A stretch of DNA of 64,000 nt, taken from an uncultured Verrucomicrobiae bacterium (GTDB lineage Bacteria > Verrucomicrobiota > Verrucomicrobiia > Limisphaerales > UBA11358). Shown piece by piece: positions 1 to 64,000 of this stretch. The notes beneath the pieces were generated by a model. The model saw only the letters and a program-made list of their open reading frames with translations, had not been told where the DNA came from and did not search any database. How positions within the stretch are numbered: position 1 is the stretch's first letter; each line of letters starts with the position of its first letter. The DNA lies in the NCBI GenBank assembly GCA_963714695.1, contig CAVQPQ010000008.1, positions 180,656-244,655 of the forward strand, given 5' to 3'. The translations under genes were made by a program, and so were the position numbers.

Positions 1-144
1 CTTGGCCGGGACGACGGCGACGGAAGCGGCCGCAGCGGCCCGCAGTTTCGGCGCGGGCGGCACGATGGACGCCGGAACTGTTTGCTTTGGTGGCGCGGAG
101 CAAGAGGCGAGCATGAGCAAAAATATAACGCATGAAGTTTTCAT
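1..144 (-). CDS. lipoprotein, N-terminal fragment (gene runs off the left edge)
   Basis: Minus-strand ATG at 142-144 reads MKTSCVIFLLMLASCSAPPKQTVPAS. This is a short hydrophobic signal peptide ending in an L-A-S-C lipobox. ATGA start/stop overlap with ORF 141..1061. Absent from the ORF track because it has no stop inside the window. Confidence 0.5.
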   Translation of the reverse strand, partial: MKTSCVIFLLMLASCSAPPKQTVPASIVPPAPKLRAAAAASVAVVPAK

Positions 145-1061
145 GGATTTTTGAACAGGAAAAAGATGGGGTTCGGCGAGCCGTTGAGCGGTGGGCCTTC
201 GTAATAGAAATAGAACACGAATTGGATCGTGCCGCCGCCGTGGTAAAATGAACAATATTGGCCGAAGTTGTTGGTCTCGGCGTCGGCTTGGGTAGAACAA
301 TATTCACCTGTATCCTCACCGGTCGAATGACCGGAAGAGATAAAGGGCCAGTAATAGCTTCCGCCATTGTAAACCAATTCAAGCGCCGTGGGTGTACTCG
401 ATCCTCCCAGCCCCGGGTCCCACGCGCCGACGGAGCAGTCGCCGTAGGCGGGCGCGCCGCCGGATGCGGGGACGTAAATTCCGAACGGGAACCACGCTCC
501 GCGGACGTAGCAGACGGTGTAATTGCCCGCGGGGATGGCGGTCCCAAAATTGAATATTTTGGCGACTCCATCTGTTGTTACAATGTCGCCGAGTTGGAGC
601 GATTTGACGAACACGGCTCCGGCGGGCGGGGTGAAAAGGGTGGTGGTAACCAAAGGGGTGGTGTTGAAGCTGCCGTCAACAAACTGCAAAGGGTCTATGC
701 CCCAAGACAACAATATGTTGCCGGTTGCGCCGCCGCGGCCATCCACGCGGATGTAATACTGCGTGGGGTATCCAATGAAGCAGCCGACGGTTGCGCCGTT
801 TTCAGCGCCGCCGCCGTTGCCGGCGCTTTGGTTGTAAATATATTTGCACTCGACGAGGTTGTTCAGCGCCGTGCCGGTAAAAACCTGGATGCAGCTTTTG
901 AAGTCGGTTTGGTCGAGGCCGCCGATGGGCGCAAAGCGGGTCGAGAAATAAAAATAACAGCTTTGCGGCCAAGCGGCGCCATCGTGCCGACCGAATTTGA
1001 ACCAGACAGAGTTTTGGGGCGCGACGTTAACGGCCGGCGCGGGAGTCTGTGGGCCGGGCAC
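141..1061 (-). CDS. hypothetical protein (Gly/Tyr/Phe-rich, probably beta-rich exported protein)
   Basis: 306-codon ORF translationally coupled (ATGA) to the downstream lipoprotein gene. No family recognised. Opposite-strand ORF 258..1109 looks like a shadow ORF. Confidence 0.55.
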   Translation of the reverse strand: MPGPQTPAPAVNVAPQNSVWFKFGRHDGAAWPQSCYFYFSTRFAPIGGLDQTDFKSCIQVFTGTALNNLVECKYIYNQSAGNGGGAENGATVGCFIGYPTQYYIRVDGRGGATGNILLSWGIDPLQFVDGSFNTTPLVTTTLFTPPAGAVFVKSLQLGDIVTTDGVAKIFNFGTAIPAGNYTVCYVRGAWFPFGIYVPASGGAPAYGDCSVGAWDPGLGGSSTPTALELVYNGGSYYWPFISSGHSTGEDTGEYCSTQADAETNNFGQYCSFYHGGGTIQFVFYFYYEGPPLNGSPNPIFFLFKNP

Positions 1062-1140
1062 AGCGGACCATTCGGGCGGTTGCCGGCTTCGGCGGTCGCT
1101 CCGACGTAAAGGGGTCAGTCCAAATAATTTGCAATTTTAG

Positions 1141-1242
1141 TTTTTCCCATCGCCACCACGAACCGCCGCATCCTGCGCCAAACGCATTTCTGGCTCAACT
1201 GAAATTCCGCTCTCGAACCATCAATTCTCCGCCGGGTGCAGG
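1141..1242 (+). repeat. R1 intergenic repeat, copy A (full length)
   Basis: TTTTTCCCATCGCC..CATCCTGCGCCAAACGCATTTCTGGCTCAACTGAAATTCCGCTCTCGAA..AATTCTCCGCCGGGTGCAGG. Aligns over ~100 nt with copy E and over the core with copies B, C and D. Confidence 0.85.
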
Positions 1243-1304
1243 CCGCCACACCAGCTTGCGGACGAATGCGTGAGTGGCTATTGTCATCGCAGCACATATA
1301 TCCA

Positions 1305-2462
1305 ATGAAACAATCCATTTTTCACACCCTCTCGTTCATGGCCGTGTTGTCTGTTGCACTGACCACAACCGCGGCCCGTGGCCAGTCAAAGGCCGCCGCG
1401 CCTTCGGGCTTTGAACTGAAGCGGGGCGTCAATCTCAGCCACTGGCTTTCCCAAACCTCCGGCTGGCCGCCCAAGGACTCGTTCATCACCGAGAAGGATA
1501 TTGAGTTCATTGCCAGCGTCGGTTACGACCACGTGCGCATTCCCATTGATGAAGTCGAAATGTGGACCGCTGACGGGAAACCCTCCGGGGAATCATTCGC
1601 CTGTCTCACCCGCTGCCTCGATTGGTGCGCGAAGCACAATCTCCGGGCCATCGTGGATCTCCATGTTTTGAAAGCCCACCATTTCAACGCGGAGAACGAG
1701 GGGCTCAAAAACACGTTGTGGACGGACCCCGCCACGCAGGACAATTTCATCAGGCTGTGGATTGAACTTTCCGGCCGTCTGAAAAAATACCCGGTAAACA
1801 TGGTCGCCTACGAATTGATGAACGAACCCGTGGCCCCGGACCCGGAAGATTGGAACCGGCTGATCGCGAAAGGGGTGAAAGCGATCCGCCAGCTCGAACC
1901 CGGGCGGGTTCTCGTCATTGGATCGAACCGCTGGCAGACGCCCGAGAATTTTCCATTCCTGAAAATTCCCCCGAATGATCCCAATATCATTTTGAGCCTG
2001 CATACCTACGCCCCGCTGTTTTTTACGCACCATCTGGCCGGCTGGACGTCGTTCAAAGACTTCAAAGGCCCGGTGCATTATCCCGGCCGGGTCATTGCCG
2101 GGGCGGATTTTCCGAAATCCATGTACAACACGACCAACGCAGACCTTAAATTCCAGTTGGATGAAGCCAGGCAGGTGTTCAACAAACAGAAGCTCGCCAA
2201 GCAACTGAAGCCGGCGATTCGGAAGGCCAGGGAACTCAAGCTGCCGCTTTACTGCGGCGAGTTCGGCTGTCTGCCTCACGTCGAGCGGGCTGACCGGCTG
2301 AGGTATTACGACAACCTCGTCTCGGTGTTTGAAGAGAACCACATCGGGTGGTGCAATTGGGAGTACAAGGGCGACTTTGGAATTTTCACCTTCGATTTCG
2401 ACAAGCAGGTTTCGCTGGCTCCCGACACCGAACTAATCAACGTGCTGATGCGGAAACGATAG
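1305..2462 (+). CDS. glycoside hydrolase family 5 (endoglucanase/cellulase-like), secreted
   Basis: ORF 1236..2462. The likely start is the ATG giving MKQSIFHTLSFMAVLSVALTTTAARG (signal peptide). GH5 signatures YELMNEP (acid/base Glu) and CGEFG (nucleophile Glu). Confidence 0.85.
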   Translation: MKQSIFHTLSFMAVLSVALTTTAARGQSKAAAPSGFELKRGVNLSHWLSQTSGWPPKDSFITEKDIEFIASVGYDHVRIPIDEVEMWTADGKPSGESFACLTRCLDWCAKHNLRAIVDLHVLKAHHFNAENEGLKNTLWTDPATQDNFIRLWIELSGRLKKYPVNMVAYELMNEPVAPDPEDWNRLIAKGVKAIRQLEPGRVLVIGSNRWQTPENFPFLKIPPNDPNIILSLHTYAPLFFTHHLAGWTSFKDFKGPVHYPGRVIAGADFPKSMYNTTNADLKFQLDEARQVFNKQKLAKQLKPAIRKARELKLPLYCGEFGCLPHVERADRLRYYDNLVSVFEENHIGWCNWEYKGDFGIFTFDFDKQVSLAPDTELINVLMRKR

Positions 2463-2528
2463 CGCGCCCAACACAAATATGGCTCAACTGACATTCAGCT
2501 CTCGAATGTGAATTTTCCGCCGGGTGTC
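2463..2528 (+). repeat. R1 intergenic repeat, copy B (right two-thirds only)
   Basis: GCGCCCAACACAAATATGGCTCAACTGACATTCAGCTCTCGAATGTGAATTTTCCGCCGGGTG. Starts directly after the GH5 stop codon. Confidence 0.8.
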
Positions 2529-2546
2529 ATATCCGCCCGCCCCCAA

Positions 2547-2963
2547 TCAAGGAGTTATCAGTTCAACCGCCGGAAAATATTTTTTGAAGCGTTGCTGGTC
2601 GCGGGTGGCAATCTTCCAGCCCATGATTTCCGCCTGCGCGCCGATGAAGAAATCCGGCAGCGGCATTTTGGGCGGCGCACTGCCGCCGGAGTCCCGCCGC
2701 GCAGTGACATAGCGGCGATAAGCCCTGCCGCAAACCGCAGCCGCGGCCGCCGGCACGTCATGCACGGTGATGCCCCAGCGTTTGATCTCCGGCTCAACCT
2801 CATCCGGATTGCGCGCCCCGGCGCACAATTCCGCCAGCGTTACCACGCTGACCCCGCCGCCTTCCCCCGCCACAGTGTCCTCAATCTGTTTCTTCGCCCA
2901 CCGGTGATTGACCTGGTCCTTGTCCAAGGCATCCACAATCACATTGGTGTCCAAAAGAATCAT
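2547..2963 (-). CDS. vapC: PIN-domain ribonuclease toxin (VapC family)
   Basis: MILLDTNVIVDALD N-terminus typical of PIN toxins. 138 aa. ATGA overlap with the upstream antitoxin ORF. Confidence 0.85.
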   Translation of the reverse strand: MILLDTNVIVDALDKDQVNHRWAKKQIEDTVAGEGGGVSVVTLAELCAGARNPDEVEPEIKRWGITVHDVPAAAAAVCGRAYRRYVTARRDSGGSAPPKMPLPDFFIGAQAEIMGWKIATRDQQRFKKYFPAVELITP

Positions 2964-3190
2964 GGCTCGCGCGTCAACTCGCGCAATTCGTCCCAGGTCA
3001 GGTCAAATTTCATCCGGCTTGCCTTGATTGCGGCCATAACCTGCGCCCGGTTTTTTTTCTTCGGCGGAGCGGGCTTGTTCAGGCGCACCAGCAGGAAGTG
3101 CCCATTGCCTTCATTTTCACAGGCAAACACGTCACCGGGCCGGGCGCCCGGCATGACCACCCGTCTTTTGCTGTCAGCGGTTACTGTCAT
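2960..3190 (-). CDS. vapB: AbrB/SpoVT(MazE)-type antitoxin (VapB-like)
   Basis: ORF 2960..3208. MTVTADSKRRVVMPGARPGDVF resembles looped-hinge-helix antitoxins. Start moved to the ATG at 3190 because a TTGCAT-N17-GATTAT promoter would place the upstream ATG inside the spacer. Confidence 0.75.
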   Translation of the reverse strand: MTVTADSKRRVVMPGARPGDVFACENEGNGHFLLVRLNKPAPPKKKNRAQVMAAIKASRMKFDLTWDELRELTREP

Positions 3191-3196
3191 GGTGGG

Positions 3197-3225
3197 ATAA
3201 TCCCACATTTTGGGCCGGGATGCAA
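3197..3225 (-). promoter_or_regulatory. putative sigma70-type promoter of VapBC cassette 1 (near-leaderless)
   Basis: On the minus strand: TTGCAT (3220-3225), 17-nt spacer, GATTAT (3197-3202), then 6 nt to the ATG at 3190. Confidence 0.45.
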
Positions 3226-3370
3226 GCGCATTTTCGATTCATTTCTCCGCCGGTGCCGGGACGGAAGGCGATATTGGATGCCACCAGATGATGGCATTCC
3301 GTTTTGCGTTTGGTTCTACCAAATGTAAAGTACGGTGGCATCAGCAAAAAGGATCCGCTGTGATTTGGCG

Positions 3371-3450
3371 TTTTTGGTTCTTCCCCGCCACGAACAGCCG
3401 CATCCTGCGCCCAACGCATTTATGGCTCAACTGAAATTCAGCTCTCGAAA
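3371..3450 (+). repeat. R1 intergenic repeat, copy C
   Basis: ..CCCCGCCACGAACAGCCGCATCCTGCGCCCAACGCATTTATGGCTCAACTGAAATTCAGCTCTCGAAAA. Confidence 0.85.
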
Positions 3451-3465
3451 ACCCGATTGGCCGCG

Positions 3466-3572
3466 ATAGAACGCAAAGAACACATAGAAAGCAGGATTCA
3501 TCGGTTGGTTGTCTGCCAACGGCTTTTGCCGGTCCGGTTCTTCTCTTTACGATCTCTGCGTTCTTTTGCGGC
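3466..3572. repeat. decamer-repeat hairpin element (solo)
   Basis: Left arm ATAGAACGCAAAGAACACATAGAAAGCAG. Right arm GTTCTTCTCTTTACGATCTCTGCGTTCTTTTGCGGC is its imperfect reverse complement. A small central stem GTTGG-N7-CCAAC is also present. Confidence 0.6.
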
Positions 3573-3647
3573 TAACGAGAAATTTCCCGCCGGTTCAAGC
3601 CGCTTCCGGCACCAGGTCAATCCGCCATGCCGGCGCGGCAGGCAATT

Positions 3648-4031
3648 TCACAGCAGACGAACATTCATCACGTTCCGAACGCGTTGAAAGTCCTTGTCCT
3701 GCGTGGCGATGGCCAGTTTGTTTTCCCGCGCCACCGAGAATTGATAGGCATCATCGAAGTCGAGGCCGTGCCGGGTGTTTACCCCGGCAAGCTGGAGATA
3801 ACCGGCGGCGCTCAGGGAAAGAATGGTGAACTGCGGCAGCGTGTCCGCCGCGAACCGATCGAATAATTTCACCCGCTTCTGGCGAAACAGCAGCACGCCG
3901 ATGGAATGGAGCGTGAAGTCGGAAATCCATGCCGCGCCCTTCTCGCCCTGTAAAAACGTTTCGCACTTTTTGCGCCCGGCCTGGCTGAGCAGGATTTCCA
4001 GGAAGATGTTGGTGTCCACCAGATAGTTCAT
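3648..4031 (-). CDS. vapC: PIN-domain toxin (VapC family)
   Basis: MNYLVDTNIFLEILL N-terminus. 127 aa. ATGA overlap with the upstream small ORF. Confidence 0.8.
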   Translation of the reverse strand: MNYLVDTNIFLEILLSQAGRKKCETFLQGEKGAAWISDFTLHSIGVLLFRQKRVKLFDRFAADTLPQFTILSLSAAGYLQLAGVNTRHGLDFDDAYQFSVARENKLAIATQDKDFQRVRNVMNVRLL

Positions 4032-4246
4032 CGCAGTTCGTTGAGATGGTGCTGCAACTCAACGGCGGTGAACCGGCGTTTCAAATCCGCCAAACCGCCC
4101 GCCCAATCGAATTTGAAGCGGCGCTTCGCGGAGCGCGCGGGCTTCGTCGGGGTCGTCTTCGACAAAAACTCGATGAATATCTCCACCTGCTTTTGCGCCA
4201 CGACGGGCAAAGTTTCATATTTGGCGATCAAGGTGTCTTTGCTCAT
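4028..4246 (-). CDS. putative antitoxin partner of the PIN toxin
   Basis: ORF 4028..4291. The likely start gives MSKDTLIAKYETLPVVAQKQVEIFIEFL. GGAG lies 5 nt upstream of that ATG. Small acidic/basic protein coupled to the PIN gene. Confidence 0.6.
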   Translation of the reverse strand: MSKDTLIAKYETLPVVAQKQVEIFIEFLSKTTPTKPARSAKRRFKFDWAGGLADLKRRFTAVELQHHLNELR

Positions 4247-4312
4247 GCGTCTCCAAGTTACCTGCGAAGAGCCATTGGCGCAATCCGGCAATCGCCACGG
4301 CTCAATTTTCAG

Positions 4313-4400
4313 TTTTTTCCATCGCCGCCACGAACAGCCGCATCCTGCGCCGAATGCATTTATGGCTCAACTGAAATTCAGCTCTCGAATGTGAATTGCG
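4313..4400 (+). repeat. R1 intergenic repeat, copy D
   Basis: TTTTTTCCATCGCCGCCACGAACAGCCGCATCCTGCGCCGAATGCATTTATGGCTCAACTGAAATTCAGCTCTCGAATGTGAATTGCG. Confidence 0.85.
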
Positions 4401-4483
4401 CGCCGCTCACCAGCACCCAGCTTCCGCCCGGGGAATCCAGTCATCACACTAAGTAAACCCTTTTCAACCCAAATATGTCCTTG

Positions 4484-4560
4484 AACAGGAGCAAACAGAG
4501 GTAACGGAGAGCAGGCTCGGTCCGCAATCCTTTCCCCTCTGTTTCCTCCGCGTCCTCCTG
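4484..4560. repeat. decamer-repeat hairpin element (solo)
   Basis: Left arm AACAGGAGCAAACAGAGGTAACGGAGAGCAGG and right arm CCTTTCCCCTCTGTTTCCTCCGCGTCCTCCTG. Units of type nAACnGAGGn face their complements. Confidence 0.55.
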
Positions 4561-4608
4561 TAAGATGCCTTCGGAATTCTGGTTGAACGACAACCGGGAG
4601 CAACGCCT

Positions 4609-7314
4609 GTGCGTGAGGAAATGCCGTCGAAGCTGTCTATAAATAAAATGTCTTCAACCATTTCCGGGCGGAACATCGCGGCGCGGGCGGCAACGGACAA
4701 CGCCGCCGTGCTCGTGCTTCGCCTGGCAGAAGCCGGCGACAACCACCGGTCGCTGGTGGGCGGCAAGGCATTCAATTTGGGCAAACTGATCGCGGCGGGC
4801 CTGCCGGTGCCGCGCGGCTTTTGTGTCACCACGACGGCGTTTGATCTCTTCCTGGCTTCGTGTCCGAGGCGGACTGAATTATCCCATCTGCTGGCGCAAT
4901 GTTCCGGCGCTGAGATTGGGCGGATCGCGGAATTGAGCCGGGAAATCCGCTCCTGCCTGGCAGAGGTTCAGGTGCCGGAGGCGGTGAAGGATGCGGTGCT
5001 GTCCGCGTGGCGGGAACCGGGTGGAGAGCGAAGCTTTGCCGTGCGTTCCAGCGCGACCGTCGAGGACGCCGCCGGGATGTCTTTTGCCGGTCAGTTTGAA
5101 TCCATTCTGAATGTGCGCGGGGCGGACGCGTTACTGGACGCCATCAAGACGTGCTGGCTGTCGCTTTTCTCCGACCGGGCGCTGGTTTACCTGGCGAAAC
5201 AGCGGATGCCGACGGAGCGGGTCAGGATGGCGGTGGTGGTGCAGGAAATGGTGGACGCCAGCCACGCCGGGGTGGTGTTCACCGCCGATCCGCTGACGGG
5301 AGCAACGGACCGGTTTGTCGTGGAATACGTGAGCGGCCTGGGCGAAGGGCTGGTGCAGGGGACGGTTCAGCCCAAGCGGGCAGTGGTTGAAAAACAAACC
5401 GGACGCGTGCTGGCTTCGCCTGAAAACGAACTGCTTTCGTCCGCAACTCTCGAAAACCTGTGCGATCTCGCCCGCCAGACCGAGCATCTTTTTGGTTCGC
5501 CGCAGGATATCGAGTGGGCGCAGCGGGATGGCGAACTGTTCCTGTTGCAGTCCCGCCCGATCACAACCAAAGCAACCAAAGCTCCAGCCAGGACGTGGGA
5601 GGACCGGCAGGTCTGGACCAATGTCAACACCGGCGAAGTGATGCCGGACGTGATGACGTCGATTACGTGGTCCATAATGCAATCCTTGTTTGGTGTGGTC
5701 GGTTCCATCTTTCGCCTGGTGGGCGCTGATATTACGCGCGCTCCGCTAGCGGGGCTCGTTGCCGGCAGACTCTATTTCAATGCCAACACGAGTTTGGCTG
5801 CGGTCAGACCATTTTCCTTCCTGCACAAGGGACTCCCAGATTTTGCCCGGGCGGCGGGAGGCGATCTGGTGGATGCCTACCGCCAGGCCCCGCTGACCCT
5901 TTCGCCGGAAGATCTCCCGAACCTGGGTTTCCGCTGGCCGAAATACTTCCTCTCATTGCCCCGCATCCTCTACGATGTCATCACCCATTCGTCCCGCCGC
6001 CGTGGTTATGCCAACTTGGCCCATTTTAAGAAGCAAACGGATGAACTCGACCGTCTGGACCTCGGGGCCATTTCCACACCGGAACTGACCCGGCTGTGCG
6101 TCCAATACATTCGGGAAGTTTTCAAAGACGCGGATGTGCTTTACTTGGCGACGCAGGGAGCGGTGCTGCCGGTGTTTTTGAAGGTCTGCCGCGATTGGCT
6201 GGGCGAACCCGGCTTGGCGCTCCGATTGTTCGCCGCGTTGGGCGGCATGCCGGTCGCGGAAGCCGGCCTGGCTCTCTGGCGACTGGCGGCGCTGGCTCAC
6301 GCCGACGGTGACACGGAGGCCGCGGTGTCTTCTGAAAACAGTTGGCCGGAGGTCCGCGCCAGGCTTTGCCGCACCGAACATGGCCGGAGATTCCTGGCCG
6401 CCTGGGATGCCTTCATGACCGAGCACGGACACCATTGCCGCGGCGAATTCGAGCTGTCCAACGCGCGCTGGTGCGAGACCCCTGATTACATCCTGGGGCT
6501 GGTGCGTGGCTATCTTCGCTCGCTGGGCCAGTCCGATCCGTTGGAAAACCAACGGCGGCTGGCGGAAGAGCGGGAACGCTTGACCGTCCAATGCCGCGCG
6601 CGGCTGAAGCATCCAATCAAACGCTGGATCTTCTCGCACTCGCTGCGCCGCGCGCAGGAACTGACCGTCTATCGCGAAAAGTTGAAGAGCCAGCTTGTCC
6701 GGCAGTTCGCCTTCACGCGCCGCGTTCTCCTGGTCCTCGGCCAGCGGCTCCACGAGCAGGGCAGTTTGTCCTGCCGCGACGACATTTTCTTCCTGGAAAT
6801 TTCCGAGCTGGAACTGGTCGCGACGGGCGGCGCTTCGTTCGATTGGCGCGGGCGCATCGAATCGCGCCGGCGGGAATACGAAAAAAACCTGAAGCTCAAC
6901 CCGCCGCGGGTCGTGAACGGAAGATTCGATCCCAATGTGCCCGACTGGCCGGTGGCAAACACGGACGCGAAACTTTTGGAAGGCATTCCGGTTTCTCCCG
7001 GCATCGCCACCGGGCCCGCCCGCGTGATTTTGCGCGCGGATGAACATGAGCAGGTTCTGCCCGGCGAAATTCTCATCGCTCCGTTCACCGATCCGGCATG
7101 GTCGCCGTATTTCATCACCGCCGCCGGCGTGGTCATGGAACAAGGCGGGATTCTTTCGCACGGCAGCATCGTCGCGCGCGAATACGGTCTGCCGGCGGTG
7201 ACCAACGTGGCCTTGGCCACGCGGGTCATTCGCACGGGCGACCTGGTGCAGGTGGATGGAAACCGCGGCCGCGTGAGCGTCCTCAAGCGTCTGGCCGAAG
7301 ACCACACTGCTTAG
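4609..7314 (+). CDS. PEP-utilizing enzyme, PEP synthase / rifampin-phosphotransferase-like architecture
   Basis: N-terminal ATP-grasp PPDK_N-type motif LVGGKAFNLGKL. C-terminal phosphohistidine swivel domain FTDPAWSPYF...GGILSHGSIVAREYGLPAV. ~900 aa. The true start may be an internal ATG (4621 or 4648). Confidence 0.8.
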   Translation: MREEMPSKLSINKMSSTISGRNIAARAATDNAAVLVLRLAEAGDNHRSLVGGKAFNLGKLIAAGLPVPRGFCVTTTAFDLFLASCPRRTELSHLLAQCSGAEIGRIAELSREIRSCLAEVQVPEAVKDAVLSAWREPGGERSFAVRSSATVEDAAGMSFAGQFESILNVRGADALLDAIKTCWLSLFSDRALVYLAKQRMPTERVRMAVVVQEMVDASHAGVVFTADPLTGATDRFVVEYVSGLGEGLVQGTVQPKRAVVEKQTGRVLASPENELLSSATLENLCDLARQTEHLFGSPQDIEWAQRDGELFLLQSRPITTKATKAPARTWEDRQVWTNVNTGEVMPDVMTSITWSIMQSLFGVVGSIFRLVGADITRAPLAGLVAGRLYFNANTSLAAVRPFSFLHKGLPDFARAAGGDLVDAYRQAPLTLSPEDLPNLGFRWPKYFLSLPRILYDVITHSSRRRGYANLAHFKKQTDELDRLDLGAISTPELTRLCVQYIREVFKDADVLYLATQGAVLPVFLKVCRDWLGEPGLALRLFAALGGMPVAEAGLALWRLAALAHADGDTEAAVSSENSWPEVRARLCRTEHGRRFLAAWDAFMTEHGHHCRGEFELSNARWCETPDYILGLVRGYLRSLGQSDPLENQRRLAEERERLTVQCRARLKHPIKRWIFSHSLRRAQELTVYREKLKSQLVRQFAFTRRVLLVLGQRLHEQGSLSCRDDIFFLEISELELVATGGASFDWRGRIESRRREYEKNLKLNPPRVVNGRFDPNVPDWPVANTDAKLLEGIPVSPGIATGPARVILRADEHEQVLPGEILIAPFTDPAWSPYFITAAGVVMEQGGILSHGSIVAREYGLPAVTNVALATRVIRTGDLVQVDGNRGRVSVLKRLAEDHTA

Positions 7315-9872
7315 TCGGCTTGAATGTTCACGGCCTGCGACAAACGCAGATCACGGGAAGAGGCGCCGATGAACACATCGAACGTTCCCGGCGCGAGGGT
7401 CCATTGATTTTTCTTGGGATCGAAAAATTCAAAGGCGCGTTCGCCAAGCGGGATGGCGACGATTCTGGTTTCGCCGGGAGCGAGTTGAACTTTGGCGAAG
7501 CCTTTGAGTTCCCGCACCGGGCGCGGCACTGGGGAATGCCGCGGCCCGACGTAGAGCTGGGCGATTTCCGCGCCTGCGACCGGGCCGGTGTTCGTTACGT
7601 CGAATTCCACCTCGCACGCCGCCGGGCCGGTTTTCTTGATGCGCAGATTGTCATACTTGAACGTGGTGTAGGAAAGACCGTGGCCAAAGGGAAACAGCGG
7701 TTTGATTTTGTTCCGGTCGTAATAACGGTAGCCGACAAAGACGCCTTCGGAATATTTCACCTTGAGGCCGGGATCCTTGTAACCGGCGAATTCCGGCGCC
7801 TCGCTGCGCTTCTGAATATAGGAAAATGGCAGCTTGCCGGACGGATTAATTTCGCCGGTGAGAATCTGCGCCAGTGCCGTCCCGCCTTCCTGTCCGGGAT
7901 AAAGCGCGGCCACAACCGCTTTCGCCTTCGACAGCCAGGGTTTCATCAGCACCGGCACGCCGCCCCAGACAACGACGACGGTGTTGGAATTCACCTGGAG
8001 GACGGCCCGGACCAGTTCGTCCTGTCCTCCGGGCATCTTGAAATCCGCCACGTCGTTGCCTTCTCCTTCCGTATCCGAAGTGTTCCCCACGCAGAGCACC
8101 ACCGCATCCGCGCCCCGCGCTGTCGCCACGGCCTCGGCGATGGTGGGGTCGGGCGTGTGATCCCGGGGATCGCGCCAGCCGAGGCGCATGCCGGCGTCGC
8201 CGCCGCCTTGGTAATACTCGATGCGAAGGTCATAGGCTTTGCCGGCTTCGAGATTTAATGCGCCGGATTTCGGCGACATGCCGTGTTCCCCCCAGTTGTC
8301 CACGACCTTTTTGCCATTTAAATAAAGCCGCGAACCATCGTCGCTGGTGATGGAGAGAAAATATTTCTGTGTCCACGGCGGCACGAGTTTGCCCGTCCAG
8401 CGGATGGAATAATCAGTCGGCTTGAGTCGCGGATCGGGGCTGATGCTGTTCGTCCATTCAAAATCAATTTCGGGATCCACGCGCGTAAAGAGAGGTTTGC
8501 CCTTCAAGTCAGGATTGCCAAAATACTCGCCGAGCAAACCATGATTCGTGCCGTCGGGAGCCAGGAGAAATTCCGAAGCCAGCGTTATGGCTTTCACGGG
8601 ATCCACGTTCACGCCCCCGGCAAACTCAATTTTCACGCGATCGCCGAGGAGATTTTTCATCCCAGCCACCGGACTGACTTTTTCCCACGGCTGGATGGTC
8701 GAACTGCCGCCGCCGCCGGTGCTAGCGATATTGGCCGCCGGCCCGATGAACGCGACGGTTTTCAACTTGTTCCTGGACAGCGGGAGCAGGCCGTCGTTTT
8801 TCAGGAGTACGATGCTTTTTTGAGCCATCTCCAGCGCGAGATCGCGATGGGCAGCGCTGCAAACCACGCTCTCGTCAGGCTTCGGTGAAGGATTCTCAAA
8901 CAAGCCGGTCTCGAACCGCACACGGAGCAGGCGGCGGATTTTGTCGTCAATGGTCTGCTCCGTCACCTGGCCGGATTGGACAGCCTCAAGAAGCTTGTCA
9001 CCGAACCAGATGGGGTGCGGCATTTCAAGATCGAGGCCGTTGTTCGCCGCTGCCACGGCGCTGTGAACCGACACCCAGTCGGACATGACGATGCCTTGGA
9101 AGCCCCAGTCGCCCTTCAAAATGTCGGTGAGCAAATGCCTGTTTTCGCTGCAATGCTGGCCGTTGACGATGTTGTAGGCGGACATGACGGCATGGACTTT
9201 GCCTTCGGTCACGGCTGCCTCGAAAGCGGGCAGATGGATTTCGCGCAACGCCCGCCCGTCCACCACCGAATCGGCGCGGGTCCGCTCCCATTCCTGGTCG
9301 TTGCAGGCGAAATGCTTGACGGTGGCGATGACGTTCTGGCTCTGGACCCCCTGGATGTAGCTCACCGCCATGCGCCCGGAGAGAAACGGGTCTTCCCCGA
9401 AGCTCTCAAAGTTTCGTCCGTTGAGCGGAAAGCGATGAATGCCCACGCACGGACCGAGAATACAGTTTTTGCCCTTGGCCTTGACTTCCTCGGCGAGCGC
9501 AACGCCGTAACGTTGAATCAAATTGGTGTCCCACGAAGCCGCCATGTTGACAGAAGCGGGCCACGCGGTGGCCGCGCCGGTACGCACACCCACCGGCCCG
9601 TCGGTCATGCGGATGGGCGGGATGCCGAGGCGTTCAATGCCGCTGGCGTTAAAACCCGTTTCGTCGCCGCCGAGCATCGTGATCTTTTCCGCCAGCGTCA
9701 GCCGCGGCAGGAGATCGTCAATGCGGGTTTCAACCGGCAGCGAAGGATTCATATATTTTGCGCCGGAAAGATCTTCAGCGACAACCACCCGCAGCGTCAG
9801 GGCGGCATTGAACAGGACCCATCCGGTGACGATGCGCCGGAGCCGGAAATTGCGGGAGTGAATTTTGATCAT
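7311..9872 (-). CDS. glycoside hydrolase family 3 beta-glucosidase with PA14 insert, secreted
   Basis: KHFACNDQE and GIVMSDW (nucleophile Asp) GH3 motifs. PA14-like segment GLLGEYFGNPDLKGKPLF...YDLRIEYYQGGG. N-terminal signal-like segment. Its stop codon overlaps the stop of the convergent PEP-enzyme gene. Confidence 0.9.
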   Translation of the reverse strand: MIKIHSRNFRLRRIVTGWVLFNAALTLRVVVAEDLSGAKYMNPSLPVETRIDDLLPRLTLAEKITMLGGDETGFNASGIERLGIPPIRMTDGPVGVRTGAATAWPASVNMAASWDTNLIQRYGVALAEEVKAKGKNCILGPCVGIHRFPLNGRNFESFGEDPFLSGRMAVSYIQGVQSQNVIATVKHFACNDQEWERTRADSVVDGRALREIHLPAFEAAVTEGKVHAVMSAYNIVNGQHCSENRHLLTDILKGDWGFQGIVMSDWVSVHSAVAAANNGLDLEMPHPIWFGDKLLEAVQSGQVTEQTIDDKIRRLLRVRFETGLFENPSPKPDESVVCSAAHRDLALEMAQKSIVLLKNDGLLPLSRNKLKTVAFIGPAANIASTGGGGSSTIQPWEKVSPVAGMKNLLGDRVKIEFAGGVNVDPVKAITLASEFLLAPDGTNHGLLGEYFGNPDLKGKPLFTRVDPEIDFEWTNSISPDPRLKPTDYSIRWTGKLVPPWTQKYFLSITSDDGSRLYLNGKKVVDNWGEHGMSPKSGALNLEAGKAYDLRIEYYQGGGDAGMRLGWRDPRDHTPDPTIAEAVATARGADAVVLCVGNTSDTEGEGNDVADFKMPGGQDELVRAVLQVNSNTVVVVWGGVPVLMKPWLSKAKAVVAALYPGQEGGTALAQILTGEINPSGKLPFSYIQKRSEAPEFAGYKDPGLKVKYSEGVFVGYRYYDRNKIKPLFPFGHGLSYTTFKYDNLRIKKTGPAACEVEFDVTNTGPVAGAEIAQLYVGPRHSPVPRPVRELKGFAKVQLAPGETRIVAIPLGERAFEFFDPKKNQWTLAPGTFDVFIGASSRDLRLSQAVNIQAD

Positions 9873-9929
9873 CTGGTTTTAGTATTGATGGTTCGAATAG
9901 GCGTCGGTCCCAACAATATGGATTTTTGC

Positions 9930-10029
9930 TTTTCCCATCGCCATCGCTAACAACCCCATCCTGCGCCAACCGCATTCATGGCTCAACTGAAATTCAGCTC
10001 TCGAAAGTCAATTCTCCGCCGAGTGCAGG
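9930..10029 (+). repeat. R1 intergenic repeat, copy E (full length)
   Basis: CTTTTCCCATCGCCATCGCTAACAACCCCATCCTGCGCCAACCGCATTCATGGCTCAACTGAAATTCAGCTCTCGAAAGTCAATTCTCCGCCGAGTGCAGG. Confidence 0.85.
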
Positions 10030-10108
10030 TTGCCGGTGCCGGCGCGGAAGATGATGTTCGTCTGGTCCAGATTGCCGGGACCGGAGGCCGACGCTCCGTT
10101 GGAATTTA

Positions 10109-10780
10109 TTACACCAACGCACGGAACGTCCGCCGCACGCACGAATCTTTCAAAGCTTTCCCGGGGTCAAAATGTCCGCCCAGCCACGGCAAACAAAAAA
10201 TCCGCTTCGCGTCCAGAAATTCTGCCAGCAGGCTGGCATTTGTCGGAGTGGAAGCGTCCGTCTTTGACGGCGACATCAACACGACGCGCGCCCGGCACGA
10301 TGCGCTTCGCGGCAAGGCGGCGAGGTTCAGTAAAATCTGATTCAACGCGCCAAGCCGGTTGGGGCAGACAACCATCGGTGTTGCCCGCAAGGTCACGATG
10401 AGTTCGCGCGAGTTAAATTTCTCGCCCAGCGGACTGAGCAGACCACCCGCCCCCTCAACCAGTACCACGTCAAAACGCTCTTGCATCGCGCGGATGTGCG
10501 CGAGTACGCGGGCAAGTGCGACCGGCTTGCGTTCGCAGCGGGCGGCGAGCAACGGCGCGATCGGCGCGCGAAAATGCCACGGATTGACTTCGTCGAGCGT
10601 GAGTGAACCAGCTGCCGCGGCGTGAAGCGCACGGGCGTCGGCGCGGTCGCCGGAGCAAACCGGTTTGAGTGCCACGGCATTGATGCCGCGTTCCCGCAAG
10701 CAGCGCGTCAGCAGCGCCGTCAGCACGGTTTTGCCAACGCCGGTGTCCGTGCCGGTGATGAAGAAGGTCGTTCGTTTCAT
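10109..10780 (-). CDS. bioD: dethiobiotin synthase
   Basis: MKRTTFFITGTDTGVGKTVLTALL P-loop typical of BioD. Start trimmed from the ORF-track 10828 to the ATG preceding this motif. Confidence 0.85.
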   Translation of the reverse strand: MKRTTFFITGTDTGVGKTVLTALLTRCLRERGINAVALKPVCSGDRADARALHAAAAGSLTLDEVNPWHFRAPIAPLLAARCERKPVALARVLAHIRAMQERFDVVLVEGAGGLLSPLGEKFNSRELIVTLRATPMVVCPNRLGALNQILLNLAALPRSASCRARVVLMSPSKTDASTPTNASLLAEFLDAKRIFCLPWLGGHFDPGKALKDSCVRRTFRALV

Positions 10781-10886
10781 TCCGGCAACATCAAAGCGGA
10801 AACCCCGCAGACAAGCCATCAAAACCATTGACGGGCACAGCGCGGTTCATTTATGTTAAAGGGCTCGCTGACCAGCGGGAATTATT

Positions 10887-12209
10887 GTGAATATCACCGT
10901 CGAAACTCTGGCCCCGTGCAAAAAATTGCTGCGGGTGGAACTGGACGCGAAGGCCGTGGATGAAACCTTCGACGCCGTCACCAAGGATTTTCAGAAACAG
11001 GCTTCGCTGCCCGGCTTTCGTCCCGGCAAGGCGCCCCGCCCCCTGGTGCTCAAAAAATACGAGGTGGACATCAAGGACGAGGTCAAACGCAAGCTCATCG
11101 GCGATTCGTACCGCAAGGCGCTGGACGAGAAAAAGATTGCCGTCATTGGCTACCCGGACATCGAGGAAATCCAGTTTGGCCGCGGCCAGGCGCTGCAATT
11201 TGCCGCCACCATCGAGACCGCGCCGGAATTTCAATTGCCGGAATACAAAGGCCTGCCGGCCAAACGCGAGGCGAAATCGGTCACCGCGGCGGACGTGGAT
11301 CGCGCCATCGAATTGCTCGCCCGGCAGCACACAAAGTTTGAGACGGTTGCGCGCGAGTTGCGCCGGGGCGACGTGGCGGTGGTGAATTACACCGGCACGT
11401 GCGACGGCAAACCGATCACCGACACCGCGCCGACGGCGAAAGGCTTGACGGAGCAGAAAAATTTCTGGGTGGACGCCGCGCCGGACTCGTTTGTCCCCGG
11501 TTTTGCCGATCAGATCATCGGCGCGAAAGCGGGCGACCGGCGCACGGTGAACGTGGTGTTTCCCGCCGATTTCGTGACGAAACAGCTCGCCGGCAAGAAG
11601 GGCGTGTTTGAAGTCGAAGTCGTCGAGGTGAAGGAAAAGAGTTTGCCGCCGATTGACGACGCGTTCGCCAAAAAATATGACGCGGAAAACCTGGCGAAGC
11701 TCCGCGAGGGCGTGCAACGGGATCTGGAGAATGAATTGAAATATTCGCAGGCCAAGGTGGTTCGCGGCCAGATCATCCGTGCGCTCCTCACCGCCACGAA
11801 TTTTGATTTGCCGGAAACTGCCGTCGCGCACGAAACCCGCACCGTGGTTTACAACATCGTCCGCGAAAACACGCAGCGCGGCGTGGCGCGCGATTTGATT
11901 GAAAAGCAGAAGGACGAAATTTATTCCGCCGCGGCGCAGAGCGCAAAAGAGCGCGTGAAATTGTCATTCCTGATCCAGCGCATCGCCGAGAAAGAGGGCA
12001 TCCAGGTGTCGCAGGACGAGGTTTTGAAGCGTGTGCAGTCGCTGGCGGCGGCGTATCAGATTCCGCTGGAGAAATTTCTCAAGGACCTGCAGAAGCGCAA
12101 CGGCGTGGCGGAGCTTTACGAACAGATTGCCCATGAAAAAGTGCTCGCGTTCCTCGAACAAAACGCCAAAATCGAGGAAATTCCCGCGGTTGCCGCAAAA
12201 GCCGGTTGA
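10887..12209 (+). CDS. tig: trigger factor
   Basis: Ribosome-binding signature PGFRPGKAP near the N-terminus. Central FKBP-like region. 440 aa. GTG start. Confidence 0.93.
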   Translation: MNITVETLAPCKKLLRVELDAKAVDETFDAVTKDFQKQASLPGFRPGKAPRPLVLKKYEVDIKDEVKRKLIGDSYRKALDEKKIAVIGYPDIEEIQFGRGQALQFAATIETAPEFQLPEYKGLPAKREAKSVTAADVDRAIELLARQHTKFETVARELRRGDVAVVNYTGTCDGKPITDTAPTAKGLTEQKNFWVDAAPDSFVPGFADQIIGAKAGDRRTVNVVFPADFVTKQLAGKKGVFEVEVVEVKEKSLPPIDDAFAKKYDAENLAKLREGVQRDLENELKYSQAKVVRGQIIRALLTATNFDLPETAVAHETRTVVYNIVRENTQRGVARDLIEKQKDEIYSAAAQSAKERVKLSFLIQRIAEKEGIQVSQDEVLKRVQSLAAAYQIPLEKFLKDLQKRNGVAELYEQIAHEKVLAFLEQNAKIEEIPAVAAKAG

Positions 12210-12353
12210 ACGACAGTCGGGTGGCAACTTCGGCCGCGGCGCCGGGTTTATGGGACGGGCGCGAGTGCGAATTAACCGAATGGTTACCTTCGTGAACGCC
12301 GGAGCGTCTTAAGTTTGATGAAGTTCGGCAAAGGCCGCAAAAGTTGCAGCACC

Positions 12354-13940
12354 ATGAAAAGTTACAGCGTTCTTTTGGCTTTCATTCTCACGGCAACATC
12401 AGTCGTTGCCCAAACGGAGACGAATACGGCGGTCAGGCCGGCAGACAACAATGCCCCGGCCACCCCCGCCGCCGCCACCCAAACGGACATGAACACGATG
12501 GCGGCCACCACCCCGGCGCGCGCAATGTCGCTGGAAGATTGCATTCAGCAAGCCTTGCAGCACAACCTCGACGTGCAAATCGAGCGCTACGCCCCGCAAA
12601 TCTCGCTCTACAATTTGCGCTCTGACTACGGCGGCTACGATCCGACCTTCAATATTTCCGGCCAGCACCAATATAATGACACCGGGCCGGATTTCCAAAA
12701 CGCCGTGCATATTGCCGGAACGTCCTATGAGGAAAACAGTTTCAATTCCGGTTTAAACGGCTCGATGCCGTGGGGCATGACTTATAATTTCAGCGGCAAT
12801 GTTTCGCACACTTACGACTACAACCTCAACTCGCCAATATTTACCAACAGTGACAATTCCGGCGGTCAGATCGGGGTCAGTCTAACGCAGCCGTTGCTGA
12901 AAAACCTCTGGGTTGACCAGACCCGGCTGAACATCCGGGTTGGCAAAAATCGGTTGCAATATTCTGAACAAGGCCTCCGCCTGCAAGTCATCACGTCCGT
13001 TACCGCCGTCGAAAACGCCTATTATGAACTCATTTACGCACAGGAAAACGTGCAGGTGCAGCAGGAGGCGCTCATCCTCGCCCAGACCCAACTGGATCAG
13101 GACCGGCAACGCGTGCAAATCGGCACGCTGGCACAGTTGGACGTGCAGCAGGACGAGGCACAGGTGGCCACGAGCAAGGCGAATTTGATCGCCGCGCAAT
13201 ACACGCTGGCCACGGACCAAAACACCCTGAAGAACCTGCTCACCGACGATTATTCGCACTGGCATGACACGGACATCCAGCCCACCGCAACGATCACCAA
13301 TGCCCCGCTCCAGTTATTCGACTTGCAGGACAGTTGGAGCAAGGGCATGGCTGAACGCCCCGATCTGTTGCAAGCCAAGCTGAACGTGGAACAGCAAGGC
13401 ATTCAATTGAAGTTTTATTACAACCAGCTTTTCCCGGAGTTGGATTTGATCGGCACCTACGGTTTCAATGGCACGGGAGAGCAATTCCGCGACACGTTCA
13501 ACCAGTTTGGCGAAGGCAGCCGGCCATTTTACAGCTATGGCGCGCAACTCTCCGTTCCCCTCAGCAACGTCGGCCCGCGCAATCAATACAAGGCCGGCAA
13601 AGTGACGATGCAACAACTGCTCCTGCAGCTCAAACAGTTCGAGCAAAACGTCATGGTGGAGATTGACAATGCGGTGAAACAAGCCCAGTCCGCCCATGAA
13701 AGCGTGGGCGCCACCCGGCAGGCGCGCATCTACGCCGAGGCCGCCCTCGATGCCGAACAGAAAAAATACGCTGTCGGCAAAAGCACCACCTTCACCGTGC
13801 TGCAACTCCAGAACACCCTCACTGCCGACCGCGGGCAGGAAATCCGCGCGCTCGCCAACTATTACGAAGCCCTCGTCAACCTCTCGCAGCAGGAAGGCAG
13901 CACGCTGGAACGCAATCACATCAACATCGAAGTGAAGTAA
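12354..13940 (+). CDS. TolC-family outer membrane efflux protein
   Basis: Signal peptide MKSYSVLLAFILTATSVVAQ, then two OEP-type coiled repeats (LEDCIQQALQHNLDVQ..., ...ALVNLSQQEGS). An alternative upstream start lies at 12315. Confidence 0.85.
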   Translation: MKSYSVLLAFILTATSVVAQTETNTAVRPADNNAPATPAAATQTDMNTMAATTPARAMSLEDCIQQALQHNLDVQIERYAPQISLYNLRSDYGGYDPTFNISGQHQYNDTGPDFQNAVHIAGTSYEENSFNSGLNGSMPWGMTYNFSGNVSHTYDYNLNSPIFTNSDNSGGQIGVSLTQPLLKNLWVDQTRLNIRVGKNRLQYSEQGLRLQVITSVTAVENAYYELIYAQENVQVQQEALILAQTQLDQDRQRVQIGTLAQLDVQQDEAQVATSKANLIAAQYTLATDQNTLKNLLTDDYSHWHDTDIQPTATITNAPLQLFDLQDSWSKGMAERPDLLQAKLNVEQQGIQLKFYYNQLFPELDLIGTYGFNGTGEQFRDTFNQFGEGSRPFYSYGAQLSVPLSNVGPRNQYKAGKVTMQQLLLQLKQFEQNVMVEIDNAVKQAQSAHESVGATRQARIYAEAALDAEQKKYAVGKSTTFTVLQLQNTLTADRGQEIRALANYYEALVNLSQQEGSTLERNHINIEVK

Positions 13941-14033
13941 GCCGCGGCAGTCGGTTGACCGTCGTAAATCAGCCGGGGATCCTTCTGAATCGGCCGATGG
14001 CGCACGCGTGAATTGCGCGCCCTCTCAAAAAAT

Positions 14034-14753
14034 TCACCAAAAATGCCAGGCTCCGCGCCAAACGACCCACAAACCGAGCAGAAAATTCGTGATTGCGTGC
14101 GCGGTCATCGCATCGCCAAGCCGGTTCTTGCGAATCACCAGCCATTGATAGGCCGCGCCGCATAAAATGCCGGCCAGCCACTCGTTGTGCGAAAAGCCGA
14201 AAACGGCGGCGGTGGCCAGAAACGGCGTCCAGGAAAAATGGTTGAGCGGGATGGCCTGGAAATCCGGTTTGGCGATGTAGCGATACAAAAACGAACGGTA
14301 AAAAACCTCCTCCAGCGGCGGCACGATGAACGTCGAACCGGCGATTCGCACCACAATAATCAACCACGCGAGCGCCGAACCATCACCAAATTGTGCATTG
14401 GGGTTCCAGGTTTTTAATGGAGCGCCCAAAGGATGGGTCAAGCCGAACTTTGCCCAAAGCGAGTTTTGCGTCGTCCATTCCCCGGTGATACCCACCCAGG
14501 CGACAAATACCGCCGCCCCCACCACGATTGCCTCCCAGCTGATCGCCCAGCGCATTTCGGAAACGAACGGGCGCATTTCCCAAATCAGCCACGCGCCAGC
14601 AAGTGTTTTGGCCAGATAAAACCAGTAGGCCGAGGCCGCGCCGAATATTCCCTGGCAAAACGTCAGCGCGAGGAAAATGACGAACGGCGCGACCCGGACG
14701 AACAACGGTGACGCGGCGAATGGTTTGCGCAAATACATCGGGTTAGAAACCAA
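14034..14753 (-). CDS. CPBP-family intramembrane metalloprotease (CAAX protease-like)
   Basis: Polytopic protein with EEVFYRSFLY, FGFSHNEW and HAITNF motifs (EExxxR / FxxxH / HxxxN). Confidence 0.8.
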   Translation of the reverse strand: MVSNPMYLRKPFAASPLFVRVAPFVIFLALTFCQGIFGAASAYWFYLAKTLAGAWLIWEMRPFVSEMRWAISWEAIVVGAAVFVAWVGITGEWTTQNSLWAKFGLTHPLGAPLKTWNPNAQFGDGSALAWLIIVVRIAGSTFIVPPLEEVFYRSFLYRYIAKPDFQAIPLNHFSWTPFLATAAVFGFSHNEWLAGILCGAAYQWLVIRKNRLGDAMTAHAITNFLLGLWVVWRGAWHFW

Positions 14754-15005
14754 GGAATGGTTTTTGCCGGAAACCAGCCACAGCCTCCAGCGCGATGATG
14801 TTCTTCAAGCTTTCTTTCACGTGAAAATCGCCCACAGCCGGTCGGATTGTAAACGATGCCTTGCAATTTGCAATGGCGGCCCGCCAGAGGTGGTGGTAAA
14901 GTTTGGACGCTGAACACTGGCGGCTCTTAGGCAAACTATGCCACCACCCTGCCGGATGTTTGTTTGCTTCGTTTCTTCGACGCGTTCCGGTGCATCGTGG
15001 CAGGC

Positions 15006-15821
15006 TTAAACCTTAATGTTGCCTTCGAGTTCGCGGATGGCGCGGCCCACCAGCCGGAAGTTGATGCGTTTGCTGTGTTCCACAAAACCGGCGAGCAACG
15101 CCTTGTCACAAATGGAGTTGACCAGCCGGGGAATGCCGTGGCTGTAACCAAAAATCCTCCAGAACGCCGGCCCGGTAAAATGGGGCACGCCGTTGGCGCC
15201 GGCCAGTTCGAGCCGGTACTTGATGTATTGGACCACCTCGGCCCGGCTCAACGGCGCGAGATGATAACGCACCGAGATGCGCTGGCGCAACTGGCGGAGG
15301 CGCGGGCTGTCGAGCCGGGCGCGCAATTCCGGCTGCCCCATCAAAATGATTTGCAGCAGTTTGCGGTTGTCCAGTTCGAGATTTGACAAAAGCCGCACCT
15401 GTTCGAGCAATTCGTCGGTGAGATTTTGCGCCTCGTCAATGATCAGCACCACGTCCTTGCATTGCTCAACCTGATCGAGCAGAAAATTGTTGATGGCCGC
15501 GAGCGTGCCGTGCCGGTCCAGGTCTTTGACGTTCAGACGGAACTCCGTGCCAATGGCCTTCATCAATTCATCCGCGTTCAGCACCGGGTTGAGGATGACT
15601 GCGGTGGTAAAATTAATGTCGAGCTGCCGAAGCATCGCGCGGCAGATCGTCGTTTTGCCCGCACCGACCTCGCCGGTGAGCTGCACAAAGCCCTTGCGCT
15701 CCCGGATGCCGTAAAGCAGATGATTGTACGCCTCGCGATGCTTCCGGCTTTGAAACAGGAAGCGCGGGTTCGGCGTGAGGTCGAACGGCGACTGCTTTAA
15801 CTTGTAGAAGTCAAGATACAC
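15006..15821 (-). CDS. ExeA/GspA-like AAA ATPase
   Basis: FYKLKQSPFDLTPNPRFLF N-terminus. Walker A GEVGAGKTT. Walker B VVLIIDEAQNL. 271 aa. Confidence 0.85.
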   Translation of the reverse strand: MYLDFYKLKQSPFDLTPNPRFLFQSRKHREAYNHLLYGIRERKGFVQLTGEVGAGKTTICRAMLRQLDINFTTAVILNPVLNADELMKAIGTEFRLNVKDLDRHGTLAAINNFLLDQVEQCKDVVLIIDEAQNLTDELLEQVRLLSNLELDNRKLLQIILMGQPELRARLDSPRLRQLRQRISVRYHLAPLSRAEVVQYIKYRLELAGANGVPHFTGPAFWRIFGYSHGIPRLVNSICDKALLAGFVEHSKRINFRLVGRAIRELEGNIKV

Positions 15822-15954
15822 ACCAATTTATAAGCAAGAATCATGCAAACGGCAAAGTAAAGGTTTTCCCTCAATATTTTCCGCCTTGCGTCAAATATTT
15901 GGACGGTTAGTGGTTGATAATAAACACTATACACAATATGGAGGTTCTGCTCTG

Positions 15955-16911
15955 TTAGATTGTTGCTGATAGCATTTCCTCAATTGTCCAAGCGTGATCG
16001 GTCAATTTCGCTGCCATTGCCGGGGTCTGGCCGTGTGCCGAATGGACACGGCAGAAATTGAAGTGGGCAACGAACAGGGCAACGGCCAGTTTGTGGTTTT
16101 CCAGCTTCTTTGAGTGACCGAGGGTGCAACGGGTGAATCGGCGGGTGAAAGTCCTCACGGAAAGGTTTGTGCGCTCGGCGTGTGCGGTTGTCGCCATTGT
16201 TATGTCGGGATTGCCGATGCGACGGCGGCGGCGGAAGCCAATCACCTGACGCGGCAGGAATTCGCCCGGCTTGCCAAAGTATTTCGTTTCGGTGCAATAA
16301 TCCACTTCCTTGCCAAACACGGATGCGACCGTGCCACCGACACCGGAATAGCCCTTGTAGCCGTCCGTTACCAGTTGCATCCGGTTTGCCATGCGGGTTT
16401 TCAAGTCCCCAAAAAATTGATCTGCGTTATCGCGTGTGCGCTTGCCGACAAGCCAATTGATTATCAGCTTTGAATCGCGGGCAACGGAAAGAAAAGTGAA
16501 CTGGCCGCCGCGTTCGGTTTCTTTCGGCAATGCGTTTTCCTGACGACACCCGACAAAAGTATAAACCTCGTCCGCTTGAACCACGCTGGCGTTCACGTTG
16601 CGGACTTTGGCGTCCAGAAACGCAGCGGCCTTTTGTCCGGCAGTTTCGAGGATGTTCAAAACCGTTTCCTGATTCAAACCTGTCAGGCGGGAAACGGCGC
16701 GGATGCCCATTGATTCACAGAGCAAGTTTACCACTTGGCAGGCTTGTTTGAAGTCCACACGCAAGCCATCCAGCGGTTGCGATTCGCTCATTGTTTTACC
16801 GCATTTCAAACAGCGGTAACGCTGGACAATGCGGTTATGATTTTGGAAACGACCAAACTTCTTGGTTTCACCGGAGCAACAATAACAGTTCACTTGACCT
16901 TTTCCGGCCAA
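15955..16911 (-). mobile_element. IS1-family transposase gene (single fused ORF); element ends not resolved
   Basis: N-terminal zinc finger CYCCSGE...CLKCGKT and an HTH-like region. DDE region with QADEVYTFV, LVTDGYKGY and HAERTNLSVRTFTRRFTRCTLGHSKKLENH, which closely resembles the IS1 InsB C-terminus. I could not define terminal inverted repeats by eye. Confidence 0.8.
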
Positions 16912-17038
16912 GTCCTAAAGTGGTTATGTATCTTTGATCGGATACCACTGAAGGCTTCGGCCTTTGGTTGCGCCCTGTCGGTGTTAGAAGCACTGGCAGG
17001 GCTTTGTTTTGTATTCAGTTCACATGGGTATTATATGC

Positions 17039-17052
17039 TTGCTTGCAAGCAA
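17039..17052. promoter_or_regulatory. perfect 14-bp palindrome TTGCTTGCAAGCAA (candidate operator)
   Basis: Embedded in ATGCTTGCTTGCAAGCAATGCAAGCAT. Further GCTTGC/GCAAGC half-sites occur at ~17055, ~17070 and ~17107, flanking the promoter of the P63C-like gene. Confidence 0.5.
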
Positions 17053-17077
17053 TGCAAGCATTATTTTTAGCAAGCAC

Positions 17078-17105
17078 TTGACTTTCTTTCTGGTCGTGAT
17101 AATCT
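17078..17105 (+). promoter_or_regulatory. putative sigma70-type promoter
   Basis: TTGACT (17078-17083), 16-nt spacer, TAATCT (17100-17105). The ATG at 17115 follows within ~10 nt. Confidence 0.5.
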
Positions 17106-17114
17106 GTGCTTGCT

Positions 17115-18179
17115 ATGAACGAAGAACATGAATTCAAACTTGAAAATGACTCCGTGCAATCTCTGGGGGGTAAAGCGCGGGCGGAAAAGCTTTCCAAACG
17201 GGACAGGGTTGAAATTGCACGAGCGGGGGCAGAGGCAAGGTGGGCAAAGCATCCAGATCGGCCACGATTGCCAAAAGCCACCCATGCCGCGCCATTGAGG
17301 ATTGGAGAGGCTACAATTGATTGCGCTGTCTTGGAGGATGGAACACGGGTTATCAGCCAAAGCAGCTTCTTGCGGGCGATAGGACGCTCTACAAGGCCAG
17401 CGGCGGGGCAAGGAAGCACTACATTGAACCGCGCCGTCGAAGAGAGCGTTGGCATCGAAGAAATGCCTCCTTTTCTGCCTTCAAAGAATCTTAAACCGTT
17501 TATCAGCAATGACTTAATGTTGTCGAAGAATCCAATTGCATATAAACCCCTGGCGGGGGGGCGAATTGCCTTTGGCTACAAGGCTGAAATTCTCCCAATG
17601 GTCTGTTACGCCTATATTGATGCGAGCAAGGCGGGAGTAATCCTAAAAACGCAAGCCCATGTTGTGCGGGCGGCGGAAACAATTATTCGCGGTTTGGCAA
17701 CCGTTGGTATCATCGCCCTGATTGACGAAGCCACTGGTTATCAAAAGGTGCGTGATCGTCTGGCTTTGCAAAAAATCCTCGATGCTTATCTGCGAAAGGA
17801 ATTGGCAGCCTGGGCAAAAAGATTCCCAAATGAGTTTTACGAAGAAATGTTTCGATTGCGAAATTGGCAGTGGAACGGAATGTCAGTCAAACGCCCCGGA
17901 TTTGTCGGGAAACTGACAAATGATCTGGTTTATGAGCGGCTTGCGCCGGCACTGTTGGATGAACTTGAACGTAAAAACCCGGTGTTGGAAACAGGACACA
18001 GAAAATCACGTCATCATCAATGGTTGTCTGATGACATTGGAATTCCTGCATTGGCACAACACATTCACGCCGCCATTGCGCTGATGCGGGCGTCTGACAC
18101 CTGGTCAACCTTTTACGGGATGATTAACCGCGCCCTGCCGAAGAAACGAGGCCAGTTGCCGCTTTTGATTGAAGCCTAA
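17115..18179 (+). CDS. phage-type P63C-domain-like protein
   Basis: ORF 17106..18179. N-terminal GGKARAEKLSKRDRVEIARAGAEARWAK. Then PLRIGEATIDCAVLEDGTRVISQ and LIDEATGYQKVR...FPNEFYEEMFRLRNW...KRPGFVGKLTNDLVYERL. From memory this matches phage P63C-domain proteins. AT-richer than the flanking chromosome. Confidence 0.6.
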   Translation: MNEEHEFKLENDSVQSLGGKARAEKLSKRDRVEIARAGAEARWAKHPDRPRLPKATHAAPLRIGEATIDCAVLEDGTRVISQSSFLRAIGRSTRPAAGQGSTTLNRAVEESVGIEEMPPFLPSKNLKPFISNDLMLSKNPIAYKPLAGGRIAFGYKAEILPMVCYAYIDASKAGVILKTQAHVVRAAETIIRGLATVGIIALIDEATGYQKVRDRLALQKILDAYLRKELAAWAKRFPNEFYEEMFRLRNWQWNGMSVKRPGFVGKLTNDLVYERLAPALLDELERKNPVLETGHRKSRHHQWLSDDIGIPALAQHIHAAIALMRASDTWSTFYGMINRALPKKRGQLPLLIEA

Positions 18180-18200
18180 AGATTTTAGCATACAATCTCT

Positions 18201-19130
18201 TTATGGGCGAGCTGCCACATGGCCATTATTTTTATTCAGTAAAAGCACTGTGTGACTAATGATTTCCACTTTGGTGTAAGGACAACCATTATTAGTAACT
18301 TCAACGAAAAGTTCATTTACAAATGGTGTGTTTTCAAATACGTGGTTTTTAAATTTAATTGGGTCAATGTCTTTAATTCCATGTTTCGCCATACAGCTAT
18401 CCAATGCATTTTTCATTACACGTTTGTGATCAAAGCGTGTTTTCAAATAAGCGCGGGTACGGCGATGGCATATATTTTCAGCCACCCCATAGGTTTCCAG
18501 CCACCAATTATAGTACTTTTGAACGGTTTCCGTTGCTTGTTGGCTGATGAAATCCGCCTCGTTTTTAAAACATTCTGCCTCGTGTTCAAACGTAGCAATT
18601 GAAGCCTCAATTTGATATGTCGGGCAAAGCAGTTCATCTTCTTGATCGGGAGATGGTAATTGAATGGGACAAGAGACATCCCCTGTGGTTATGTCGAAAT
18701 TTTTTGCATATTGGTCTGCATATAATAACTCGTGTGCAATTGCTTCCGTTCGTGGCGCAATTGATTTCAACCATTCCGTTTTATTTTGATGGGGTGCCAA
18801 TGGTCGAAACCGGTCTCGATTAACACAAATATAGAACGCAAGTACCGGGTATTCACGAAAGCTGCCGTCCTTTTGCGAAACTTTTTTATTTTCCCCTTTT
18901 CTCCACCTATTAAAAAAGATCGTCGTCTTGGAACTGTGATTTGGAAAATAATCTTGGAAACTATATTCCAAAATTATCGGCTGAAAGTAAAACCCCCGCC
19001 CCCACGAACAATGCAGTTGCGTCATTATCATGCGATAACAACTTTTCCCTTCAAATTCCCGTTTTAGATCCTCCCCCAAAGGATTAGGGCAACATTGAAG
19101 CAATACTAAATGTGGGTCAAATTCCCTCAT
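18201..19130 (-). CDS. hypothetical protein (orphan, AT-rich islet)
   Basis: 309-codon ORF with clearly AT-rich codon usage. Cys/His/Trp-rich. No recognisable family. Confidence 0.55.
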   Translation of the reverse strand: MREFDPHLVLLQCCPNPLGEDLKREFEGKSCYRMIMTQLHCSWGRGFYFQPIILEYSFQDYFPNHSSKTTIFFNRWRKGENKKVSQKDGSFREYPVLAFYICVNRDRFRPLAPHQNKTEWLKSIAPRTEAIAHELLYADQYAKNFDITTGDVSCPIQLPSPDQEDELLCPTYQIEASIATFEHEAECFKNEADFISQQATETVQKYYNWWLETYGVAENICHRRTRAYLKTRFDHKRVMKNALDSCMAKHGIKDIDPIKFKNHVFENTPFVNELFVEVTNNGCPYTKVEIISHTVLLLNKNNGHVAARP

Positions 19131-19166
19131 AAAGGTGTTAATGAATTATCCTAACCTGAATGTAAC

Positions 19167-19195
19167 AAAAAGGCTTCCTTTTGGGAAGCCTTTTT
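19167..19195. terminator. bidirectional rho-independent terminator-like hairpin
   Basis: AAAAAGGCTTCC-TTTTG-GGAAGCCTTTTT. An 8-bp GC-containing stem is flanked by an A-run and a T-run. It lies downstream of the small ORF 19226..19435. Confidence 0.6.
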
Positions 19196-19225
19196 GTAAC
19201 AAAATTTATTTATTTTTATGGCCTG

Positions 19226-19435
19226 CTAAAAATCTCTTGTTTTAGAGTGTGCAGGCTTTGATATTTCAGATTGATAATCTGGTTCAATGGCGGCAATTGG
19301 CCCGTCAATGACCTTCTTTAAATCAGCCTGGGATATTGGCTGATTGTCAGCGCAGTGCATGGCAAATATCCCGTATTTGTTATCAGGAACGGGATGCGTG
19401 CAATTCTGTATGGGGTTTTTTGTCATATAGGCCAC
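19226..19435 (-). CDS. hypothetical small protein
   Basis: 69-codon ORF in the AT-rich islet, followed by the terminator hairpin. No family recognised. Confidence 0.35.
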   Translation of the reverse strand: MAYMTKNPIQNCTHPVPDNKYGIFAMHCADNQPISQADLKKVIDGPIAAIEPDYQSEISKPAHSKTRDF

Positions 19436-20174
19436 CTCCTCACCGAGTGTGCCTTCTTTGGTTTAGGTTTTTGTTTATTTTTCTATGGTTTTTCGACAAA
19501 TTATTCAGCAATTAACATGACTCCACGCACTTTCGGGCGTTGCAAATATAGCACACTTCCGAATTTAACGCAAATCGGGTACTGCGATTACAACATGCTT
19601 GACTCAAAAAGTCAACAAATTTTATTAACATTTTATTCACAAAATCACCTAATTTGAAGCATATTAAATACCACCAAAAAAGTATTTTAAAGTCAAATTT
19701 TAAAAATGGCCCAAAAGTGTCATATAATAAGGCATTTTAGTCATATTCAATACGTCTCAAATTTCTAAAACTTTCATTTCCTCGGCATTGGTTCGATTCG
19801 CCAATTGAACAAAATGTTCAAAAATACGCATCCAAAATGCATAAATCTGCAACTCTTGCTTCCGCCTCAGTCATCCAGATCAACGATCTCCCGATCAAAT
19901 GTCGGGACATTTCTGTCCCAAAATCGCTTCTGTTCCCCCGACCAACGGTGTGGCGGTGTAGAAAAATCCAGCACGCCCCGCCTCCATGACGGCAACGTAA
20001 ACCACCTTGCTAATTATGCAAATTAGAAATTTATATCGCTCTTTTTCCCCGCGTCAATCCAGAGGAAAACGATGCATTTTTTTTGGTTAAGTTCCTCTAC
20101 TGACCCCGGCAACAAAGCAACCGAGCAGCGCCAATATGGAGGGGATGGTATCCGCGCCCCCACGACCCATATGG

Positions 20175-21299
20175 TCAATTGAGAATCACTCTGGCAGCCC
20201 GGGCCAAGGCTTCCGCTTCCGCCGCTGTGCCAATCGTGATTCGCAGATAATTTCTCACCTCCGGTTGATTGAACCAGCGTACCAGGATTTTGCGGGCGCG
20301 CAGCTTTTGCAGCCATTCTTCCGCCGAAAATCGCGGCGGCTGGACAAGAATGAAATTCGTCTGGCTGGGTAAAACCCGGAAACCGAGTTTCGTCAACTCG
20401 CGACTTAATTCATCTCGCGTGGCGATGATCCTTTTGAAATTCGCCCGGTAATACGGCAGGTCGTCCAGCGCGGCTTCGGCGGCAATCTGGCCGAGGCCGT
20501 TCACGTTGTAACTGTCCCGAATCTTGTGCAGCGCGCCGATGAGTTCCGAGGGACCGACGAAATAGCCGACGCGCTGGAAGCACAGCGAATACGCCTTCGA
20601 GAAAGTTCGCGCCGCGAGCACGCGCGGATATTTCAGCGCCAGAGCCATCGCGTTCTCCTCCGCGAAATCCACATACGCTTCATCGAGCACGACGACGCCC
20701 TTGTGAGCGCGGCAGAGTTCGTCCAGTTCTTTGGTCGAGTAGCCGCGACCGCTCGGCGCATTCGGCGTGGTGACGAATGTCAAGGCCGCGCGAAAATCCC
20801 AAACCTTGCCGAGTTTCAATTCGCGCAGGGCCGGCAGGCTGAAATCCGGGTTGAGCGGCAGGGCGTTTTTCACCGCGCCATGGATGTCCGCCAGCACCGG
20901 ATACAGCGAGTAGCTCGGCGTGAAGTATTGGACCAACGACCTTGGACTTTGGACTTTGGACTTTAGACCCGGCTCGGCGAAGCCGCGCACCGCCAGCGCC
21001 AGCAATTCATCCGAGCCGTTGCCCGCGATGACATTCTCCGGCTGGCAGCCATGCAACTTCGCCAGTTTTTCCCGCAACCGCTCCGCCGTCGGGTTCGGAT
21101 ACAGCCGCAACCGCCCGTCCACCGCCGCCTTGACCGCCGCCAGCACCTTCGGTGACGGCGGATACGGATTCTCGTTGGTGTTGAGTTTGATCAACCCTTT
21201 GATCTTCGGCTGCTCGCCATAGACGTAAGGGTGCAACTCCCGCACGAGCGGACGGATTAGCGATTGCGGATTGCGGATTGCGGATTGCGAATTAGGCAT
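20175..21299 (-). CDS. hisC: histidinol-phosphate aminotransferase
   Basis: Class-II aminotransferase. LNTNENPYPPSP and the PLP-lysine context RTFSKAYSL. The N-terminus (MPNSQSAIRNPQSAIRNPQS) is encoded by tandem heptamers, so the true start is uncertain. Confidence 0.9.
   Translation of the reverse strand: MPNSQSAIRNPQSLIRPLVRELHPYVYGEQPKIKGLIKLNTNENPYPPSPKVLAAVKAAVDGRLRLYPNPTAERLREKLAKLHGCQPENVIAGNGSDELLALAVRGFAEPGLKSKVQSPRSLVQYFTPSYSLYPVLADIHGAVKNALPLNPDFSLPALRELKLGKVWDFRAALTFVTTPNAPSGRGYSTKELDELCRAHKGVVVLDEAYVDFAEENAMALALKYPRVLAARTFSKAYSLCFQRVGYFVGPSELIGALHKIRDSYNVNGLGQIAAEAALDDLPYYRANFKRIIATRDELSRELTKLGFRVLPSQTNFILVQPPRFSAEEWLQKLRARKILVRWFNQPEVRNYLRITIGTAAEAEALARAARVILN
20929..20970. 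repeat. six degenerate heptads (TGGACTT type) inside hisC
   Basis: TGGACCA ACGACCT TGGACTT TGGACTT TGGACTT TAGACCC. Encodes LKSKVQSPRS on the hisC strand. Confidence 0.8.
21255..21296. repeat. tandem heptamer GATTGCG x4-6 at the hisC 5-prime end
   Basis: GATTAGC GATTGCG GATTGCG GATTGCG GATTGCG AATTAGG. Confidence 0.9.
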
Positions 21300-21308
21300 G
21301 GGTTCAAT

Positions 21309-21743
21309 TCAAATTACACACAGGTTTTCCATCTTGGCAAGGCATACGGCGGAAATGGGAATTCCATTGTCAAATGTCGCAAGCCTTCCGCCGTGCTTGC
21401 CCGCCAGCGCCAGCAGATAAAGATCGGTTAGTTGCCGCGAACTGTGAATGCGCTCCGCCATGAAAATTTTCTCGTCGCGTAACGAAACATCGTCCGGCCA
21501 GAATTCGTGATTGGTTTGCCCGGCAAATGTTTGCAACCTTGAAATCAAATCGCCCGGGGTGAAACGCGTGTGCTGGCTGTATCCCGGATTCGACATGATG
21601 CGAATGACGCCATTTTCCACGATCGGGCAGCTTGCCCATCCTGATTTTGCATTTCGCGCCCACCAATCGTGCGCCCGCTCATGGAACGCTTGGTCGGGAT
21701 CAAGCAACGCGATGACAACGTTTGCATCCAGCAAGGCGCGCAT
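21309..21743 (-). CDS. vapC: PIN-domain toxin (VapC family)
   Basis: MRALLDANVVIALLDPDQAFHERAHDWW. 144 aa. 3 nt downstream of the antitoxin ORF. Confidence 0.85.
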   Translation of the reverse strand: MRALLDANVVIALLDPDQAFHERAHDWWARNAKSGWASCPIVENGVIRIMSNPGYSQHTRFTPGDLISRLQTFAGQTNHEFWPDDVSLRDEKIFMAERIHSSRQLTDLYLLALAGKHGGRLATFDNGIPISAVCLAKMENLCVI

Positions 21744-21746
21744 GGA

Positions 21747-21986
21747 TTACACGCCCTCCTCGTCCTGTATTTTTTGCACGTGCTCCAAGGTTACCAGTTC
21801 CCCCCGGGAAGGCAGCACTGGAACGCCGCCGCGCAGGCCCGAACGATTTTTCCGCCCCGCCACCGGCATGACCAACCCGCGCCGCGCCAGGTCGGAAATC
21901 ACCTTTCCCGCCGTGCCCCCCTCGCGTTGCGCCAGTTCCTTTGCCGCCTGCAACACGTCATCCTCAATGTCCAAAGTCGTTCTCAT
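21747..21986 (-). CDS. vapB: VapB-type antitoxin
   Basis: MRTTLDIEDDVLQAAKELAQREGGTAGKVISDLARRGL, a typical small antitoxin paired with this PIN subfamily. Confidence 0.8.
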   Translation of the reverse strand: MRTTLDIEDDVLQAAKELAQREGGTAGKVISDLARRGLVMPVAGRKNRSGLRGGVPVLPSRGELVTLEHVQKIQDEEGV

Positions 21987-21993
21987 GTATCTG

Positions 21994-22022
21994 ATGTTAC
22001 TGCATCACCGCATCAATGTCAA
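21994..22022 (-). promoter_or_regulatory. putative sigma70-type promoter of VapBC cassette 3 (leaderless)
   Basis: Minus strand: TTGACA (22017-22022), 17-nt spacer, TAACAT (21994-21999), then 7 nt to the ATG at 21986. Confidence 0.5.
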
Positions 22023-22027
22023 AAGGT

Positions 22028-22120
22028 TTTTGATCTTCGGCTGCTCGCCCGGCACATGGCGTGCAGATCGCACACCAGCGGGCGGATCAAATTTTTCAAA
22101 CCGCTTTTATTCAACCACAT
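22028..22120 (-). pseudogene. degenerate second copy of the hisC 5-prime end
   Basis: Minus strand reads ATG TGG TTG AAT AAA AGC GGT TTG AAA AAT TTG ATC CGC CCG CTG GTG ... GAG CAG CCG AAG ATC AAA. About 45 of 63 nt match hisC codons LIRPLVRELHPYVYGEQPKIK (21198-21260), with a 1-nt gap that breaks the frame. Confidence 0.7.
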
Positions 22121-22152
22121 CGGAATCAATGCCGTGCCAGTCGCCTTGATTT

Positions 22153-23001
22153 TTATTTCACGGGTGGCTCAGGCGTCTCAGTTGCTACCGGTTGAGGTGG
22201 GGAATTGGTGGACGCATCAGGTTTCACTGCCGTCACGGTATCGGTTCCGGCAAGTTCATCAGGCAGAATGGTGATGGCAATGCGGCGGTTCCTGGCTCTT
22301 CCCTCGGCGGTCGCATTGTCGGCAAGAGGGCGATACTCGCCATAACCGATGGCCCCGACGCGGCGCGGATTCACGCCCGCCTTTTCGGTGAGGAAATGCA
22401 CGGCGGCCAGGGCGCGGGCGGTGGAAAGTTCCCAGTTGCTGGCGAACCGATTACGGGCTTCGGGCCGGATAGGCACGTTGTCCGTATGACCGATGACGTG
22501 AATCTTCAGTTGGGGATGTTCGGCGAGAAGTGCTGCAATCTTACGCATCACGGATTCCCCGGCTGGTTTCAAGATCGCCTCGCCGGAATCAAACATGACA
22601 CGGTCGAGGATGTTCACGGTGAGCTTGCCCTGCAGATTGGAGATGGTGACATCCTTGGATTCGAGGTCGGCGCGCATTTCATTTTCGAGGCCTTTTGCCA
22701 TCTGGGCGGCGGTGTCCTTTTCCTGTTCCAGATCGGCAACCTTGGATTGCAGGGCCGCAATCTGGTCTTTGTCCTTCTGGTTTTCGTCCCGGGCGCTGGC
22801 GAGGCTGGCGTTGGCATCATCCAGTTTGGTCCGGAGCGATTCCAGTCCGCGTTGTTTGCCCACGGCCGAGGCCCAGAGCAGCAATGACACAACCAACAGA
22901 ACGGCAAGGATGCCGGCGGCAATCCAGCCCCACCGGGAGGCGTCCGGGCCGCGTTTGGCCCTGGTCACATATTCAGTAAATGGTTGTTTGCCTTCGCTCA
23001 T
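22153..23001 (-). CDS. OmpA/MotB-domain membrane protein with coiled-coil linker
   Basis: ORF 22153..23277 trimmed to MSEGKQPF...WGWIAAGILAVLLVVSLLLW (TM). C-terminal OmpA-like HVIGHTDNVPI...SNWELSTARALA...GYGEYRPLADNATAEGRARNRRIAI. Confidence 0.8.
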   Translation of the reverse strand: MSEGKQPFTEYVTRAKRGPDASRWGWIAAGILAVLLVVSLLLWASAVGKQRGLESLRTKLDDANASLASARDENQKDKDQIAALQSKVADLEQEKDTAAQMAKGLENEMRADLESKDVTISNLQGKLTVNILDRVMFDSGEAILKPAGESVMRKIAALLAEHPQLKIHVIGHTDNVPIRPEARNRFASNWELSTARALAAVHFLTEKAGVNPRRVGAIGYGEYRPLADNATAEGRARNRRIAITILPDELAGTDTVTAVKPDASTNSPPQPVATETPEPPVK

Positions 23002-23170
23002 GTTGTGTCGGGTGGATTTAATCAGACCGCCCCGGACCGTCCAAGCGAAGAATCTTCCCTTCGGATTCCAGCCTTTCAACTCGCACCCAACAGCCAGATC
23101 AAGAAGTGGCAGCCGACGCAAGCGTCCGGCATGAGCGCGCCCGCGCCCGACACGTTTGCCAGGATAGATA

Positions 23171-23452
23171 CTACCCCTTGCCTCGCCGCACTTGTTCCTT
23201 TTTCTCCTCCAATTCGGCCTGAAGTCTTTTTCGTTCGTTGACCAGTTGTTGCTGGAGCGTCCCGGCTTTTTCGGCATCTACCGCCGCCGCGGCTTTTGTG
23301 ATTTCGTCCCGCAACGCGATTTCGCGTTCGGCGATTTTCGCGGCGTATTTGGAATCCATCTCCGCGAGCTGTTTTTTCTGCGCGCCGGTGAGTTTGGCGG
23401 CGGGAGCTGCCTTGTTAAGCCTTTCCATGGCGAGTTCGTAGGCGGTCTTCAT
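23171..23452 (-). CDS. hypothetical small coiled-coil protein
   Basis: 93-codon ORF, Lys/Glu/Ala-rich. Preceded by GATTGCG heptamers in its leader. Confidence 0.45.
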   Translation of the reverse strand: MKTAYELAMERLNKAAPAAKLTGAQKKQLAEMDSKYAAKIAEREIALRDEITKAAAAVDAEKAGTLQQQLVNERKRLQAELEEKKEQVRRGKG

Positions 23453-23454
23453 TC

Positions 23455-23482
23455 GATTTCAGATTGCGGATTGCGGACTGGT
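23455..23482. repeat. tandem heptamer GATTGCG (2 perfect + 2 degenerate units)
   Basis: GATTTCA GATTGCG GATTGCG GACTGGT, immediately upstream of the ORF start at 23452. Confidence 0.8.
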
Positions 23483-23807
23483 CGCGTCGTTGCGTCGCGC
23501 CCGCAAGGTCATGCGATCCGATCCGCACACTAACGCAGGTTGGCCTTCCAACACAAGCGGCGCGTGCCGGCAAAATAATTTTACCTGCTGCGCCAAACAT
23601 ATAAACTTGACTTATTGAATTTGTTAGCGAATAAAAATCAATCCTAGCTTGCGTCACAACATGTTTGAATCCAATCACATATATCACTGATTAGAGTTTG
23701 ACACATTCGCTATTCGTAGCTTACCTTGATAAGGCAATGGCGTCGCGCTGATTTGTCTTCAGCCGCCGGTCCACTTTGCACCGCATAAATTATTAACTTT
23801 AAAGTCC

Positions 23808-25640
23808 ATGAGCGACACTATCGCAACGGCATCATTGTCGGGCGGAACCCCGAAAGTTTCGAGAATCAACGAAGCTGTGATTCGCATCGCCGGCAATTCG
23901 CAAGACGGCATCCAGGTCATCGGGGGCTTTCTGGCCCGGCTCGCCGGCCGCAGCGAGCAGGAAGTCATGACGTTCATGACGATTCCAGCCACGATTTCCG
24001 GCGGGCCGTCCATCTTCCAGGTGCGCATCGGCTCGGGCGAAGTCCTGAGCTCCGGCGATGAAGCCGACATGCTGCTCGCGTTTTATCAGCACTCGTACGA
24101 GGACCACATTGGTTCGCTCAAAAAGGGCGGCATTGTGCTTTTTGATTCCGACCACGTTGAACCGAAGGCCGAATGGCAGCAGGACTATCATCACGTCGGC
24201 GTTCCGATTGCCTCGCTGACGGTCGAGGCCATTGGCGGCACGGCCAAGGACAAGGGCAAAAACATCTACGCGCTCGGCCTCTTGGCGCGGGTGTTCGACC
24301 TCAATGTGCCGAAACTGGAACTACTGGTCATCGAACGTTTCACCGGCAAGGACGAAAGCGTGGTCAGAAACGCGCTGGCGGCGTTCCGCGCGGGGCATTC
24401 CTACAACGCCGGCAACCTGTTCGAGACATTTCAATTTTCGGAAAGCCGCAAGCGCGACGGCCGTCAGGTCGTGATGAACGGCAACGAGGCGCTGGGCTAC
24501 GGTCTCATCGCCGCGGGCGTGCGCTTTGGCGCCGCCTATCCCATCACGCCATGGACGGATGTCATGGAACTGCTCCGGCGCGAACTGCCCAAATACGGCG
24601 GTACTTTCATCCAGTGCGAGGACGAAATTGCGTCCATCTCGATGGCCGTAGGCGCGAGCTATGCGGGCCGGGTTGCGGTGACGGGTTCGAGCGGACCGGG
24701 CATTTCCCTGAAGAGCGAAGCGCTGGGCTGGGCGGTCATGGCCGAAGTGCCGCTGGTGATTGTGGACGTCCAGCGCGGCGGCCCTTCGACCGGTTTGCCG
24801 ACCAGCGTTGAGCAATCCGATCTGAACATCGCCCGCTTTGGCAGCCACGGCGACTCGCCCCGCGTTGTGCTGGCACCGGCCAATGTCGGGGATTGTTTTT
24901 ACACCGCCATCGAGGCCGTCAACATCGCGCGCAAATACAACGTCCCGGTTTTCGTTTTGAGCGATCAGGCCATTGCCACGCGCATCGAGGCGTTTTTGGA
25001 GCCGGACCTCGAAAAAATCTGCCAGGACATTTCGCCCGACCTGACGCCGGTTGCCGATTGCAAACCGTATGATTTGTCCACTTCGGACGGGGTGGTTCCG
25101 CGGGTGGTGCCCGGCACGCGCATTGCCAGCGGCAAATATCCCGTTGCGACCGGCCTCGAGCACGATGAAGCCGGCCATCCGTCCGCCGCGCCCAAGGTGC
25201 ATCAGGCCATGGTTGCCAAGCGGCGCAAGAAATTGATGGCCCTTCAGGCGACCTTGCCCGTGCCGAAGGTTTACGGTCCGCCGGAGGGCAACGTGTTGCT
25301 CGTCGGCTGGGGTTCGACGCAAGGCCCGATTCGCGAAGCCGTGGACCGCGCCCGCGCCGCCGGCGACAGTGTCTCGTCGTTGCACATCAAACATCTCAGT
25401 CCGCTGCCGAATGGTTTGGAAAACATTTTCTCCGGCTTCCACCATGTCTTCGTCGTGGAGATGAACGATGAAGGGTTTTACGGGTACGGCCAACTGGCCG
25501 GTATGTTGCGCGCCCGTTATTGCGATCCCCGGATTCGCGGCATCAACAAGACCGACGGCCTGACGTGGAAGGTGAGGGAAATTCTCGCGGCGGTGAAACT
25601 CAAGTTGTCCTCGAACGGCCACGCCGCCAAAACCGTCTAA
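23808..25640 (+). CDS. korA: 2-oxoacid:ferredoxin (acceptor) oxidoreductase, alpha subunit
   Basis: 610 aa. Fused gamma/alpha-type domains (IRIAGNSQDGIQ..., NGNEALGYGLIAAGVRFGAAYPITP). Followed by the beta subunit 20 nt downstream. Confidence 0.88.
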   Translation: MSDTIATASLSGGTPKVSRINEAVIRIAGNSQDGIQVIGGFLARLAGRSEQEVMTFMTIPATISGGPSIFQVRIGSGEVLSSGDEADMLLAFYQHSYEDHIGSLKKGGIVLFDSDHVEPKAEWQQDYHHVGVPIASLTVEAIGGTAKDKGKNIYALGLLARVFDLNVPKLELLVIERFTGKDESVVRNALAAFRAGHSYNAGNLFETFQFSESRKRDGRQVVMNGNEALGYGLIAAGVRFGAAYPITPWTDVMELLRRELPKYGGTFIQCEDEIASISMAVGASYAGRVAVTGSSGPGISLKSEALGWAVMAEVPLVIVDVQRGGPSTGLPTSVEQSDLNIARFGSHGDSPRVVLAPANVGDCFYTAIEAVNIARKYNVPVFVLSDQAIATRIEAFLEPDLEKICQDISPDLTPVADCKPYDLSTSDGVVPRVVPGTRIASGKYPVATGLEHDEAGHPSAAPKVHQAMVAKRRKKLMALQATLPVPKVYGPPEGNVLLVGWGSTQGPIREAVDRARAAGDSVSSLHIKHLSPLPNGLENIFSGFHHVFVVEMNDEGFYGYGQLAGMLRARYCDPRIRGINKTDGLTWKVREILAAVKLKLSSNGHAAKTV

Positions 25641-25660
25641 TTTACAAAGCATAAAGTTTT

Positions 25661-26611
25661 ATGAGCGAAACGATTACTGAAATTCGCACCCGCGTCCCGC
25701 AAAGCGAGATTCCCGTCGCGGTGCCGCCCCCCGGGGCCGAACGCAAGGGTCTGACCAAAAAGGAAATCGCCGCCGATCACCCGACGTGGTGTCCCGGCTG
25801 TGGTGATTTCTCGGTGCTCGCTCTATATTTCAAGCTCATTGAGAAACGGAAACTGGGGCATGAGGACTTTGTCAGCGTCGCGGGCATCGGCTGTTCGAGC
25901 CGGTTCCCGTATTTTGTGCAGGCGCACGGGGTGCATTTCATCCACGGGCGCGCGCTGTCGTTTGGCAGCGGCATCTCGCTTTCCCGTCCGGATTTGCACG
26001 TGTTTGTGTTCGGCGGCGACGGCGACGCCTTTTCCATCGGCGGCAACCATTTCACCCACACCGCGCGCAAAAACGTAAAGTTGACCTATGTGGTCATGGA
26101 CAACTGGGTTTATGGCCTGACGAAAAAGCAGACCTCGCCAACCTCGCCGCTGGGGTTCAAGAGCAAGACCGACCAGTGGGGCGCGGTGGATTATCCGATC
26201 AATCCGATCAAGCAGGCGATTTCCGCCGGCGCCACGTTCGTCGCCCGCACCACGTCCACAAATCCGAATCACGTCCTGGCGATGATGGAGGCCGCGATGG
26301 ACCACGACGGTTTCAGCTTCATCGAATGTCTGAGCGAGTGCGTGGAATTTTACGAAGGCGCGTTCGACGCCGCGAACCCGCGCAAAGGCGGCATGTTCAT
26401 GGAAATTCCGAAGGACCACGACACCGCCGACGAAGTGAACGCCTACCGGCTGGCGGGCGCGGATTTCCCCGGTTACTTCGGCATTTTCTACAACGTCAAC
26501 AAGCCGACCAAAAACGCGAAGGAAGCCGACATCAACAAGGCCGCGATCGAAAAGGTCAAAGGGTTGAAAGACTGGCAGATTCTCCAGAAGAATTTCGACC
26601 GGTTGAAGTGA
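25661..26611 (+). CDS. korB: 2-oxoacid:ferredoxin oxidoreductase, beta subunit (TPP-binding)
   Basis: WCPGCGDFSVL and the GGDGD TPP-binding motif. 316 aa. Confidence 0.88.
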   Translation: MSETITEIRTRVPQSEIPVAVPPPGAERKGLTKKEIAADHPTWCPGCGDFSVLALYFKLIEKRKLGHEDFVSVAGIGCSSRFPYFVQAHGVHFIHGRALSFGSGISLSRPDLHVFVFGGDGDAFSIGGNHFTHTARKNVKLTYVVMDNWVYGLTKKQTSPTSPLGFKSKTDQWGAVDYPINPIKQAISAGATFVARTTSTNPNHVLAMMEAAMDHDGFSFIECLSECVEFYEGAFDAANPRKGGMFMEIPKDHDTADEVNAYRLAGADFPGYFGIFYNVNKPTKNAKEADINKAAIEKVKGLKDWQILQKNFDRLK

Positions 26612-26892
26612 GGGTTCCCCCTGCGATTTGCCGCTTTTGCATTACGAGTCTGTCGGTCGTGTGCGAGACGATCGTTGCTGAAAACGGCTCCAGGTTTGGT
26701 CGCTGTCAAAATTATCATTCGGCAAAACGTCGAAGTTGATTTGTGCCGGACCGGGAAACACAAACTTGGAATGTTTGCAAATTCATGTTTTGAAACATGA
26801 TATCTGGACGGGGTTCTTTTGTGTCGCTACGGTGATGGCGCACCCACCGGGATCAAATCAGGACACTTTCCAATTGGCTGGCGTCTTTTGAA

Positions 26893-28806
26893 TTACTGGT
26901 CCGTGTGGGATGGTGACGGTTTTGCCACGGAGGTTGCCGATGGGGGTGCATGATAGGGTTTGCTGGCGCGGTAGAATTCGAGCAATTGCCGGTTTTTCGC
27001 GGCCACGTTCGTCATCCCGGCATGGTTGGCCAGTTGTTCCGCCTTTTCCGCTGTGGCCACCGCTTCCGGAAACCGTCCGGCTTCGGCATAAGCGGCGGCC
27101 AGCGTCCCGATGATCAAGGGGTTGCGTTGAAGGGTCAGTTCATCCGCGCGTTCGGCCAGACGGACTGCCTCGACCCCGTTGCGCAGTGCATCATCAGAGC
27201 TGGTGGCCAGAATCCATGCCAGATTGTTCAGGGTCGCGGACATTTGGGGGTTCAAGGCCAAAGCATGCCGATATTGGACGACGGCTTCGCCAGTTCGGCC
27301 TGTTTGGTCGAGCATGACGCCCAGGTTAAAGTATGGATCAGCAACCTTCGGATCTATCTGGATTGCCCTGTAAATATGTCCCATCGCTTCCCCGATCCGC
27401 CCGCGGTCGTTTAAATAAATGCCAGCGCCCAGATTATTATGGGCCATCCAGCAACCCGGGTTTCTGGCCAGTGTCGTCTGCCAGAGGGTTTCCATGTCGG
27501 AGTACATCCCGCATTGCCGCCAAGTCAGGAGAGCCAAAACCGGCAGCACGATGACCGCGAAACCATAAATCGCCGCTGGCCGGCGCAGCCATTCGGCCGC
27601 CCGTGTTACCAGCGCCGCCACCAGCGCCATCAGCCCCAGGCTGGACAGGTAAACCCAATGGTCCCACACAAACGAATAACGCATGCCATACGCGTTCAAA
27701 AACCCCAACAACGGAAACAAAGTTCCCACAAAAAAGAACAGTGCCGTTGCCGGGCCACGCCCAATGCGCCCCCGAGCCAGCCAGAGTGTCCACAGTGTGC
27801 CGACCGCCGACACCGGAAACAACCATTGCCACCACACCCCCGGGTTGGGTTGCCAGCGTGGATAAACGAAGCACAGATTCACCGGCCAGAACAGTTTGCC
27901 GAGGTAAAACCAGAAGGCATGACCGGCAATCAAACAGCGTTGGGGGAAGGTCTGGGCAAACTCTGGTCCCTGGGCTCCCACATGGTTCTTTTCCAGCCAG
28001 GCGGTCACGGCACAAAGGCCGATGGCCAGAGCAAAGAAAGGCAGGGTCGGCAATATGTCTGCCCGCCACCCAAGGCGGCCGTGCTGCCACCAGCCCAGCA
28101 GCAGGATGGCCGCCGGCAGCGAAAAGGCCGTCGTCTTGGCCAAAAGCGCGCCTAGAAACAGGAAGAAAGCCAGACCATAAAAAAATAGTGACGGGGGGCA
28201 TGTTCCGCATGACGGGTCAGGGACGGAGGCGCTTTTTTTTGTTCCGGTCATTTGTTTCCCGCAGTTGGTCTTCCACGGCGCATACCGTCCATAGGCCAGC
28301 AACGCGCCGAGATAGAGGGACAGGGACAGGACATTTTTGCGTTCGGTGATCCAGGCGACGGATTCGACCATGACCGGATGGAGGGCGAAGAAGGCCGCCG
28401 CCAGCCAAGCCCCCGGCAATTGCAGCCGAAGCAACAACCGCCAGAACAATAACGCGGCCAGGGCGTGTAGCAGGACGTTCTCCACGTGGTAAGGCGGCGT
28501 CCAGAACTTCCAGAACTGGTAATCCAACCAGAACGTCGTGCCCGAGAGCGGGTAGTACTGTTGCAGCGCAGTCGGGTCACACCAGATTGAGCCTAAACCG
28601 GATGCGTTCCGGAACAGTCCTGATAGTTTTGTCGTCCACGAGTTATCGTCCCAGATGAAACCGCCGCGCAGGGCAGGGAGATAGGCCAGGAAGATCGCCA
28701 GAACAATCAGGACGCTGGGAATGGCCCGGCGCGCCCGTTGATTTAATGGCAAAAAGTTCTGACGTGACACTCCGGTGATATAAACGGAAAGACATCGCTG
28801 AGACAA
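26893..28806 (-). CDS. polytopic membrane protein with C-terminal TPR repeats (GT-C / TMTC-like putative glycosyltransferase)
   Basis: N-terminal ~450 aa are multi-TM with LRGGFIWDDN. The C-terminal part has several TPR units (NNLG...AI..DP....YNLG...). Confidence 0.65.
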   Translation of the reverse strand: MSQRCLSVYITGVSRQNFLPLNQRARRAIPSVLIVLAIFLAYLPALRGGFIWDDNSWTTKLSGLFRNASGLGSIWCDPTALQQYYPLSGTTFWLDYQFWKFWTPPYHVENVLLHALAALLFWRLLLRLQLPGAWLAAAFFALHPVMVESVAWITERKNVLSLSLYLGALLAYGRYAPWKTNCGKQMTGTKKSASVPDPSCGTCPPSLFFYGLAFFLFLGALLAKTTAFSLPAAILLLGWWQHGRLGWRADILPTLPFFALAIGLCAVTAWLEKNHVGAQGPEFAQTFPQRCLIAGHAFWFYLGKLFWPVNLCFVYPRWQPNPGVWWQWLFPVSAVGTLWTLWLARGRIGRGPATALFFFVGTLFPLLGFLNAYGMRYSFVWDHWVYLSSLGLMALVAALVTRAAEWLRRPAAIYGFAVIVLPVLALLTWRQCGMYSDMETLWQTTLARNPGCWMAHNNLGAGIYLNDRGRIGEAMGHIYRAIQIDPKVADPYFNLGVMLDQTGRTGEAVVQYRHALALNPQMSATLNNLAWILATSSDDALRNGVEAVRLAERADELTLQRNPLIIGTLAAAYAEAGRFPEAVATAEKAEQLANHAGMTNVAAKNRQLLEFYRASKPYHAPPSATSVAKPSPSHTDQ

Positions 28807-28931
28807 GTATCGTAATCAAAAAGCAATCGGCCCATTGCCGTCCGGCTTCGTAATCGGGCCGAGTGTAACCGCCGGCAACCAACGAATCACACACGACCAA
28901 CGGCAGAAACAATGAACAATTTACTGGCGCG

Positions 28932-28959
28932 CAATTCGCAAATCGTAAATCGTAATTTC
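28932..28959. repeat. tandem heptamer AAATCGT-type repeat in a 5-prime leader
   Basis: AATTCGC AAATCGT AAATCGT AATTTCC, directly upstream of the zinc-ribbon gene start. Confidence 0.7.
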
Positions 28960-28961
28960 CG

Positions 28962-29453
28962 ATGCCGATTTACGAATTTGCCTGTCCGAAGTGCCGCCGG
29001 ATTTTCAGCTTCCTGTCGAAGCGCGTGAATCCCACCCGCATGCCCGTCTGCCCCAAGTGCGGCAACCAGAAAATGTCCAAACAGATCAGCCGCTTCGCCC
29101 TGAGCAAAGGGTTGAAGGAACCGTCCGCTTCAACCGGCGCCGGCGCGCCGGATGGCCCGCCCATGCCGGATCTCGACGATCCGCGCGTTGAGCGCGCCAT
29201 GATGGAAATGGAGCGCGACATGGAACATCTGGACGAAAACAATCCGCGCCACATGGCGCACATGATGAAGAAGATGAAAGACCTCATGCCGCCCGGCTCG
29301 ATGCCCAAGGAATTCGACACGGCCATCAAACGGCTCGAAGCCGGCGAAGACCCGGAAAAAATCGAGGCCGATATGGGCGATTTCATGGGCAGCGGAGAAG
29401 GCGGCGCGGGCGGCGGTGGTTATTCCCGCGATTCCGGGTTGTACGATTATTGA
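28962..29453 (+). CDS. FmdB-family zinc-ribbon protein
   Basis: MPIYEFACPKCRRIF...CPKCGN (CxxC...CxxC) with an acidic/Gly-rich tail. Confidence 0.8.
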   Translation: MPIYEFACPKCRRIFSFLSKRVNPTRMPVCPKCGNQKMSKQISRFALSKGLKEPSASTGAGAPDGPPMPDLDDPRVERAMMEMERDMEHLDENNPRHMAHMMKKMKDLMPPGSMPKEFDTAIKRLEAGEDPEKIEADMGDFMGSGEGGAGGGGYSRDSGLYDY

Positions 29454-29480
29454 AGTCTTCATTTTCCCCTGCGCTTTTGC

Positions 29481-30320
29481 ATGCAAAAACAAAAGAACAT
29501 TTTTCAACAAATCATCCGCGTCCTGTTGACCGGGCTGGTGGCAGTCGTCTGGGCCTGGTATCACAGCGAGGCGCCGGCGTCCCTGTCAGGCGACGATGGG
29601 ACGATCTCCGTATCGCCAGGCACGCCGGTTGACTTCTGTCAGGTGGTGAACACGTGGCCGCACGATCGCGGAGCGTTTACGGAAGGATTGATTTATCTCG
29701 ACGGCGTTTTGCTGGAGAGCACCGGACTCAATGGCCGGTCCAGCCTGCGCCGGGTGGAATTGAAAACCGGCCGGGTGTTGCAACAAGTCGCCGTCCCTTC
29801 CGAATATTTCGCCGAGGGTCTCACCGCGCTGCACGGCAAATTGTACCAGCTCACGTGGAAGAATCACAAAGGGTTCGTCTATGACCTCGACACGTTTCGG
29901 CTGGAAAAGGTCTTTTCCTACGACGGCGAAGGTTGGGGACTCACCACGGACGGCCAATCCTTGATTCTCAGCGACGGGACCGATCAGATTCGATTTCTTG
30001 ATCCGGCCACGTCTCAAGTGCAGCGTTCAATCCACGTTTCGGACCACGGACGGCCCATCAAACGGCTGAATGAGCTGGAATACGTCCGGGGGGAAATCCT
30101 CGCGAACATCTGGCAGACGGATTTCATCGCGCGCATTGACCCGGCCTCGGGACGGGTTCTTGGCCTGATTGACCTGCGCGGACTGCTCCCGCCGGGAGAT
30201 CGCGACGGAACCGCGGACGTGCTCAACGGGATCGCTTACGATGCCGCAGGTGATCGTTTGTTCGTCACCGGCAAACTGTGGCCAAAACTTTTCGAAGTGC
30301 GGCGGAAAGCAAAACCCTGA
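29481..30320 (+). CDS. glutaminyl-peptide cyclotransferase (beta-propeller type)
   Basis: YPHD-like WPHDRGAFTEGLIYLDGVLLESTGLNGRSSLRRVELKTG and LNELEYVRGEILANIW, typical of plant/bacterial-type glutamine cyclotransferases. Confidence 0.8.
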   Translation: MQKQKNIFQQIIRVLLTGLVAVVWAWYHSEAPASLSGDDGTISVSPGTPVDFCQVVNTWPHDRGAFTEGLIYLDGVLLESTGLNGRSSLRRVELKTGRVLQQVAVPSEYFAEGLTALHGKLYQLTWKNHKGFVYDLDTFRLEKVFSYDGEGWGLTTDGQSLILSDGTDQIRFLDPATSQVQRSIHVSDHGRPIKRLNELEYVRGEILANIWQTDFIARIDPASGRVLGLIDLRGLLPPGDRDGTADVLNGIAYDAAGDRLFVTGKLWPKLFEVRRKAKP

Positions 30321-30361
30321 TGCGGTTGTAACAATTCACTGCACATCACCCATTACGAGTC

Positions 30362-30826
30362 ATGGCCCACATTCACAAAAAAATTGATTTCACCGTTGCC
30401 ATTTTTGTCGTTCACAACGGAAAAATTCTACTGATTCACCACCGCCAGCTCGACCAATGGCTGCCGCTCGGCGGACACGTCGAATTGGACGAAGACCCGG
30501 AGCAGGCCGCGTTGCGCGAAGCGAAGGAAGAAAGCGGGCTGGAGGTTGAGTTGCTCGGCGAACGTCCGCCCACGACCGGGCCGGGCACCCGCGCGCTCAT
30601 CGCGCCGCGTTTCCTCGACATCCACCGCATCAACAACACTCACCAGCACATCGGCATGTTGTATTGGGCGCGGCCAAAGGGCGGCAAGCTGATGCTGGCG
30701 ACAGGCGAACATCATGACATCCGCTGGTGTTCCGCCACGGAATTGGACAAGCTACAGCCGCCGATGTTGGACGCGGTGAAATGGTATTGCCGCGCCGCCA
30801 TCAGGGAAATTTCAAGTCAGACATGA
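30362..30826 (+). CDS. NUDIX hydrolase
   Basis: Nudix box GGHVELDEDPEQAALREAKEESGLEV. Confidence 0.85.
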   Translation: MAHIHKKIDFTVAIFVVHNGKILLIHHRQLDQWLPLGGHVELDEDPEQAALREAKEESGLEVELLGERPPTTGPGTRALIAPRFLDIHRINNTHQHIGMLYWARPKGGKLMLATGEHHDIRWCSATELDKLQPPMLDAVKWYCRAAIREISSQT

Positions 30827-32007
30827 GCACCCGGGAAAGCCGCCAGTTTAAGACCGTTTGTTTTGCCATTGAAGGCATGACTTCCTTCTCCGTGTCCCTT
30901 TTTTCCTACTACATTTATTTTCTCATGCGGGACCGGTTTGGTTTCAATGGTCGGGACAATCTCGCATTTGCCGCGCTGAACGGCATCATTTATACCATCG
31001 CCGCCTGGCAGGGCGGGCGGTTCGGACAACGGCGCGGTTATTTCAATGCGCTCAAATCCGGCTTCGGCGTGATGATTCTAGCGCTGGCCGGCGGCTGGTG
31101 GTTCGACTCCGCTTTTGCCTTGGTGCTGGCCACCGGCGCGTTCAACGTCGGGATGTGCTTCATCTGGCCGACCATCGAGGCGCTCGTGAGCCAAGGCGAG
31201 GACGCCGTCGGCCTGCCGCGCATGGTGGGCACTTACAACGTGGTTTGGGCCGCCACGAATGTGCTGGCGTTGTTCGGCGGCGGCACGCTGGTGGAAAAAT
31301 TTGGATACAAAACCATTTTTTTCGTGCCCGTCGCCGTTTTTATCGTCCTGCTGGCCCTGGTTTTCCGGCTGCAAAAACACGCGCACGCCGCCCGCGCCGA
31401 CGGCCACGAACCCGCGCCGGCGCCGGCGCCTGACCCGCACCGCCCGTCGCCCGCGAAAACCAAGGCGTTTCTGCGCATGGCGTGGCTGGCGAACCCGTTT
31501 GCCTATCTCGCCATCAACACCTTCATTCCCCTGCTGCCCACCCTGGCAGCGCATTTCCAGCTCTCGCCCATGTTCGCGGGATTTGCGTGTTCGTTGTGGG
31601 GTTTTGTGCGGCTCGGCACGTTCATCGTGCTGTGGGCCTGGACGGACTGGCATTACCGTTTTCGCTGGCTCGTGACGGCGTTTGCGATGCTCATCATTTC
31701 CTTCGCGACGATTCTCATCGTTCCCCATCTCGCCGTGCTGTTGCTGGCGCAAATCTTCTTCGGCGCGGCCATCGGCCTTATTTATTACTCGTCGCTGTTT
31801 TACTCGATGGATGCGAGCGAGGCCAAGGGCGAACATGGCGGCATCCACGAAGCCGCCATTGGCGTGGGCAACTGCATCGGCCCGGCGGTGGGCGCGGCGT
31901 CGCTGCAATGGATGCCGCAATACGCCAACAGCGGCACCATCGCCGTCAGCGCCCTGCTGCTGCTCGGCCTCGGCGCGCTGGTGACGATCTGGAAAACCGC
32001 CCGATGA
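30823..32007 (+). CDS. MFS transporter
   Basis: ORF 30727..32007 trimmed to the ATG at 30823 (ATGA overlap with the NUDIX stop). ~12 predicted TM segments with a central Ala/Pro-rich loop. Confidence 0.7.
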   Translation: MSTRESRQFKTVCFAIEGMTSFSVSLFSYYIYFLMRDRFGFNGRDNLAFAALNGIIYTIAAWQGGRFGQRRGYFNALKSGFGVMILALAGGWWFDSAFALVLATGAFNVGMCFIWPTIEALVSQGEDAVGLPRMVGTYNVVWAATNVLALFGGGTLVEKFGYKTIFFVPVAVFIVLLALVFRLQKHAHAARADGHEPAPAPAPDPHRPSPAKTKAFLRMAWLANPFAYLAINTFIPLLPTLAAHFQLSPMFAGFACSLWGFVRLGTFIVLWAWTDWHYRFRWLVTAFAMLIISFATILIVPHLAVLLLAQIFFGAAIGLIYYSSLFYSMDASEAKGEHGGIHEAAIGVGNCIGPAVGAASLQWMPQYANSGTIAVSALLLLGLGALVTIWKTAR

Positions 32008-32181
32008 AATTGCGATTTGCCAAGGCCCCCGGATTTTACTACGGTTTTCCCCGTGCCAGTTCAACCGAACACAACGACCACATTTTAGCGTTCATTCCCG
32101 AAAATGGAATGGACGCCAACGCCTCTGACAGACTGTCCGGGGCGTTTTTTGTTTGGTGAACACAACCGCAGATAAACAAAG

Positions 32182-32613
32182 ATGAACGCAGATGATTTTC
32201 CAGACTTGCACGCCGGAAAGGGTGACGCCTACCCGTGCAAAGAGGAGACTCGGGCAATTATTGGCTGCGCGTTTGAGGTGCTGAACGAGCTGGGGCACGG
32301 ACTCAATGAAAAGCTTTATGAAAATTCGCTGGTGGTCGAATTCAAGCGGCGGGGCATGGCCTTTGACCAGCAATGCCGATTCGATGTGCTCTATAAAGGC
32401 GAGCCTGTTGGCGAGTTTATTCCGGACTTGATCGCTTGTGGCAAAGTCGTCGTGGACGCCAAGACCATTGAGTGCATCACCGACCATGAACGCGGGCAGA
32501 TGTTGAATTACCTTCGCATTACTGGACTGCCGGTCGGATTGATTCTGAATTTCAAGCACGCCCGTCTGGAATGGGAAAGAATTGCATTAACAACCGCAGA
32601 TAAACGCAGATGA
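32182..32613 (+). CDS. GxxExxY protein (PD-(D/E)XK nuclease superfamily paralog family)
   Basis: IIGCAFEVLNELGHGLNEKLYENSLVVEF contains the family G-x-x-E-x-x-Y motif. DLIACGKVVVDAKT and GLILNF follow. Start and stop codons both lie in CGCAGATGAA decamer repeats. Confidence 0.8.
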   Translation: MNADDFPDLHAGKGDAYPCKEETRAIIGCAFEVLNELGHGLNEKLYENSLVVEFKRRGMAFDQQCRFDVLYKGEPVGEFIPDLIACGKVVVDAKTIECITDHERGQMLNYLRITGLPVGLILNFKHARLEWERIALTTADKRR

Positions 32614-32738
32614 ACGCAGATAAAAATCAAATATCATGGCAGACAATGCGCAAAAAGCCGGGAGTCCTTCGGTGCCTTCCTCAAAGCGGCGGCTCCGCCG
32701 CCGAAAGAATCTGCGTTCATCTGCGTCCATCTGCGGTT
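32592..32738. repeat. 30-bp inverted repeat built from CGCAGAT(A/G)AA decamers
   Basis: AACCGCAGATAAACGCAGATGAACGCAGAT (32592-32621) versus ATCTGCGTTCATCTGCGTCCATCTGCGGTT (32709-32738). 27/30 complementary. Confidence 0.85.
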
Positions 32739-32755
32739 AAACTCTTTTGAAATTT

Positions 32756-34811
32756 ATGGAAAACGAACGTAAAACTCTGGATGACCGCCAGAAAATGACC
32801 GAGCTGGAGCGCCTCCGGCACTCCGCCGCCCACGTCATGGCCACCGCCATCGTCCGGCTCTGGCCCGACGCCCAGTTCGCCTCCGGCCCGGCGGTCGAAA
32901 ACGGCTTTTACTACGACGTTCGAACTGTCGCACCGCATCTCGCCGGAAGATTTCCCGAAGATCGAGGAGGAGATGAAAAAGGAAATCAAGGCGAACCACA
33001 CTTTCGAGAAAATCACCGTCACACGCGAGCAGGCGCTGGAAGATTCACAAAAAGGCCGGCTCGGCGCGCTCGGCGAGCGTCCGGGCAACCCGAGCAAATT
33101 CAAAATCGGCAACCTGGAGGACATTCCCGCAGGCGAGCCGATCACGTATTACAAGAGCGGCGATTTCATTGACCTATGCGCCGGGCCGCACGTGATGCGC
33201 ACCGGCAACATCGGCGCGTTCCGGCTCACCACCGTGGCCAGCGCCTATTACAAGGGCGACGAGAAAAACCCGCAGCTCCAGCGCATCTACGGCACCGCGT
33301 TCAAGAACAAGACGCAGCTTGAAGAGTATTTCAAGATGATCGAAGAGGCCAAGCGCCGCGACCATCGCAAGATCGGCGCGGAGATGGGGTTGTTCGCGCT
33401 GGACGCCGAATACGTCGGGCCGGGCATGCCGCTGTGGCTGCCGAAGGGCACGGCAATTGTCGAGGAACTGGAGAAGCTGGCCAAGGAAACCGAATTCCAG
33501 GCCGGTTACGTGCGCGTCCGCACACCGCATCTGGCCAGGGAGAAAATGTATAAAACTTCCGGCCACCTGCCGTATTACGCAGAGTCAATGTTTCCGCCAA
33601 TGAAAATTCATGAAGGCGGTCATGCCGCATCTGGTTGGGTTAAGAACCCGGAGATGATGGAAGAAATGTTAGCCCAGGATGCGCCCATCTATAGGCAGAT
33701 TTTGGAACGAATCGCTGGCCAATCGCTTGAAAAGGCTAGTGCTGAGCTTAGGGCTACTGCCAAACAGCAGGGCGTTCTTGAAAGGCTTGATAAGCAGGCG
33801 TATTGGTGTTTTCTCGCTTACGCTATGCCCGAGATTGCAAATCCCAGCGAGCGCTACTACCTCAAAGCCATGAACTGCCCGCATCATCACCGCATTTTTG
33901 CGGCGGAGCCGCGCAGTTACCGCGATTTGCCGTTGCGCCTCGCCGAGTACGGCACCTGCTATCGCTACGAGCAATCGGGCGAATTGTTCGGTCTCATGCG
34001 CGTCCGCTCGCTCAACATGAACGACGCGCACATCTATTGCACGCCGGAGCAGTTCGCCGCCGAGTTCAACGCGGTGAACGAGATGTATCTGAAATATTTC
34101 AAGATTTTTGGCATCGAAAAATACGTGATGCGCTTCAGCACCTCGGCGCCGGAAGGCATGGGCAAGAAATACGTCAACGAACCGGAACTCTGGAAGCAAA
34201 CCGAGGACATGGTCCGCAAGGTGTTGATTGATTCCAAGATCAACTACGTGGAAGTGGCGAACGAGGCGGCGTTCTACGGCCCGAAGATTGACGTGCAGGT
34301 CTGGAGCGTCATCGGCCGCGAATTCACGCTGGCGACCAACCAGGTGGACTTTGCCGTGCCCAAACGTTTCGGCCTGGTCTATCGCGACAAGGACAACACG
34401 GACAAGACGCCGTTGTGCATCCATCGCGCGCCGCTGGGCACGCACGAGCGGTTCATCGGCTTTCTCATCGAGCATTACGCCGGCAACTTCCCGCTCTGGC
34501 TCGCGCCCGAGCAGGTGCGCGTGCTGACCATCGGCGAGGAGGAACCGCTGGTGAACTACGCCAAGGCCATCGTGCAGGAACTCCGCGCCAGCTTCGTCCG
34601 CGTGGAAGCCGATTTTTCATCGAACAAGATCAACGGCAAAATCCAGGACGCCGAGAAGGCGAAAGTCCACACGATGCTCGTCATCGGCGGCCGCGACCTG
34701 GACGCCGGCAACGTGAGCGTGCGTCTGCACGGCAAAGGCAACGTCGGGGCCAAGCCGAAGAACGAAGTGATCGCGGACATTTTGCTGGCCATCAAGGAGC
34801 GCAAAGCATAA
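32756..34811 (+). CDS. thrS: threonine--tRNA ligase (no TGS domain), frame interrupted by a 1-nt insertion near 32918
   Basis: ORF 32747..33172 carries HSAAHVMA...ENGFYYD. ORF 32973..34811, in the next frame, continues [23 protein letters not shown] upstream of its first ATG. It then has DLCAGPH, MNCPHH, class-II motifs and the anticodon-binding domain. Confidence 0.9.
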
Positions 34812-34851
34812 ATGGATTGTCACCGCACGAAATCGGAAAACGCGGCGGCCA

Positions 34852-36522
34852 ATGTTCAAATGTTCGGAACCATCATCGGAAAGTGTCCCGGCTGCCGGGA
34901 CCACCCGGGCCATTTTTTTTCTGCTCCTGATTCTGACCGTGGTCACCGCGATCCGGATCCGCCTCTTGAACATGCCTTTGGAGCGTGACGAAGGGGAGTA
35001 CGCTTACGCGGGGCAATTGTTGCTCCAAGATGTCTCTCCATATAAAGCGGCTTACAACGTCACGTTGAAATTGCCCGGCACGTGTGTGGCGTATGCGCTC
35101 ATCATGGCGGTGTTCGGCCAGACGACCGCCGCCCTTCATGCGGCGGTGATTTTGGCCAATCTGGCCACGGCGGTGCTGGTCTTTGTCATGGCGCGGCGCA
35201 TCTACGGGGATGCCGCCGGGGTGGTCGCCGCCGGCACGTATGCCCTGCTCTCCATCGTGCCGGAAACCTTTGGGCTGGCCGCTCACGCCACACACTTTGT
35301 CATGTTGCCGGCGCTCGCGGGCGTCGTCCTGCTCCAAAACCTGGATGATCGCACTTCGGCCGCGCGGATTTTTTCCGCCGGACTGCTCTTCGGGCTGGCG
35401 GTCCTGATGAAACAAACAGGCGCGGCGTTCGGACTTTTTGCGGCCGGTTGGATTTTGTGGTGCGAATTTTCGTCCGATCAAAAGCATTGGCGGCGGCTGG
35501 CCGCACGCCTGGCTTGGCTGGCCTTGGGCGGGTTGCTCCCTATCGTCCTGACGTGTTTCATAATTGTCCGCGCCGGTGATTTTCATCAATTTTGGCTGTG
35601 GACATTTGAATACGCCCATGAACATGCCTCCGTCATCCCGTTTGCCCGGGGGATCACAACCCTGGTCAGTGTGGCCATCCCGCTGTTAAAAGCCGCTCCG
35701 GGATTGTGGGGCCTGGCGGTATTGGGCCTTGTTCTGCTCCCTGGCGAACCGTCCCTGCGACACTGGCGGGCTTTCGTTGCAGGCTTAACGGTTTTTTCGT
35801 GTGTTGCGGTCTGGCCCGGATGGCGCGGGCATTACTTTATTCAATTGCTTCCCGCAGCGGGCTTGCTGGCGGCGGGAACATTCCGCGCGGTTGTCGGCTT
35901 CCTGTCCCGATCCAATTTTTCGTTGCCATCAACGGCACTGCCCGCCCTGGTTTTTGGAGTGGCCGCCGCCAGTTTGCTGATTCAATCGAGCAACATTTAC
36001 TTTCTACTTGCTCCCGCGCAGGCGTGCCGCGTGATTTATGGCTCAAATCCATTTCCCGAGTCAGTGGAAATTGGCCGGTATTTGGCGTCCCACAGTGGTC
36101 CCGGGGCGCGGATTGCGGTGCTGGGATCCGAACCACAGATATACTTTTACAGCCATCGTCGTTCGGCCACCGGATATATTTGCACCTATCCCCTGATGGA
36201 GCCGCAGCCCCACGCCGTTGAAATGCAACAGGAGATGATCCGGGAAATTGAGAAGAACAACCCAGATTATGTGGTGTTTGTTCATGTCGCATTTTCCTGG
36301 TTGCAGTATTCAGATTCCAATCCGTTGATCTTTGACTGGTTTGGAAGGTATCAACGGGAGAATCTTCAAATGGCTGGCTTGGTGGAAATTCCATCCGACG
36401 GCCCGACGCGGTACCGCTGGTTTGACCAGCCGGAAACCAACGCGCAAACGTCGGCAAAATCATGGCTGGCGGTTTTCAAGCGCCGGGTTGACAGTGGGCA
36501 GATCCCCGTAAAAGCCAAATAA
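34852..36522 (+). CDS. GT-C-fold membrane glycosyltransferase-like protein (ArnT/PMT-like)
   Basis: ERDEGEYAYAGQLLL after the first TM, ~11 TM segments, soluble C-terminal domain. Confidence 0.6.
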   Translation: MFKCSEPSSESVPAAGTTRAIFFLLLILTVVTAIRIRLLNMPLERDEGEYAYAGQLLLQDVSPYKAAYNVTLKLPGTCVAYALIMAVFGQTTAALHAAVILANLATAVLVFVMARRIYGDAAGVVAAGTYALLSIVPETFGLAAHATHFVMLPALAGVVLLQNLDDRTSAARIFSAGLLFGLAVLMKQTGAAFGLFAAGWILWCEFSSDQKHWRRLAARLAWLALGGLLPIVLTCFIIVRAGDFHQFWLWTFEYAHEHASVIPFARGITTLVSVAIPLLKAAPGLWGLAVLGLVLLPGEPSLRHWRAFVAGLTVFSCVAVWPGWRGHYFIQLLPAAGLLAAGTFRAVVGFLSRSNFSLPSTALPALVFGVAAASLLIQSSNIYFLLAPAQACRVIYGSNPFPESVEIGRYLASHSGPGARIAVLGSEPQIYFYSHRRSATGYICTYPLMEPQPHAVEMQQEMIREIEKNNPDYVVFVHVAFSWLQYSDSNPLIFDWFGRYQRENLQMAGLVEIPSDGPTRYRWFDQPETNAQTSAKSWLAVFKRRVDSGQIPVKAK

Positions 36523-36555
36523 TCCTTATCCGCCGAGTAACGACACATCGGAGAC

Positions 36556-36735
36556 TTAGGTCTGGTCCTGCTTTTCACCGGCTTGAGTGCGTTTCCGTTT
36601 GTCCACGGCCTGGCGCAGGAGGTATTCGATCTGGCCGTTGATGCTGCGCAATTCATCGCCCGCCCATTTCTCCAGTTCCTTCCGCAGGTCGGGCGGGATG
36701 CGCAGCAAAAACGGTTTGCGTTCGTCGTTCGGCAT
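36556..36735 (-). CDS. Arc/MetJ-type ribbon-helix-helix DNA-binding protein (59 aa, below the ORF-track cutoff)
   Basis: Hand translation: [59 protein letters not shown]. The ATG directly abuts the TAG stop of the SPFH gene. Confidence 0.65.
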
Positions 36736-37740
36736 CTATTGGTACAGCGTGCCGGTGTTGACGACGGGTGTGACCTCGGACTCGCCGCAAAGGACGACCA
36801 GCAGATTGCTCACCATGGAGGCCTTGCGTTCTTCGTCGAGCTTGACGATCCCTTTTTCCGACAACTCGCGCAACGCCATGTCCACCATGCTGACCGCGCC
36901 ATGCACGATTTTCGTGCGCGCGGCGATGACTGCCTCGGCCTGTTGCCGGCGGAGCATCGCCTGGGCGATTTCAGGCGCGTAGGCCAGATGCGTCAACCGG
37001 GTTTCCTCCACCACCACGCCCGCCTTGTCCAGCCGCTCCTGCAATTCCTTTTTCAAGGCCGCCGCAACCTCGTCGGCGCTCTCGCGCAACGTCAGCTCGT
37101 GCTCCTCGCCGCGGTCATAGGCGTAAAGGTTGGCAGTGTGGCGGATGGCTGACTCGCTTTGGATGTGAATATAACTTTCGTAATCGTCCACATCGAACGC
37201 CGCCTTGGCGGTGTCTTCGACACGCCAGACCACCACGGCCGCAATCTCAACGGGATTGCCGCGCTTGTCATTGACCTTGAGCCGTTCGCTGTTGAAGTTG
37301 CGCGCGCGCAGAGAGATTTTGGCGCTCAGTCCGCGTTGCGACAGAGTCGCGATATTTGTACTCACCTTGGCCCTCTCGGGGGCAGAGGAACCCGTGGGCA
37401 GCGAGCAGCCGCGAATCCGCGAATAAAGAGGATTTGCCCACCAAAAACCGCTCTGGCGTACGGTGCCTTTGTAGGCGCCGAAAAGGATCAACACGCGCGC
37501 TTCATTTGGCTGCAGGGTGAAATGGCCTTTGAGAAGAATGATCGCCAGGACCGCGATCAGAATCGGTGCCAGCAGGAGAATGCCTGGATCTTCGTGGGAT
37601 TTCTCTGCGTGTGCGACCAGCCAGACAAACCACGCTATCGCGCCGATCAGCAGCGCGAGGTTGAAGATCAACATTATCCAGCCGTTGACCGCGTTGGTTT
37701 GATTTTCATTACTCGCCGACTTCACAGGGTTTGTATTCAT
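36736..37740 (-). CDS. SPFH/Band-7 domain membrane protein
   Basis: Two N-terminal TM segments, then an SPFH core ([25 protein letters not shown]...[24 protein letters not shown]). Confidence 0.8.
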
Positions 37741-37985
37741 AATCAGGTCTTTCTTGTGTGTTATCGGAATGATATCATTGTGCTATCCAAAGTCAAGTTC
37801 TTTTTTGGAGTGGATAAAGGGGGAGGCGGGTTGTGCATAACTTGTGAATAGAGGCGAACAACTTGTGCTTGCCGCCGCCAAGAGGAAGGACAATTTTATT
37901 AGTTAGCATTACTGTAATTTAGAGCAGTAACAGGTTTTACTGCTGGTGGCCGTGTTTTGACAGACGGCCTGTCTCAAGAAAGAAT

Positions 37986-38540
37986 TTGAGTATGAGCAGG
38001 ACAATGTTGGTGCAAGAAACACTTTCACTGGAAGGCGCCAATGCCTGCCATTTTGTGGTGTTGTACGAGGATGCCGTCGCTCACGACGTGGCGACGGAGG
38101 TTTGCGGACGGCTGTTGGCGCACTTTGAGTCGGACCTGGCGTTTGCCTTCAGTTTTTGGAAATTCAAAGACTTGGACAATCCGGTAACGGCTCATTGGGC
38201 GGCGGAAGCCGTGGCCCTTGCGGACGTCATATTGCTTTCCCTGCCGGGGCGTGAACTGAGCCCGGAAGCCATGCACTGGCTGGACTTGTGCGTGCAAGTG
38301 CGAACGAAGACGGAAGGGGCTTTGGCCGTAATGGTCACGGAACACCACGACAAGGATCTGGTGGTCGAGGCGCTTTTGTCCCGGTTGCAATTTGCCGCGC
38401 ATCGGTTGCAAATGGACTTCTTGCCGCTCCTGTCGCCGTCCGCAGGCGCGAGATTCAGAACATTGGCGGATTCGCCACCGGCATGGTTGAATGAAGCCTG
38501 GGAGGCCCTCGGCAGCAGCCGTTTGAGATTGAACGAATAA
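37986..38540 (+). CDS. hypothetical protein
   Basis: 184-codon ORF with host-like codon usage. No family recognised. Confidence 0.45.
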
Positions 38541-38658
38541 GTTTGTGCAGCATCCCCCACCGGTTCAAAGCGGGGACGGCCTCGTTTTCCCGGGATTTAT
38601 CACCAGCTCACATCAGTCAGGCTTGAGATTTTCCCCGCTTTCGCATATTCGTCGCTCC

Positions 38659-38964
38659 ATGCTTGTGGTCCACGTTCATGTTCACGTCAAACCGGAACAC
38701 GTTGAGTCCTTCAAACAGGCGACGCTTGCCAACGCGCGCGCGAGCCGGCAGGAGCCGGGCGTGGCGCGCTTCGACGTCGTCCAGCAACAGGATGACCCGT
38801 CACACTTCGTCCTCGTGGAGGTGTATCGCGACGCCAACGCCGCGGTGGCGCACAAAGAGACGAAACATTACCCGGTCTGGCGGGACGCGGTCGCGCCGAT
38901 GATGGCCGAACCGCGTTTCAGCGTGAAATTCAGCAACCTTTTTCCAGATGACAAAAATTGGTAG
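38659..38964 (+). CDS. antibiotic-biosynthesis-monooxygenase (ABM) family protein
   Basis: ORF 38545..38964 trimmed to [40 protein letters not shown]...FVLVEVYRD, a typical ~100-aa ferredoxin-like ABM fold signature. Confidence 0.75.
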
Positions 38965-39020
38965 CTGTGCTTGTAAAAGCGCGAAGAACCGCATTCTCAC
39001 GAACGCGGCCACATGCGAGC

Positions 39021-40175
39021 ATGAAATTTGAATTTGCCACCGCCGCGCGCATCGTCTTCGGCGCGGGCTCGGTCAATAACGCCGACGCCATCGCCAAAGG
39101 ATTTGGCCGCCGCGCACTCGTTGTCACCGGGCGCGATGCCCGTCGCGCAGAACGGATTTTGGCCGGATTAAAGTCCGGTGGCGTCGGTTCAACAACGTTT
39201 TCTGTCGCCGGCGAACCGGAATTGGAAACGGTGGAACGGGGAACAAAGCTGGCCCAGGCGGAGCATTGCGATCTGGTGATTGGTTTTGGCGGCGGCAGTG
39301 TACTGGACGCGGCCAAGGCCATTGCCGCGATGCTGACGAACGGAGGTGGGTTGCTTGATTACATTGAAATCATCGGACGCGGCCGGCCGCTGGCCAAATT
39401 GTCCGCGCCGTTCATTGCGATTCCGACGACGGCGGGCACCGGCGCGGAGGTCACGCGCAACGCGGTGCTGGCCTCGCCGGAACACAAATTGAAAGTCAGC
39501 CTGCGCAGCCCATTGATGCTTGCCCGGGTGGCGGTAATTGATCCCGAATTGACTTATGATTTACCCCCGGCGCTCACCGCCAGCACCGGCCTTGATGCGC
39601 TCACGCAACTGATTGAACCGTTCGTTTGCAATCGCGCGAATCCGATGACCGACGGGCTGTGCGTCGAAGGTCTTCGCCGCGCGGCGCGGTCGTTGCGCGT
39701 GGCGTTCAGCAAGGGACAGGACAAGGACGCGCGGGAAGACATGGCGTTGGCCAGCCTGTTTGGCGGACTGGCATTGTCCAACGCCGGGCTGGGCGCGGTG
39801 CATGGTTTCGCCGGACCGATGGGCGGCAGTTTTCCCACGCCGCACGGCGCGATTTGCGCGGCATTGCTGCCCCACGTGATGGCGATGAATCTCCGCGCGC
39901 TGCGCCAACGCTATCCGAATGGCACGGCGTTGTCCCGTTACGACGAGGTGGCGTGGTGGCTCACCGGTGACATGAAGGCCAAGGCCGACGACGGCGTAAA
40001 ATGGGTCCGCGCGCTGGCCGCCGATTTGAAAGTTCCGCGCCTCGGCGGTTTTGGCATTCAGCGCGAACACTTCCCCGACCTCGTGGCGAAAGCCGCGAAC
40101 GCGAGCAGCATGAAGGCAAATCCCATTGTGCTCACGCCGGAGGAATTGACTGAGACGCTGGAACAGGCGTTGTGA
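39021..40175 (+). CDS. iron-containing alcohol dehydrogenase
   Basis: GFGGGSVLDAAKAIA and IAIPTTAGTGAEVT motifs. ~385 aa after trimming to MKFEFATAARIVFGAGS. Confidence 0.85.
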   Translation: MKFEFATAARIVFGAGSVNNADAIAKGFGRRALVVTGRDARRAERILAGLKSGGVGSTTFSVAGEPELETVERGTKLAQAEHCDLVIGFGGGSVLDAAKAIAAMLTNGGGLLDYIEIIGRGRPLAKLSAPFIAIPTTAGTGAEVTRNAVLASPEHKLKVSLRSPLMLARVAVIDPELTYDLPPALTASTGLDALTQLIEPFVCNRANPMTDGLCVEGLRRAARSLRVAFSKGQDKDAREDMALASLFGGLALSNAGLGAVHGFAGPMGGSFPTPHGAICAALLPHVMAMNLRALRQRYPNGTALSRYDEVAWWLTGDMKAKADDGVKWVRALAADLKVPRLGGFGIQREHFPDLVAKAANASSMKANPIVLTPEELTETLEQAL

Positions 40176-40267
40176 ATGGGCTGGCAATGGGGTTGGGCCG
40201 CTGGAAATATCTTTGAGGCGCGGGCTTGTGCTTTGCCGGGCGCGCTTTAATTTGGCCGCGTGACATT

Positions 40268-41797
40268 ATGGATAATGGTGTGACCGCCACAACCTCCGGG
40301 CCGCCCGCCGCGATTTCTGCATCGCAGGAACGTGCCTTGGTTCTGCTGCTGGGCTGCGCCGCCGCGGTTCACGTTTTCCTTTTTTCCGCCGCGTTCCCGT
40401 TCTTCAACAATGTGGACGAGCAAATCCACTTCGACCTGGCGGTAAAATACTCGCAAGGCCACGTCCCCCGCGCACTGGAACGGGTTTCGGCGGAGGCAAC
40501 GCCTTATGCTGTCATTTATGGAACACACGAATATCTCTGGGCCTCGAATAATTTCCCCATCGAACAGTTCCCGCCGCCGTGGACCCGGCCGATGGAGAAA
40601 ATCGCGCCCAAGTTGCTGTCCTGGCAGGCCTCCTGGAACAATGTGACCAATCACGAGGCCTCGCAGCCGCCGCTTTATTATACGCTTGCAGGTTTGTGGT
40701 GGCAGGGGGGGAAGGCGTGTGGATTTCACGACGGTTCTTTGCTCTATTGGGTCCGGTTTCTGAACATCGTTTTCGTTGTTGCGCTCGTGTGGCTGGGCTT
40801 TGTGGCGGCACGGATGATCTTTCCGGAAAATTTGTTTTTGAAAATCGGCGTCCCGGCGCTGCTGGCTTTCTTTCCGCAAACGGCGTTTTATTCGATTCAA
40901 AATGACGTGCTTTCGCCGCTGTGTTTTGGCGCGGCGTTCCTTTGCCTGGTGAAATTCCTGCGCGCGGACGCGCCGGGCGTGCGGTGGGGGATGGCGACGG
41001 GCCTGGCGCTGGCGGCCACGTATCTGACCAAAGTCAGCAACCTGCCTTTGCTGGCCGTGTCCGCCGCAGTCGTGCTGTTCAAAATCTTGTGTCTGGCGAA
41101 AGCGGGAAAATTGCGCGCTGCATTCCCGGCACTGGCGGCGCTGGTGTTGTGCGCGGCCCTGCCCATCAGCGGCTGGCTGGTGTGGACAAAATATCATTTT
41201 GGCGATTTCACCGGCACGGCGGCAAAAATTCAGTTTCTGGGCTGGACGCACAAATCGTTCGGCGAATGGTGGCAGCATCCGATCTTCACGCCGCACGGAT
41301 TGTGGACTTTTGTATCGGGACTCATGGCGACGTTCTGGCAGGGGGAATTTTTGTGGCATCGCCAGCCGCTGGCCTCGCCGGTCGTGGATGCGATTTACGC
41401 CATTTCATCCGTCGGTTTCGTCGGGGTGGCGATAGTGGCCCTGCTTTCACGCCCCAACGCCGCCACCGGACCACAGCGGCAGGCGCTGTGGTTCGGGTTT
41501 TTGTGTCTGTTGGCGGCAGTGGCATTTCTGGGGTTCCTGTCCATCATTTACGATTTCCAGGACTGCTATTATCCGTCGCGCGCCCATCCGTATTTCACCT
41601 CCGGCCGGTTGATGCTCGGCGCGTTGATTCCTTTTTTGCTGCTCTTCCTTTATGGAATGGACTGCGCGTTGGGCTGGATAAAAAATAATTGGGCAAAACC
41701 GCTGGCACTGGCAGGCCTCATCCTGTTCATGCTGATTTCGGAAATCACAATTGACTGGCGGATTTTCCCGAACGCCTACAACTGGTTTCACATGTGA
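40268..41797 (+). CDS. polytopic membrane protein (GT-C-like, function unknown)
   Basis: ~12 TM segments. Periplasmic-loop features similar to ArnT/PMT-like proteins. Start trimmed to MDNGVTATT. Confidence 0.5.
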   Translation: MDNGVTATTSGPPAAISASQERALVLLLGCAAAVHVFLFSAAFPFFNNVDEQIHFDLAVKYSQGHVPRALERVSAEATPYAVIYGTHEYLWASNNFPIEQFPPPWTRPMEKIAPKLLSWQASWNNVTNHEASQPPLYYTLAGLWWQGGKACGFHDGSLLYWVRFLNIVFVVALVWLGFVAARMIFPENLFLKIGVPALLAFFPQTAFYSIQNDVLSPLCFGAAFLCLVKFLRADAPGVRWGMATGLALAATYLTKVSNLPLLAVSAAVVLFKILCLAKAGKLRAAFPALAALVLCAALPISGWLVWTKYHFGDFTGTAAKIQFLGWTHKSFGEWWQHPIFTPHGLWTFVSGLMATFWQGEFLWHRQPLASPVVDAIYAISSVGFVGVAIVALLSRPNAATGPQRQALWFGFLCLLAAVAFLGFLSIIYDFQDCYYPSRAHPYFTSGRLMLGALIPFLLLFLYGMDCALGWIKNNWAKPLALAGLILFMLISEITIDWRIFPNAYNWFHM

Positions 41798-41926
41798 GAC
41801 AACGGTGCAGGCCCGTCGGAAAATAGGAGCCGGCGTAGGGAGGCTCTGAATAAACAACATTTCCCGAAAAGATTTGAGCCTCGTCACCTCGGCTCCTACC
41901 AGAAAGAAAAATATTTGAACGGATTG

Positions 41927-42649
41927 CTAACGCATCGCCGCATAGACGCGATGCACGTCGTCGTGATCGTCGAGGGCGTTCAGGAAATCCGCGACGTCCT
42001 TGCGCGCGGTCTCGCTGAGTTCGGGAAAATTCTTGGCGAGATAGCGCATCTCGGCCGAGATGACGTTCCAGCCAGCGGCCTTGAGCGCCTTGGAAACGTG
42101 GTCAAGGTCCTTGATTTCCGTCAGAAAACGCGCGCCCTTCTGGCCGGCGGGAACTTCCTCGGCTTCCAGCGGCTCGATTTCCTGCGCGCCCGCTTCAATG
42201 GCATCGCCTTCGGCATCGCGATTCGGATCGGGATGCGTGGCTTCGACGACTCCGAGGTGATTGAAGAAAAACGCGACGCTGCCCGGCTGGCCGAGTGAGC
42301 CGGTCTTGAAGATGTTGCGGATTTCCGGCGCGGTGCGGTTGCGGCTGTCGGTGAGGCACTCGATGATGACCGGCACCTTGTGCGGCGCGAAACCTTCGTA
42401 GGTGACCAGTTCGTAATTGACCTTTTCCGTGTCAAGTCCGGCGCCCTTCCGGATGGCGCGCTCGATGGTGTCCCGATAGACGGACGCTTTCTTGGCTTTT
42501 TCGACGGCGGCGAAGAGGCGCGGATTGAGGTCGGGGTCCGGTCCGCCGAGTTTGGCCGCGACCATGATTTCGCGGACCAGCTTGGCGGTCATCTGGCCTT
42601 TTTTCTGCGCGTTGATTTCGCGCCCGGATTGTTTCCACTGTGCGCCCAT
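41927..42649 (-). CDS. YebC/PmpR-family transcriptional regulator
   Basis: MGAQWKQSGREINAQKKGQMTAKLVREIMVAAKLGGPDPDLNPRL, the canonical YebC N-terminus. Confidence 0.88.
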   Translation of the reverse strand: MGAQWKQSGREINAQKKGQMTAKLVREIMVAAKLGGPDPDLNPRLFAAVEKAKKASVYRDTIERAIRKGAGLDTEKVNYELVTYEGFAPHKVPVIIECLTDSRNRTAPEIRNIFKTGSLGQPGSVAFFFNHLGVVEATHPDPNRDAEGDAIEAGAQEIEPLEAEEVPAGQKGARFLTEIKDLDHVSKALKAAGWNVISAEMRYLAKNFPELSETARKDVADFLNALDDHDDVHRVYAAMR

Positions 42650-42750
42650 CGGCTGGCCAGTGTGGAAAAGCCGGCGCGCCGGTGCAATGTAAATTGCGTG
42701 CAAAGCCGCCGGTTTTCTGGTTAACTGCCGGAACTCTGAACCGATGCCTT

Positions 42751-44433
42751 ATGGACGACACGAATTCACTCATCGAACAGCGCAAGGCCAAGCTCGCCGC
42801 GTTGCGCGCAAAGGGCTTTGACCCGTTCAAAAACAAGTTCAGGCCCGGCGAAACCTGCCAGCAGGCGCGTGAACATTATACCGAAGGTCGCGAAGTCGCG
42901 CTCGCCGGCCGCATCACCGCGCACCGCGACATGGGCAAATCCATGTTCCTCGACATCCGCGACCAGAGCGGCCGGATGCAGATTTACGCCCAGAAAAACG
43001 TCCTTGGTGACGAGCAGTTTGCCATTTTCCAGCATCTGGATCTCGCGGATTTCATCGGCGTGCGCGGTACGCAGTTCACCACCAAGACCAACGAAAAGTC
43101 TGTCAAGATCACCGGCTTCACCATCCTGGCCAAGGCGCTGCGCCCGCCGCCGGAAAAGTGGCACGGTCTCGCCGACACGGAAATCCGCTACCGCCAGCGC
43201 TATCTCGATTTGATGGCGAACCCGGACGTGAAGGAACTGTTCTTGATGCGCAGCGAAATCATCCGTGAAATCCGGAATTTCCTGCACGCGCACGGCTATG
43301 TGGAGGTCGAGACACCGATGATGCAGGCGATTCCCGGCGGCGCGGCGGCGCAACCGTTCGTCACCAAGCACAACGCGCTGGGCTGCAATTTTTATCTCCG
43401 CATCGCACTGGAGCTTTATCTCAAGCGCCTGCTGGTCGGCGGCGTGGACAAAGTGTTCGAGCTTGGCCGCAACTTCCGCAACGAGGGCCTCTCGCGCAAA
43501 CACAATCCCGAATTCACCATGCTCGAAGCGTATGAGGCCTACGGTGATTACGAGAGCATGATGGAACTCGTCGAAGAAATGATTTGCCACGTTGCACAAA
43601 AGGTCTTAGGAAAAACCAAAATCTACCGTCCGCGTACGGAATATTTTAAACACCAACTTAATTTTATTCACGGTGTCGCTTCTGCAAATCTTCCAACTGA
43701 TCAAACTGGAGAATTCTTGGCGGCTATCAAGGAGTGCCTTGAGCTTCAGGGTTCTCAAGAGACTGAACTAATTGCAGCGAAAGCAAATGAAGTTGCTCAG
43801 AAACTTGCTGCCGAGTTCCAAGCGGGAAGCGACCATTCTAAAATAGCGACAGATATTTTGAAATGGATCACTCCGTATCTTGAGAGGCAAGAAATTAACC
43901 TCGAACGTCCTTGGAAACGCGCTAAATATAAAGATTTAGTCCGCGAAAAAGCCGGCGTGGATTGGTTTGAAGTTTTTCCCGCCGAACGCCGCCAGCGCGC
44001 CCACGATCTCGGCGCGGAAATTGGCAAGGAATACGAGGACTTTGAAGTCACCGGCGCGGTGTTCGAGAAATTGATCGAGCCGACGCTGATTCAGCCGACG
44101 TTCGTTACGCATCTGCCGAAGGAACTCGTGCCGCTGGCCAAGGTCTCGCCCGACGATCCGACGACAGTGGAGGTCTTCGAGTGCTGCATCAACGGCCAGG
44201 AAATCGCGCCGGCCTACACCGAGCAGAACGACCCGATTGAACAGCGTGAACGGCTGGAGCACCAGGCCGGCGGTGAGCAGCAGAAGCTGGACGAGGATTT
44301 TCTCGTCGCGCTGGAGCACGGCATGCCGCCCGCCGGCGGCATGGGCATGGGCATTGACCGCCTGTGCATGATGCTGCTTGGCCAGGAAAGCATCCGCGAC
44401 GTGATTTTGTTTCCGCAGTTGAAGCCGAAATAG
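42751..44433 (+). CDS. lysS: lysine--tRNA ligase (class IIb) with an ~89-codon AT-rich insert
   Basis: OB-fold N-domain. Motif 1 around VEVETPMM, motif 2 FRNEGLSRKHNPEFTMLE, motif 3 GMGIDRLCMML. Start trimmed to the ATG at 42751 (MDDTNSLIEQRKAKL). Confidence 0.92.
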   Translation: MDDTNSLIEQRKAKLAALRAKGFDPFKNKFRPGETCQQAREHYTEGREVALAGRITAHRDMGKSMFLDIRDQSGRMQIYAQKNVLGDEQFAIFQHLDLADFIGVRGTQFTTKTNEKSVKITGFTILAKALRPPPEKWHGLADTEIRYRQRYLDLMANPDVKELFLMRSEIIREIRNFLHAHGYVEVETPMMQAIPGGAAAQPFVTKHNALGCNFYLRIALELYLKRLLVGGVDKVFELGRNFRNEGLSRKHNPEFTMLEAYEAYGDYESMMELVEEMICHVAQKVLGKTKIYRPRTEYFKHQLNFIHGVASANLPTDQTGEFLAAIKECLELQGSQETELIAAKANEVAQKLAAEFQAGSDHSKIATDILKWITPYLERQEINLERPWKRAKYKDLVREKAGVDWFEVFPAERRQRAHDLGAEIGKEYEDFEVTGAVFEKLIEPTLIQPTFVTHLPKELVPLAKVSPDDPTTVEVFECCINGQEIAPAYTEQNDPIEQRERLEHQAGGEQQKLDEDFLVALEHGMPPAGGMGMGIDRLCMMLLGQESIRDVILFPQLKPK

Positions 44434-44499
44434 AAATCAAACATTCAATCTGAAACACACCATGAGCTTCTATGTGACTTTGACAGAAATGAATTTCCT

Positions 44500-44733
44500 G
44501 TGGAATGGCATGGAAGTAAATCCGGCCTGCGAAAGGAATGGCCGTATCCTAGCGATGGCTACTTCCGTGACTCGTCGAAAAAATTGGTTGCCGACCATGG
44601 GCCAGTTGTTCGCGTGACAGATTGCGGCTCAATGTCGGCTGTAAGATGGCGCTTTACCTATAAAGACGGGCACGAGGTAGTGGTTGGAAATCCAGGATGG
44701 CCAGTGCAGACAATGATATTTTTGTGTACTTAG
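44500..44733 (+). CDS. hypothetical small protein (possibly frameshifted with the ATG at 44462)
   Basis: 77-codon ORF in an AT-richer spacer. An upstream ATG ORF in the adjacent frame could join it if one C were added. Confidence 0.25.
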   Translation: MEWHGSKSGLRKEWPYPSDGYFRDSSKKLVADHGPVVRVTDCGSMSAVRWRFTYKDGHEVVVGNPGWPVQTMIFLCT

Positions 44734-44987
44734 GCCAGAAACGGGAGGGTTGGTCGTAACGTTGAGAAACCTGACTTGCGCCCGGGCAATGCCGGCTTCT
44801 CTTCACCAGCGCTGCGGGCCTCGTGTTCACGGCAAACAAAAAAGCAGAACTATTCCAACCGCGTTCCGCCTGCGCCCATAGCTAATCAGAGTCAAGCGAA
44901 AAAGGGCGAAAACGGACCGTCGCGGGCGCAACCAGAGGGTGTATTGCGCCAATCGTTTGGGCAGGGGGTGGAGCGCAGACGCCCGCG

Positions 44988-45692
44988 CTACTTTAGCGAC
45001 TCCAAAATTTTCTCCGCCGCCGCGAGCGGATTTTCCGCCGCGTAAATCGGCCGGCCAATCACCAGCCAGTCCGCTCCGGCGGCCACAGCTTCGCGCGGCG
45101 TGAGCGTGCGCTTCTGGTCGTCGGCCTTTTCCGCGCCCGTGCGGATACCGGGCGTCACCAGTTGAATCTCTTCCGGGAGAATCTCCCGCAGGTCGGCAAT
45201 TTCCAGCGGCGAGCAAACCAAGCCGCGCAAGCCCGCCTTCACCGCGAGATTCGCCAGCCGCTCCACCTGGTGGCCGACATTGGCTTCACAACCGATCTCA
45301 GCCAGTGCATTGCTGTTCATGCTCGTCAGCACGGTCACACCAAGCACGAGTGGCGCGGGCCGGCCGAGCGATTTCGCCGTGTCCTGCGCGGATTTCTCCG
45401 CCGCGCGCATCATCTCGCCGCCGCCGCTGGTATGGAGGGTGAGCATTTGCACGTCGAGTCGCACCGCGGCGGCGACGGCCCTGGCGACGGTGTTCGGGAT
45501 GTCGTGAAATTTCAGATCCAGAAACACCGCCGCGCCGGTGTCGCGAACACGGCGCACGATGTCCGGTCCGGCGGCGACAAAAAGTTCCTTGCCGATCTTG
45601 AAGGCGCCGACGGCGGGCGCGATTTGCGCGGCGAGCTTGAGCGCGGTCTCGGCGTTCGGCACATCCAGCGCAGCGATGATGGGGTTACGCAT
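44988..45692 (-). CDS. pyrF: orotidine 5-prime-phosphate decarboxylase
   Basis: MRNPIIAALDV...FKIGKELF...FLDLKFHDIPNTV signature. Confidence 0.9.
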   Translation of the reverse strand: MRNPIIAALDVPNAETALKLAAQIAPAVGAFKIGKELFVAAGPDIVRRVRDTGAAVFLDLKFHDIPNTVARAVAAAVRLDVQMLTLHTSGGGEMMRAAEKSAQDTAKSLGRPAPLVLGVTVLTSMNSNALAEIGCEANVGHQVERLANLAVKAGLRGLVCSPLEIADLREILPEEIQLVTPGIRTGAEKADDQKRTLTPREAVAAGADWLVIGRPIYAAENPLAAAEKILESLK

Positions 45693-45705
45693 GAACTTAT
45701 TTAGC

Positions 45706-45772
45706 CACAGATGAAACACGGATGAAACACAGATTTTCGGAACTTGAAACTGAAAACTGAAAGCTTGAAACT
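45706..45772. repeat. tandem 11-mers (CACAGATGAAA type) followed by tandem heptamers (TGAAACT type)
   Basis: CACAGATGAAA CACGGATGAAA CACAGATTTT, then TGAAACT GAAAACT GAAAGCT TGAAACT. Together they fill almost the whole pyrF-hisD divergent spacer. Confidence 0.85.
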
Positions 45773-45778
45773 GTTGTC

Positions 45779-47071
45779 ATGAAAGTCATCCGCCATACCG
45801 ATGCGAACTTTGCCGCCAAACTGCACGAGCTGTCCGCACCGTCCAGCCTGTTCGATCCCGTCATCGAACAACGCACCCGCGCCATCCTCGATGCCGTTCA
45901 AGCCCGCGGCGACGCCGCGCTGCTGGAATTCACCGAAAAATTCGACGGCGCAAAACTCGCCGCCGGCCGGCTGGCCATCACGCAGGCGGAATTGTTCAAC
46001 GCCTCGCTGGCCGCCGACGAATCGCTCCGCGCCGCCGTGGCCGAAGCGGAGAAAAACATCGTTGCGTTCGCCAAAAAGTCGCTGCTCAAAAACTGGCAGA
46101 TGAAAAATTCGCATGGCGCGATCGTCGGCGAGAAATTTGATCCGTTCCGGCGCGTGGGAGTTTACATCCCCGGCGGCCAGGCGCCGCTGGTTTCGACGGC
46201 GCTGATGACGGCCGCGCTGGCGAAGGCGGCCGGCTGCCCGGAAATCGTCGCTTGCACTCCCTGCGGTCGGGACGGCTCCATCAATCCGGCGCTGTTGTTC
46301 GCAACGCGGGCGGCCGGGGCCACGGAAATTTACCGCGTCGGCGGCGCGCAGGCCATCGCGGCCATGGCTTACGGCACCAAGACGATCCGCCGCGTGCAAA
46401 AAATCTTTGGTCCGGGCAACGCCTATGTCAGCACGGCCAAACGACTGCTTTTTGGCCACGTTACCATTGATTTGCTGGCCGGTCCGAGCGAGCTGCTCGT
46501 GCTTGCGGACGAAACGGCGAACCCGAAATTCGCCGCCGCTGATTTGCTGGCGCAGGCCGAACACGGCTCCGGCCACGAGCGCGTCTGGCTCGTGACGACT
46601 TCGGGAAAAATCATCAAGGCCGTCCAAGGTGAAATTGCGAAACAACTGCCCAGGCAAGCGCGCCGTGAGCTCATCCGGCGCGTGTTGGATGAAAACACCT
46701 GGCTGATTCAAGTGGCGACGCTGGCCGACGCAGTGGTGCTGGCAAACCGGCTCGCGCCGGAGCATTGCGAAGTGATGACGCGTAATCCGCGCAAGCTCTC
46801 GGAAAAGATTCTGACCGCCGGAGCCATTTTCCTCGGTCCGTGGTCGCCAACGGTGCTGGGCGATTACGTGGCCGGGCCGAGCCACACGCTGCCAACCGGC
46901 GGCGCGGGCGCGTCGTTTGCCGGCCTGACCGTGGACCAGTTCCAGCGCCGCACCAGCGTCGTCGAATACACCCGCGCCTCGCTCAAGAGAGCGCTGCCCG
47001 CCGTGAAAAAATTCGCGGAACTCGAAGGCTTGGGTGCGCATGGAAAAAGCGCGGAGATACGACCCTCGTAA
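45779..47071 (+). CDS. hisD: histidinol dehydrogenase
   Basis: 430 aa. Conserved GPGNAYV, AGPSE, LAQAEHG and HTLPTGG motifs. Confidence 0.92.
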   Translation: MKVIRHTDANFAAKLHELSAPSSLFDPVIEQRTRAILDAVQARGDAALLEFTEKFDGAKLAAGRLAITQAELFNASLAADESLRAAVAEAEKNIVAFAKKSLLKNWQMKNSHGAIVGEKFDPFRRVGVYIPGGQAPLVSTALMTAALAKAAGCPEIVACTPCGRDGSINPALLFATRAAGATEIYRVGGAQAIAAMAYGTKTIRRVQKIFGPGNAYVSTAKRLLFGHVTIDLLAGPSELLVLADETANPKFAAADLLAQAEHGSGHERVWLVTTSGKIIKAVQGEIAKQLPRQARRELIRRVLDENTWLIQVATLADAVVLANRLAPEHCEVMTRNPRKLSEKILTAGAIFLGPWSPTVLGDYVAGPSHTLPTGGAGASFAGLTVDQFQRRTSVVEYTRASLKRALPAVKKFAELEGLGAHGKSAEIRPS

Positions 47072-47487
47072 ATCGTCAGCACGATGGCAGCGCGTTGTTT
47101 GGCCGGCAGCTTCATTAAGGCGGCCTGCACCTCCCCGCCAGGCCCATCGGCGCCGGGTTCGGATTGAGAAACGGTGTTTGATTCGGCCCATTGGGTGTGG
47201 ATTTGATCGCGGCGCATCTCCCGCTGCCGCCAGTTCAAGCAGGTGTTGACCGCAATCCGATAAAGCCACGAGGAGAACTTTGCCGTGCCCTGGTAGGAAT
47301 CCAGTTGCCGGTAAGCGCGGATGAAAGTTTCCTGGGCCAGATCTTCGGCATCGGCCAGCGAACCCGTCATCCGGAATGTCAGCGAATGGATCATGCGTTG
47401 ATGGGCGCGTATCAGTAATTCAAAAGCCGCAGGATTGCCATCCCGGCTTTGCAACACCCAGTTTTTTTCCTCATCCGTGTCGCTCAT
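47060..47487 (-). pseudogene. ECF sigma factor lacking the region 4.2 helix-turn-helix (truncated)
   Basis: Regions 2 (DLAQETFIRAYRQLDSY...FSSWLYRIAVNTCLNW) and 4.1 (LPAKQRAAIVLTIYEG) are present. The ORF then runs antisense into the hisD 3-prime end (46864-47071), with no sigma-like sequence in any frame. Confidence 0.6.
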
Positions 47488-47778
47488 GCGGCATCATTTT
47501 ACCCAATAGGACAATCGGGGACGACAAGTCCTTTGATTTTTTTAGTTTTCGCAAAAGCCGCCAGGTCATGTCCGGCCAAGGGGATTCCGGCTTGATTCAC
47601 GCCTGCCGCCACAGGCCGGACTTTGAAATACTCAAAACGAGCAGTAAAGGATGGTTTCGTCGTTTGGCCGTTGTGCGAAACAGGTGTGGCCAAGTCCTGC
47701 CGGACGAAACTCGCGGACGACAATTCCGGCAGCATCGAAGAACGGTGCGTCCGCACCAGATCGCCGGACGTTTAAAAA

Positions 47779-49239
47779 TCAAGGCGACTGCGGCACGGCG
47801 TTGATTTCGATGTGGTTGGTGTCGGCAATCACCGCCGTTCCCGCGATGCGCGAATTCGACCACGGCATTTGATTCTGATTCGTGAGCGCTGATTGCATCT
47901 GGTTGCCGCCACCGCCACCACCTCCCAAACCGCCACTGCCACTTGATGACTGCTGCAAATTTGTCATCGCGTTGGCCATCGCCACCAAATTTCCGGCGAA
48001 CACCACGTTTTGCTGGAGGGTTCGGTTAGTTCCAGTCACCCGGAAGAAATAATTTTGAGCCGTTTGCAATTCCTCCCGGCTGGCGATTGTTTTTGCCCGT
48101 TCAACTTGCGCCGGCACGGCGGCTGGCGGAGCGGTCGTTGCCGCCGGCGCTGGCTCGTTTTGCGCAACCGCGCTTTCCGGCAGCAACGAACCGTCATAGA
48201 CCGAGCCGTCCGCATCCACGACGCGGACCGCGCTGCCATTTTGTTGCACCTGAAAATTCACCAACACGGGAACGGCTTGGGCCGGCGTGATGGTATTCTT
48301 AAAGGCATTTTGCAAACCCATGGCGAAATTGTGCGAAGCGGCGGATGCGAATTGAATCCCACTCGTTTGCGCCGTGGCCAACCGGTCCATTGTCGCCGTG
48401 GGAGCAGCAGGAGCGGCGGGGGCATTCGCCGCCAGTTCACCAGCGCCTGGTGCGGCAATTGCCAAATCGCCAAGTTTCAATTCCTTCCGATTGTTTTCGG
48501 CCTTTGGCTGCCCTGAAATTGGAGGCGAGGCGGCGGCGATTCCGCTCGCGGCGGAGATTTCCTTCGGGGTCTCTGCAAGTTGCCGGCGGGCGGAATCTTT
48601 TGCGAAGGCAAGCTCCTGCACTTCGCGGTTCGTCAGTTCGGAAAAGCGGGCGCCATTAATGACTTCAACGCGACCGTCAGCGAACAGAACCGTGCGCCCC
48701 TTTTTGTCCGTGGGCGAATACGCCAGCATGGAATTGCTCGGCAAATTACCCAGATACTTTCCACCGCCAACGTAAACGAATCGCCGCCCGTTTTGCGGAT
48801 CGATAAAAATCGTGCTGGCCAGATCGAGTTGCAATTCGTTCGTCAGTTCGTCGAGGGAAGCTGGCAGGCGCTCCTGGTTGTCTTCAGCAAACATCCGTAA
48901 AGCGGTGCCGATTTCGATGAGATGTGATTTGGTCATGGCCGTGGTCTTTTGCGCCTTGTTTTTTGCCGCGCCCAAACCCGGCAACAACAGCGTTGCGACG
49001 AAGAAAACCATCAGCGCAAAACCCAGCAGCACCGCCCACTGCTGGCGGAACAATTCCCAAAGCGACAGGGAGGCGTCTTCGTCATCCGGCTTGGGCGCGT
49101 TGCGGGCGATTTCGCCCTGCAACAGGCGCCGCGTCGCCGGATGCAGCTCCAGCGGATCGCCGGCCTGGGCACGGCGTTTTTTCGCGTAAGCCCGCAGCCG
49201 TTTTTCGATGTTGCGTTCCGGTTCCATTCTTTCAGTCAT
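47779..49239 (-). CDS. anti-sigma-like single-pass membrane protein with a pseudopilin-like ectodomain
   Basis: ORF 47779..49419 trimmed to the ATG at 49239 (ATGA overlap with the sigma-factor stop). Cytoplasmic N-terminus with LELHPATRRLLQGEIAR, one TM, then LLLPGLGAAKNKAQ...VLFADGRVE. Confidence 0.65.
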   Translation of the reverse strand: MTERMEPERNIEKRLRAYAKKRRAQAGDPLELHPATRRLLQGEIARNAPKPDDEDASLSLWELFRQQWAVLLGFALMVFFVATLLLPGLGAAKNKAQKTTAMTKSHLIEIGTALRMFAEDNQERLPASLDELTNELQLDLASTIFIDPQNGRRFVYVGGGKYLGNLPSNSMLAYSPTDKKGRTVLFADGRVEVINGARFSELTNREVQELAFAKDSARRQLAETPKEISAASGIAAASPPISGQPKAENNRKELKLGDLAIAAPGAGELAANAPAAPAAPTATMDRLATAQTSGIQFASAASHNFAMGLQNAFKNTITPAQAVPVLVNFQVQQNGSAVRVVDADGSVYDGSLLPESAVAQNEPAPAATTAPPAAVPAQVERAKTIASREELQTAQNYFFRVTGTNRTLQQNVVFAGNLVAMANAMTNLQQSSSGSGGLGGGGGGGNQMQSALTNQNQMPWSNSRIAGTAVIADTNHIEINAVPQSP

Positions 49240-49856
49240 CCATTGGACGGGAAAACGTCCGGTTTTTCCCGCAGAAAAATTTTGCGGGCAATTTCCTCCA
49301 GCCGGTCCAGGCATTTGCTCAGGCGCGAACTGACGGTCTTGGGATTCAGCTTCAACGTCGCGCTTAATTCCTCGTAGCTCAAGTCGCCAAAATAGCGCAG
49401 CTCGACGATTTCGCGGCACGGCTCTCCGAGCTGGTCGAGCGATGCGCGCACCACCGCCATCTGCTCGGCGTTCATCAAATGTTCATCCGGCGCGGGCAAA
49501 GGGTCCGGCGGATCGGGCGTCAGTCCGGTTTCCGGGTTTTCCGCCTGAAGCGAAATCGTTGTTTGTCCGCCGCCGCGTTTGGCCGCGATTCGTTTCTCGC
49601 GGTAATCGCGCGCCTTGTTCGCGGCGATGCGGAAAAGCCACGTCTGGAACCGGCTTTCGCCCTGAAAGGCATCGAGGTTTTTGATGACGGACAGAAAAAC
49701 TTCCTGGCAAATCTCCTCGCTGTCTTCGCGGGAAAAATCCGGCGCGAGCTGGAAAACAAACCGCCCCGCCGCCGCGTAATGCAGATCGAAGAGTTCGTCC
49801 CACGCTTCGGCTTCGCCGCGACGGCAACGCGCCAGCAATTCGGCTTCGGGGGCCAT
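49236..49856 (-). CDS. ECF-type RNA polymerase sigma factor
   Basis: Region 2 (EICQEVFLSVIKNLDAFQGESRFQTWLFRIAANKARDY) and region 4 (EIVELRYFGDLSYEELSATLKLNPKTVSSRLSKCLDRL). Confidence 0.88.
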   Translation of the reverse strand: MAPEAELLARCRRGEAEAWDELFDLHYAAAGRFVFQLAPDFSREDSEEICQEVFLSVIKNLDAFQGESRFQTWLFRIAANKARDYREKRIAAKRGGGQTTISLQAENPETGLTPDPPDPLPAPDEHLMNAEQMAVVRASLDQLGEPCREIVELRYFGDLSYEELSATLKLNPKTVSSRLSKCLDRLEEIARKIFLREKPDVFPSNG

Positions 49857-49906
49857 GCGTTTGGACTCTATTTGAAACCGCGCTCTTTGAACAGATTTTC
49901 CGCGCG

Positions 49907-49974
49907 TTGGAGTTCAAGCTTCAGCTTGTTCAAACGGCCTTGTTTATCGGAACAAGCTGAAGCTTGAACTCCAA
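49907..49974. promoter_or_regulatory. perfect 25-bp inverted repeat with an 18-nt loop in the divergent control region
   Basis: TTGGAGTTCAAGCTTCAGCTTGTTC (49907-49931) and GAACAAGCTGAAGCTTGAACTCCAA (49950-49974). The arms are themselves built of TTCAAGC/TTCAGCT heptad-like units. Confidence 0.85.
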
Positions 49975-50022
49975 CCCGGAAATGTACGGGAGCATTTTGC
50001 GCGGCCTTCCGTCTGACTGGGC

Positions 50023-53000
50023 ATGAAAAGAACCGCAATCGTATTATTGGCCATCTCGCTATTCAATTCAGCCGCGCCGGGCAAGCCGGTTTCCCCGCCG
50101 GCCAATGACCTCGCCATCCGCGCAATCCATTACAACGGCAAACTCGCGGACGACGAGGCACGGTTCACGCTGGATATCGCCGCCGAAGCCACCGGCGCGG
50201 GCGAAAGTTCGGCAAAATTATTGGAGGGCGACGTTGCCATCCTGCCCGGAAACCTGCCCGACCAGTTGAAGATTATCCGCGAAAGCAACCGCTACCTGCT
50301 CGTCGCGTCGCATCCGGGACAGTTCAAATTCAAACTGGAGGTCGTCGCCAAAATCCAGCACGCCGAACCGTGGAACCAGATTTCATTCACAGGCCCGGCG
50401 GCGACGATTGCCTCCGTCACCGCGCAGGCAGCCGGCGCGGACACGGAAGTCCAGTTGCTCAATGGCACGTTGCTCGACGCCATCAAAACCAACGGCATCT
50501 CTCGCTTGATGGGATTTCTCGGCGCGGACCAGACGGTTGCGTTGCGCTGGCAAAGCCGGGTTACCAAGATTGCGCACAAATCCCTGCTCACGGCGGATTC
50601 CGCCATCGCCGCGCAAATCACGCCGACCGTCATTAAATACACCAGCAAGTTTCATTACGAAATCGTCCAGGGCAACGCCGCACAGCTCACGCTCGCGCTG
50701 CCCGCGTCGCAATCGCTCACGCGGCTGGAAGGCGAACAGATTCGCGACTGGCACACGACGGTGGAAAGCGACCGCCAGACGCTGACCATTGAATTCATCA
50801 AGCCGGTGGAAAATGCCTGCGACCTCACGCTGTATTCCGAACAGACCGTGGATGGCGCTGCGGAAAAAATTTCGCTGAACCCGCCGCAGCCGTTGAACGT
50901 CGAGCGCGAATCCGGTTCGCTCACCATCTCCGCCGAGGACACGCTGGTTGAAACTGCCGCGCTGGCCGGGCTGCGACAGGTCAATGCGACGGGCAATGCG
51001 CTGGCGTCGTATCAATTCAACGCCCGGCTGTTCACGCTCGCGCTCAAACTCAAACCCATCGAACCGGTCATCGGCGTCACCGACCGCGTCAGCACGCGGC
51101 TCGAAGAAACGCGGCTGGTGATTTCGCACCGCCTCGCGCTGAACATTGAGAAGGCTGGCATTTACACGCTGGAACTGGCGCCCCAACCCGGATTCGCCAT
51201 CGCGGACGTGCGCGGCGAGGGCGTGGACGACTGGAATTTCAGCAACGGAAAAATTCTCGTGGATTTTTCCGCGCGCCTGCTCGGTTCGCGGCGGCTGGAC
51301 GTGCAGTTGGAACAAGCCCTCAAGAATTTTCCCGAACAAATCAGCATTGGGCCGTTGCGCGTGTCCGGCGCGGTTAGGGAAACGGCGCAAATCGGCGCGG
51401 CCTCCGCGCCCGGCATCCGCCTGCACACCGCGGCACTCTCCGGCCTGCGCGAAATTCCAGTGCGAACGCTTCAGAGTGGGACGGGCTTCCAGCCTGTCTC
51501 CTACTCAAATCAAAATGAAACAGGCTGGAAGCCTGTTCCACTCTCCGACGAAATTCTCGCCTACACCACCGAGCAGCCGGATTGGAAACTGTTCGTCGCC
51601 AGCGAACGCCTCGCCGCGCGTGTCGTGGCCGATGTATTCAACCTCGTGACCATCGGCGACGGCCTGGTCGGTGGCAGCGCGACGATCCGTTACGGTCTCG
51701 TCAATCAGGGCGTGCAGGAATTCAAGGTCCGGGTTCCGGCGAATTACAAAAACGTCGAATTCACCGGCCCGAACATCCGGCGCAAAGAATTGAGTCGAGG
51801 GTCGAAGGTCGAGAGTCGAGAGCCGGGCAACGCCCTCGACACTCGACACTCGACACTCGACACGAATTACGACGTTTGGACCATTGGTCTCCAGAGACAA
51901 GGTCTGGGGCGGCTATACGCTCGTTGTCACCTACGATTTTCAATTTGATGCCAAGGGCGCAACGCTGCCCATCGGCGGTGTTCATGCGGTTGACGTGGAG
52001 CGCGAGACCGGCTCGGTCGCCATCACGACCGCCGCGAGCTTGCAGCTCAGTGCAAAATCCGCGAGCGACACGCTGCGGCGCGTGGACGAGTCCGAGTTGT
52101 CCGCCACCGACCGCTCGCTCATCGCGCGCGCCGTCGTGCTGGCGTATCAATACACCGGCGACCAGTACGATTTGTCCGTGGACGTGAAACGATACGCGGA
52201 GGAACGCGTGCTCGAAGCCGTCGCCGACCGCACGCAAATCACGTCCGTCCTTACCGAAGGCGGCGAAATGCTCACGCAGGCGTCGTTCATGGTGAAGAAC
52301 AACGAGAAACAATTTCAACGCTTCCAACTGCCGACCGATGCGAAACTCTGGGGCTGCTACGTCAACGGCCAGCCCGCCAAGCCGGAACGCGACGGTGACT
52401 GGGTGCTGGTCTCGCTCCCGCGCGACGTGAACCGCAACCAGACATTTGCCGTGGACATCATGTATGCCCAGACGAACGGCGCGCTCGCGTCCACGTGGTC
52501 GAAAACGCTCGACCTCAAAGCCCCCCGCACCGACGTGCCCAACACTTATGCGGAATGGCAAATCTTCGTGCCGCCCACGCTGCGGCTTTCCGATTTTGGC
52601 GGCAGCATGAAGGTGACGCAGGGCACTACTTACGAATTGTTCGACGCCTGGGAAAAATTCCTCACCTTCTACGGGCAGGTTTTGCATGAAGCCGGCGGGG
52701 CGATTCTGGTCATCGGCTTTCTGGCGTTTCTCGTCATCGCCCTGGTGGTATCGGCGGCGCGGCGCGGCTGGAGCGGCGTTCTCACTCTGCTCGCGGTCAT
52801 GGCCATTCTCTTCGTGCTGGGCGCGATGCTGCTGCCGGCGCTCGCCAGCGCCAAACGCAAGGCGCAACGCACCAGTTCGGTCAACAATCTCAAGCAGATC
52901 GGCGTTGCGGTGCGGCTTTTTGCCGGCGACAACGGCGACCGACTGCCGCTTTCGTTTGAAGAAATGAAAAACGAACTGGGCACGGACAAAATCACCTACG

Positions 53001-56000
53001 ACACCGAAACCGGACTGCGTTACACCTATCTCGGTGGTGGAATGCCGATGGACAGCCTCAAGCCGGAATCCGTGCTCGCCTACAGCCCGATTGTCAACGG
53101 CCACTGCGAAGTGCTCTTCGCCGACGGCAGCGTGGAGCAGATGACCGACGGAAAATTCGCAGAACTTTCCCAGCGCGGCCTGGTGCAATTGGCCACGCCA
53201 CAGGAAATCGCTGTGCAGCAGCAGCGGGCGGCCATTGCGAGCAGCCAGTTTGCCAATCAACCAAACGCCGCGCCGGCAGCTCCACTGACGGGTGAATTTG
53301 CCATCAACGGCACGGCAGGTACGCACGGTCTTGGTGAATCTGGCAGTGGTGGTGGCAGCGTCGCTGTCGCCGGAATTCCTGCCGCGCCGTCCGTTGTCCC
53401 GGCGCCCACCGCCGCCGGCATCCGTTCCATCCGCATCGAACTGCCGCAGACCGGCCAGCCGTTCATGTTCACCAAAGTGCTCAATGTCCGTGACGAGCCG
53501 CTTTCGATTCGGGCGCGCATCATGCCGCTGCACACTTTTCAAACCATTCAAATGGCGTGGCAGAGCGTGGCATTTGTGCTCGGGCTCATCATCTGGTGGT
53601 GGCAATGGCGGCGCGCCCAGCGCAACACTTTCATTCTCACTGCCGCGCTGGCGTTAATCCTCGGCTCGGTGTGCAGCCTGCTCATTCAGTGGCGCGCGCT
53701 GCATGACGCGCTCATTGTCAGCTTCCCGTCCGTGACTGTCGCCGTCATCGCCTGGCTCGTTTGGAAATATTGGCCGCGTGGAAGCAAGCCGGCGACCGAA
53801 TCGCCTACGCCAGCGATGGGAATCCCGCCGGTCATGGCCTCAATCGCCCTGCTGTTCGCGTTGAGTTTGTCCACAGCGACCGCCGCAAATACCGAAATCG
53901 GCAATCGGCAATCAGCAATCGGCAATGTCTCGATTGTTTCCGCCAGCTATTCCGGCCCGGTGAATGACCATGTGGCTTCAATTGATGCGACGCTGCAATT
54001 TTCCGCCGTCAGCCCCGGCCAGATTGTCCCGCTGTTCGGCGATGATGTGGTCGTTCAGCACTTCACGGCCAAAACCGGGCGCGCCGAGCTCGTCCGCGAC
54101 GGCGGTAACATCGCCGTGCGGTTCGACAGTCGCGGCAACGTGACGCTGCAAATCAAAATGCTGGTCAAAATCACCGGCGACGTGACGAAACGCCGGCTCG
54201 CGTTTGCGATACCGCCGGCGTTGTCGAGCCAGGTGGCGCTCGCACTTGACGAATCCGAGGCGGACGTGGATTTTTCGGCGGCGATTTCGTTCCGGCGGAT
54301 TTTGGACCAGGACAAGACGCGCGTGGAAGCCGTGATGGGTTCGGCCGATCATGTCGAATTGCTCTGGACGCCGCGGGTGAAACGCGCCGCTGAAGTGGCG
54401 GCCACGGTGTTTTGCCAGAACGCGGCGCTCGTCACGTTCGGCGGCGGCGTGGTGAACGTGCGCGCGACGATGGATTATCAAATCACGCAGGGCGAGCTGC
54501 GCCAGGCGCGGGTGCGGTTGCCCGCTGGACAAAAATTGCTGCGCGTCGAAGGAAAGGAAATCCGTACCTGGGAGGTAATGCCTGGGAGCGCCGCTGTCTC
54601 AGCGGCGAGTTCTTCGGGAAAAACATCGCAACCCGCCGGGGGGACGCCGGCGCTCCCAGGAGAGCAGATTCTCGTCGTGGATTTGCTGAAAGGAATTCCG
54701 CTCAACTGGCGGCTGACGATTGAAACGGAAAAAGTTTTGGATGTGCTGCCGGCGGACATGGTGGTCGAAACGCCGCATGCGCTCGACGTGAAACGCGAAA
54801 ATGGCCTGGTCGCCCTGCGCGGAGCGGAGGAACTGGCCTTGTCGGTTGGGTCCGCGTCCGGCCTGGAGCGCGTGGACGCGGAGGAATACGGGCGCACGGT
54901 CGCGGACCAGACCGGCAATCTCTCCAGCGTGTTCCGGTTTTCCAATCCCGAATTTACGCTGCGTATCCGCGCCGGGTCCATCCAGCCGGAAATCGAAGCC
55001 GTCGTGCGGAACAATTTCCGCGTGAGCGCCGAGCAGGTGTCGCTTTCGGCAATGGTTGATTACACGATCAAACGCGCGGGCGTGTTTACGCTGAAGGTTG
55101 CGCTGCCCGGCGGTTATCACGTCGAGCGCGTAAGCGGAAATAACATTTTGCAGCAGGCTGAACACAGCGATGGGAATGCGCGCCTTCTCGAAGTGACGCT
55201 GAAAGAGCGCACGAGCGGCGCCTACACTTTGACCATTGAACTGACGCGCGATTTCAAGGAATTGCCGAAGTCGCTCGACATTGCCGGCGTGCATCCGCTC
55301 GACACGGCGAAGCTCACGGGCTTTGTCGCCGTTTCCGCCGAGCCGGGGGTAGCGGTGAAAACCGAATCTTTCGACGGCCTCACGGAAATACCGGCGGTGT
55401 CGCTGCCGGATTACGCAACGGTGGCCGGAACGGGCAGCGTGCTGGCTTACAAATTCATTTCCTCCGCGCCGAAGTCCGCACCGGAATGGAAATTGAGCGT
55501 GGCGACTGAAAATGTCGCCGCCTGGGTGCGCGCGGAAATTGTCAACACGTTCACACTTACCGAAACGCTGGTGAGCGGGCGCGCGCTGGTGCGTTACGAC
55601 ATCGCCAACGCGCCGGTGAAGGAGTTGCGCGTGCGCGTCCCGGCGGAATTCAAGAATGTCGAGATCACCGGCGCGAACATCCGCAGCCGCAACCAGTCGG
55701 GCGATGTCTGGCGCATGGAATTACAGAACCCGACGCGCGGATTTTACACCCTGACCATAACGTGGGACGAGCCGCGCGCGGAAAAAACCCGCGCGCTGGA
55801 ACTCACGGGAATTTCCGCCGATGGCGTGGAGCGCGAAACCGGCCTGCTGGCGATCTCGGCCAAGGCGCCGTTGCAGGTGAGCGAATCAGGCGCGGTGGAT
55901 TTGCAGCGCGTGGACGCGGGTGATTTTCCCGATTGGGGGGAAAGCCCGGACAACGCGATGGCGCTCGCGTATCGCTACGTGCGGCCGGGATACCAGCTCA

Positions 56001-57088
56001 CGCTTGACGTGCGGCGGTTTGACGAGGCGGAAGTGTTGCAGGCGCTGGTGGACAGCGCACGATTCACCAGCGTGGTGGCCGACGACGGCCAGATGATGAC
56101 CGAGATGTCGCTCTCCGTGCGCAACAACGGCCGGCAGTTTCTCGAAATCGCCCTGCCCGCCGGCGCGCGCGTCTGGTCGGCTTTCGTCGCGGACCAGCCG
56201 GTGCGGCCCAGCATACGCGACGGCAAATTGCTGTTACCCATCGAATCGTCCGGCGCGGACGACGGCGCGATATCGGTGGAATTGACCTACGTCGGCACGA
56301 ATTCGTTTCCGCGCGACCGGGGAAGCCTCGGCTTCGCTTCGCCGAAATTTGACGTGCCGTTGAAGAACGCGCGCTGGGACGTTTATCTGCCGCCGGATTA
56401 CGACTATCAAAATTTTTCCGGCACGATGACACGCGAAACCGCGTCCGCGCCGGAAACCTGGTCGTCGAGTTTTTCGAGTCTCGATTATTCGCTCATGGAG
56501 CAGGCCAAGAAGGCGTCGGCCAAGGTCGAGGTTGACCGGGACGTGAGCGAGGCGCGGCGGCAGCTCGCCGGCGGCAACATGCGCGAGGCCAGCGCCACCT
56601 TCAACCGCGCCAAGACCCGACTTTACGCCGACAAAAAGGAGGACGGCGACGTGCAACAGCTCGAAAAGGATTTGCAGACCGCGCAGGCGAGCAATCTCAT
56701 CAACGCGCAAAATGATTTCGTTACCCGGAACGCGGGCGAAATCGCAGCGGATGGAAAATTTCCCGCCTCGCAAGTCCAGCCGTCCGGCGGGCCAAATGAC
56801 AACGCCGCCGCCGGACAGCAATGGATGAAATTGCAGCAGGCGCAGGAAATTGTAACCGCCAAGGTGCAGCCGCTGCGCGTGAATTTGCCGGTGCGCGGCC
56901 TGCATTTTGCCTTCACCCAGGTCCTGCAAACCGAAAGCGGCCGGCCGATGACAATCCAGCTCTTCACCGCCAGCACCAAGGCCGTGAGCTGGCCGATGCG
57001 CGGTCTGACTGCGATCGGCGCATTTTTGATGCTGTGGGCATTGGTCGCCATTTTATCCCGCCTGACGTTGCGCGCCAATCGGGCATGA
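50023..57088 (+). CDS. giant internally duplicated envelope protein (ORFs 50023..51948 + 51884..57088, joined across a 1-nt frameshift near 51901)
   Basis: Signal peptide MKRTAIVLLAISLFNSAAPG. Module A (~900 aa) and module B (~960 aa) align along their length, e.g. VRVPANYKNVEFTGPNIR / VRVPAEFKNVEITGANIR and VDVERETGSVAITTAASLQLS / DGVERETGLLAISAKAPLQVS. TM segments and a pseudopilin-like linker lie between the modules. No family name recognised. Confidence 0.65.
51484..51533. repeat. perfect 14-bp inverted repeat inside module A coding sequence
   Basis: GGCTTCCAGCCTGT (51484-51497) and ACAGGCTGGAAGCC (51520-51533). Encodes GFQPVSYSNQNETGWKPV, which is absent from the aligned position in module B. 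Confidence 0.85.
51792..51863. repeat. hairpin of tandem heptamers inside coding sequence
   Basis: (GTCGAGN)x4 arm 51792-51822, 12-nt loop, (CTCGACA)x4 arm 51835-51863. Encodes SRGSKVESREPGNALDTRHSTLDT, absent from module B. Confidence 0.85.
53896..53926. repeat. tandem heptamer AATCGGC x4 inside coding sequence
   Basis: AATCGGC AATCGGC AATCAGC AATCGGC. Encodes EIGNRQSAIGN directly after the internal signal-peptide-like segment. Confidence 0.85.
54581..54660. repeat. perfect 13-bp inverted repeat (nested hairpin) inside module B coding sequence
   Basis: CCTGGGAGCGCCG (54581-54593) and CGGCGCTCCCAGG (54648-54660), with inner hairpin GCCGCTGTCTCAGCGGC. Encodes PGSAAVSAASSSGKTSQPAGGTPALPG, absent from module A. 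Confidence 0.85.
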
Positions 57089-57200
57089 ACGCTGGTTTGA
57101 TTTTATTCGCGGCGGAGCGGGCAGCTTGTTACGTTGCGCGGGCATGAAAAGACGCGGAAACTTTTTTATGTCCGCGTTGTTTTAAATTCCAAAACCAGCC

Positions 57201-58142
57201 ATGATACCGACTCCTCTTGAAGCCGCGCGGGAAACCTGCCGGAAAATCGCGGACAACATCGCCAAAATCATGCACGGCCAGGCCGGCCCGACGCGCGAGC
57301 TGCTCGCCAGCGGCGGCCATGTGTTGCTGGATGATTATCCCGGCACGGGCAAGACGACGCTGGCCAAGGCGCTCGCCCGCTCGATTGAGGCGCAGTTCAA
57401 GCGCATCCAGTTCACGCCCGATTTGCTGCCGTCGGACATCCTCGGCGTGTCGGTGTTCAGCCAGCGTGACCAGCAGTTCCATTTTCACGAAGGCCCGGTG
57501 TTCACCAACATTTTGCTCGCCGACGAAATCAACCGCGCCTCGCCGCGCACGCAATCGGCGCTGCTCGAAGCGATGGGCGAGGCGCAGGTGAGCGTCGAGG
57601 GCGAACGGCGGAATCTTTCGGAATTGTTTTTTGTCATCGCCACGCAAAACCCCGTCGAGTTTCGCGGCACGTATCCGCTGCCCGAGGCGCAGATGGACCG
57701 GTTTGCCATGCAATTCACACTCGGCTACGTCCAGCCCGAGGAGGAAGTGGCCATCCTCACGGCGCAGCAACACAACCATCCGCTCGACGAATTGAAGCCC
57801 GTCGCCACGCTCGCGGACGTGATCGCGCTCAAGCATGCGGTGGAAGATGTGCGCATCAGCGATGAATTGAAACGGTACGCCGTTGACCTGGCGGCGGCGA
57901 CACGCACGGCGGGCGGCGTCCAACTGGGCGCCAGTCCGCGCGCATCCATCGCACTGATGAAAACCGCGCAGGCGCTGGCCTTGTTTGACGGCGCGGATTT
58001 TGTCACGCCGGAACAGATTCAGTCGCTCGCCGTGCCGGTCATCGCCCACCGGCTGGTGCTGGAGCCGCAGGCGCGTTTTTCGGGCGTGACGGCGCGCGGC
58101 GTGGTCGAGGAAGCCGTCAAAAAATTGCGCGTGCCGGCGTGA
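57201..58142 (+). CDS. MoxR-family AAA+ ATPase
   Basis: Walker A DDYPGTGKTTLAKALA, Walker B ILLADEINRASP, and the characteristic C-terminal lid (RASIALMKTAQALALFDGADFVTPEQI). Confidence 0.9.
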   Translation: MIPTPLEAARETCRKIADNIAKIMHGQAGPTRELLASGGHVLLDDYPGTGKTTLAKALARSIEAQFKRIQFTPDLLPSDILGVSVFSQRDQQFHFHEGPVFTNILLADEINRASPRTQSALLEAMGEAQVSVEGERRNLSELFFVIATQNPVEFRGTYPLPEAQMDRFAMQFTLGYVQPEEEVAILTAQQHNHPLDELKPVATLADVIALKHAVEDVRISDELKRYAVDLAAATRTAGGVQLGASPRASIALMKTAQALALFDGADFVTPEQIQSLAVPVIAHRLVLEPQARFSGVTARGVVEEAVKKLRVPA

Positions 58143-58159
58143 CAGAAAAGGCGGAAAGC

Positions 58160-58447
58160 AGAATGAAGAACGAAGAAACAAAATTCTGCAAAGCGTCGAA
58201 GGCAAGATCTGTTTTGATTCCTCGACTTGTTCAACGGAATAAGTGTTTACGCCCGCCCTCACCTTTTATCCTCTCCCCCAGGAGAGGAAATCGCTTTCGC
58301 TGGTTTCTGGTTTTGCGGATGTGCGTCCGGCCAATCCCGTCGTGTAAATTTTCAAAGAAGCGGCGAACGATTCTCCCTCTCCCGGGGGTGAGGGCCGGGG
58401 GGAGGACGGATGTCATCCTTCCATCCCTGTTTTTTCAATCTTCATTC
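58160..58447. repeat. nested palindromic intergenic element between the MoxR and DUF58 genes
   Basis: Outer arms GAATGAAGAACGAAGAAACA (58161-58180) and TGTTTTTTCAATCTTCATTC (58428-58447), 17/20 complementary. Inner arms CCCGCCCTCACC (58252-58263) and GGTGAGGGCCGG (58387-58398). Local 8-bp hairpin TCCTCTCC-CCCA-GGAGAGGA (58269-58288). Confidence 0.75.
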
Positions 58448-58452
58448 ACCTC

Positions 58453-59796
58453 GTGACCCTGATCTACCAGCTGATTTACTGGATTTACCGCGTCACGAGC
58501 GGCCTGTGGTACTGGTCGCGCCGGCGGTTCACGCTGGCGGGCCTGTGCGTGGCCGGGAGCTTCATCGTCGCCGGCGCGGTGGGCGTGGACGTTGAGAATA
58601 CCGTCACCTATCAATCGTTCTCGCTGTTGCTGGCGTTTCTGCTGCTGGCCCTGGCAGGCAGCCTTTTCTTCCGCGCCACCTTTTCCGCAACGCGCATATT
58701 GCCGCGCATCGGCACGGCCGGACAGCCGCTGCACTATCGCGTGCAGGTGAAAAATCTGACGGCGAAAAACCAGACGGGCCTGACCCTGCTGGAAGAACTC
58801 GCCGACCCGCGTCCGGCGTTTCAGGAATGGCTGGCATTTCAACTGGCTGAAAGCAAACGCGTTCGCCCCTTCCGCGTGACGCAACGACGGCGGGAGAGTC
58901 CGTTCCGCCGGGTGAAGGTGAAGGAGGCGGAGGTTCCGCCGCTGCCGGCCCACGGCAGGGCCGAAGCGCGCGTGGAAATGCTTCCGCTGCGCCGGGGAAT
59001 CCTGCGGTTCACCGGCATGACGCTGGCGCGGCCCGATCCGCTGGGATTGTTCCGCTCGTTCAGCCGGGTGGCCGCGCCGCAGACGGTTTTGATTTTGCCG
59101 AAGCGTTATCCTCTTCCGCCCATCGCGCTGCCGGGGGCGATGCGTTATCAGGAAGGCGGCGTGGCGCTCGCGGCGAACGTCGGACGCAGCGAGGAGTTCG
59201 TCGCGCTGCGCGATTATCGTCACGGGGATCCGTTGCGGCACATCCACTGGCGGAGCTGGGCGAAGACCGGCAAACCGATCGTGAAGGAATTCGAGGACGA
59301 ATTTTTTGTGCGGCACGCGCTAGTACTGGACACGTTCGACGACGAACCGAACAGCGAGGTTTTAGAGGAAGCCGTGTCCATCGCGGCGTCGTTCGCCTGC
59401 ACGGTGCTGACGCAGGAATCGCTGCTGGACCTGCTGTTCGTCGGCAACCGGTCCTACTGCTTCACCGCCGGCCGCGGACTGGCGGAGGCGGACCAGATGC
59501 TGGAAATTCTGGCTTCGGTGCGGAACTGCGCCGACAAGACATTTGAGACGCTCGAACATCTCGTGCTCAATCACATTGCCGTCGTGAGCGGCTGCATTTG
59601 CGTGCTGCAACGCTGGGACGGGGCGCGACAGGAGTTTGTGAAAAAATTGCGCGTTCTCGACATTCCGCTGCTCGTGCTGGTCGTGGTGCGTCCGGAGGAA
59701 AAGAAACCGGACGCCGGGCAATTGCGCGACGAGCCGGGAACTTTCCACGTCCTCGAAATCGGCCGTATCGAGGAAGAACTGTCGAAACTCAAGTGA
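58453..59796 (+). CDS. DUF58-family protein (vWA-like fold, MoxR partner)
   Basis: Two N-terminal TM segments. The DUF58 signature ALRDYRHGDPLRHIHWRSWAKTGKPIVKEFEDE. Confidence 0.85.
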   Translation: MTLIYQLIYWIYRVTSGLWYWSRRRFTLAGLCVAGSFIVAGAVGVDVENTVTYQSFSLLLAFLLLALAGSLFFRATFSATRILPRIGTAGQPLHYRVQVKNLTAKNQTGLTLLEELADPRPAFQEWLAFQLAESKRVRPFRVTQRRRESPFRRVKVKEAEVPPLPAHGRAEARVEMLPLRRGILRFTGMTLARPDPLGLFRSFSRVAAPQTVLILPKRYPLPPIALPGAMRYQEGGVALAANVGRSEEFVALRDYRHGDPLRHIHWRSWAKTGKPIVKEFEDEFFVRHALVLDTFDDEPNSEVLEEAVSIAASFACTVLTQESLLDLLFVGNRSYCFTAGRGLAEADQMLEILASVRNCADKTFETLEHLVLNHIAVVSGCICVLQRWDGARQEFVKKLRVLDIPLLVLVVVRPEEKKPDAGQLRDEPGTFHVLEIGRIEEELSKLK

Positions 59797-59812
59797 AGAC
59801 GGAACCCCATTT

Positions 59813-61933
59813 ATGAAACCGCCGCCCTTTCTACTTTTGGCCGCGCTGCTTTTCTGGGGCTGGCAATCGGGGCTGCTGCTTTACGGCGCCATCATGGGCC
59901 TGGTGCTGGAAAGCTCGCGGTTCATCAAGGCGCGCTGGGATTTGACCGGGGAGGATTTTCGCCGCCTCTGGAATTTTAGCACGCTGCTGGCGCTGACGCT
60001 GGTGGTCTATGTTTTCACCACGAACGAGGAGGGCGGCGGATTGAACAGCCTGCTTCATGTTTCAGCCGTCGTGGCCGCGCGCAACGCCGGCGTTTCCGCC
60101 ACCACGTTTTTGCGCTGGCTGCCGATGACGATGTTCCTGTTTGTCGCGGCGCAGAGGTTTAGCGAACGCGGATCCGTTCCGTTGTCGGCGATTTCATTGT
60201 TAATGCGCCTGCGCCGGAAAGGGGGCTCCGAAGCGGAACGAAATGTGGACGTCTCGTATGCGTATTTCATCGTGTGTTTGTTTTCCGCTGGCATCCACAC
60301 CAATGCCGGGACCCACTCTTATTTTTGGGGACAAGCGGTTCTGATCGCATGGGCGTTGTGGCCGCTGCGTTCGCGGCGCTTCGGCCTCATCGTCTGGGTT
60401 GGCGCGCTGGCGGCGGCGATCGGGCTGGGCTTTTCCGGCCAGCACGGCATCGGCGAGTTGCAGCGGGCGCTCGAAGGTTACAACGCGCAGTGGATGATGA
60501 ATTTGATGCGGCAGCGGACAGACGCCTCCCAAGCCATGACGGCCATCGGCCGGATCGGAAAATTAAAATTGTCCGCGCGGATCGTCATCCGGCTCGAACC
60601 CAAAGGCGGCAGCACGCCGCCGGTTTACCTGCGCGAGGCCAGTTACCGCGGTTACCATCCGCAGAGACGAACGTGGCAGATGGGCGGCTCGCAGAACAAT
60701 TTCGCCAACCTGGTGCACGATGCGGGCGATGGCTCTTCCTGGACGCTGCTGCCCGGCAAAACCAACACATCGGTCGTCAATATCGCGTCTTACCTTGAAG
60801 GCCGCTCGCAGGATACGGGCGACCCGGAAGGACTGCTTCCACTGCCAACCGGCAGCAGCCGTCTGGAAAATCTTCCGGTGTTCCCGCTGAAAATGAACAA
60901 AACCGGCGCGGTCCTGGCCGATGGTCTGGGTCTGGTGATTTTCGATGCGCACTACGGACCCGGCGCGACGTTTGATTCGCCGCCGGATGCCGGCACGAAC
61001 CATCTGGATTTGACCGTGCCAGCCGACGAAGTTCCGGCGCTGGACCAAATCATTTCTGAAATGAAAATATCCGGCGCGACTGAAGAACGGAAGCGTGTCG
61101 CCGTCCAGCAATTTTTCGCGGCCAATTTCATTTACAGCACCTGGCTGGGACCGGACAAGGTGGCGCGCACCAACGAGACGGCGCTGTCACGTTTTCTTTT
61201 GCACAGCCGCAGCGGCCATTGCGAATACTTTGCCACGGCGACGGTATTGCTGCTCCGCGAACTCGGAATTCCCGCGCGTTACGCCGTGGGTTATGCCGTT
61301 CACGAACCCGCCGGTCACGGCTACGTCGTGCGCGAACATGACGCCCATGCGTGGTGTCTCGTTTGGAATGAGGCGAAGCAAATGTGGGAGGACTTCGACA
61401 CCACGCCGGCATCCTGGGTCGCGAAGGACACCAAAAGCGCATCGGCCTTGCAGTGGTTTTCGGATTTCTGGTCGTGGGTCAGATTTCAAATCGCGAAATT
61501 CCGCTGGGGACAGGCCAATTTGCGTCAATATATCCTCTGGGCGCTGATCCCCGTGCTGGCGTTGCTGCTGTATCAAATCATCTTCCGGCACGGACGCAGA
61601 CGCCGGCCACAAGCCAAAACCGGAAAATCCGCCAGCGCGATTTTCTGGCCGGGGCTGGACTCCGAATTCTACCTGCTTGAACGCAAACTGGCCGCGCGCG
61701 GCGTGCCGCGCCAGCCCAGCGAACCGCTTTCCGGCTGGCTGGCGCGCGCGCTGGCCAACCCGGGCCTGGCCGATTTGCGGCAGCCGTTGCAGGAATTGTT
61801 GCGGCTGCATTACTGCCATCGTTTTGACCCGCGCGGCTTAAGCGGCGAGGAGCGGGAGACGCTGACCCGGGAAGCAAAAATCTGTCTGGACATGCTGTCA
61901 CGGGTGGAGCAACACTCCGCAAGCCCGGCTTGA
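59813..61933 (+). CDS. transglutaminase-domain membrane protein (TgpA-like)
   Basis: N-terminal polytopic domain. Transglutaminase core RSGHCEYFATATVLLLRELGIPARYAVGY...HAWCLVW...WEDFDTTP (Cys-His-Asp). Then a TM segment and a C-terminal DUF4129-like tail. Confidence 0.85.
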   Translation: MKPPPFLLLAALLFWGWQSGLLLYGAIMGLVLESSRFIKARWDLTGEDFRRLWNFSTLLALTLVVYVFTTNEEGGGLNSLLHVSAVVAARNAGVSATTFLRWLPMTMFLFVAAQRFSERGSVPLSAISLLMRLRRKGGSEAERNVDVSYAYFIVCLFSAGIHTNAGTHSYFWGQAVLIAWALWPLRSRRFGLIVWVGALAAAIGLGFSGQHGIGELQRALEGYNAQWMMNLMRQRTDASQAMTAIGRIGKLKLSARIVIRLEPKGGSTPPVYLREASYRGYHPQRRTWQMGGSQNNFANLVHDAGDGSSWTLLPGKTNTSVVNIASYLEGRSQDTGDPEGLLPLPTGSSRLENLPVFPLKMNKTGAVLADGLGLVIFDAHYGPGATFDSPPDAGTNHLDLTVPADEVPALDQIISEMKISGATEERKRVAVQQFFAANFIYSTWLGPDKVARTNETALSRFLLHSRSGHCEYFATATVLLLRELGIPARYAVGYAVHEPAGHGYVVREHDAHAWCLVWNEAKQMWEDFDTTPASWVAKDTKSASALQWFSDFWSWVRFQIAKFRWGQANLRQYILWALIPVLALLLYQIIFRHGRRRRPQAKTGKSASAIFWPGLDSEFYLLERKLAARGVPRQPSEPLSGWLARALANPGLADLRQPLQELLRLHYCHRFDPRGLSGEERETLTREAKICLDMLSRVEQHSASPA

Positions 61934-62044
61934 GATGGGAATTTTGAATATGTTGTCTGCTGTGAAAGGGTTGCTGTTGCGCATTGATGAAGGTCACACA
62001 ATGTTAGCTTGTCTTCAGGACGGATATCAGTGTCAAATCAACTC

Positions 62045-64000
62045 GTGAAACACTCCAGTCGAAGCGCCTTTGCTTGCGCTCTCTTCGCGATTTTCCTGGG
62101 CGGGACGACACTCCCGGCTCCGGCGTCCGACGACGCCTTCACGTGGCCGGTGATTACTTCCCAAACTCGTCCGTGGGCGTATTGGTGGTGGATGGGCAGC
62201 GCGGTGGACAAGACCAACATCACCAAGGAACTCACGCGCTATCACAACGCGGGACTGGGCGGTGTTCACATCATCCCAATTTACGGCGCGAAACTTTTTG
62301 AAACGAATTACATCTCCTATCTTTCGCCGGAATGGATGGCGATGATGAGCTGGTCGGTCGCCGAGGCGAACCGGCTCGGCATGGGGGTGGACATGACCAC
62401 GGGCACCGGCTGGTGCTTCGGCGGGCGGGAGGTTTCCGATCGCGATGCCAACGCCAGCGTCGTCGTGAAAACGTACGATCTTGGCGTTGGTGAAAAACTG
62501 GAGGAAAAATTCACCCGCGAATCTATCCAAGCACTCGTCGCCTTCGGACCGGAGGGGAAATCCATTGACCTGACCGGTTCCATTTCCACCAATGGCGTGG
62601 TGTCTTTTTCGCCGTCCAACGGCACCTGGCGCGTCTATGCCATCTCGCAAAAGCCGTCGGGCCAGAAGGTCAAACGCGCCGCGCCGGGCGGTGAAGGCTG
62701 GATGCTCAACCCGTTTTTTCTGCCGGCGATGAGCAATTATCTCTGCGGCTTCTCCGCCGCGTTCGACCATTACGACGGCCCCAAGCCGCGCGCCCAATAT
62801 CAAGATTCCTACGAATACAAATCCGACTGGTCGCCGGATTTTTTTGCGCAGTTTGAAAAACGGCGCGGCTACAAATTGCAGGCCGAACTGCCCGCGCTCT
62901 TCGGCACGAATCTGGACGACCACGCCGCCCGCGTGAAATCCGATTATCGTGAAACCGTTTCCGACATCATGGTGGAGGAGACCGAACCGCTCTGGGTTAG
63001 GTGGTCGCATGAGCACGGTTTCATCACCCGTTACGAGGCGCACGGTTCGCCCGGCAACCTCCTGGACCTCTACGCCGTCGCCGACGTTCCCGAGACGGAA
63101 TTCTTCGCCGCAAAACGCAATCCGCTGGTTTCCAAATTCGCGTCATCCGCCACGCATGTGAAGGGCGGCAACCTCGTTGCCTCCGAAACCGGCACCTGGC
63201 TCGCGGAACATTTCACCGAGACTCTGGCAGAAATGAAATGGACGGTGGATGACATGTTTCTCTCCGGCGTGAACCATGTTTTTTATCACGGCACCTGCTA
63301 TTCACCCGACGAAGCGGGCTGGCCGGGCTGGCTGTTTTACGCCTCCACGCAGATGAACCCGCGCAACTCCATCTGGCGCGACGCACCCGCGCTCAACGAC
63401 TACGTCACGCGCTGCCAGTCTGTTTTGCAGTCGGGCAAATCGGACAACGACGTGCTGTTGTACTGGCCAATTTACGATTTTTGGAACGACCCGGCGGGAC
63501 GCCTTGCCCAGCTCCAGGTCGAGACGCAACAAACCTGGTTTGAAAACCAGCCCATCGGGAAAACCGCGCATGAGTTGTGGGACCACGGCTACGCCTTCGA
63601 CTACGTGTCCGACCGGCAACTGCTAACAGCCAAGGTTGTGGATGGAAAAATTCAAATGCCCGGCGGGAATTACAAAGTGATCGTTGTGCCGGAATGCAAA
63701 TTAATGCCGCTGGAGACTTTCAAACAGTTGCTCGTGTTGGTTGAAAGCGGTGCAAAAGTGGTTATGAAAAATCCGCCTCAGGACGTTACAGGCTGGAGTG
63801 ATTTGGAAAAGCATCGTGAAGAATTCAAAGAACTCTCGGCAAACGCAAACCAACGTTGGCAATTTTCAGATCATTTTGCCTTAATATCAACTCTTGGCAA
63901 AGGCGAGATAATCGGCGGTCCCGGAGGAGGTCTATGGGATGCAGGTGTCGAGCCGGAAGAAATGACACGTTATGGGCTTTCTTTTGTGCGCCGGTCATTC
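62045..64000 (+). CDS. secreted glycoside-hydrolase-like protein, 3-prime end beyond the window (family uncertain, GH106-like from memory)
   Basis: Not in the ORF track because it has no stop. Hand translation from the GTG at 62045 is open to the window end (652 codons). Signal peptide VKHSSRSAFACALFAIFLGG. RPWAYWWWMGSAVDKTNITKELTRYHNAGLGGVHI is typical of a large family annotated as glycosyl hydrolases. Antisense ORF 62033..63043 is a shadow. Confidence 0.55.
   Translation, partial: MKHSSRSAFACALFAIFLGGTTLPAPASDDAFTWPVITSQTRPWAYWWWMGSAVDKTNITKELTRYHNAGLGGVHIIPIYGAKLFETNYISYLSPEWMAMMSWSVAEANRLGMGVDMTTGTGWCFGGREVSDRDANASVVVKTYDLGVGEKLEEKFTRESIQALVAFGPEGKSIDLTGSISTNGVVSFSPSNGTWRVYAISQKPSGQKVKRAAPGGEGWMLNPFFLPAMSNYLCGFSAAFDHYDGPKPRAQYQDSYEYKSDWSPDFFAQFEKRRGYKLQAELPALFGTNLDDHAARVKSDYRETVSDIMVEETEPLWVRWSHEHGFITRYEAHGSPGNLLDLYAVADVPETEFFAAKRNPLVSKFASSATHVKGGNLVASETGTWLAEHFTETLAEMKWTVDDMFLSGVNHVFYHGTCYSPDEAGWPGWLFYASTQMNPRNSIWRDAPALNDYVTRCQSVLQSGKSDNDVLLYWPIYDFWNDPAGRLAQLQVETQQTWFENQPIGKTAHELWDHGYAFDYVSDRQLLTAKVVDGKIQMPGGNYKVIVVPECKLMPLETFKQLLVLVESGAKVVMKNPPQDVTGWSDLEKHREEFKELSANANQRWQFSDHFALISTLGKGEIIGGPGGGLWDAGVEPEEMTRYGLSFVRRSF

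Follow-up and report, generated by a model that had tools for sequence, protein, structure and literature searches.

Two conserved units, here named A and B, make up the locus; this lineage appears to keep them next to each other as a facultative supra-operon, a reading to which we give a probability of about 0.55. Unit A comprises the genes of an ECF sigma factor, of a putative anti-sigma factor and of a giant envelope protein, while unit B is a MoxR–DUF58–TgpA-like transglutaminase triad. Both are found in a 64-kb stretch of DNA (64,000 nucleotides; hereafter the window) from a soil Verrucomicrobium, a diderm host, and they are adjacent far more often than expected by chance, but not always. 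ORF and domain searches identified all six genes that a sequence-only reading of the window had described, although the range that it assigned to the system left the anti-sigma gene outside. Its interpretation as one envelope system under ECF control is partly supported: an ECF-type promoter is present at the start of the giant gene, but the triad has a promoter-like region of its own.

The sigma gene (49236-49856, minus strand) codes for a 206 amino acid-long group 4 ECF factor with matches to Pfam Sigma70_r2, r4_2 and Sigma70_ECF and to TIGR02937 (104 bits; cut-off 42.9). Its orthologues are 76-92% identical and are divergent from the giant gene in 30 of 65 species loci. The sigma stop codon overlaps the start codon of the next gene on the same strand (ATGA), whose product (47779-49239, minus strand; 486 amino acids) is a putative anti-sigma factor that is kept beside sigma in approximately 40 loci. 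This protein adjoins sigma and is in part paralogous to the giant, but it has no match in Pfam, NCBIfam or the PDB and no recognisable anti-sigma domain, so that its role is deduced from gene position. Its layout is a cytoplasmic amino-terminus of ~60 residues, a single transmembrane (TM) helix predicted by hydropathy (aa 68-86), a pseudopilin-like periplasmic domain that is a paralogue of the centre of the giant, and a C-terminal domain of unknown fold. The proposal that the sensor domain of the sigma pair is related to part of the giant protein held: residues 125-280 align with residues 293-446 of the second giant ORF at 40% identity (E=3e-29), and profile-profile comparison (hhalign) matches residues 62-215, TM helix included, to residues 910-1061 of the giant (E=1.6e-36). 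Because it carries a paralogue of the giant's helix and domain, the anti-sigma most likely senses the same partner as the giant, or the giant itself, and sigma release may thus depend on how much of the giant protein is present or on its state. Likewise, in Clostridium thermocellum (Sigma-I/RsgI systems) the anti-sigma has an extracytoplasmic sensor domain that is paralogous to a domain in the sigma-controlled proteins. The sigma family, the domain type (carbohydrate-binding modules in Sigma-I/RsgI) and the cell envelope differ from those of the locus described here, and no triad is involved.

The giant gene (50023-57088, plus strand) is split in the window into two ORFs of 641 aa (50023-51948) and 1734 aa (51884-57088) by a private 1-nt insertion at 51894-51895. 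In four independent public metagenome runs no contig has the extra base, and the natural protein is therefore intact, with a length of 2354 aa. Deletion of the base yields a polypeptide of this length that differs in only two residues from the intact database homologue P0001. The ~2350-aa protein of the sequence-only reading thus matches the natural protein, but in the window it is not encoded by one ORF. Following a signal peptide (aa 1-20, P0001 numbering), the protein comprises a first beta-sandwich module (window positions 50083-52678), a TM hairpin with the pseudopilin-like domain (52700-53233), a linker, tail and TM bundle (53234-53887), a second beta-sandwich module (53888-56563), and a coiled coil, tail and C-terminal TM anchor (56564-57085); hydropathy predicts multiple TM segments. 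The duplication reported inside the giant was recovered (25% identity across ~560 aa, E=1e-49), as was its lack of named domains, no Pfam or NCBIfam family scoring above threshold. The AF2 model of module 2 is all-beta with approximately eight sandwiches (pLDDT 79.5), and Foldseek found resemblance of the giant model to the tandem beta-sandwich ectodomains of ribophorin I/Ost1, integrin alpha legs and ITIH1 (E=3e-8). The family is very large (4739 clusters at E<=1e-3). Two repeats are inserted in frame: a hairpin-type repeat in module 1 (51469-51550), which encodes TGFQPVSYSNQNETGWKPVPL and has sub-threshold hairpin matches on both strands, and a dispersed multicopy hairpin repeat (51793-51867) with units GTCGAGnGTCGAG, at whose ends the metagenomes display depth jumps and contig breaks.

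The domain shared by the giant and the anti-sigma resembles type II secretion pseudopilins and the DUF1559 proteins (H-X9-DG) of Planctomycetes and Verrucomicrobia in that a hydrophobic helix leads into LPAL..AK.KAQ and then into a small alpha/beta domain with VLFADGSV at its end. Matches to GspG and SBP_bac_10 are sub-threshold, with all scores below the family cut-offs. It differs from pseudopilins by the lack of a prepilin cleavage/methylation motif and by its placement, either midway along the 2354-aa giant or attached to the amino-terminus of the anti-sigma. Several helices would anchor the giant in the inner membrane, leaving two arrays, each of about eight beta-sandwich domains, exposed to the periplasm or envelope, with the degenerate pseudopilin-like (DUF1559-type) domain and its own membrane helix sitting between them.

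An ECF-type promoter (GGGAGCATTT-N12-CCGTCTGAC; 49988-50017, plus strand) precedes the giant gene. Its −35 element GGAGC and −10 element CGTCT are separated by a 16-nt spacer (GGAGC-N16-CGTCT), and its end lies 6 nt upstream of the ATG, implying that the mRNA is leaderless or nearly so. The motif matches only once in the window. Of the sigma-linked loci, 31 of 36 have it upstream of the giant gene, as do 18 of 44 other giant loci, compared with 5 stray matches elsewhere in 1.9 Mb (3.8 Mb of strand). A different conserved promoter-like element (49864-49898, minus strand) emerged from alignment of the region upstream of sigma in ~30 loci; it reads CTGTTCAAAC-N9-TTGAAATARAGTC in the sigma orientation and ends ~8-13 nt before the sigma ATG. 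As it is unlike the motif of the giant gene, the autoregulation usual for ECF factors is not seen, and assignment of the giant motif to this sigma is based on adjacency. Released sigma would recognise GGAGC-N16-CGTCT at the giant start, and the sigma/anti-sigma switch would drive one target, the giant gene. The intergenic region also contains a palindromic (MITE-like) inserted element with 26-bp perfect arms (49906-49975) that has only a sub-threshold hairpin match in Rfam and is missing from those relatives whose intergenic regions measure 82-145 nt.

Unit B starts 112 nt downstream of the giant gene with a cytoplasmic MoxR-family AAA+ ATPase (57201-58142, plus strand; AAA_3, E=2e-63, and AAA_lid_2) whose translation features Walker A (GTGKT) and Walker B (LLADE) motifs and whose orthologues are 83-97% identical. 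It is followed by a 447-aa DUF58 protein (58453-59796, plus strand; PF01882, 34.6 bits, cut-off 23.4) with two N-terminal TM helices predicted by hydropathy. The gap between the two genes is 310 nt owing to a hairpin-rich repeat (58243-58410; sub-threshold Rfam match), whereas in relatives they overlap or are ~100 nt apart; RNA-contig depth spikes at 58243-58300. The last gene (59813-61933, plus strand) codes for a polytopic TgpA-like transglutaminase of 706 aa with Transglut_core and DUF4129 domains. Its predicted topology is N-terminal TM helices, an extracytoplasmic Transglut_core (aa 422-529), a TM helix (aa 573-591) and a cytoplasmic DUF4129, so that the transglutaminase/cysteine-protease-fold domain faces the periplasm. 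The catalytic Cys-His-Asp residues can be read in the translation (GHCEYFA, DAHAW, EDFD). DUF58 follows MoxR in essentially all of the 80 metagenome loci with enough flank, and nearly all of these also have the transglutaminase.

A conserved regulatory region precedes the triad (57096-57187, plus strand; upstream alignments). Among triad loci next to a giant, 14 of 16 have its distal box (TTTGATTTTGTTCGYGG...CTTGTTA; 57096-57142), as do 31 of 63 of the non-adjacent ones (2% in shuffles). Its proximal bipartite motif (GGAAAC-N16-TGTTTYAAT; 57156-57187), which stops 13 nt short of the MoxR ATG, occurs in 18 of 25 adjacent and 30 of 63 non-adjacent loci (0.6% in shuffles). No conserved RNA structure was found in the alignment of this region. 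The triad, with a conserved promoter-like motif to itself, is thus an autonomous unit that does not necessarily rely on the ECF promoter. It shares with the co-transcribed PA2875-PA2874-tgpA operon of Pseudomonas aeruginosa (PMC3507681) the order MoxR, DUF58 and polytopic transglutaminase with a periplasmic catalytic domain, and in both cases the triad acts as one unit. The enzyme is homologous in its transglutaminase domain to the solved protein-glutamine gamma-glutamyltransferase 6g49 (E=7.5e-12), although Pfam DUF3488 was not found in the N-terminal membrane part of the enzyme described here, a difference from Pseudomonas TgpA. The Pseudomonas operon is not reported to have a giant or an ECF pair next to it. 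TgpA has periplasmic transglutaminase activity (PMC3507681) and is the only such enzyme for which activity in vitro is known.

How closely the two units are linked was assessed by the refutation test that the sequence-only reading named. Of 51 loci, each representing a species and with sufficient flanking sequence, 23 have the divergent sigma/anti-sigma pair at the giant. The triad lies beside the giant in 13 of these 23 (inverted in 2) and is missing within 10 kb in the other 10, so that the predicted co-occurrence was found in part. For 27 deeper giant homologues of further species, both the sigma pair and the triad are missing from the neighbourhood (no triad within 10 kb). Conversely, the giant is located upstream of only 14 of 70 close triad orthologues, the remaining 56 (80%) being preceded by other, mostly housekeeping, genes. 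These counts weigh against an obligate six-gene envelope system under the ECF pair in which no part works without the others, MoxR/DUF58 remodelling the giant and the transglutaminase cross-linking or cleaving it. Gene order and fixed spacer conserved in ~14 species and ~15 metagenome contigs, the ECF promoter and analogy to the PFNA cluster of Bifidobacterium (PMC8430577) speak for such a system, but the promoter-like motif of the triad and a natural contig (L110) in which the giant is deleted and an ECF promoter directly precedes MoxR render it very improbable.

The same distribution could be accounted for by functionally unrelated neighbours, the triad having a general envelope function like Pseudomonas TgpA. 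Its position after the giant would then be an accident of ancestry, still unbroken in many lineages. In favour of this reading, the triad is widespread as a self-contained operon (PMC3507681), its promoter-like region is present in all contexts, and giant–triad adjacency has been lost many times. However, the outer flanks are hardly conserved: no more than 2 of 29 loci have genes in common on one side, and 0 of 13 do so on the other. Adjacency of giant and triad, with the spacer constant at ~115 nt, therefore exceeds background synteny. This adjacency is scattered over the giant tree and the MoxR+DUF58 tree, and it outlasts inversion (L012, L014). In L021, repeats have moved the triad to a distance of 940 nt, and the ECF motif occurs a second time 185 nt before MoxR; from the stray matches in 3.8 Mb of strand, the chance of a match within 200 nt of MoxR in ~16 loci is roughly 0.004. 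The ECF promoter directly in front of MoxR in L110 likewise speaks for coupling of the two units. The same gene logic also recurs independently in Actinobacteria (PFNA). We consider unrelated neighbours a possible but rather unlikely explanation, and favour the facultative supra-operon.

The arrangement, presented in the sequence-only reading as a candidate undescribed system, has a precedent in the Bifidobacterium PFNA cluster (pkb2-fn3-aaa-atp-duf58-tgm; PMC8430577, PMC6803598, PMC10688814), to which the locus is, in our best reading, analogous (kinase–FN3 protein–MoxR–DUF58–transglutaminase). FN3 is a 1994-aa protein with signal peptide and TM anchor, and operon status was demonstrated in B. 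longum (PMC8430577, PMC10688814). In both cases a transmembrane signalling device adjoins a ~2000-aa protein with signal peptide and TM anchor made of beta-sandwich domains, followed by co-directional MoxR, DUF58 and membrane transglutaminase genes. The PFNA sensor is a Ser/Thr kinase, whereas here it is a divergently transcribed ECF pair with a domain paralogous to that of the big protein. The giant, moreover, has no Pfam FN3 match and features an internal duplicate, a pseudopilin-like anchor and several TM helices, and its host is a diderm soil Verrucomicrobium. MoxR was proposed to be a chaperone for the big PFNA protein (PMC8430577, PMC6803598, PMC10688814); for the locus described here, the chaperone (MoxR/DUF58) and cross-linker (transglutaminase) roles put forward in the sequence-only reading are putative.

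The triad would act as an autonomous inner-membrane machine in which the cytoplasmic AAA+ ATPase and the membrane-tethered DUF58 protein control the polytopic enzyme. Transcript contigs spanning the giant–MoxR junction numbered 0 in four metatranscriptomes. Read-through from the ECF promoter probably also reaches the triad, because of the short distance to the giant gene and of a spacer in which no terminator-like site was found. As adjacency is above chance though not constant, the giant is a candidate client of the triad. Position and the PFNA analogy suggest that it is most likely a lineage-specific one, which the triad may cross-link, trim or anchor.

The giant gene (50023-57088, + strand), which encodes a membrane-anchored envelope protein called here the giant, is read in the window as two ORFs, 641 and 1734 aa long. 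The split results from one extra base at 51894/5. Because the nearly identical protein P0001 of a public collection (two residues different from the giant) is intact at 2354 aa, and because the extra base at 51894 is missing from contigs of four independent soil/peat metagenomes, the frameshift is private to this assembly and is either an error or a rare variant. Programmed frameshifting is ruled out, the extra base being simply missing from all public contigs. The genes listed by the sequence-only reading for 49236-61933 were all found, except that the giant is not one ORF in the window and that the putative anti-sigma gene (47779-49239) begins to the left of this range. Amino acid positions of the giant follow P0001. 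Hairpin-type (MITE-like) repeat insertions are found in frame inside the gene at 51469-51550 and 51793-51867 (both also present in P0001), in the divergent promoter region (49906-49975), and between the MoxR and DUF58 genes (58243-58410), where the gap is widened to 310 nt. The element at 51793-51867 is multicopy in metagenomes, with depth jumps and contig breaks at its ends. Rfam gave only sub-threshold hairpin matches at these insertions. In another part of the window, the segment 17106-19130, with a P63C-domain gene (17106-18179) and an unassigned 309-aa ORF, has a G+C content of ~0.40 compared to ~0.58 elsewhere and probably represents a small island of mobile or phage origin.

All Pfam and NCBIfam models stay below threshold on the giant. 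By hydropathy, it has a signal peptide, a transmembrane (TM) hairpin (aa 893-937), a region around 1178-1288 that combines a TM bundle with the relic of a signal peptide, and an anchor at the C-terminus. Two large extracytoplasmic arrays, modules 1 and 2, are paralogues (25% identity, E=1e-49). In the AlphaFold2 model (mean pLDDT 79.5), module 2 is entirely beta and lines up about eight sandwich domains in a row. Foldseek matched it best to the ribophorin I/Ost1 luminal domains, the integrin alpha legs, and the inter-alpha-inhibitor heavy chain. E-values go down to 3e-8 with low TM-scores, and the matches are generic tandem beta-sandwich ectodomains. The giant family comprises 4739 clusters at 50% identity (E<=1e-3), nearly all of ~2100-2600 aa and carrying both modules, which implies that the internal duplication is old. 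In each half of the giant the TM anchors are preceded by a conserved “tail” segment, and the two segments are paralogous: P0001 aa 1137-1175 (window ~53435-53550; IELPQTGQPF..FTKVLN) and aa 2283-2325 (window ~56870-57000; VNLPVRG..FAFTQVLQ). The LPQTG string of the first one resembles a sortase motif; its context is not that of a canonical sorting signal.

The domain between the two modules is pseudopilin-like. Its scores are sub-threshold for GspG TIGR01710 (19.6 bits; cut-off 88.85), SBP_bac_10 (21.5 bits; cut-off 23.3), and H-X9-DG (DUF1559; E=0.12), while the PDB GspG entry 5wda matches it with E=8e-4. AlphaFold2 predicts a long helix and a small sheet with pLDDT above 90; a Foldseek search with this model returned nothing below E=0.5. 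Type IV pilins and type II secretion pseudopilins are expected to carry the prepilin cleavage/methylation motif (G/FTLIE, PF07963) at their N-terminus, whereas the helix of the giant is internal and lacks the motif, with no N_methyl match.

A paralogous copy of this domain is found in the product of a gene encoded on the opposite side of the divergent promoter region. The first gene on that side (49236-49856, − strand) codes an ECF (group 4) sigma factor with sigma-70 regions 2 and 4 only. The Pfam models Sigma70_r2, r4_2, and Sigma70_ECF each exceed their cut-off, and TIGR02937 scores 104 bits (cut-off 42.9). Downstream, overlapping the sigma stop codon (ATGA), lies the gene of a 486-aa protein (47779-49239, − strand) that is conserved together with sigma and, according to hydropathy, is a single-pass membrane protein. 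Family scans and a PDB search yielded neither an anti-sigma family match nor a PDB match for it. Its cytoplasmic N-terminus and its C-terminal domain had zero matches in Pfam, NCBIfam, and PDB, and its assignment as a putative anti-sigma factor is thus drawn from position, coupling, and topology. Residues 62-215, which span the TM helix and the pseudopilin-like domain, are homologous to giant aa 910-1061 (40% identity; profile-profile E=1.6e-36), and the homology is limited to these two elements. The proposal of the sequence-only reading that the sensor is paralogous to part of the giant was therefore borne out and can now be assigned to these residues. Beyond the pair, the window carries a second ECF sigma gene (46864-47487, − strand), abutting hisD (45779-47071, + strand). 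Its region 2 is intact; its region 4 homology ends at residue 142, exactly at the end of the convergent hisD, and the gene is probably a truncated pseudogene generated by rearrangement.

Promoters targeted by ECF sigma factors combine a GGAAC-like −35 element and a CGT-like −10 element separated by a 16-17-nt spacer, and are usually also found in front of the sigma factor's own gene. The divergent intergenic region carries a strongly conserved promoter of this type facing the giant, GGGAGYATTT-N12-CCGTCTGAC, with the core GGAGC-N16-CGTCT. In the window it occupies 49988-50017 (+ strand), 6 nt before the ATG, and is the sole match in 64 kb. Among relatives, the motif precedes the giant in 31 of the 36 sigma-linked loci; where no sigma is adjacent, the count is 18 of 44. 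Five matches were found elsewhere in 1.9 Mb. The sigma gene has its own conserved upstream motif, unlike that of the giant. In the window the sigma upstream region seemed to resemble the triad promoter, a likeness that was not confirmed when loci were compared.

Two of the five stray matches precede an exported ~800-aa protein with the look of a VIT + vWA protein by sequence (L030:16809-19300 and L046:18458-20800), beside deep-branching giants. The motif there is GGAGY-N16-CGTC, 9-10 nt before the ATG. Homologues of the protein are present in L031, L038, L042, and L068, and none in the window. This arrangement suggests a shared ECF regulon with a vWA protein among its members. Many relatives (L008, L062, L065, L011, L059, L003, L006, L013) have a leader of 170-250 nt between the ECF promoter and the giant start, in which a box, GACAATTCTTTTACAAA..TTAC..CTGACA, is conserved. 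The leader also holds a short ORF, whose start coincides with the position of the giant ATG in the window (compared segment 50014-50025). The leader is absent in the window, L001, L014, L056, and L039, so that the giant mRNA would be leaderless there.

Downstream of the giant lie three co-directional genes, termed here the triad. The first (57201-58142, + strand) encodes a MoxR AAA+ ATPase of the MRP subfamily (AAA_3, E=1.8e-63; AAA_lid_2, E=1.9e-23). It is followed, in the window and in related loci, by a DUF58 gene (58453-59796, + strand; PF01882, 34.6 bits, cut-off 23.4). The third gene (59813-61933, + strand) codes a 706-aa TgpA-like transglutaminase with a Transglut_core domain (PF01841, 59 bits), the Cys-His-Asp motifs GHCEYFA, DAHAW, and EDFD, and a C-terminal DUF4129 (34.6 bits in Pfam). 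Its homology to 6g49, a protein-glutamine gamma-glutamyltransferase domain of solved structure, has E=7.5e-12. Hydropathy places TM helices before residue 208 and at 573-591, a topology in which the catalytic domain would be extracytoplasmic and face the periplasm. DUF3488, the N-terminal membrane domain expected of TgpA-like enzymes, gave no match at E<=0.01, though N-terminal TM helices exist. In Pseudomonas the triad genes are co-transcribed and TgpA is critical for viability; transglutaminase activity is known only for its periplasmic domain, in vitro (PMC3507681). A Bat operon (MoxR-DUF58-BatA/BatB(vWA)-BatC-BatD) is ruled out because no vWA, TPR, or BatD match was found in the giant or in the flanking ORFs; DUF58 is here followed by the transglutaminase. 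PADLOC detected no defence system besides generic AAA+ similarity.

The conservation of this arrangement was assessed by scanning for the giant with a 6-sequence alignment (a 14-sequence alignment reaching 20% identity was dropped as too diverse). Retaining one genome per species gave 80 loci, all from Verrucomicrobiota, 51 of which had enough flank on both sides for context counts. The sigma pair, giant, and triad stand in the order of the window in 11 of these 51 loci, and in 2 the triad is adjacent but inverted. A single locus combines the triad with a sigma pair shifted by 5 kb; in another 10 the sigma pair is present without adjacent triad, and in 27 both are missing. In the giant tree the sigma-linked loci form a crown group, inside which triad-positive and triad-negative species interleave; this pattern fits an ancestral cluster that would have repeatedly lost adjacency. 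The reverse scan, from MoxR, gave 80 metagenome loci with MoxR 83-97% identical. DUF58 and transglutaminase follow MoxR almost everywhere, while the giant is upstream in only 14 of the 70 loci whose upstream sequence reaches 600 nt or more; the genes upstream in the others are diverse housekeeping genes. Giant-adjacent and non-adjacent triads also interleave in the MoxR+DUF58 tree.

Outer flanks served as a synteny control. Genes beyond the anti-sigma are common to at most 2 of 29 loci and those beyond the transglutaminase to 0 of 13, showing that the giant-triad junction, whose spacer is constant (~115 nt), has been kept much more often than neutral gene order would be, without being obligatory. 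The co-occurrence that the sequence-only reading had named as a check is accordingly partial: 13 of the 51 loci combine the sigma pair and an adjacent triad amid scrambled outer flanks, but 10 have the sigma pair only and 27 neither. The sequence-only reading of the locus as one envelope system is thus supported in part, by the sigma/giant unit and by a giant-triad adjacency that is above background but not obligatory.

The giant-MoxR spacer is without a terminator-like site. In metatranscriptomes of four wetland/bioreactor runs both genes are covered only by related organisms, with no contig spanning the junction (56836-57170). A conserved hairpin or attenuator before MoxR, suspected from the window, was dropped since RNAalifold, applied to 44 loci, detected no consensus pairing, and the region is treated here as a bipartite DNA motif. 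This motif, GGAAAC-N16-TGTTTYAAT, belongs to a conserved 5′ region of the triad's own; it ends 13 nt before the ATG and occurs in 18 of 25 giant-adjacent and 30 of 63 other loci. A distal box is found in 14/16 giant-adjacent and 31/63 other loci; after shuffling, neither element exceeds 2%. Two loci carry the ECF-type promoter on the MoxR side. In L021 (16800-17740), duplicated repeat elements amounting to ~940 nt lie between the giant and MoxR and are followed by a second copy of the promoter, one of the five stray matches, 185 nt before MoxR and with an ATG at the same offset. In the metagenome contig L110 (1-6179) a deletion has removed the giant except for an apparent short piece of its 3′ end, and MoxR-DUF58-transglutaminase is directly faced by sigma gene and ECF promoter.

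The closest described system is the Bifidobacterium PFNA cluster (pkb2-fn3-aaa-atp-duf58-tgm), which encodes a 1994-aa FN3 protein with a signal peptide and a TM anchor. In B. longum GT15 it was shown to work as an operon; its MoxR was proposed as a chaperone of the FN3 protein (PMC8430577, PMC10688814). The window locus likewise has a large protein with signal peptide, TM anchor, and predicted beta-sandwiches directly upstream of, and co-directional with, the triad, and is a variant of the PFNA logic. The two differ in that the first PFNA gene codes the Ser/Thr kinase Pkb2 whereas an ECF sigma/anti-sigma pair is found here; that the large PFNA protein has Pfam FN3 domains whereas the giant is duplicated and has neither FN3 nor any other Pfam match; and that the sensor is here paralogous to its own target.

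The evidence fits a tight regulatory unit of sigma, anti-sigma, and giant, and a triad that is an autonomous machine as in Pseudomonas. Selection appears to keep the two units together in the lineage of the window, with co-expression as the probable reason, and the giant is thereby the leading candidate for a client of the triad. What the triad would do to the giant chemically (cross-linking, trimming, or anchoring) and how the anti-sigma would sense are inferred. A joint reading, to which we give only about one chance in five, is that the triad would be an ATP-gated maturation/cross-linking machine dedicated to very large membrane-anchored beta-sandwich surface proteins and common to Actinobacteria (PFNA) and Verrucomicrobia. 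The anti-sigma, bearing a decoy copy of the pseudopilin-like anchor domain of the client, would monitor whether the client is assembled correctly, and the ECF promoter of the client would thereby come under feedback control.

The locus supplies a concrete candidate client for the triad, namely the giant, kept adjacent despite scrambled synteny and with a matching promoter in one genome. Together with the Bifidobacterium PFNA cluster, it makes two phyla that share one gene logic. A further outcome is the definition of a protein family, very large and unnamed, with thousands of clusters of proteins of ~2300 aa, each with two beta-sandwich arrays; a dedicated ECF promoter is predicted for the family. 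The paralogy between the sensor domain of the putative anti-sigma and a domain of its own target would represent an unusual and testable sensing design.

Follow-up and report, generated by a model that had tools for sequence, protein, structure and literature searches.

Tandem repeats of seven nucleotides are said to occur in cyanobacteria as STRR sequences (Mazel et al. 1990). Mrazek et al. (2007) reportedly dealt with bacterial simple-sequence repeats of greater length. The protein family PF05635 is the orphan '23S rRNA intervening-sequence protein' (S23p), a four-helix bundle that is homologous to Avd, the accessory protein of DGRs, and is known to form pentamers. An excess of heptameric repeats has been described in bacteria (PMC4692102). 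Intervening sequences (IVSs) of 23S rRNA that bear an ORF occur in Coxiella burnetii, Leptospira, and others (PMC4990558). The IVS of Coxiella has a 28-bp stem with tandem heptamers, its heptamer GACAGAT differs in copy number among strains, and the S23p of this IVS is pentameric (PMC4990558). Rickettsia palindromic elements (RPEs; Ogata et al. 2000/2002) are ~150 bp long (range about 100-150 bp), form about ten families that each have a conserved peptide, are confined to Rickettsia, and lie dispersed and in frame in unrelated protein genes, where they add an extra peptide at permissive places (PMC10969869). Intragenic MITEs (ERIC, Correia, BOX) are occasionally fused in frame to a host ORF (PMC10969869).

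Here, we analysed a hairpin inside a protein-coding gene of an uncultured Verrucomicrobiae bacterium (genome G000; other G-numbers denote the genomes of relatives, which are MAGs of Verrucomicrobiota/Limisphaerales). The hairpin lies in the window, i.e., the whole 64,000-nt stretch of DNA that was analysed (Table 1). By design, the heptamer-stemmed PF05635/IVS cassettes are the closest to it. As in the IVS, terminal inverted repeats of tandem heptamers form a stem of ~28 bp, the number of heptamers varies (1 + 1 units in G021 and 4 + 4 in G000), and full-size copies (12 cassettes in G000) carry a PF05635 gene in the loop. However, the window copy has no PF05635 gene, its loop is just 13 nt long, and it is located in a protein-coding gene instead of rRNA and is predicted to be translated.

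Table 1 Features of the hairpin and its host gene (window positions).
Feature	Position	Strand	Remarks
In-frame insertion, 24 codons, translation SRGSKVESREPGNALDTRHSTLDT	51792..51863	+	72 nt, frame of ORF 50023-51948
Left arm GTCGAGG GTCGAAG GTCGAGA GTCGAGA (4 x 7 nt)	51794..51821	+	
Loop GCCGGGCAACGCC, 13 nt	51822..51834	+	with the preceding GA encodes E-P-G-N-A
Right arm (CTCGACA)x4, all units identical	51835..51862	+	
ORF1, first 641 aa of the host protein (module A), cut off by the frameshift	50023..51948	+	
ORF2, +1 frame: remaining module A, transmembrane segments including a prepilin-like segment, module B	51884..57088	+	
Extra A (CAG-A-GAC), +1 frameshift	51895..51895	+	alignment of 11 orthologous sites
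Second heptamer array of the host gene, single-armed (AATCGGC)x3.5, peptide EIGNRQSAIGN	53896..53920	+	
Module-B paralogous site without insert (GANIRSRNQSGDVW)	55670..55711	+	

The other known systems share fewer features with the hairpin. An earlier note, made from the sequence alone, had likened it to the RPEs, and the likeness holds insofar as the element is small and palindromic and belongs to a dispersed family that lies mostly in frame in protein genes. However, it is not an RPE: by comparison of descriptions, it differs in size (72 nt), in its arms of tandem 7-nt units, in its variable loop, and in lacking a conserved peptide. Since the arms are tandem heptamers, the encoded peptide is a cyclic reading of the unit. 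The heptamer family also spans phyla, from Verrucomicrobiota to Acidobacteriota, and its larger relatives carry PF05635. Like the STRRs and long simple-sequence repeats, G000 shows a genome-wide excess of short (3-5 units) 7-nt arrays with many different units, but whereas those repeats were described as mainly intergenic, the arrays of G000 are often in open frames, are often paired as hairpin arms, and are tied to PF05635 cassettes. The hairpin resembles intragenic MITEs as a small inverted-repeat element joined in frame to a host ORF. However, MITEs have a conserved interior, duplicate their target site, and have relatives that bear a transposase, and no such feature was found for the hairpin or its family. 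The GTCGAG repeat family has been little described so far.

The earlier note described four GTCGAGN units facing four CTCGACA units, with six of seven positions complementary per unit, and both the sequence and the folds bore this out, although the loop has 13 nt and not the 12 nt given there. In the predicted fold, the six core bases of each heptamer are paired and the seventh is unpaired, leaving a 1x1 mismatch every 7 bp along arms of 4 x 7 = 28 nt. The RNA fold had an energy of -42.9 kcal/mol, compared with -27.0 ± 3.2 kcal/mol for shuffled sequences (z -4.9; none of 200 shuffles folded as well), and the DNA fold had a z of -5.1. An intrinsic terminator was rejected since no T-run follows the stem.

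Site lengths of 51 to 155 nt were found among 50 orthologs of the host gene, corresponding to 0-104 nt of extra sequence. The baseline of 51 nt occurred in 19 of them, and these 19 lack the 24 extra residues; the net gain in G000 over this baseline was 72 nt after subtraction of the 1-nt frameshift. The in-frame palindromic insertion claimed by the earlier note was thus confirmed as far as the local frame and the empty orthologs are concerned, and module B indeed runs uninterrupted at the equivalent point. However, the note missed the frameshift downstream of the hairpin. The note would have been refuted by distant orthologs that encode the same 24 residues, and the distant orthologs do not encode them. 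One ortholog that carries a hairpin of this type in the equivalent position was examined as an AlphaFold2 model (pLDDT 88), in which the insert is a stretch of <50 pLDDT between strands E54-60 and E86-110. The hairpin peptide is therefore predicted to form a disordered loop between two strands, at a beta-hairpin turn of a beta-sandwich domain, in agreement with the loop location expected by the earlier note.

Related sequence occupies the same slot in G015 (+18 nt), G021 (+30 nt), and G032 (+21 nt) as in G000. In these three relatives, each arm consists of a single unit and the loop is homologous (AGTCGGG...CGACAC), and G000 exceeds G021 by exactly three units (21 nt) per arm. The loop of the window hairpin has two homologs, the loop of the 30-nt version of G021 (GAGCCGGACAATGCTGG) and that of G530, which has no arms (GAGCCGGCGCCGAACGCC). 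The right arm of the hairpin ends in line with the GACAC (D-T) that is common to nearly all long-loop orthologs. While the sequence is an insertion relative to the 51-nt baseline, as the earlier note stated, the 72 nt did not necessarily arrive as one block. Since the versions of relatives (18 and 30 nt) have just a single unit in each arm, the arms may have grown by three units each, or those of the relatives may have shrunk, and since the loop matches the armless G530 ortholog and the G021 loop, the arms may have been added around host sequence. GTCGAG hairpins were found at the slot in three lineages (G000; G628, +75 nt; G421, +78 nt). The slot has no array in G450, the sister of G628, and is filled by an unrelated palindrome in G516 and G004; that of G004 is 104 nt long and out of frame, and its host gene is split. 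The ortholog tree used for dating the insertion had 150 columns only and weak nodes around G000, so that a gain followed by loss is not separable from two gains.

A genome-wide search for the hairpin type, suggested by the earlier note, recovered ~16 paired GTCGAG hairpins in G000, of which 14 lie in frame within long ORFs, unlike REP/REPIN sequences, which are extragenic and go with a RAYT (IS200/IS605-like) transposase gene. Their hosts include UvrA, PdxJ, and a DinG-type helicase; PheT contains a single GTCGAG arm, and some paired hairpins lie between genes. The GTCGAG arrays are not due to chance, since GTCGAGNx3 occurred 33 times in G000 and its reversed control did not occur. Tandem arrays of period 7 numbered 233-235 in G000, compared with 5 of period 8 and 7 of period 9. 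They comprised ~83 distinct heptamer units, in a vocabulary common to several genomes, and 121 of 235 arrays were flanked on both sides by an open frame of 80 codons or more. GTCGAG arrays were patchily distributed in 17 of 61 relatives (control, 0), and exact 3+3 GTCGAG hairpins were found 111 times in other species, including Acidobacteriota, Gemmatimonadota, and Planctomycetota; copies from other phyla were located in open frames in 51 of 80 cases. The loops of separate copies were mostly unrelated, and only short inner-stem motifs (GCC...CCGGC) recurred. GTCGAGN and its complement contain no stop triplets in any phase. Across all units, the bias to stop-free heptamers was weak: among random heptamers, 60% lack a stop on either strand, and the depletion of units that have stops on both was only mild.

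These data bear on whether the hairpin grew in place, i.e., whether replication slippage expanded a short palindrome of the loop (AGTCGGG...CGACAC) to 4+4 heptamers with no insertion of a unit. The one-unit versions of G021, G015, and G032 with their homologous loop and the three-unit difference from G021 are consistent with such growth, as are the four identical units of the right arm, whose seventh base A is unusual within the family and is the same as in the host GACAC. However, the arms of G000 have the genome-wide consensus GTCGAG and not the GTCGGG of the relatives, the same core makes up the 33 arrays elsewhere in G000 and the same-site hairpins of G628 and G421, and neither the excess of period 7 nor the unit vocabulary shared across genomes would be expected from arbitrary local slippage. 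We therefore regard growth in place as rather unlikely as the whole explanation.

It is improbable that the hairpin was selected as a functional structure, such as an RNA processing (RNase III), pausing, or attenuation site, or as a flexible protein linker. The hairpin type does occur at this site in three lineages, its interrupted 28-bp stem is, by analogy, similar to RNase III substrates such as IVS stems, and the regular 1x1 mismatches could tune cleavage. However, most orthologs lack the hairpin, and the slot holds unrelated sequences of very different length. The same hairpins occur in unrelated housekeeping genes and in intergenic regions, and the peptide is predicted to be disordered. 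An Rfam search of the hairpin matched no family, the best being a sub-threshold chance match to P8, which scored 21.7 bits where the cut-off is 60.

The host is a giant gene encoding a membrane or envelope protein. Its orthologs are single ORFs of 2300-2630 aa, and in G000 it is read as two ORFs because the extra A shifts the frame. This base, 32 nt downstream of the hairpin, is present in G000 only, giving CAG A GAC AAG in the window compared with CAG GAC AAG in 10 of 10 aligned orthologs. It is either an assembly error or a recent real mutation; two metagenome scans with patterns for either allele gave no matches, and an exact-protein look-up gave no records. Programmed frameshifting was rejected, since the difference is an exact 1-nt insertion relative to 10 orthologs with no slippery site or stop, and it is also disfavoured by the position of the hairpin upstream, not downstream, of the shift. 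A Pfam search of the host protein returned no families, and a fold search with the modelled domain returned only generic beta-sandwich matches (the aminopeptidase N N-terminal domain and an OST subunit). The gene neighbours encode a MoxR AAA protein, a DUF58 protein, and a transglutaminase-like protein.

Because the host gene is frameshifted in G000, the window copy may lie in a dying gene. It is hardly credible, however, that the hairpin and the frameshift simply mark a dead gene that gathers repeats. The split caused by the extra A and the split gene of G004 with its out-of-frame palindrome would fit such decay. Against it, both ORFs are otherwise open across 2370 codons and share 64-74% identity with the intact orthologs closest to them, in-frame hairpins of this type are present in UvrA, PdxJ, and PheT as well as in the intact genes of G628 and G421, and a single extra base could be an assembly error.

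PF05635 genes were closely associated with the heptamer arrays. Among the 13 PF05635 genes of G000, 12 lie between inverted tandem-repeat arms, and for 10 of them an automated detector placed an array no more than 200 nt away, compared with 3% of random loci. One cassette of G000 (C6:106887-107381; PF05635 gene at C6:106953-107306, 111.8 bits) has GTCGAG arms, whereas that at C6:345588 has other arms, and each of the four most abundant array units has its own cassette. GTCGAG-armed cassettes were also found in Pyrinomonadaceae, another Acidobacteria MAG, and Roseisolibacter, and these three genomes contain gene-less GTCGAG hairpins as well. Within the order, clades of the four-helix-bundle protein match arm type, on a tree whose branches are long and poorly placed, and three or more genomic contexts are represented in the CTCAAC-type clade. 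Across phyla, a simple protein-to-repeat code was rejected, since identity among GTCGAG-armed proteins (35-44%) is no higher than that between them and proteins with other arms (43-49%). No close four-helix-bundle homolog was found in G004, a 72%-complete bin with nine GTCGAG arms.

The inverted terminal arms, small size, dispersal, and RPE-like in-frame insertions could also be explained by a classical MITE or RPE, i.e., a non-autonomous IS derivative whose inverted arms are recognised by a transposase acting in trans. We consider this very improbable. The hairpin has no target-site duplication, and its gain is exactly 72 nt relative to empty sites; the flanking GAATT was rejected as such a duplication, since it fits neither the net +72 nt nor the empty sites. 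Furthermore, the loops are not conserved, dozens of different tandem units in one genome exceed what one transposase could recognise, and PF05635, rather than a transposase, is the sole gene seen within the full-size copies.

We propose that the hairpin belongs, as a copy without a gene, to a heptamer-armed GTCGAGN family whose full-size form is the PF05635 cassette, and assign a probability of roughly 0.68 to this account as a whole. The full-size form would consist of a PF05635 gene with an array of about four 7-nt units on either side, the two arrays being inverted (stem ~28 bp), and it is from this form that the gene-less hairpins presumably descend. The window copy sits in a permissive beta-hairpin turn and would be translated through as a 24-residue disordered loop, simply being read through because this position tolerates almost any length. 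Its survival in coding sequence would follow from stop-free units in any phase, a net length that is a multiple of 3, and a permissive site. The arms would lengthen or shorten in 7-nt steps via slipped-strand mispairing, and only changes totalling a multiple of 3 (e.g., three units, or 21 nt, per arm) would persist, the others breaking the gene. Growth in place is compatible with this account as a second phase, in which the arms expanded after arrival. The mostly unrelated loops speak against the proposed account, since simple copy-and-paste from a master element predicts otherwise. Most likely, the hairpin brings no host benefit and is selfish or neutral DNA. The family would represent a second and phylogenetically wide case of the RPE phenomenon, repeat DNA inside working proteins, with a much simpler anatomy than RPEs and a concrete candidate partner gene in PF05635. 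It would also provide a testable common context for the large PF05635 family and the long-unexplained heptamer repeats of bacteria.

One may speculate further, with considerable doubt, that PF05635 proteins are the recognition or propagation factor of transposase-less repeats, each acting on its own 4-5-fold heptamer array and seeding gene-less arms and hairpins at new sites, permissive protein loops among them. If so, the rRNA IVS, STRR-like heptamer repeats, and in-frame RPE-like hairpins would be one system, to which protein loops would owe a major part of their variation in length, as UvrA and the window gene show within one genus.

Certain protein loops, such as the beta-turn of the envelope protein and a loop of UvrA, act as landing pads for repeats, which one genome by itself would not reveal. 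The turnover of arrays and hairpins accounts for a large share of the differences in loop length in UvrA and the window protein, and out-of-frame steps can break genes. Low-complexity peptides derived from the hairpins (e.g., VESRESR, PSTLDSR, SAIRNPQ) can mislead annotation and alignment in predicted proteomes. The UvrA loop is a second hot spot, with a baseline of 105 nt and lengths of 108-246 nt in 34 of 37 recovered orthologs. Many of these longer loops contain different arrays or hairpins, which succeed one another in such loops between species of one genus.

The heptamer hairpin in module A of the giant two-module membrane-protein gene could be read directly in the sequence, with four units per arm as the earlier note described, although the loop is 13 nt rather than the 12 nt given there (see table). 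In every unit, the six core bases are paired and the seventh forms a 1x1 mismatch. Folded as RNA, the hairpin region gave -42.9 kcal/mol versus -27.0 ± 3.2 kcal/mol for dinucleotide shuffles (z -4.9), and folding as DNA gave a z of -5.1. Translated in the frame of ORF1, the 72 nt encode SRGSKVESREPGNALDTRHSTLDT between ...GPNIRRKEL and NYDVW, and the paralogous site in module B is insert-free, in agreement with the earlier description of an in-frame block absent from that module.

Coordinates of the features described (window positions unless a genome or contig is named; C-numbers denote contigs, of genome G000 where no other genome is given; G000 carries the window)
Feature	Position	Detail
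72-nt hairpin block	51792-51863	module A
Left arm	51794-51821	GTCGAGG/GTCGAAG/GTCGAGA/GTCGAGA
Hairpin loop	51822-51834	13 nt, GCCGGGCAACGCC
Right arm	51835-51862	CTCGACA x4, all identical
ORF1	50023-51948	host gene, first part
ORF2	51884-57088	host gene, second part
Extra A	51895	32 nt past hairpin, outside it
Paralogous site in module B	55670-55711	insert-free, GANIRSRNQSGDVW
Single-armed array in host gene	53896-53920	(AATCGGC)x3.5, in-frame EIGNRQSAIGN
Genes downstream of host gene	57201-61933	
Heptamer array	20938-20968	(GACTTTG)x4
Heptamer array	21261-21293	(GCGGATT)x4
UvrA hairpin	C5:362552-362626	
Hairpins of five TPR paralogs	C1:138692, C3:284162, C6:694960, C6:699515, C8:152986	69 nt, identical
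GTCGAG arm pair with PF05635 gene	C6:106887-107381	440-nt loop
ABC operon (locus L140)	C6:105453-108806	oligopeptide-type
Insertion site in the G004 ortholog (locus L008)	G004:C27, 1409-1527	minus strand
PF05635 gene amid arrays (locus L153)	G040:C78, 581-2927	(GGCGAAT)n / (ATTCGCC)n

The earlier note missed that the host gene is split. The gene's 2370 codons are broken by one extra A, which leaves the last 1734 codons in the +1 frame, while in related genomes the orthologous gene is one uninterrupted ORF of 2300-2630 aa. In an alignment of 11 orthologous sites, the window reads CAG A GAC AAG and the other 10 read ...CAG GAC AAG GT. TGG GG.... The extra A is either an assembly error or a recent inactivating mutation. 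No record of the exact host protein was found by exact-protein look-up, and metagenome scans found no other copies of the stretch around the extra A. The host protein matched no Pfam family. The downstream genes, for a MoxR-type AAA_3 ATPase, a DUF58 protein, and a transglutaminase-like/DUF4129 protein, are a Bat/MoxR-type envelope operon, and the giant two-module beta-sandwich protein is probably part of this system. The single-armed array in the host gene directly follows the hydrophobic segment preceding module B, and two further heptamer arrays lie in the window.

The insertion was borne out by comparing 50 orthologs, drawn from the genus and order, over the stretch of DNA bounded by the conserved anchors ...TGPNIR and WGGYTL.... 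A 51-nt baseline was found in 19 of them (e.g., RKE-QTG-DVW) and the others ranged up to 155 nt; the G000 slot has 124 nt, that is, the baseline plus 72 nt plus the extra A. Same-clade relatives hold short versions in this slot, in an ortholog tree whose nodes around G000 are weakly supported: +30 nt in G021 (AGTCGGG-AGCCGGACAATGCTGG-CGACAC), +18 in G015 (AGTCGGGAGTCCGACTCC), +18 in G584, and +21 in G032 (GTCGGGA...CGAACAC). The loops of G000 and G021 are homologous (GAGCCGGGCAACGCC vs GAGCCGGACAATGCTGG), and the two slots differ by exactly 42 nt, or three units per arm. Two distant lineages, G628 (+75 nt) and G421 (+78 nt), have full GTCGAG hairpins in the slot, and G450, the sister of G628 in the tree, has only a 72-nt, array-free loop. 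An unrelated palindrome (GGAGGGA..GAGTCCC..GGGACTC..TCCCTCC) occupies the slot in G516 and G004 as homologous inserts, one of 81 nt in frame and the other of +104 nt out of frame, where the G004 gene is split. The slot is thus a repeatedly occupied insertion hot spot. The 3' end of all inserts is flush with host GACAC (D-T of the conserved DTN), and no target-site duplication was found when the orthologous slots were compared.

The three-unit-per-arm difference and the four identical right-arm units suggest that arms lengthen and shorten by slippage in 7-nt steps, and that only length changes in multiples of 3 nt would persist in genes. Plain copy-and-paste fits poorly, since the loops of different hairpin copies are mostly unrelated and the window loop resembles that of armless orthologs, e.g., G530 (GAGCCGGCGCCGAACGCC-GACACC). 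The arms may be added to both flanks of sequence already in place, possibly with priming through microhomology between host CGACAC and the unit CTCGACA, or the hairpin may be an old one that is decaying in the majority of lineages; the ortholog tree is too weak around G000 to choose between the two. The window copy itself would be neutral or selfish.

A structural model, as the earlier note had proposed, was obtained for the G628 ortholog (AlphaFold, 43 sequences, pLDDT 88, pTM 0.82). Its sole low-confidence stretch (pLDDT <50) is the insert (residues 61-85), which the model places between strands 54-60 and 86-110, and therefore in a surface beta-hairpin turn. The hairpin-encoded insert is accordingly predicted to form a disordered surface loop.

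We searched the G000 assembly (5.16 Mb in 9 contigs, 57% G+C) for the same hairpin type and found 33 occurrences of three GTCGAGN units versus none for the reversed control. Besides single arms, the genome contains 16 paired hairpins, whose arms have 2-4 units each and whose loops span 14-59 nt. Long ORFs span 14 of the 16 in frame, and GTCGAG hairpins survive preferentially in frame in genes. Ten share one loop of a paralogous membrane-protein family with C-terminal TPR repeats; outside this family, hairpins are read in frame in UvrA, PdxJ, a DinG-type helicase, and the window gene, and two hairpins are found in ABC-transporter operons, at the ends of genes. PheT carries one unpaired GTCGAG arm in frame. 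Five of the TPR paralogs have identical hairpins whose flanks also match perfectly over 50 nt or more, a pattern that points to recent duplication or conversion of the gene rather than to separate insertions. GTCGAG is one of many heptamer families in this genome: one detector found 233 tandem arrays of period 7 (at least three units), versus 5 of period 8 and 7 of period 9. The period-7 arrays use about 83 distinct units, most commonly AATCCGC, AACCCTC, AACATCC, and ACCCTCG (= GTCGAGG). Open frame extends for 80 codons or more on both sides of 121 of 235 arrays, and the encoded peptides include SAIRNPQ, KSEIRNP, TSNIQHP, and PSTLNPQ.

A second hot spot lies in UvrA (LRWGEG to PPTPKHFSFN), compared across 40 relatives and recovered in 37 genomes including G000. 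Three of the 37 have a 105-nt baseline loop (ALHQEPQTKSETWIETLHS), and loops of 108-246 nt in the other 34 are often built of different arrays or hairpins: (GTCCAAA)n by itself or ahead of (AATCCGC)n, (AATCGGC)n, (CCGTCAC)n or (CCCTCAA)n; hairpins of (AGTCAGC)n/(ACTGACY)n; (ACGGACT)n; GC-rich palindromes; and, in G000 and G018, the GTCGAG hairpin. Two unrelated arrays often adjoin within the longer loops. Arrays therefore act as modules gained, swapped, and lost at permissive loops. Because different genomes share a common unit vocabulary, copying from existing arrays is favoured over slippage from arbitrary local seeds.

One GTCGAG arm pair in G000 encloses a gene for a PF05635 protein, the four-helix-bundle "23S rRNA IVS protein" (S23p) family. 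In this genome, 12 of the 13 PF05635 genes are bracketed by inverted arrays of short tandem repeats, with a separate unit for each gene (GTCGAG, GGTTGAG, GCGGATT, AACATTC, GGTGACA, GAAACGT, GAAGTGA, GATTAAG, and others), and the four commonest array units each have their own cassette. For 10 of the 13 genes, versus 3% of random loci, an automated detector placed an array no more than 200 nt away. In relatives, one clade of PF05635 proteins, present in no fewer than three genomic contexts, has CTCAAC-type arms, and a second clade has GTCCAAA-type arms. A G345 protein 86% identical to the GTCGAG-armed protein of G000 has GTCGAG arms at the syntenic position. Gene-less hairpins may descend from, or depend on, such cassettes.

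The cassettes share the design of the Coxiella intervening sequence (IVS), which has a 28-bp terminal stem, a loop carrying an S23p ORF, and tandem heptamers (GACAGAT) whose copy number differs between strains, and is excised by RNase III; the Xanthomonas S23p is a pentamer of four-helix bundles (PMC4990558). The window stem matches this design, but the copy is gene-less and in mRNA. The likeness to Rickettsia palindromic elements drawn in the earlier note holds in that a palindromic repeat is translated inside proteins, and fails in size, taxon, and the lack of a conserved peptide; its observation is confirmed and its interpretation partly supported. Unlike MITEs, the hairpin has neither a target-site duplication nor a conserved interior. 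Full-text literature searching turned up no description of heptamer-armed hairpins in Verrucomicrobia and no paper that connects PF05635 with dispersed heptamer repeats. The window hairpin belongs to a wider system that has been little described.

The family is dispersed across phyla. When 185,579 species genomes were scanned, exact 3+3 GTCGAG hairpins turned up in 111 stretches, from Verrucomicrobiota (many of them labelled Limisphaerales), Acidobacteriota (Pyrinomonadaceae), Gemmatimonadota (including the cultured Roseisolibacter sp. H3M3-2), Planctomycetota, Chloroflexota, and others; among 80 listed loci, 51 had open frames of at least 60 codons on each side. GTCGAG-armed PF05635 genes occur in four of these distant hairpin-bearing genomes (two Pyrinomonadaceae, Acidobacteria SZAS-13, and Roseisolibacter), associating this arm type with the cassettes. 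In the G000 ABC operon, the GTCGAG-armed cassette and a gene-less GTCGAG hairpin occupy successive gene junctions, an arrangement kept in G345 (locus L141). In G040, a PF05635 gene lies amid more than 2 kb of arrays that far exceed the usual 4-5 units.
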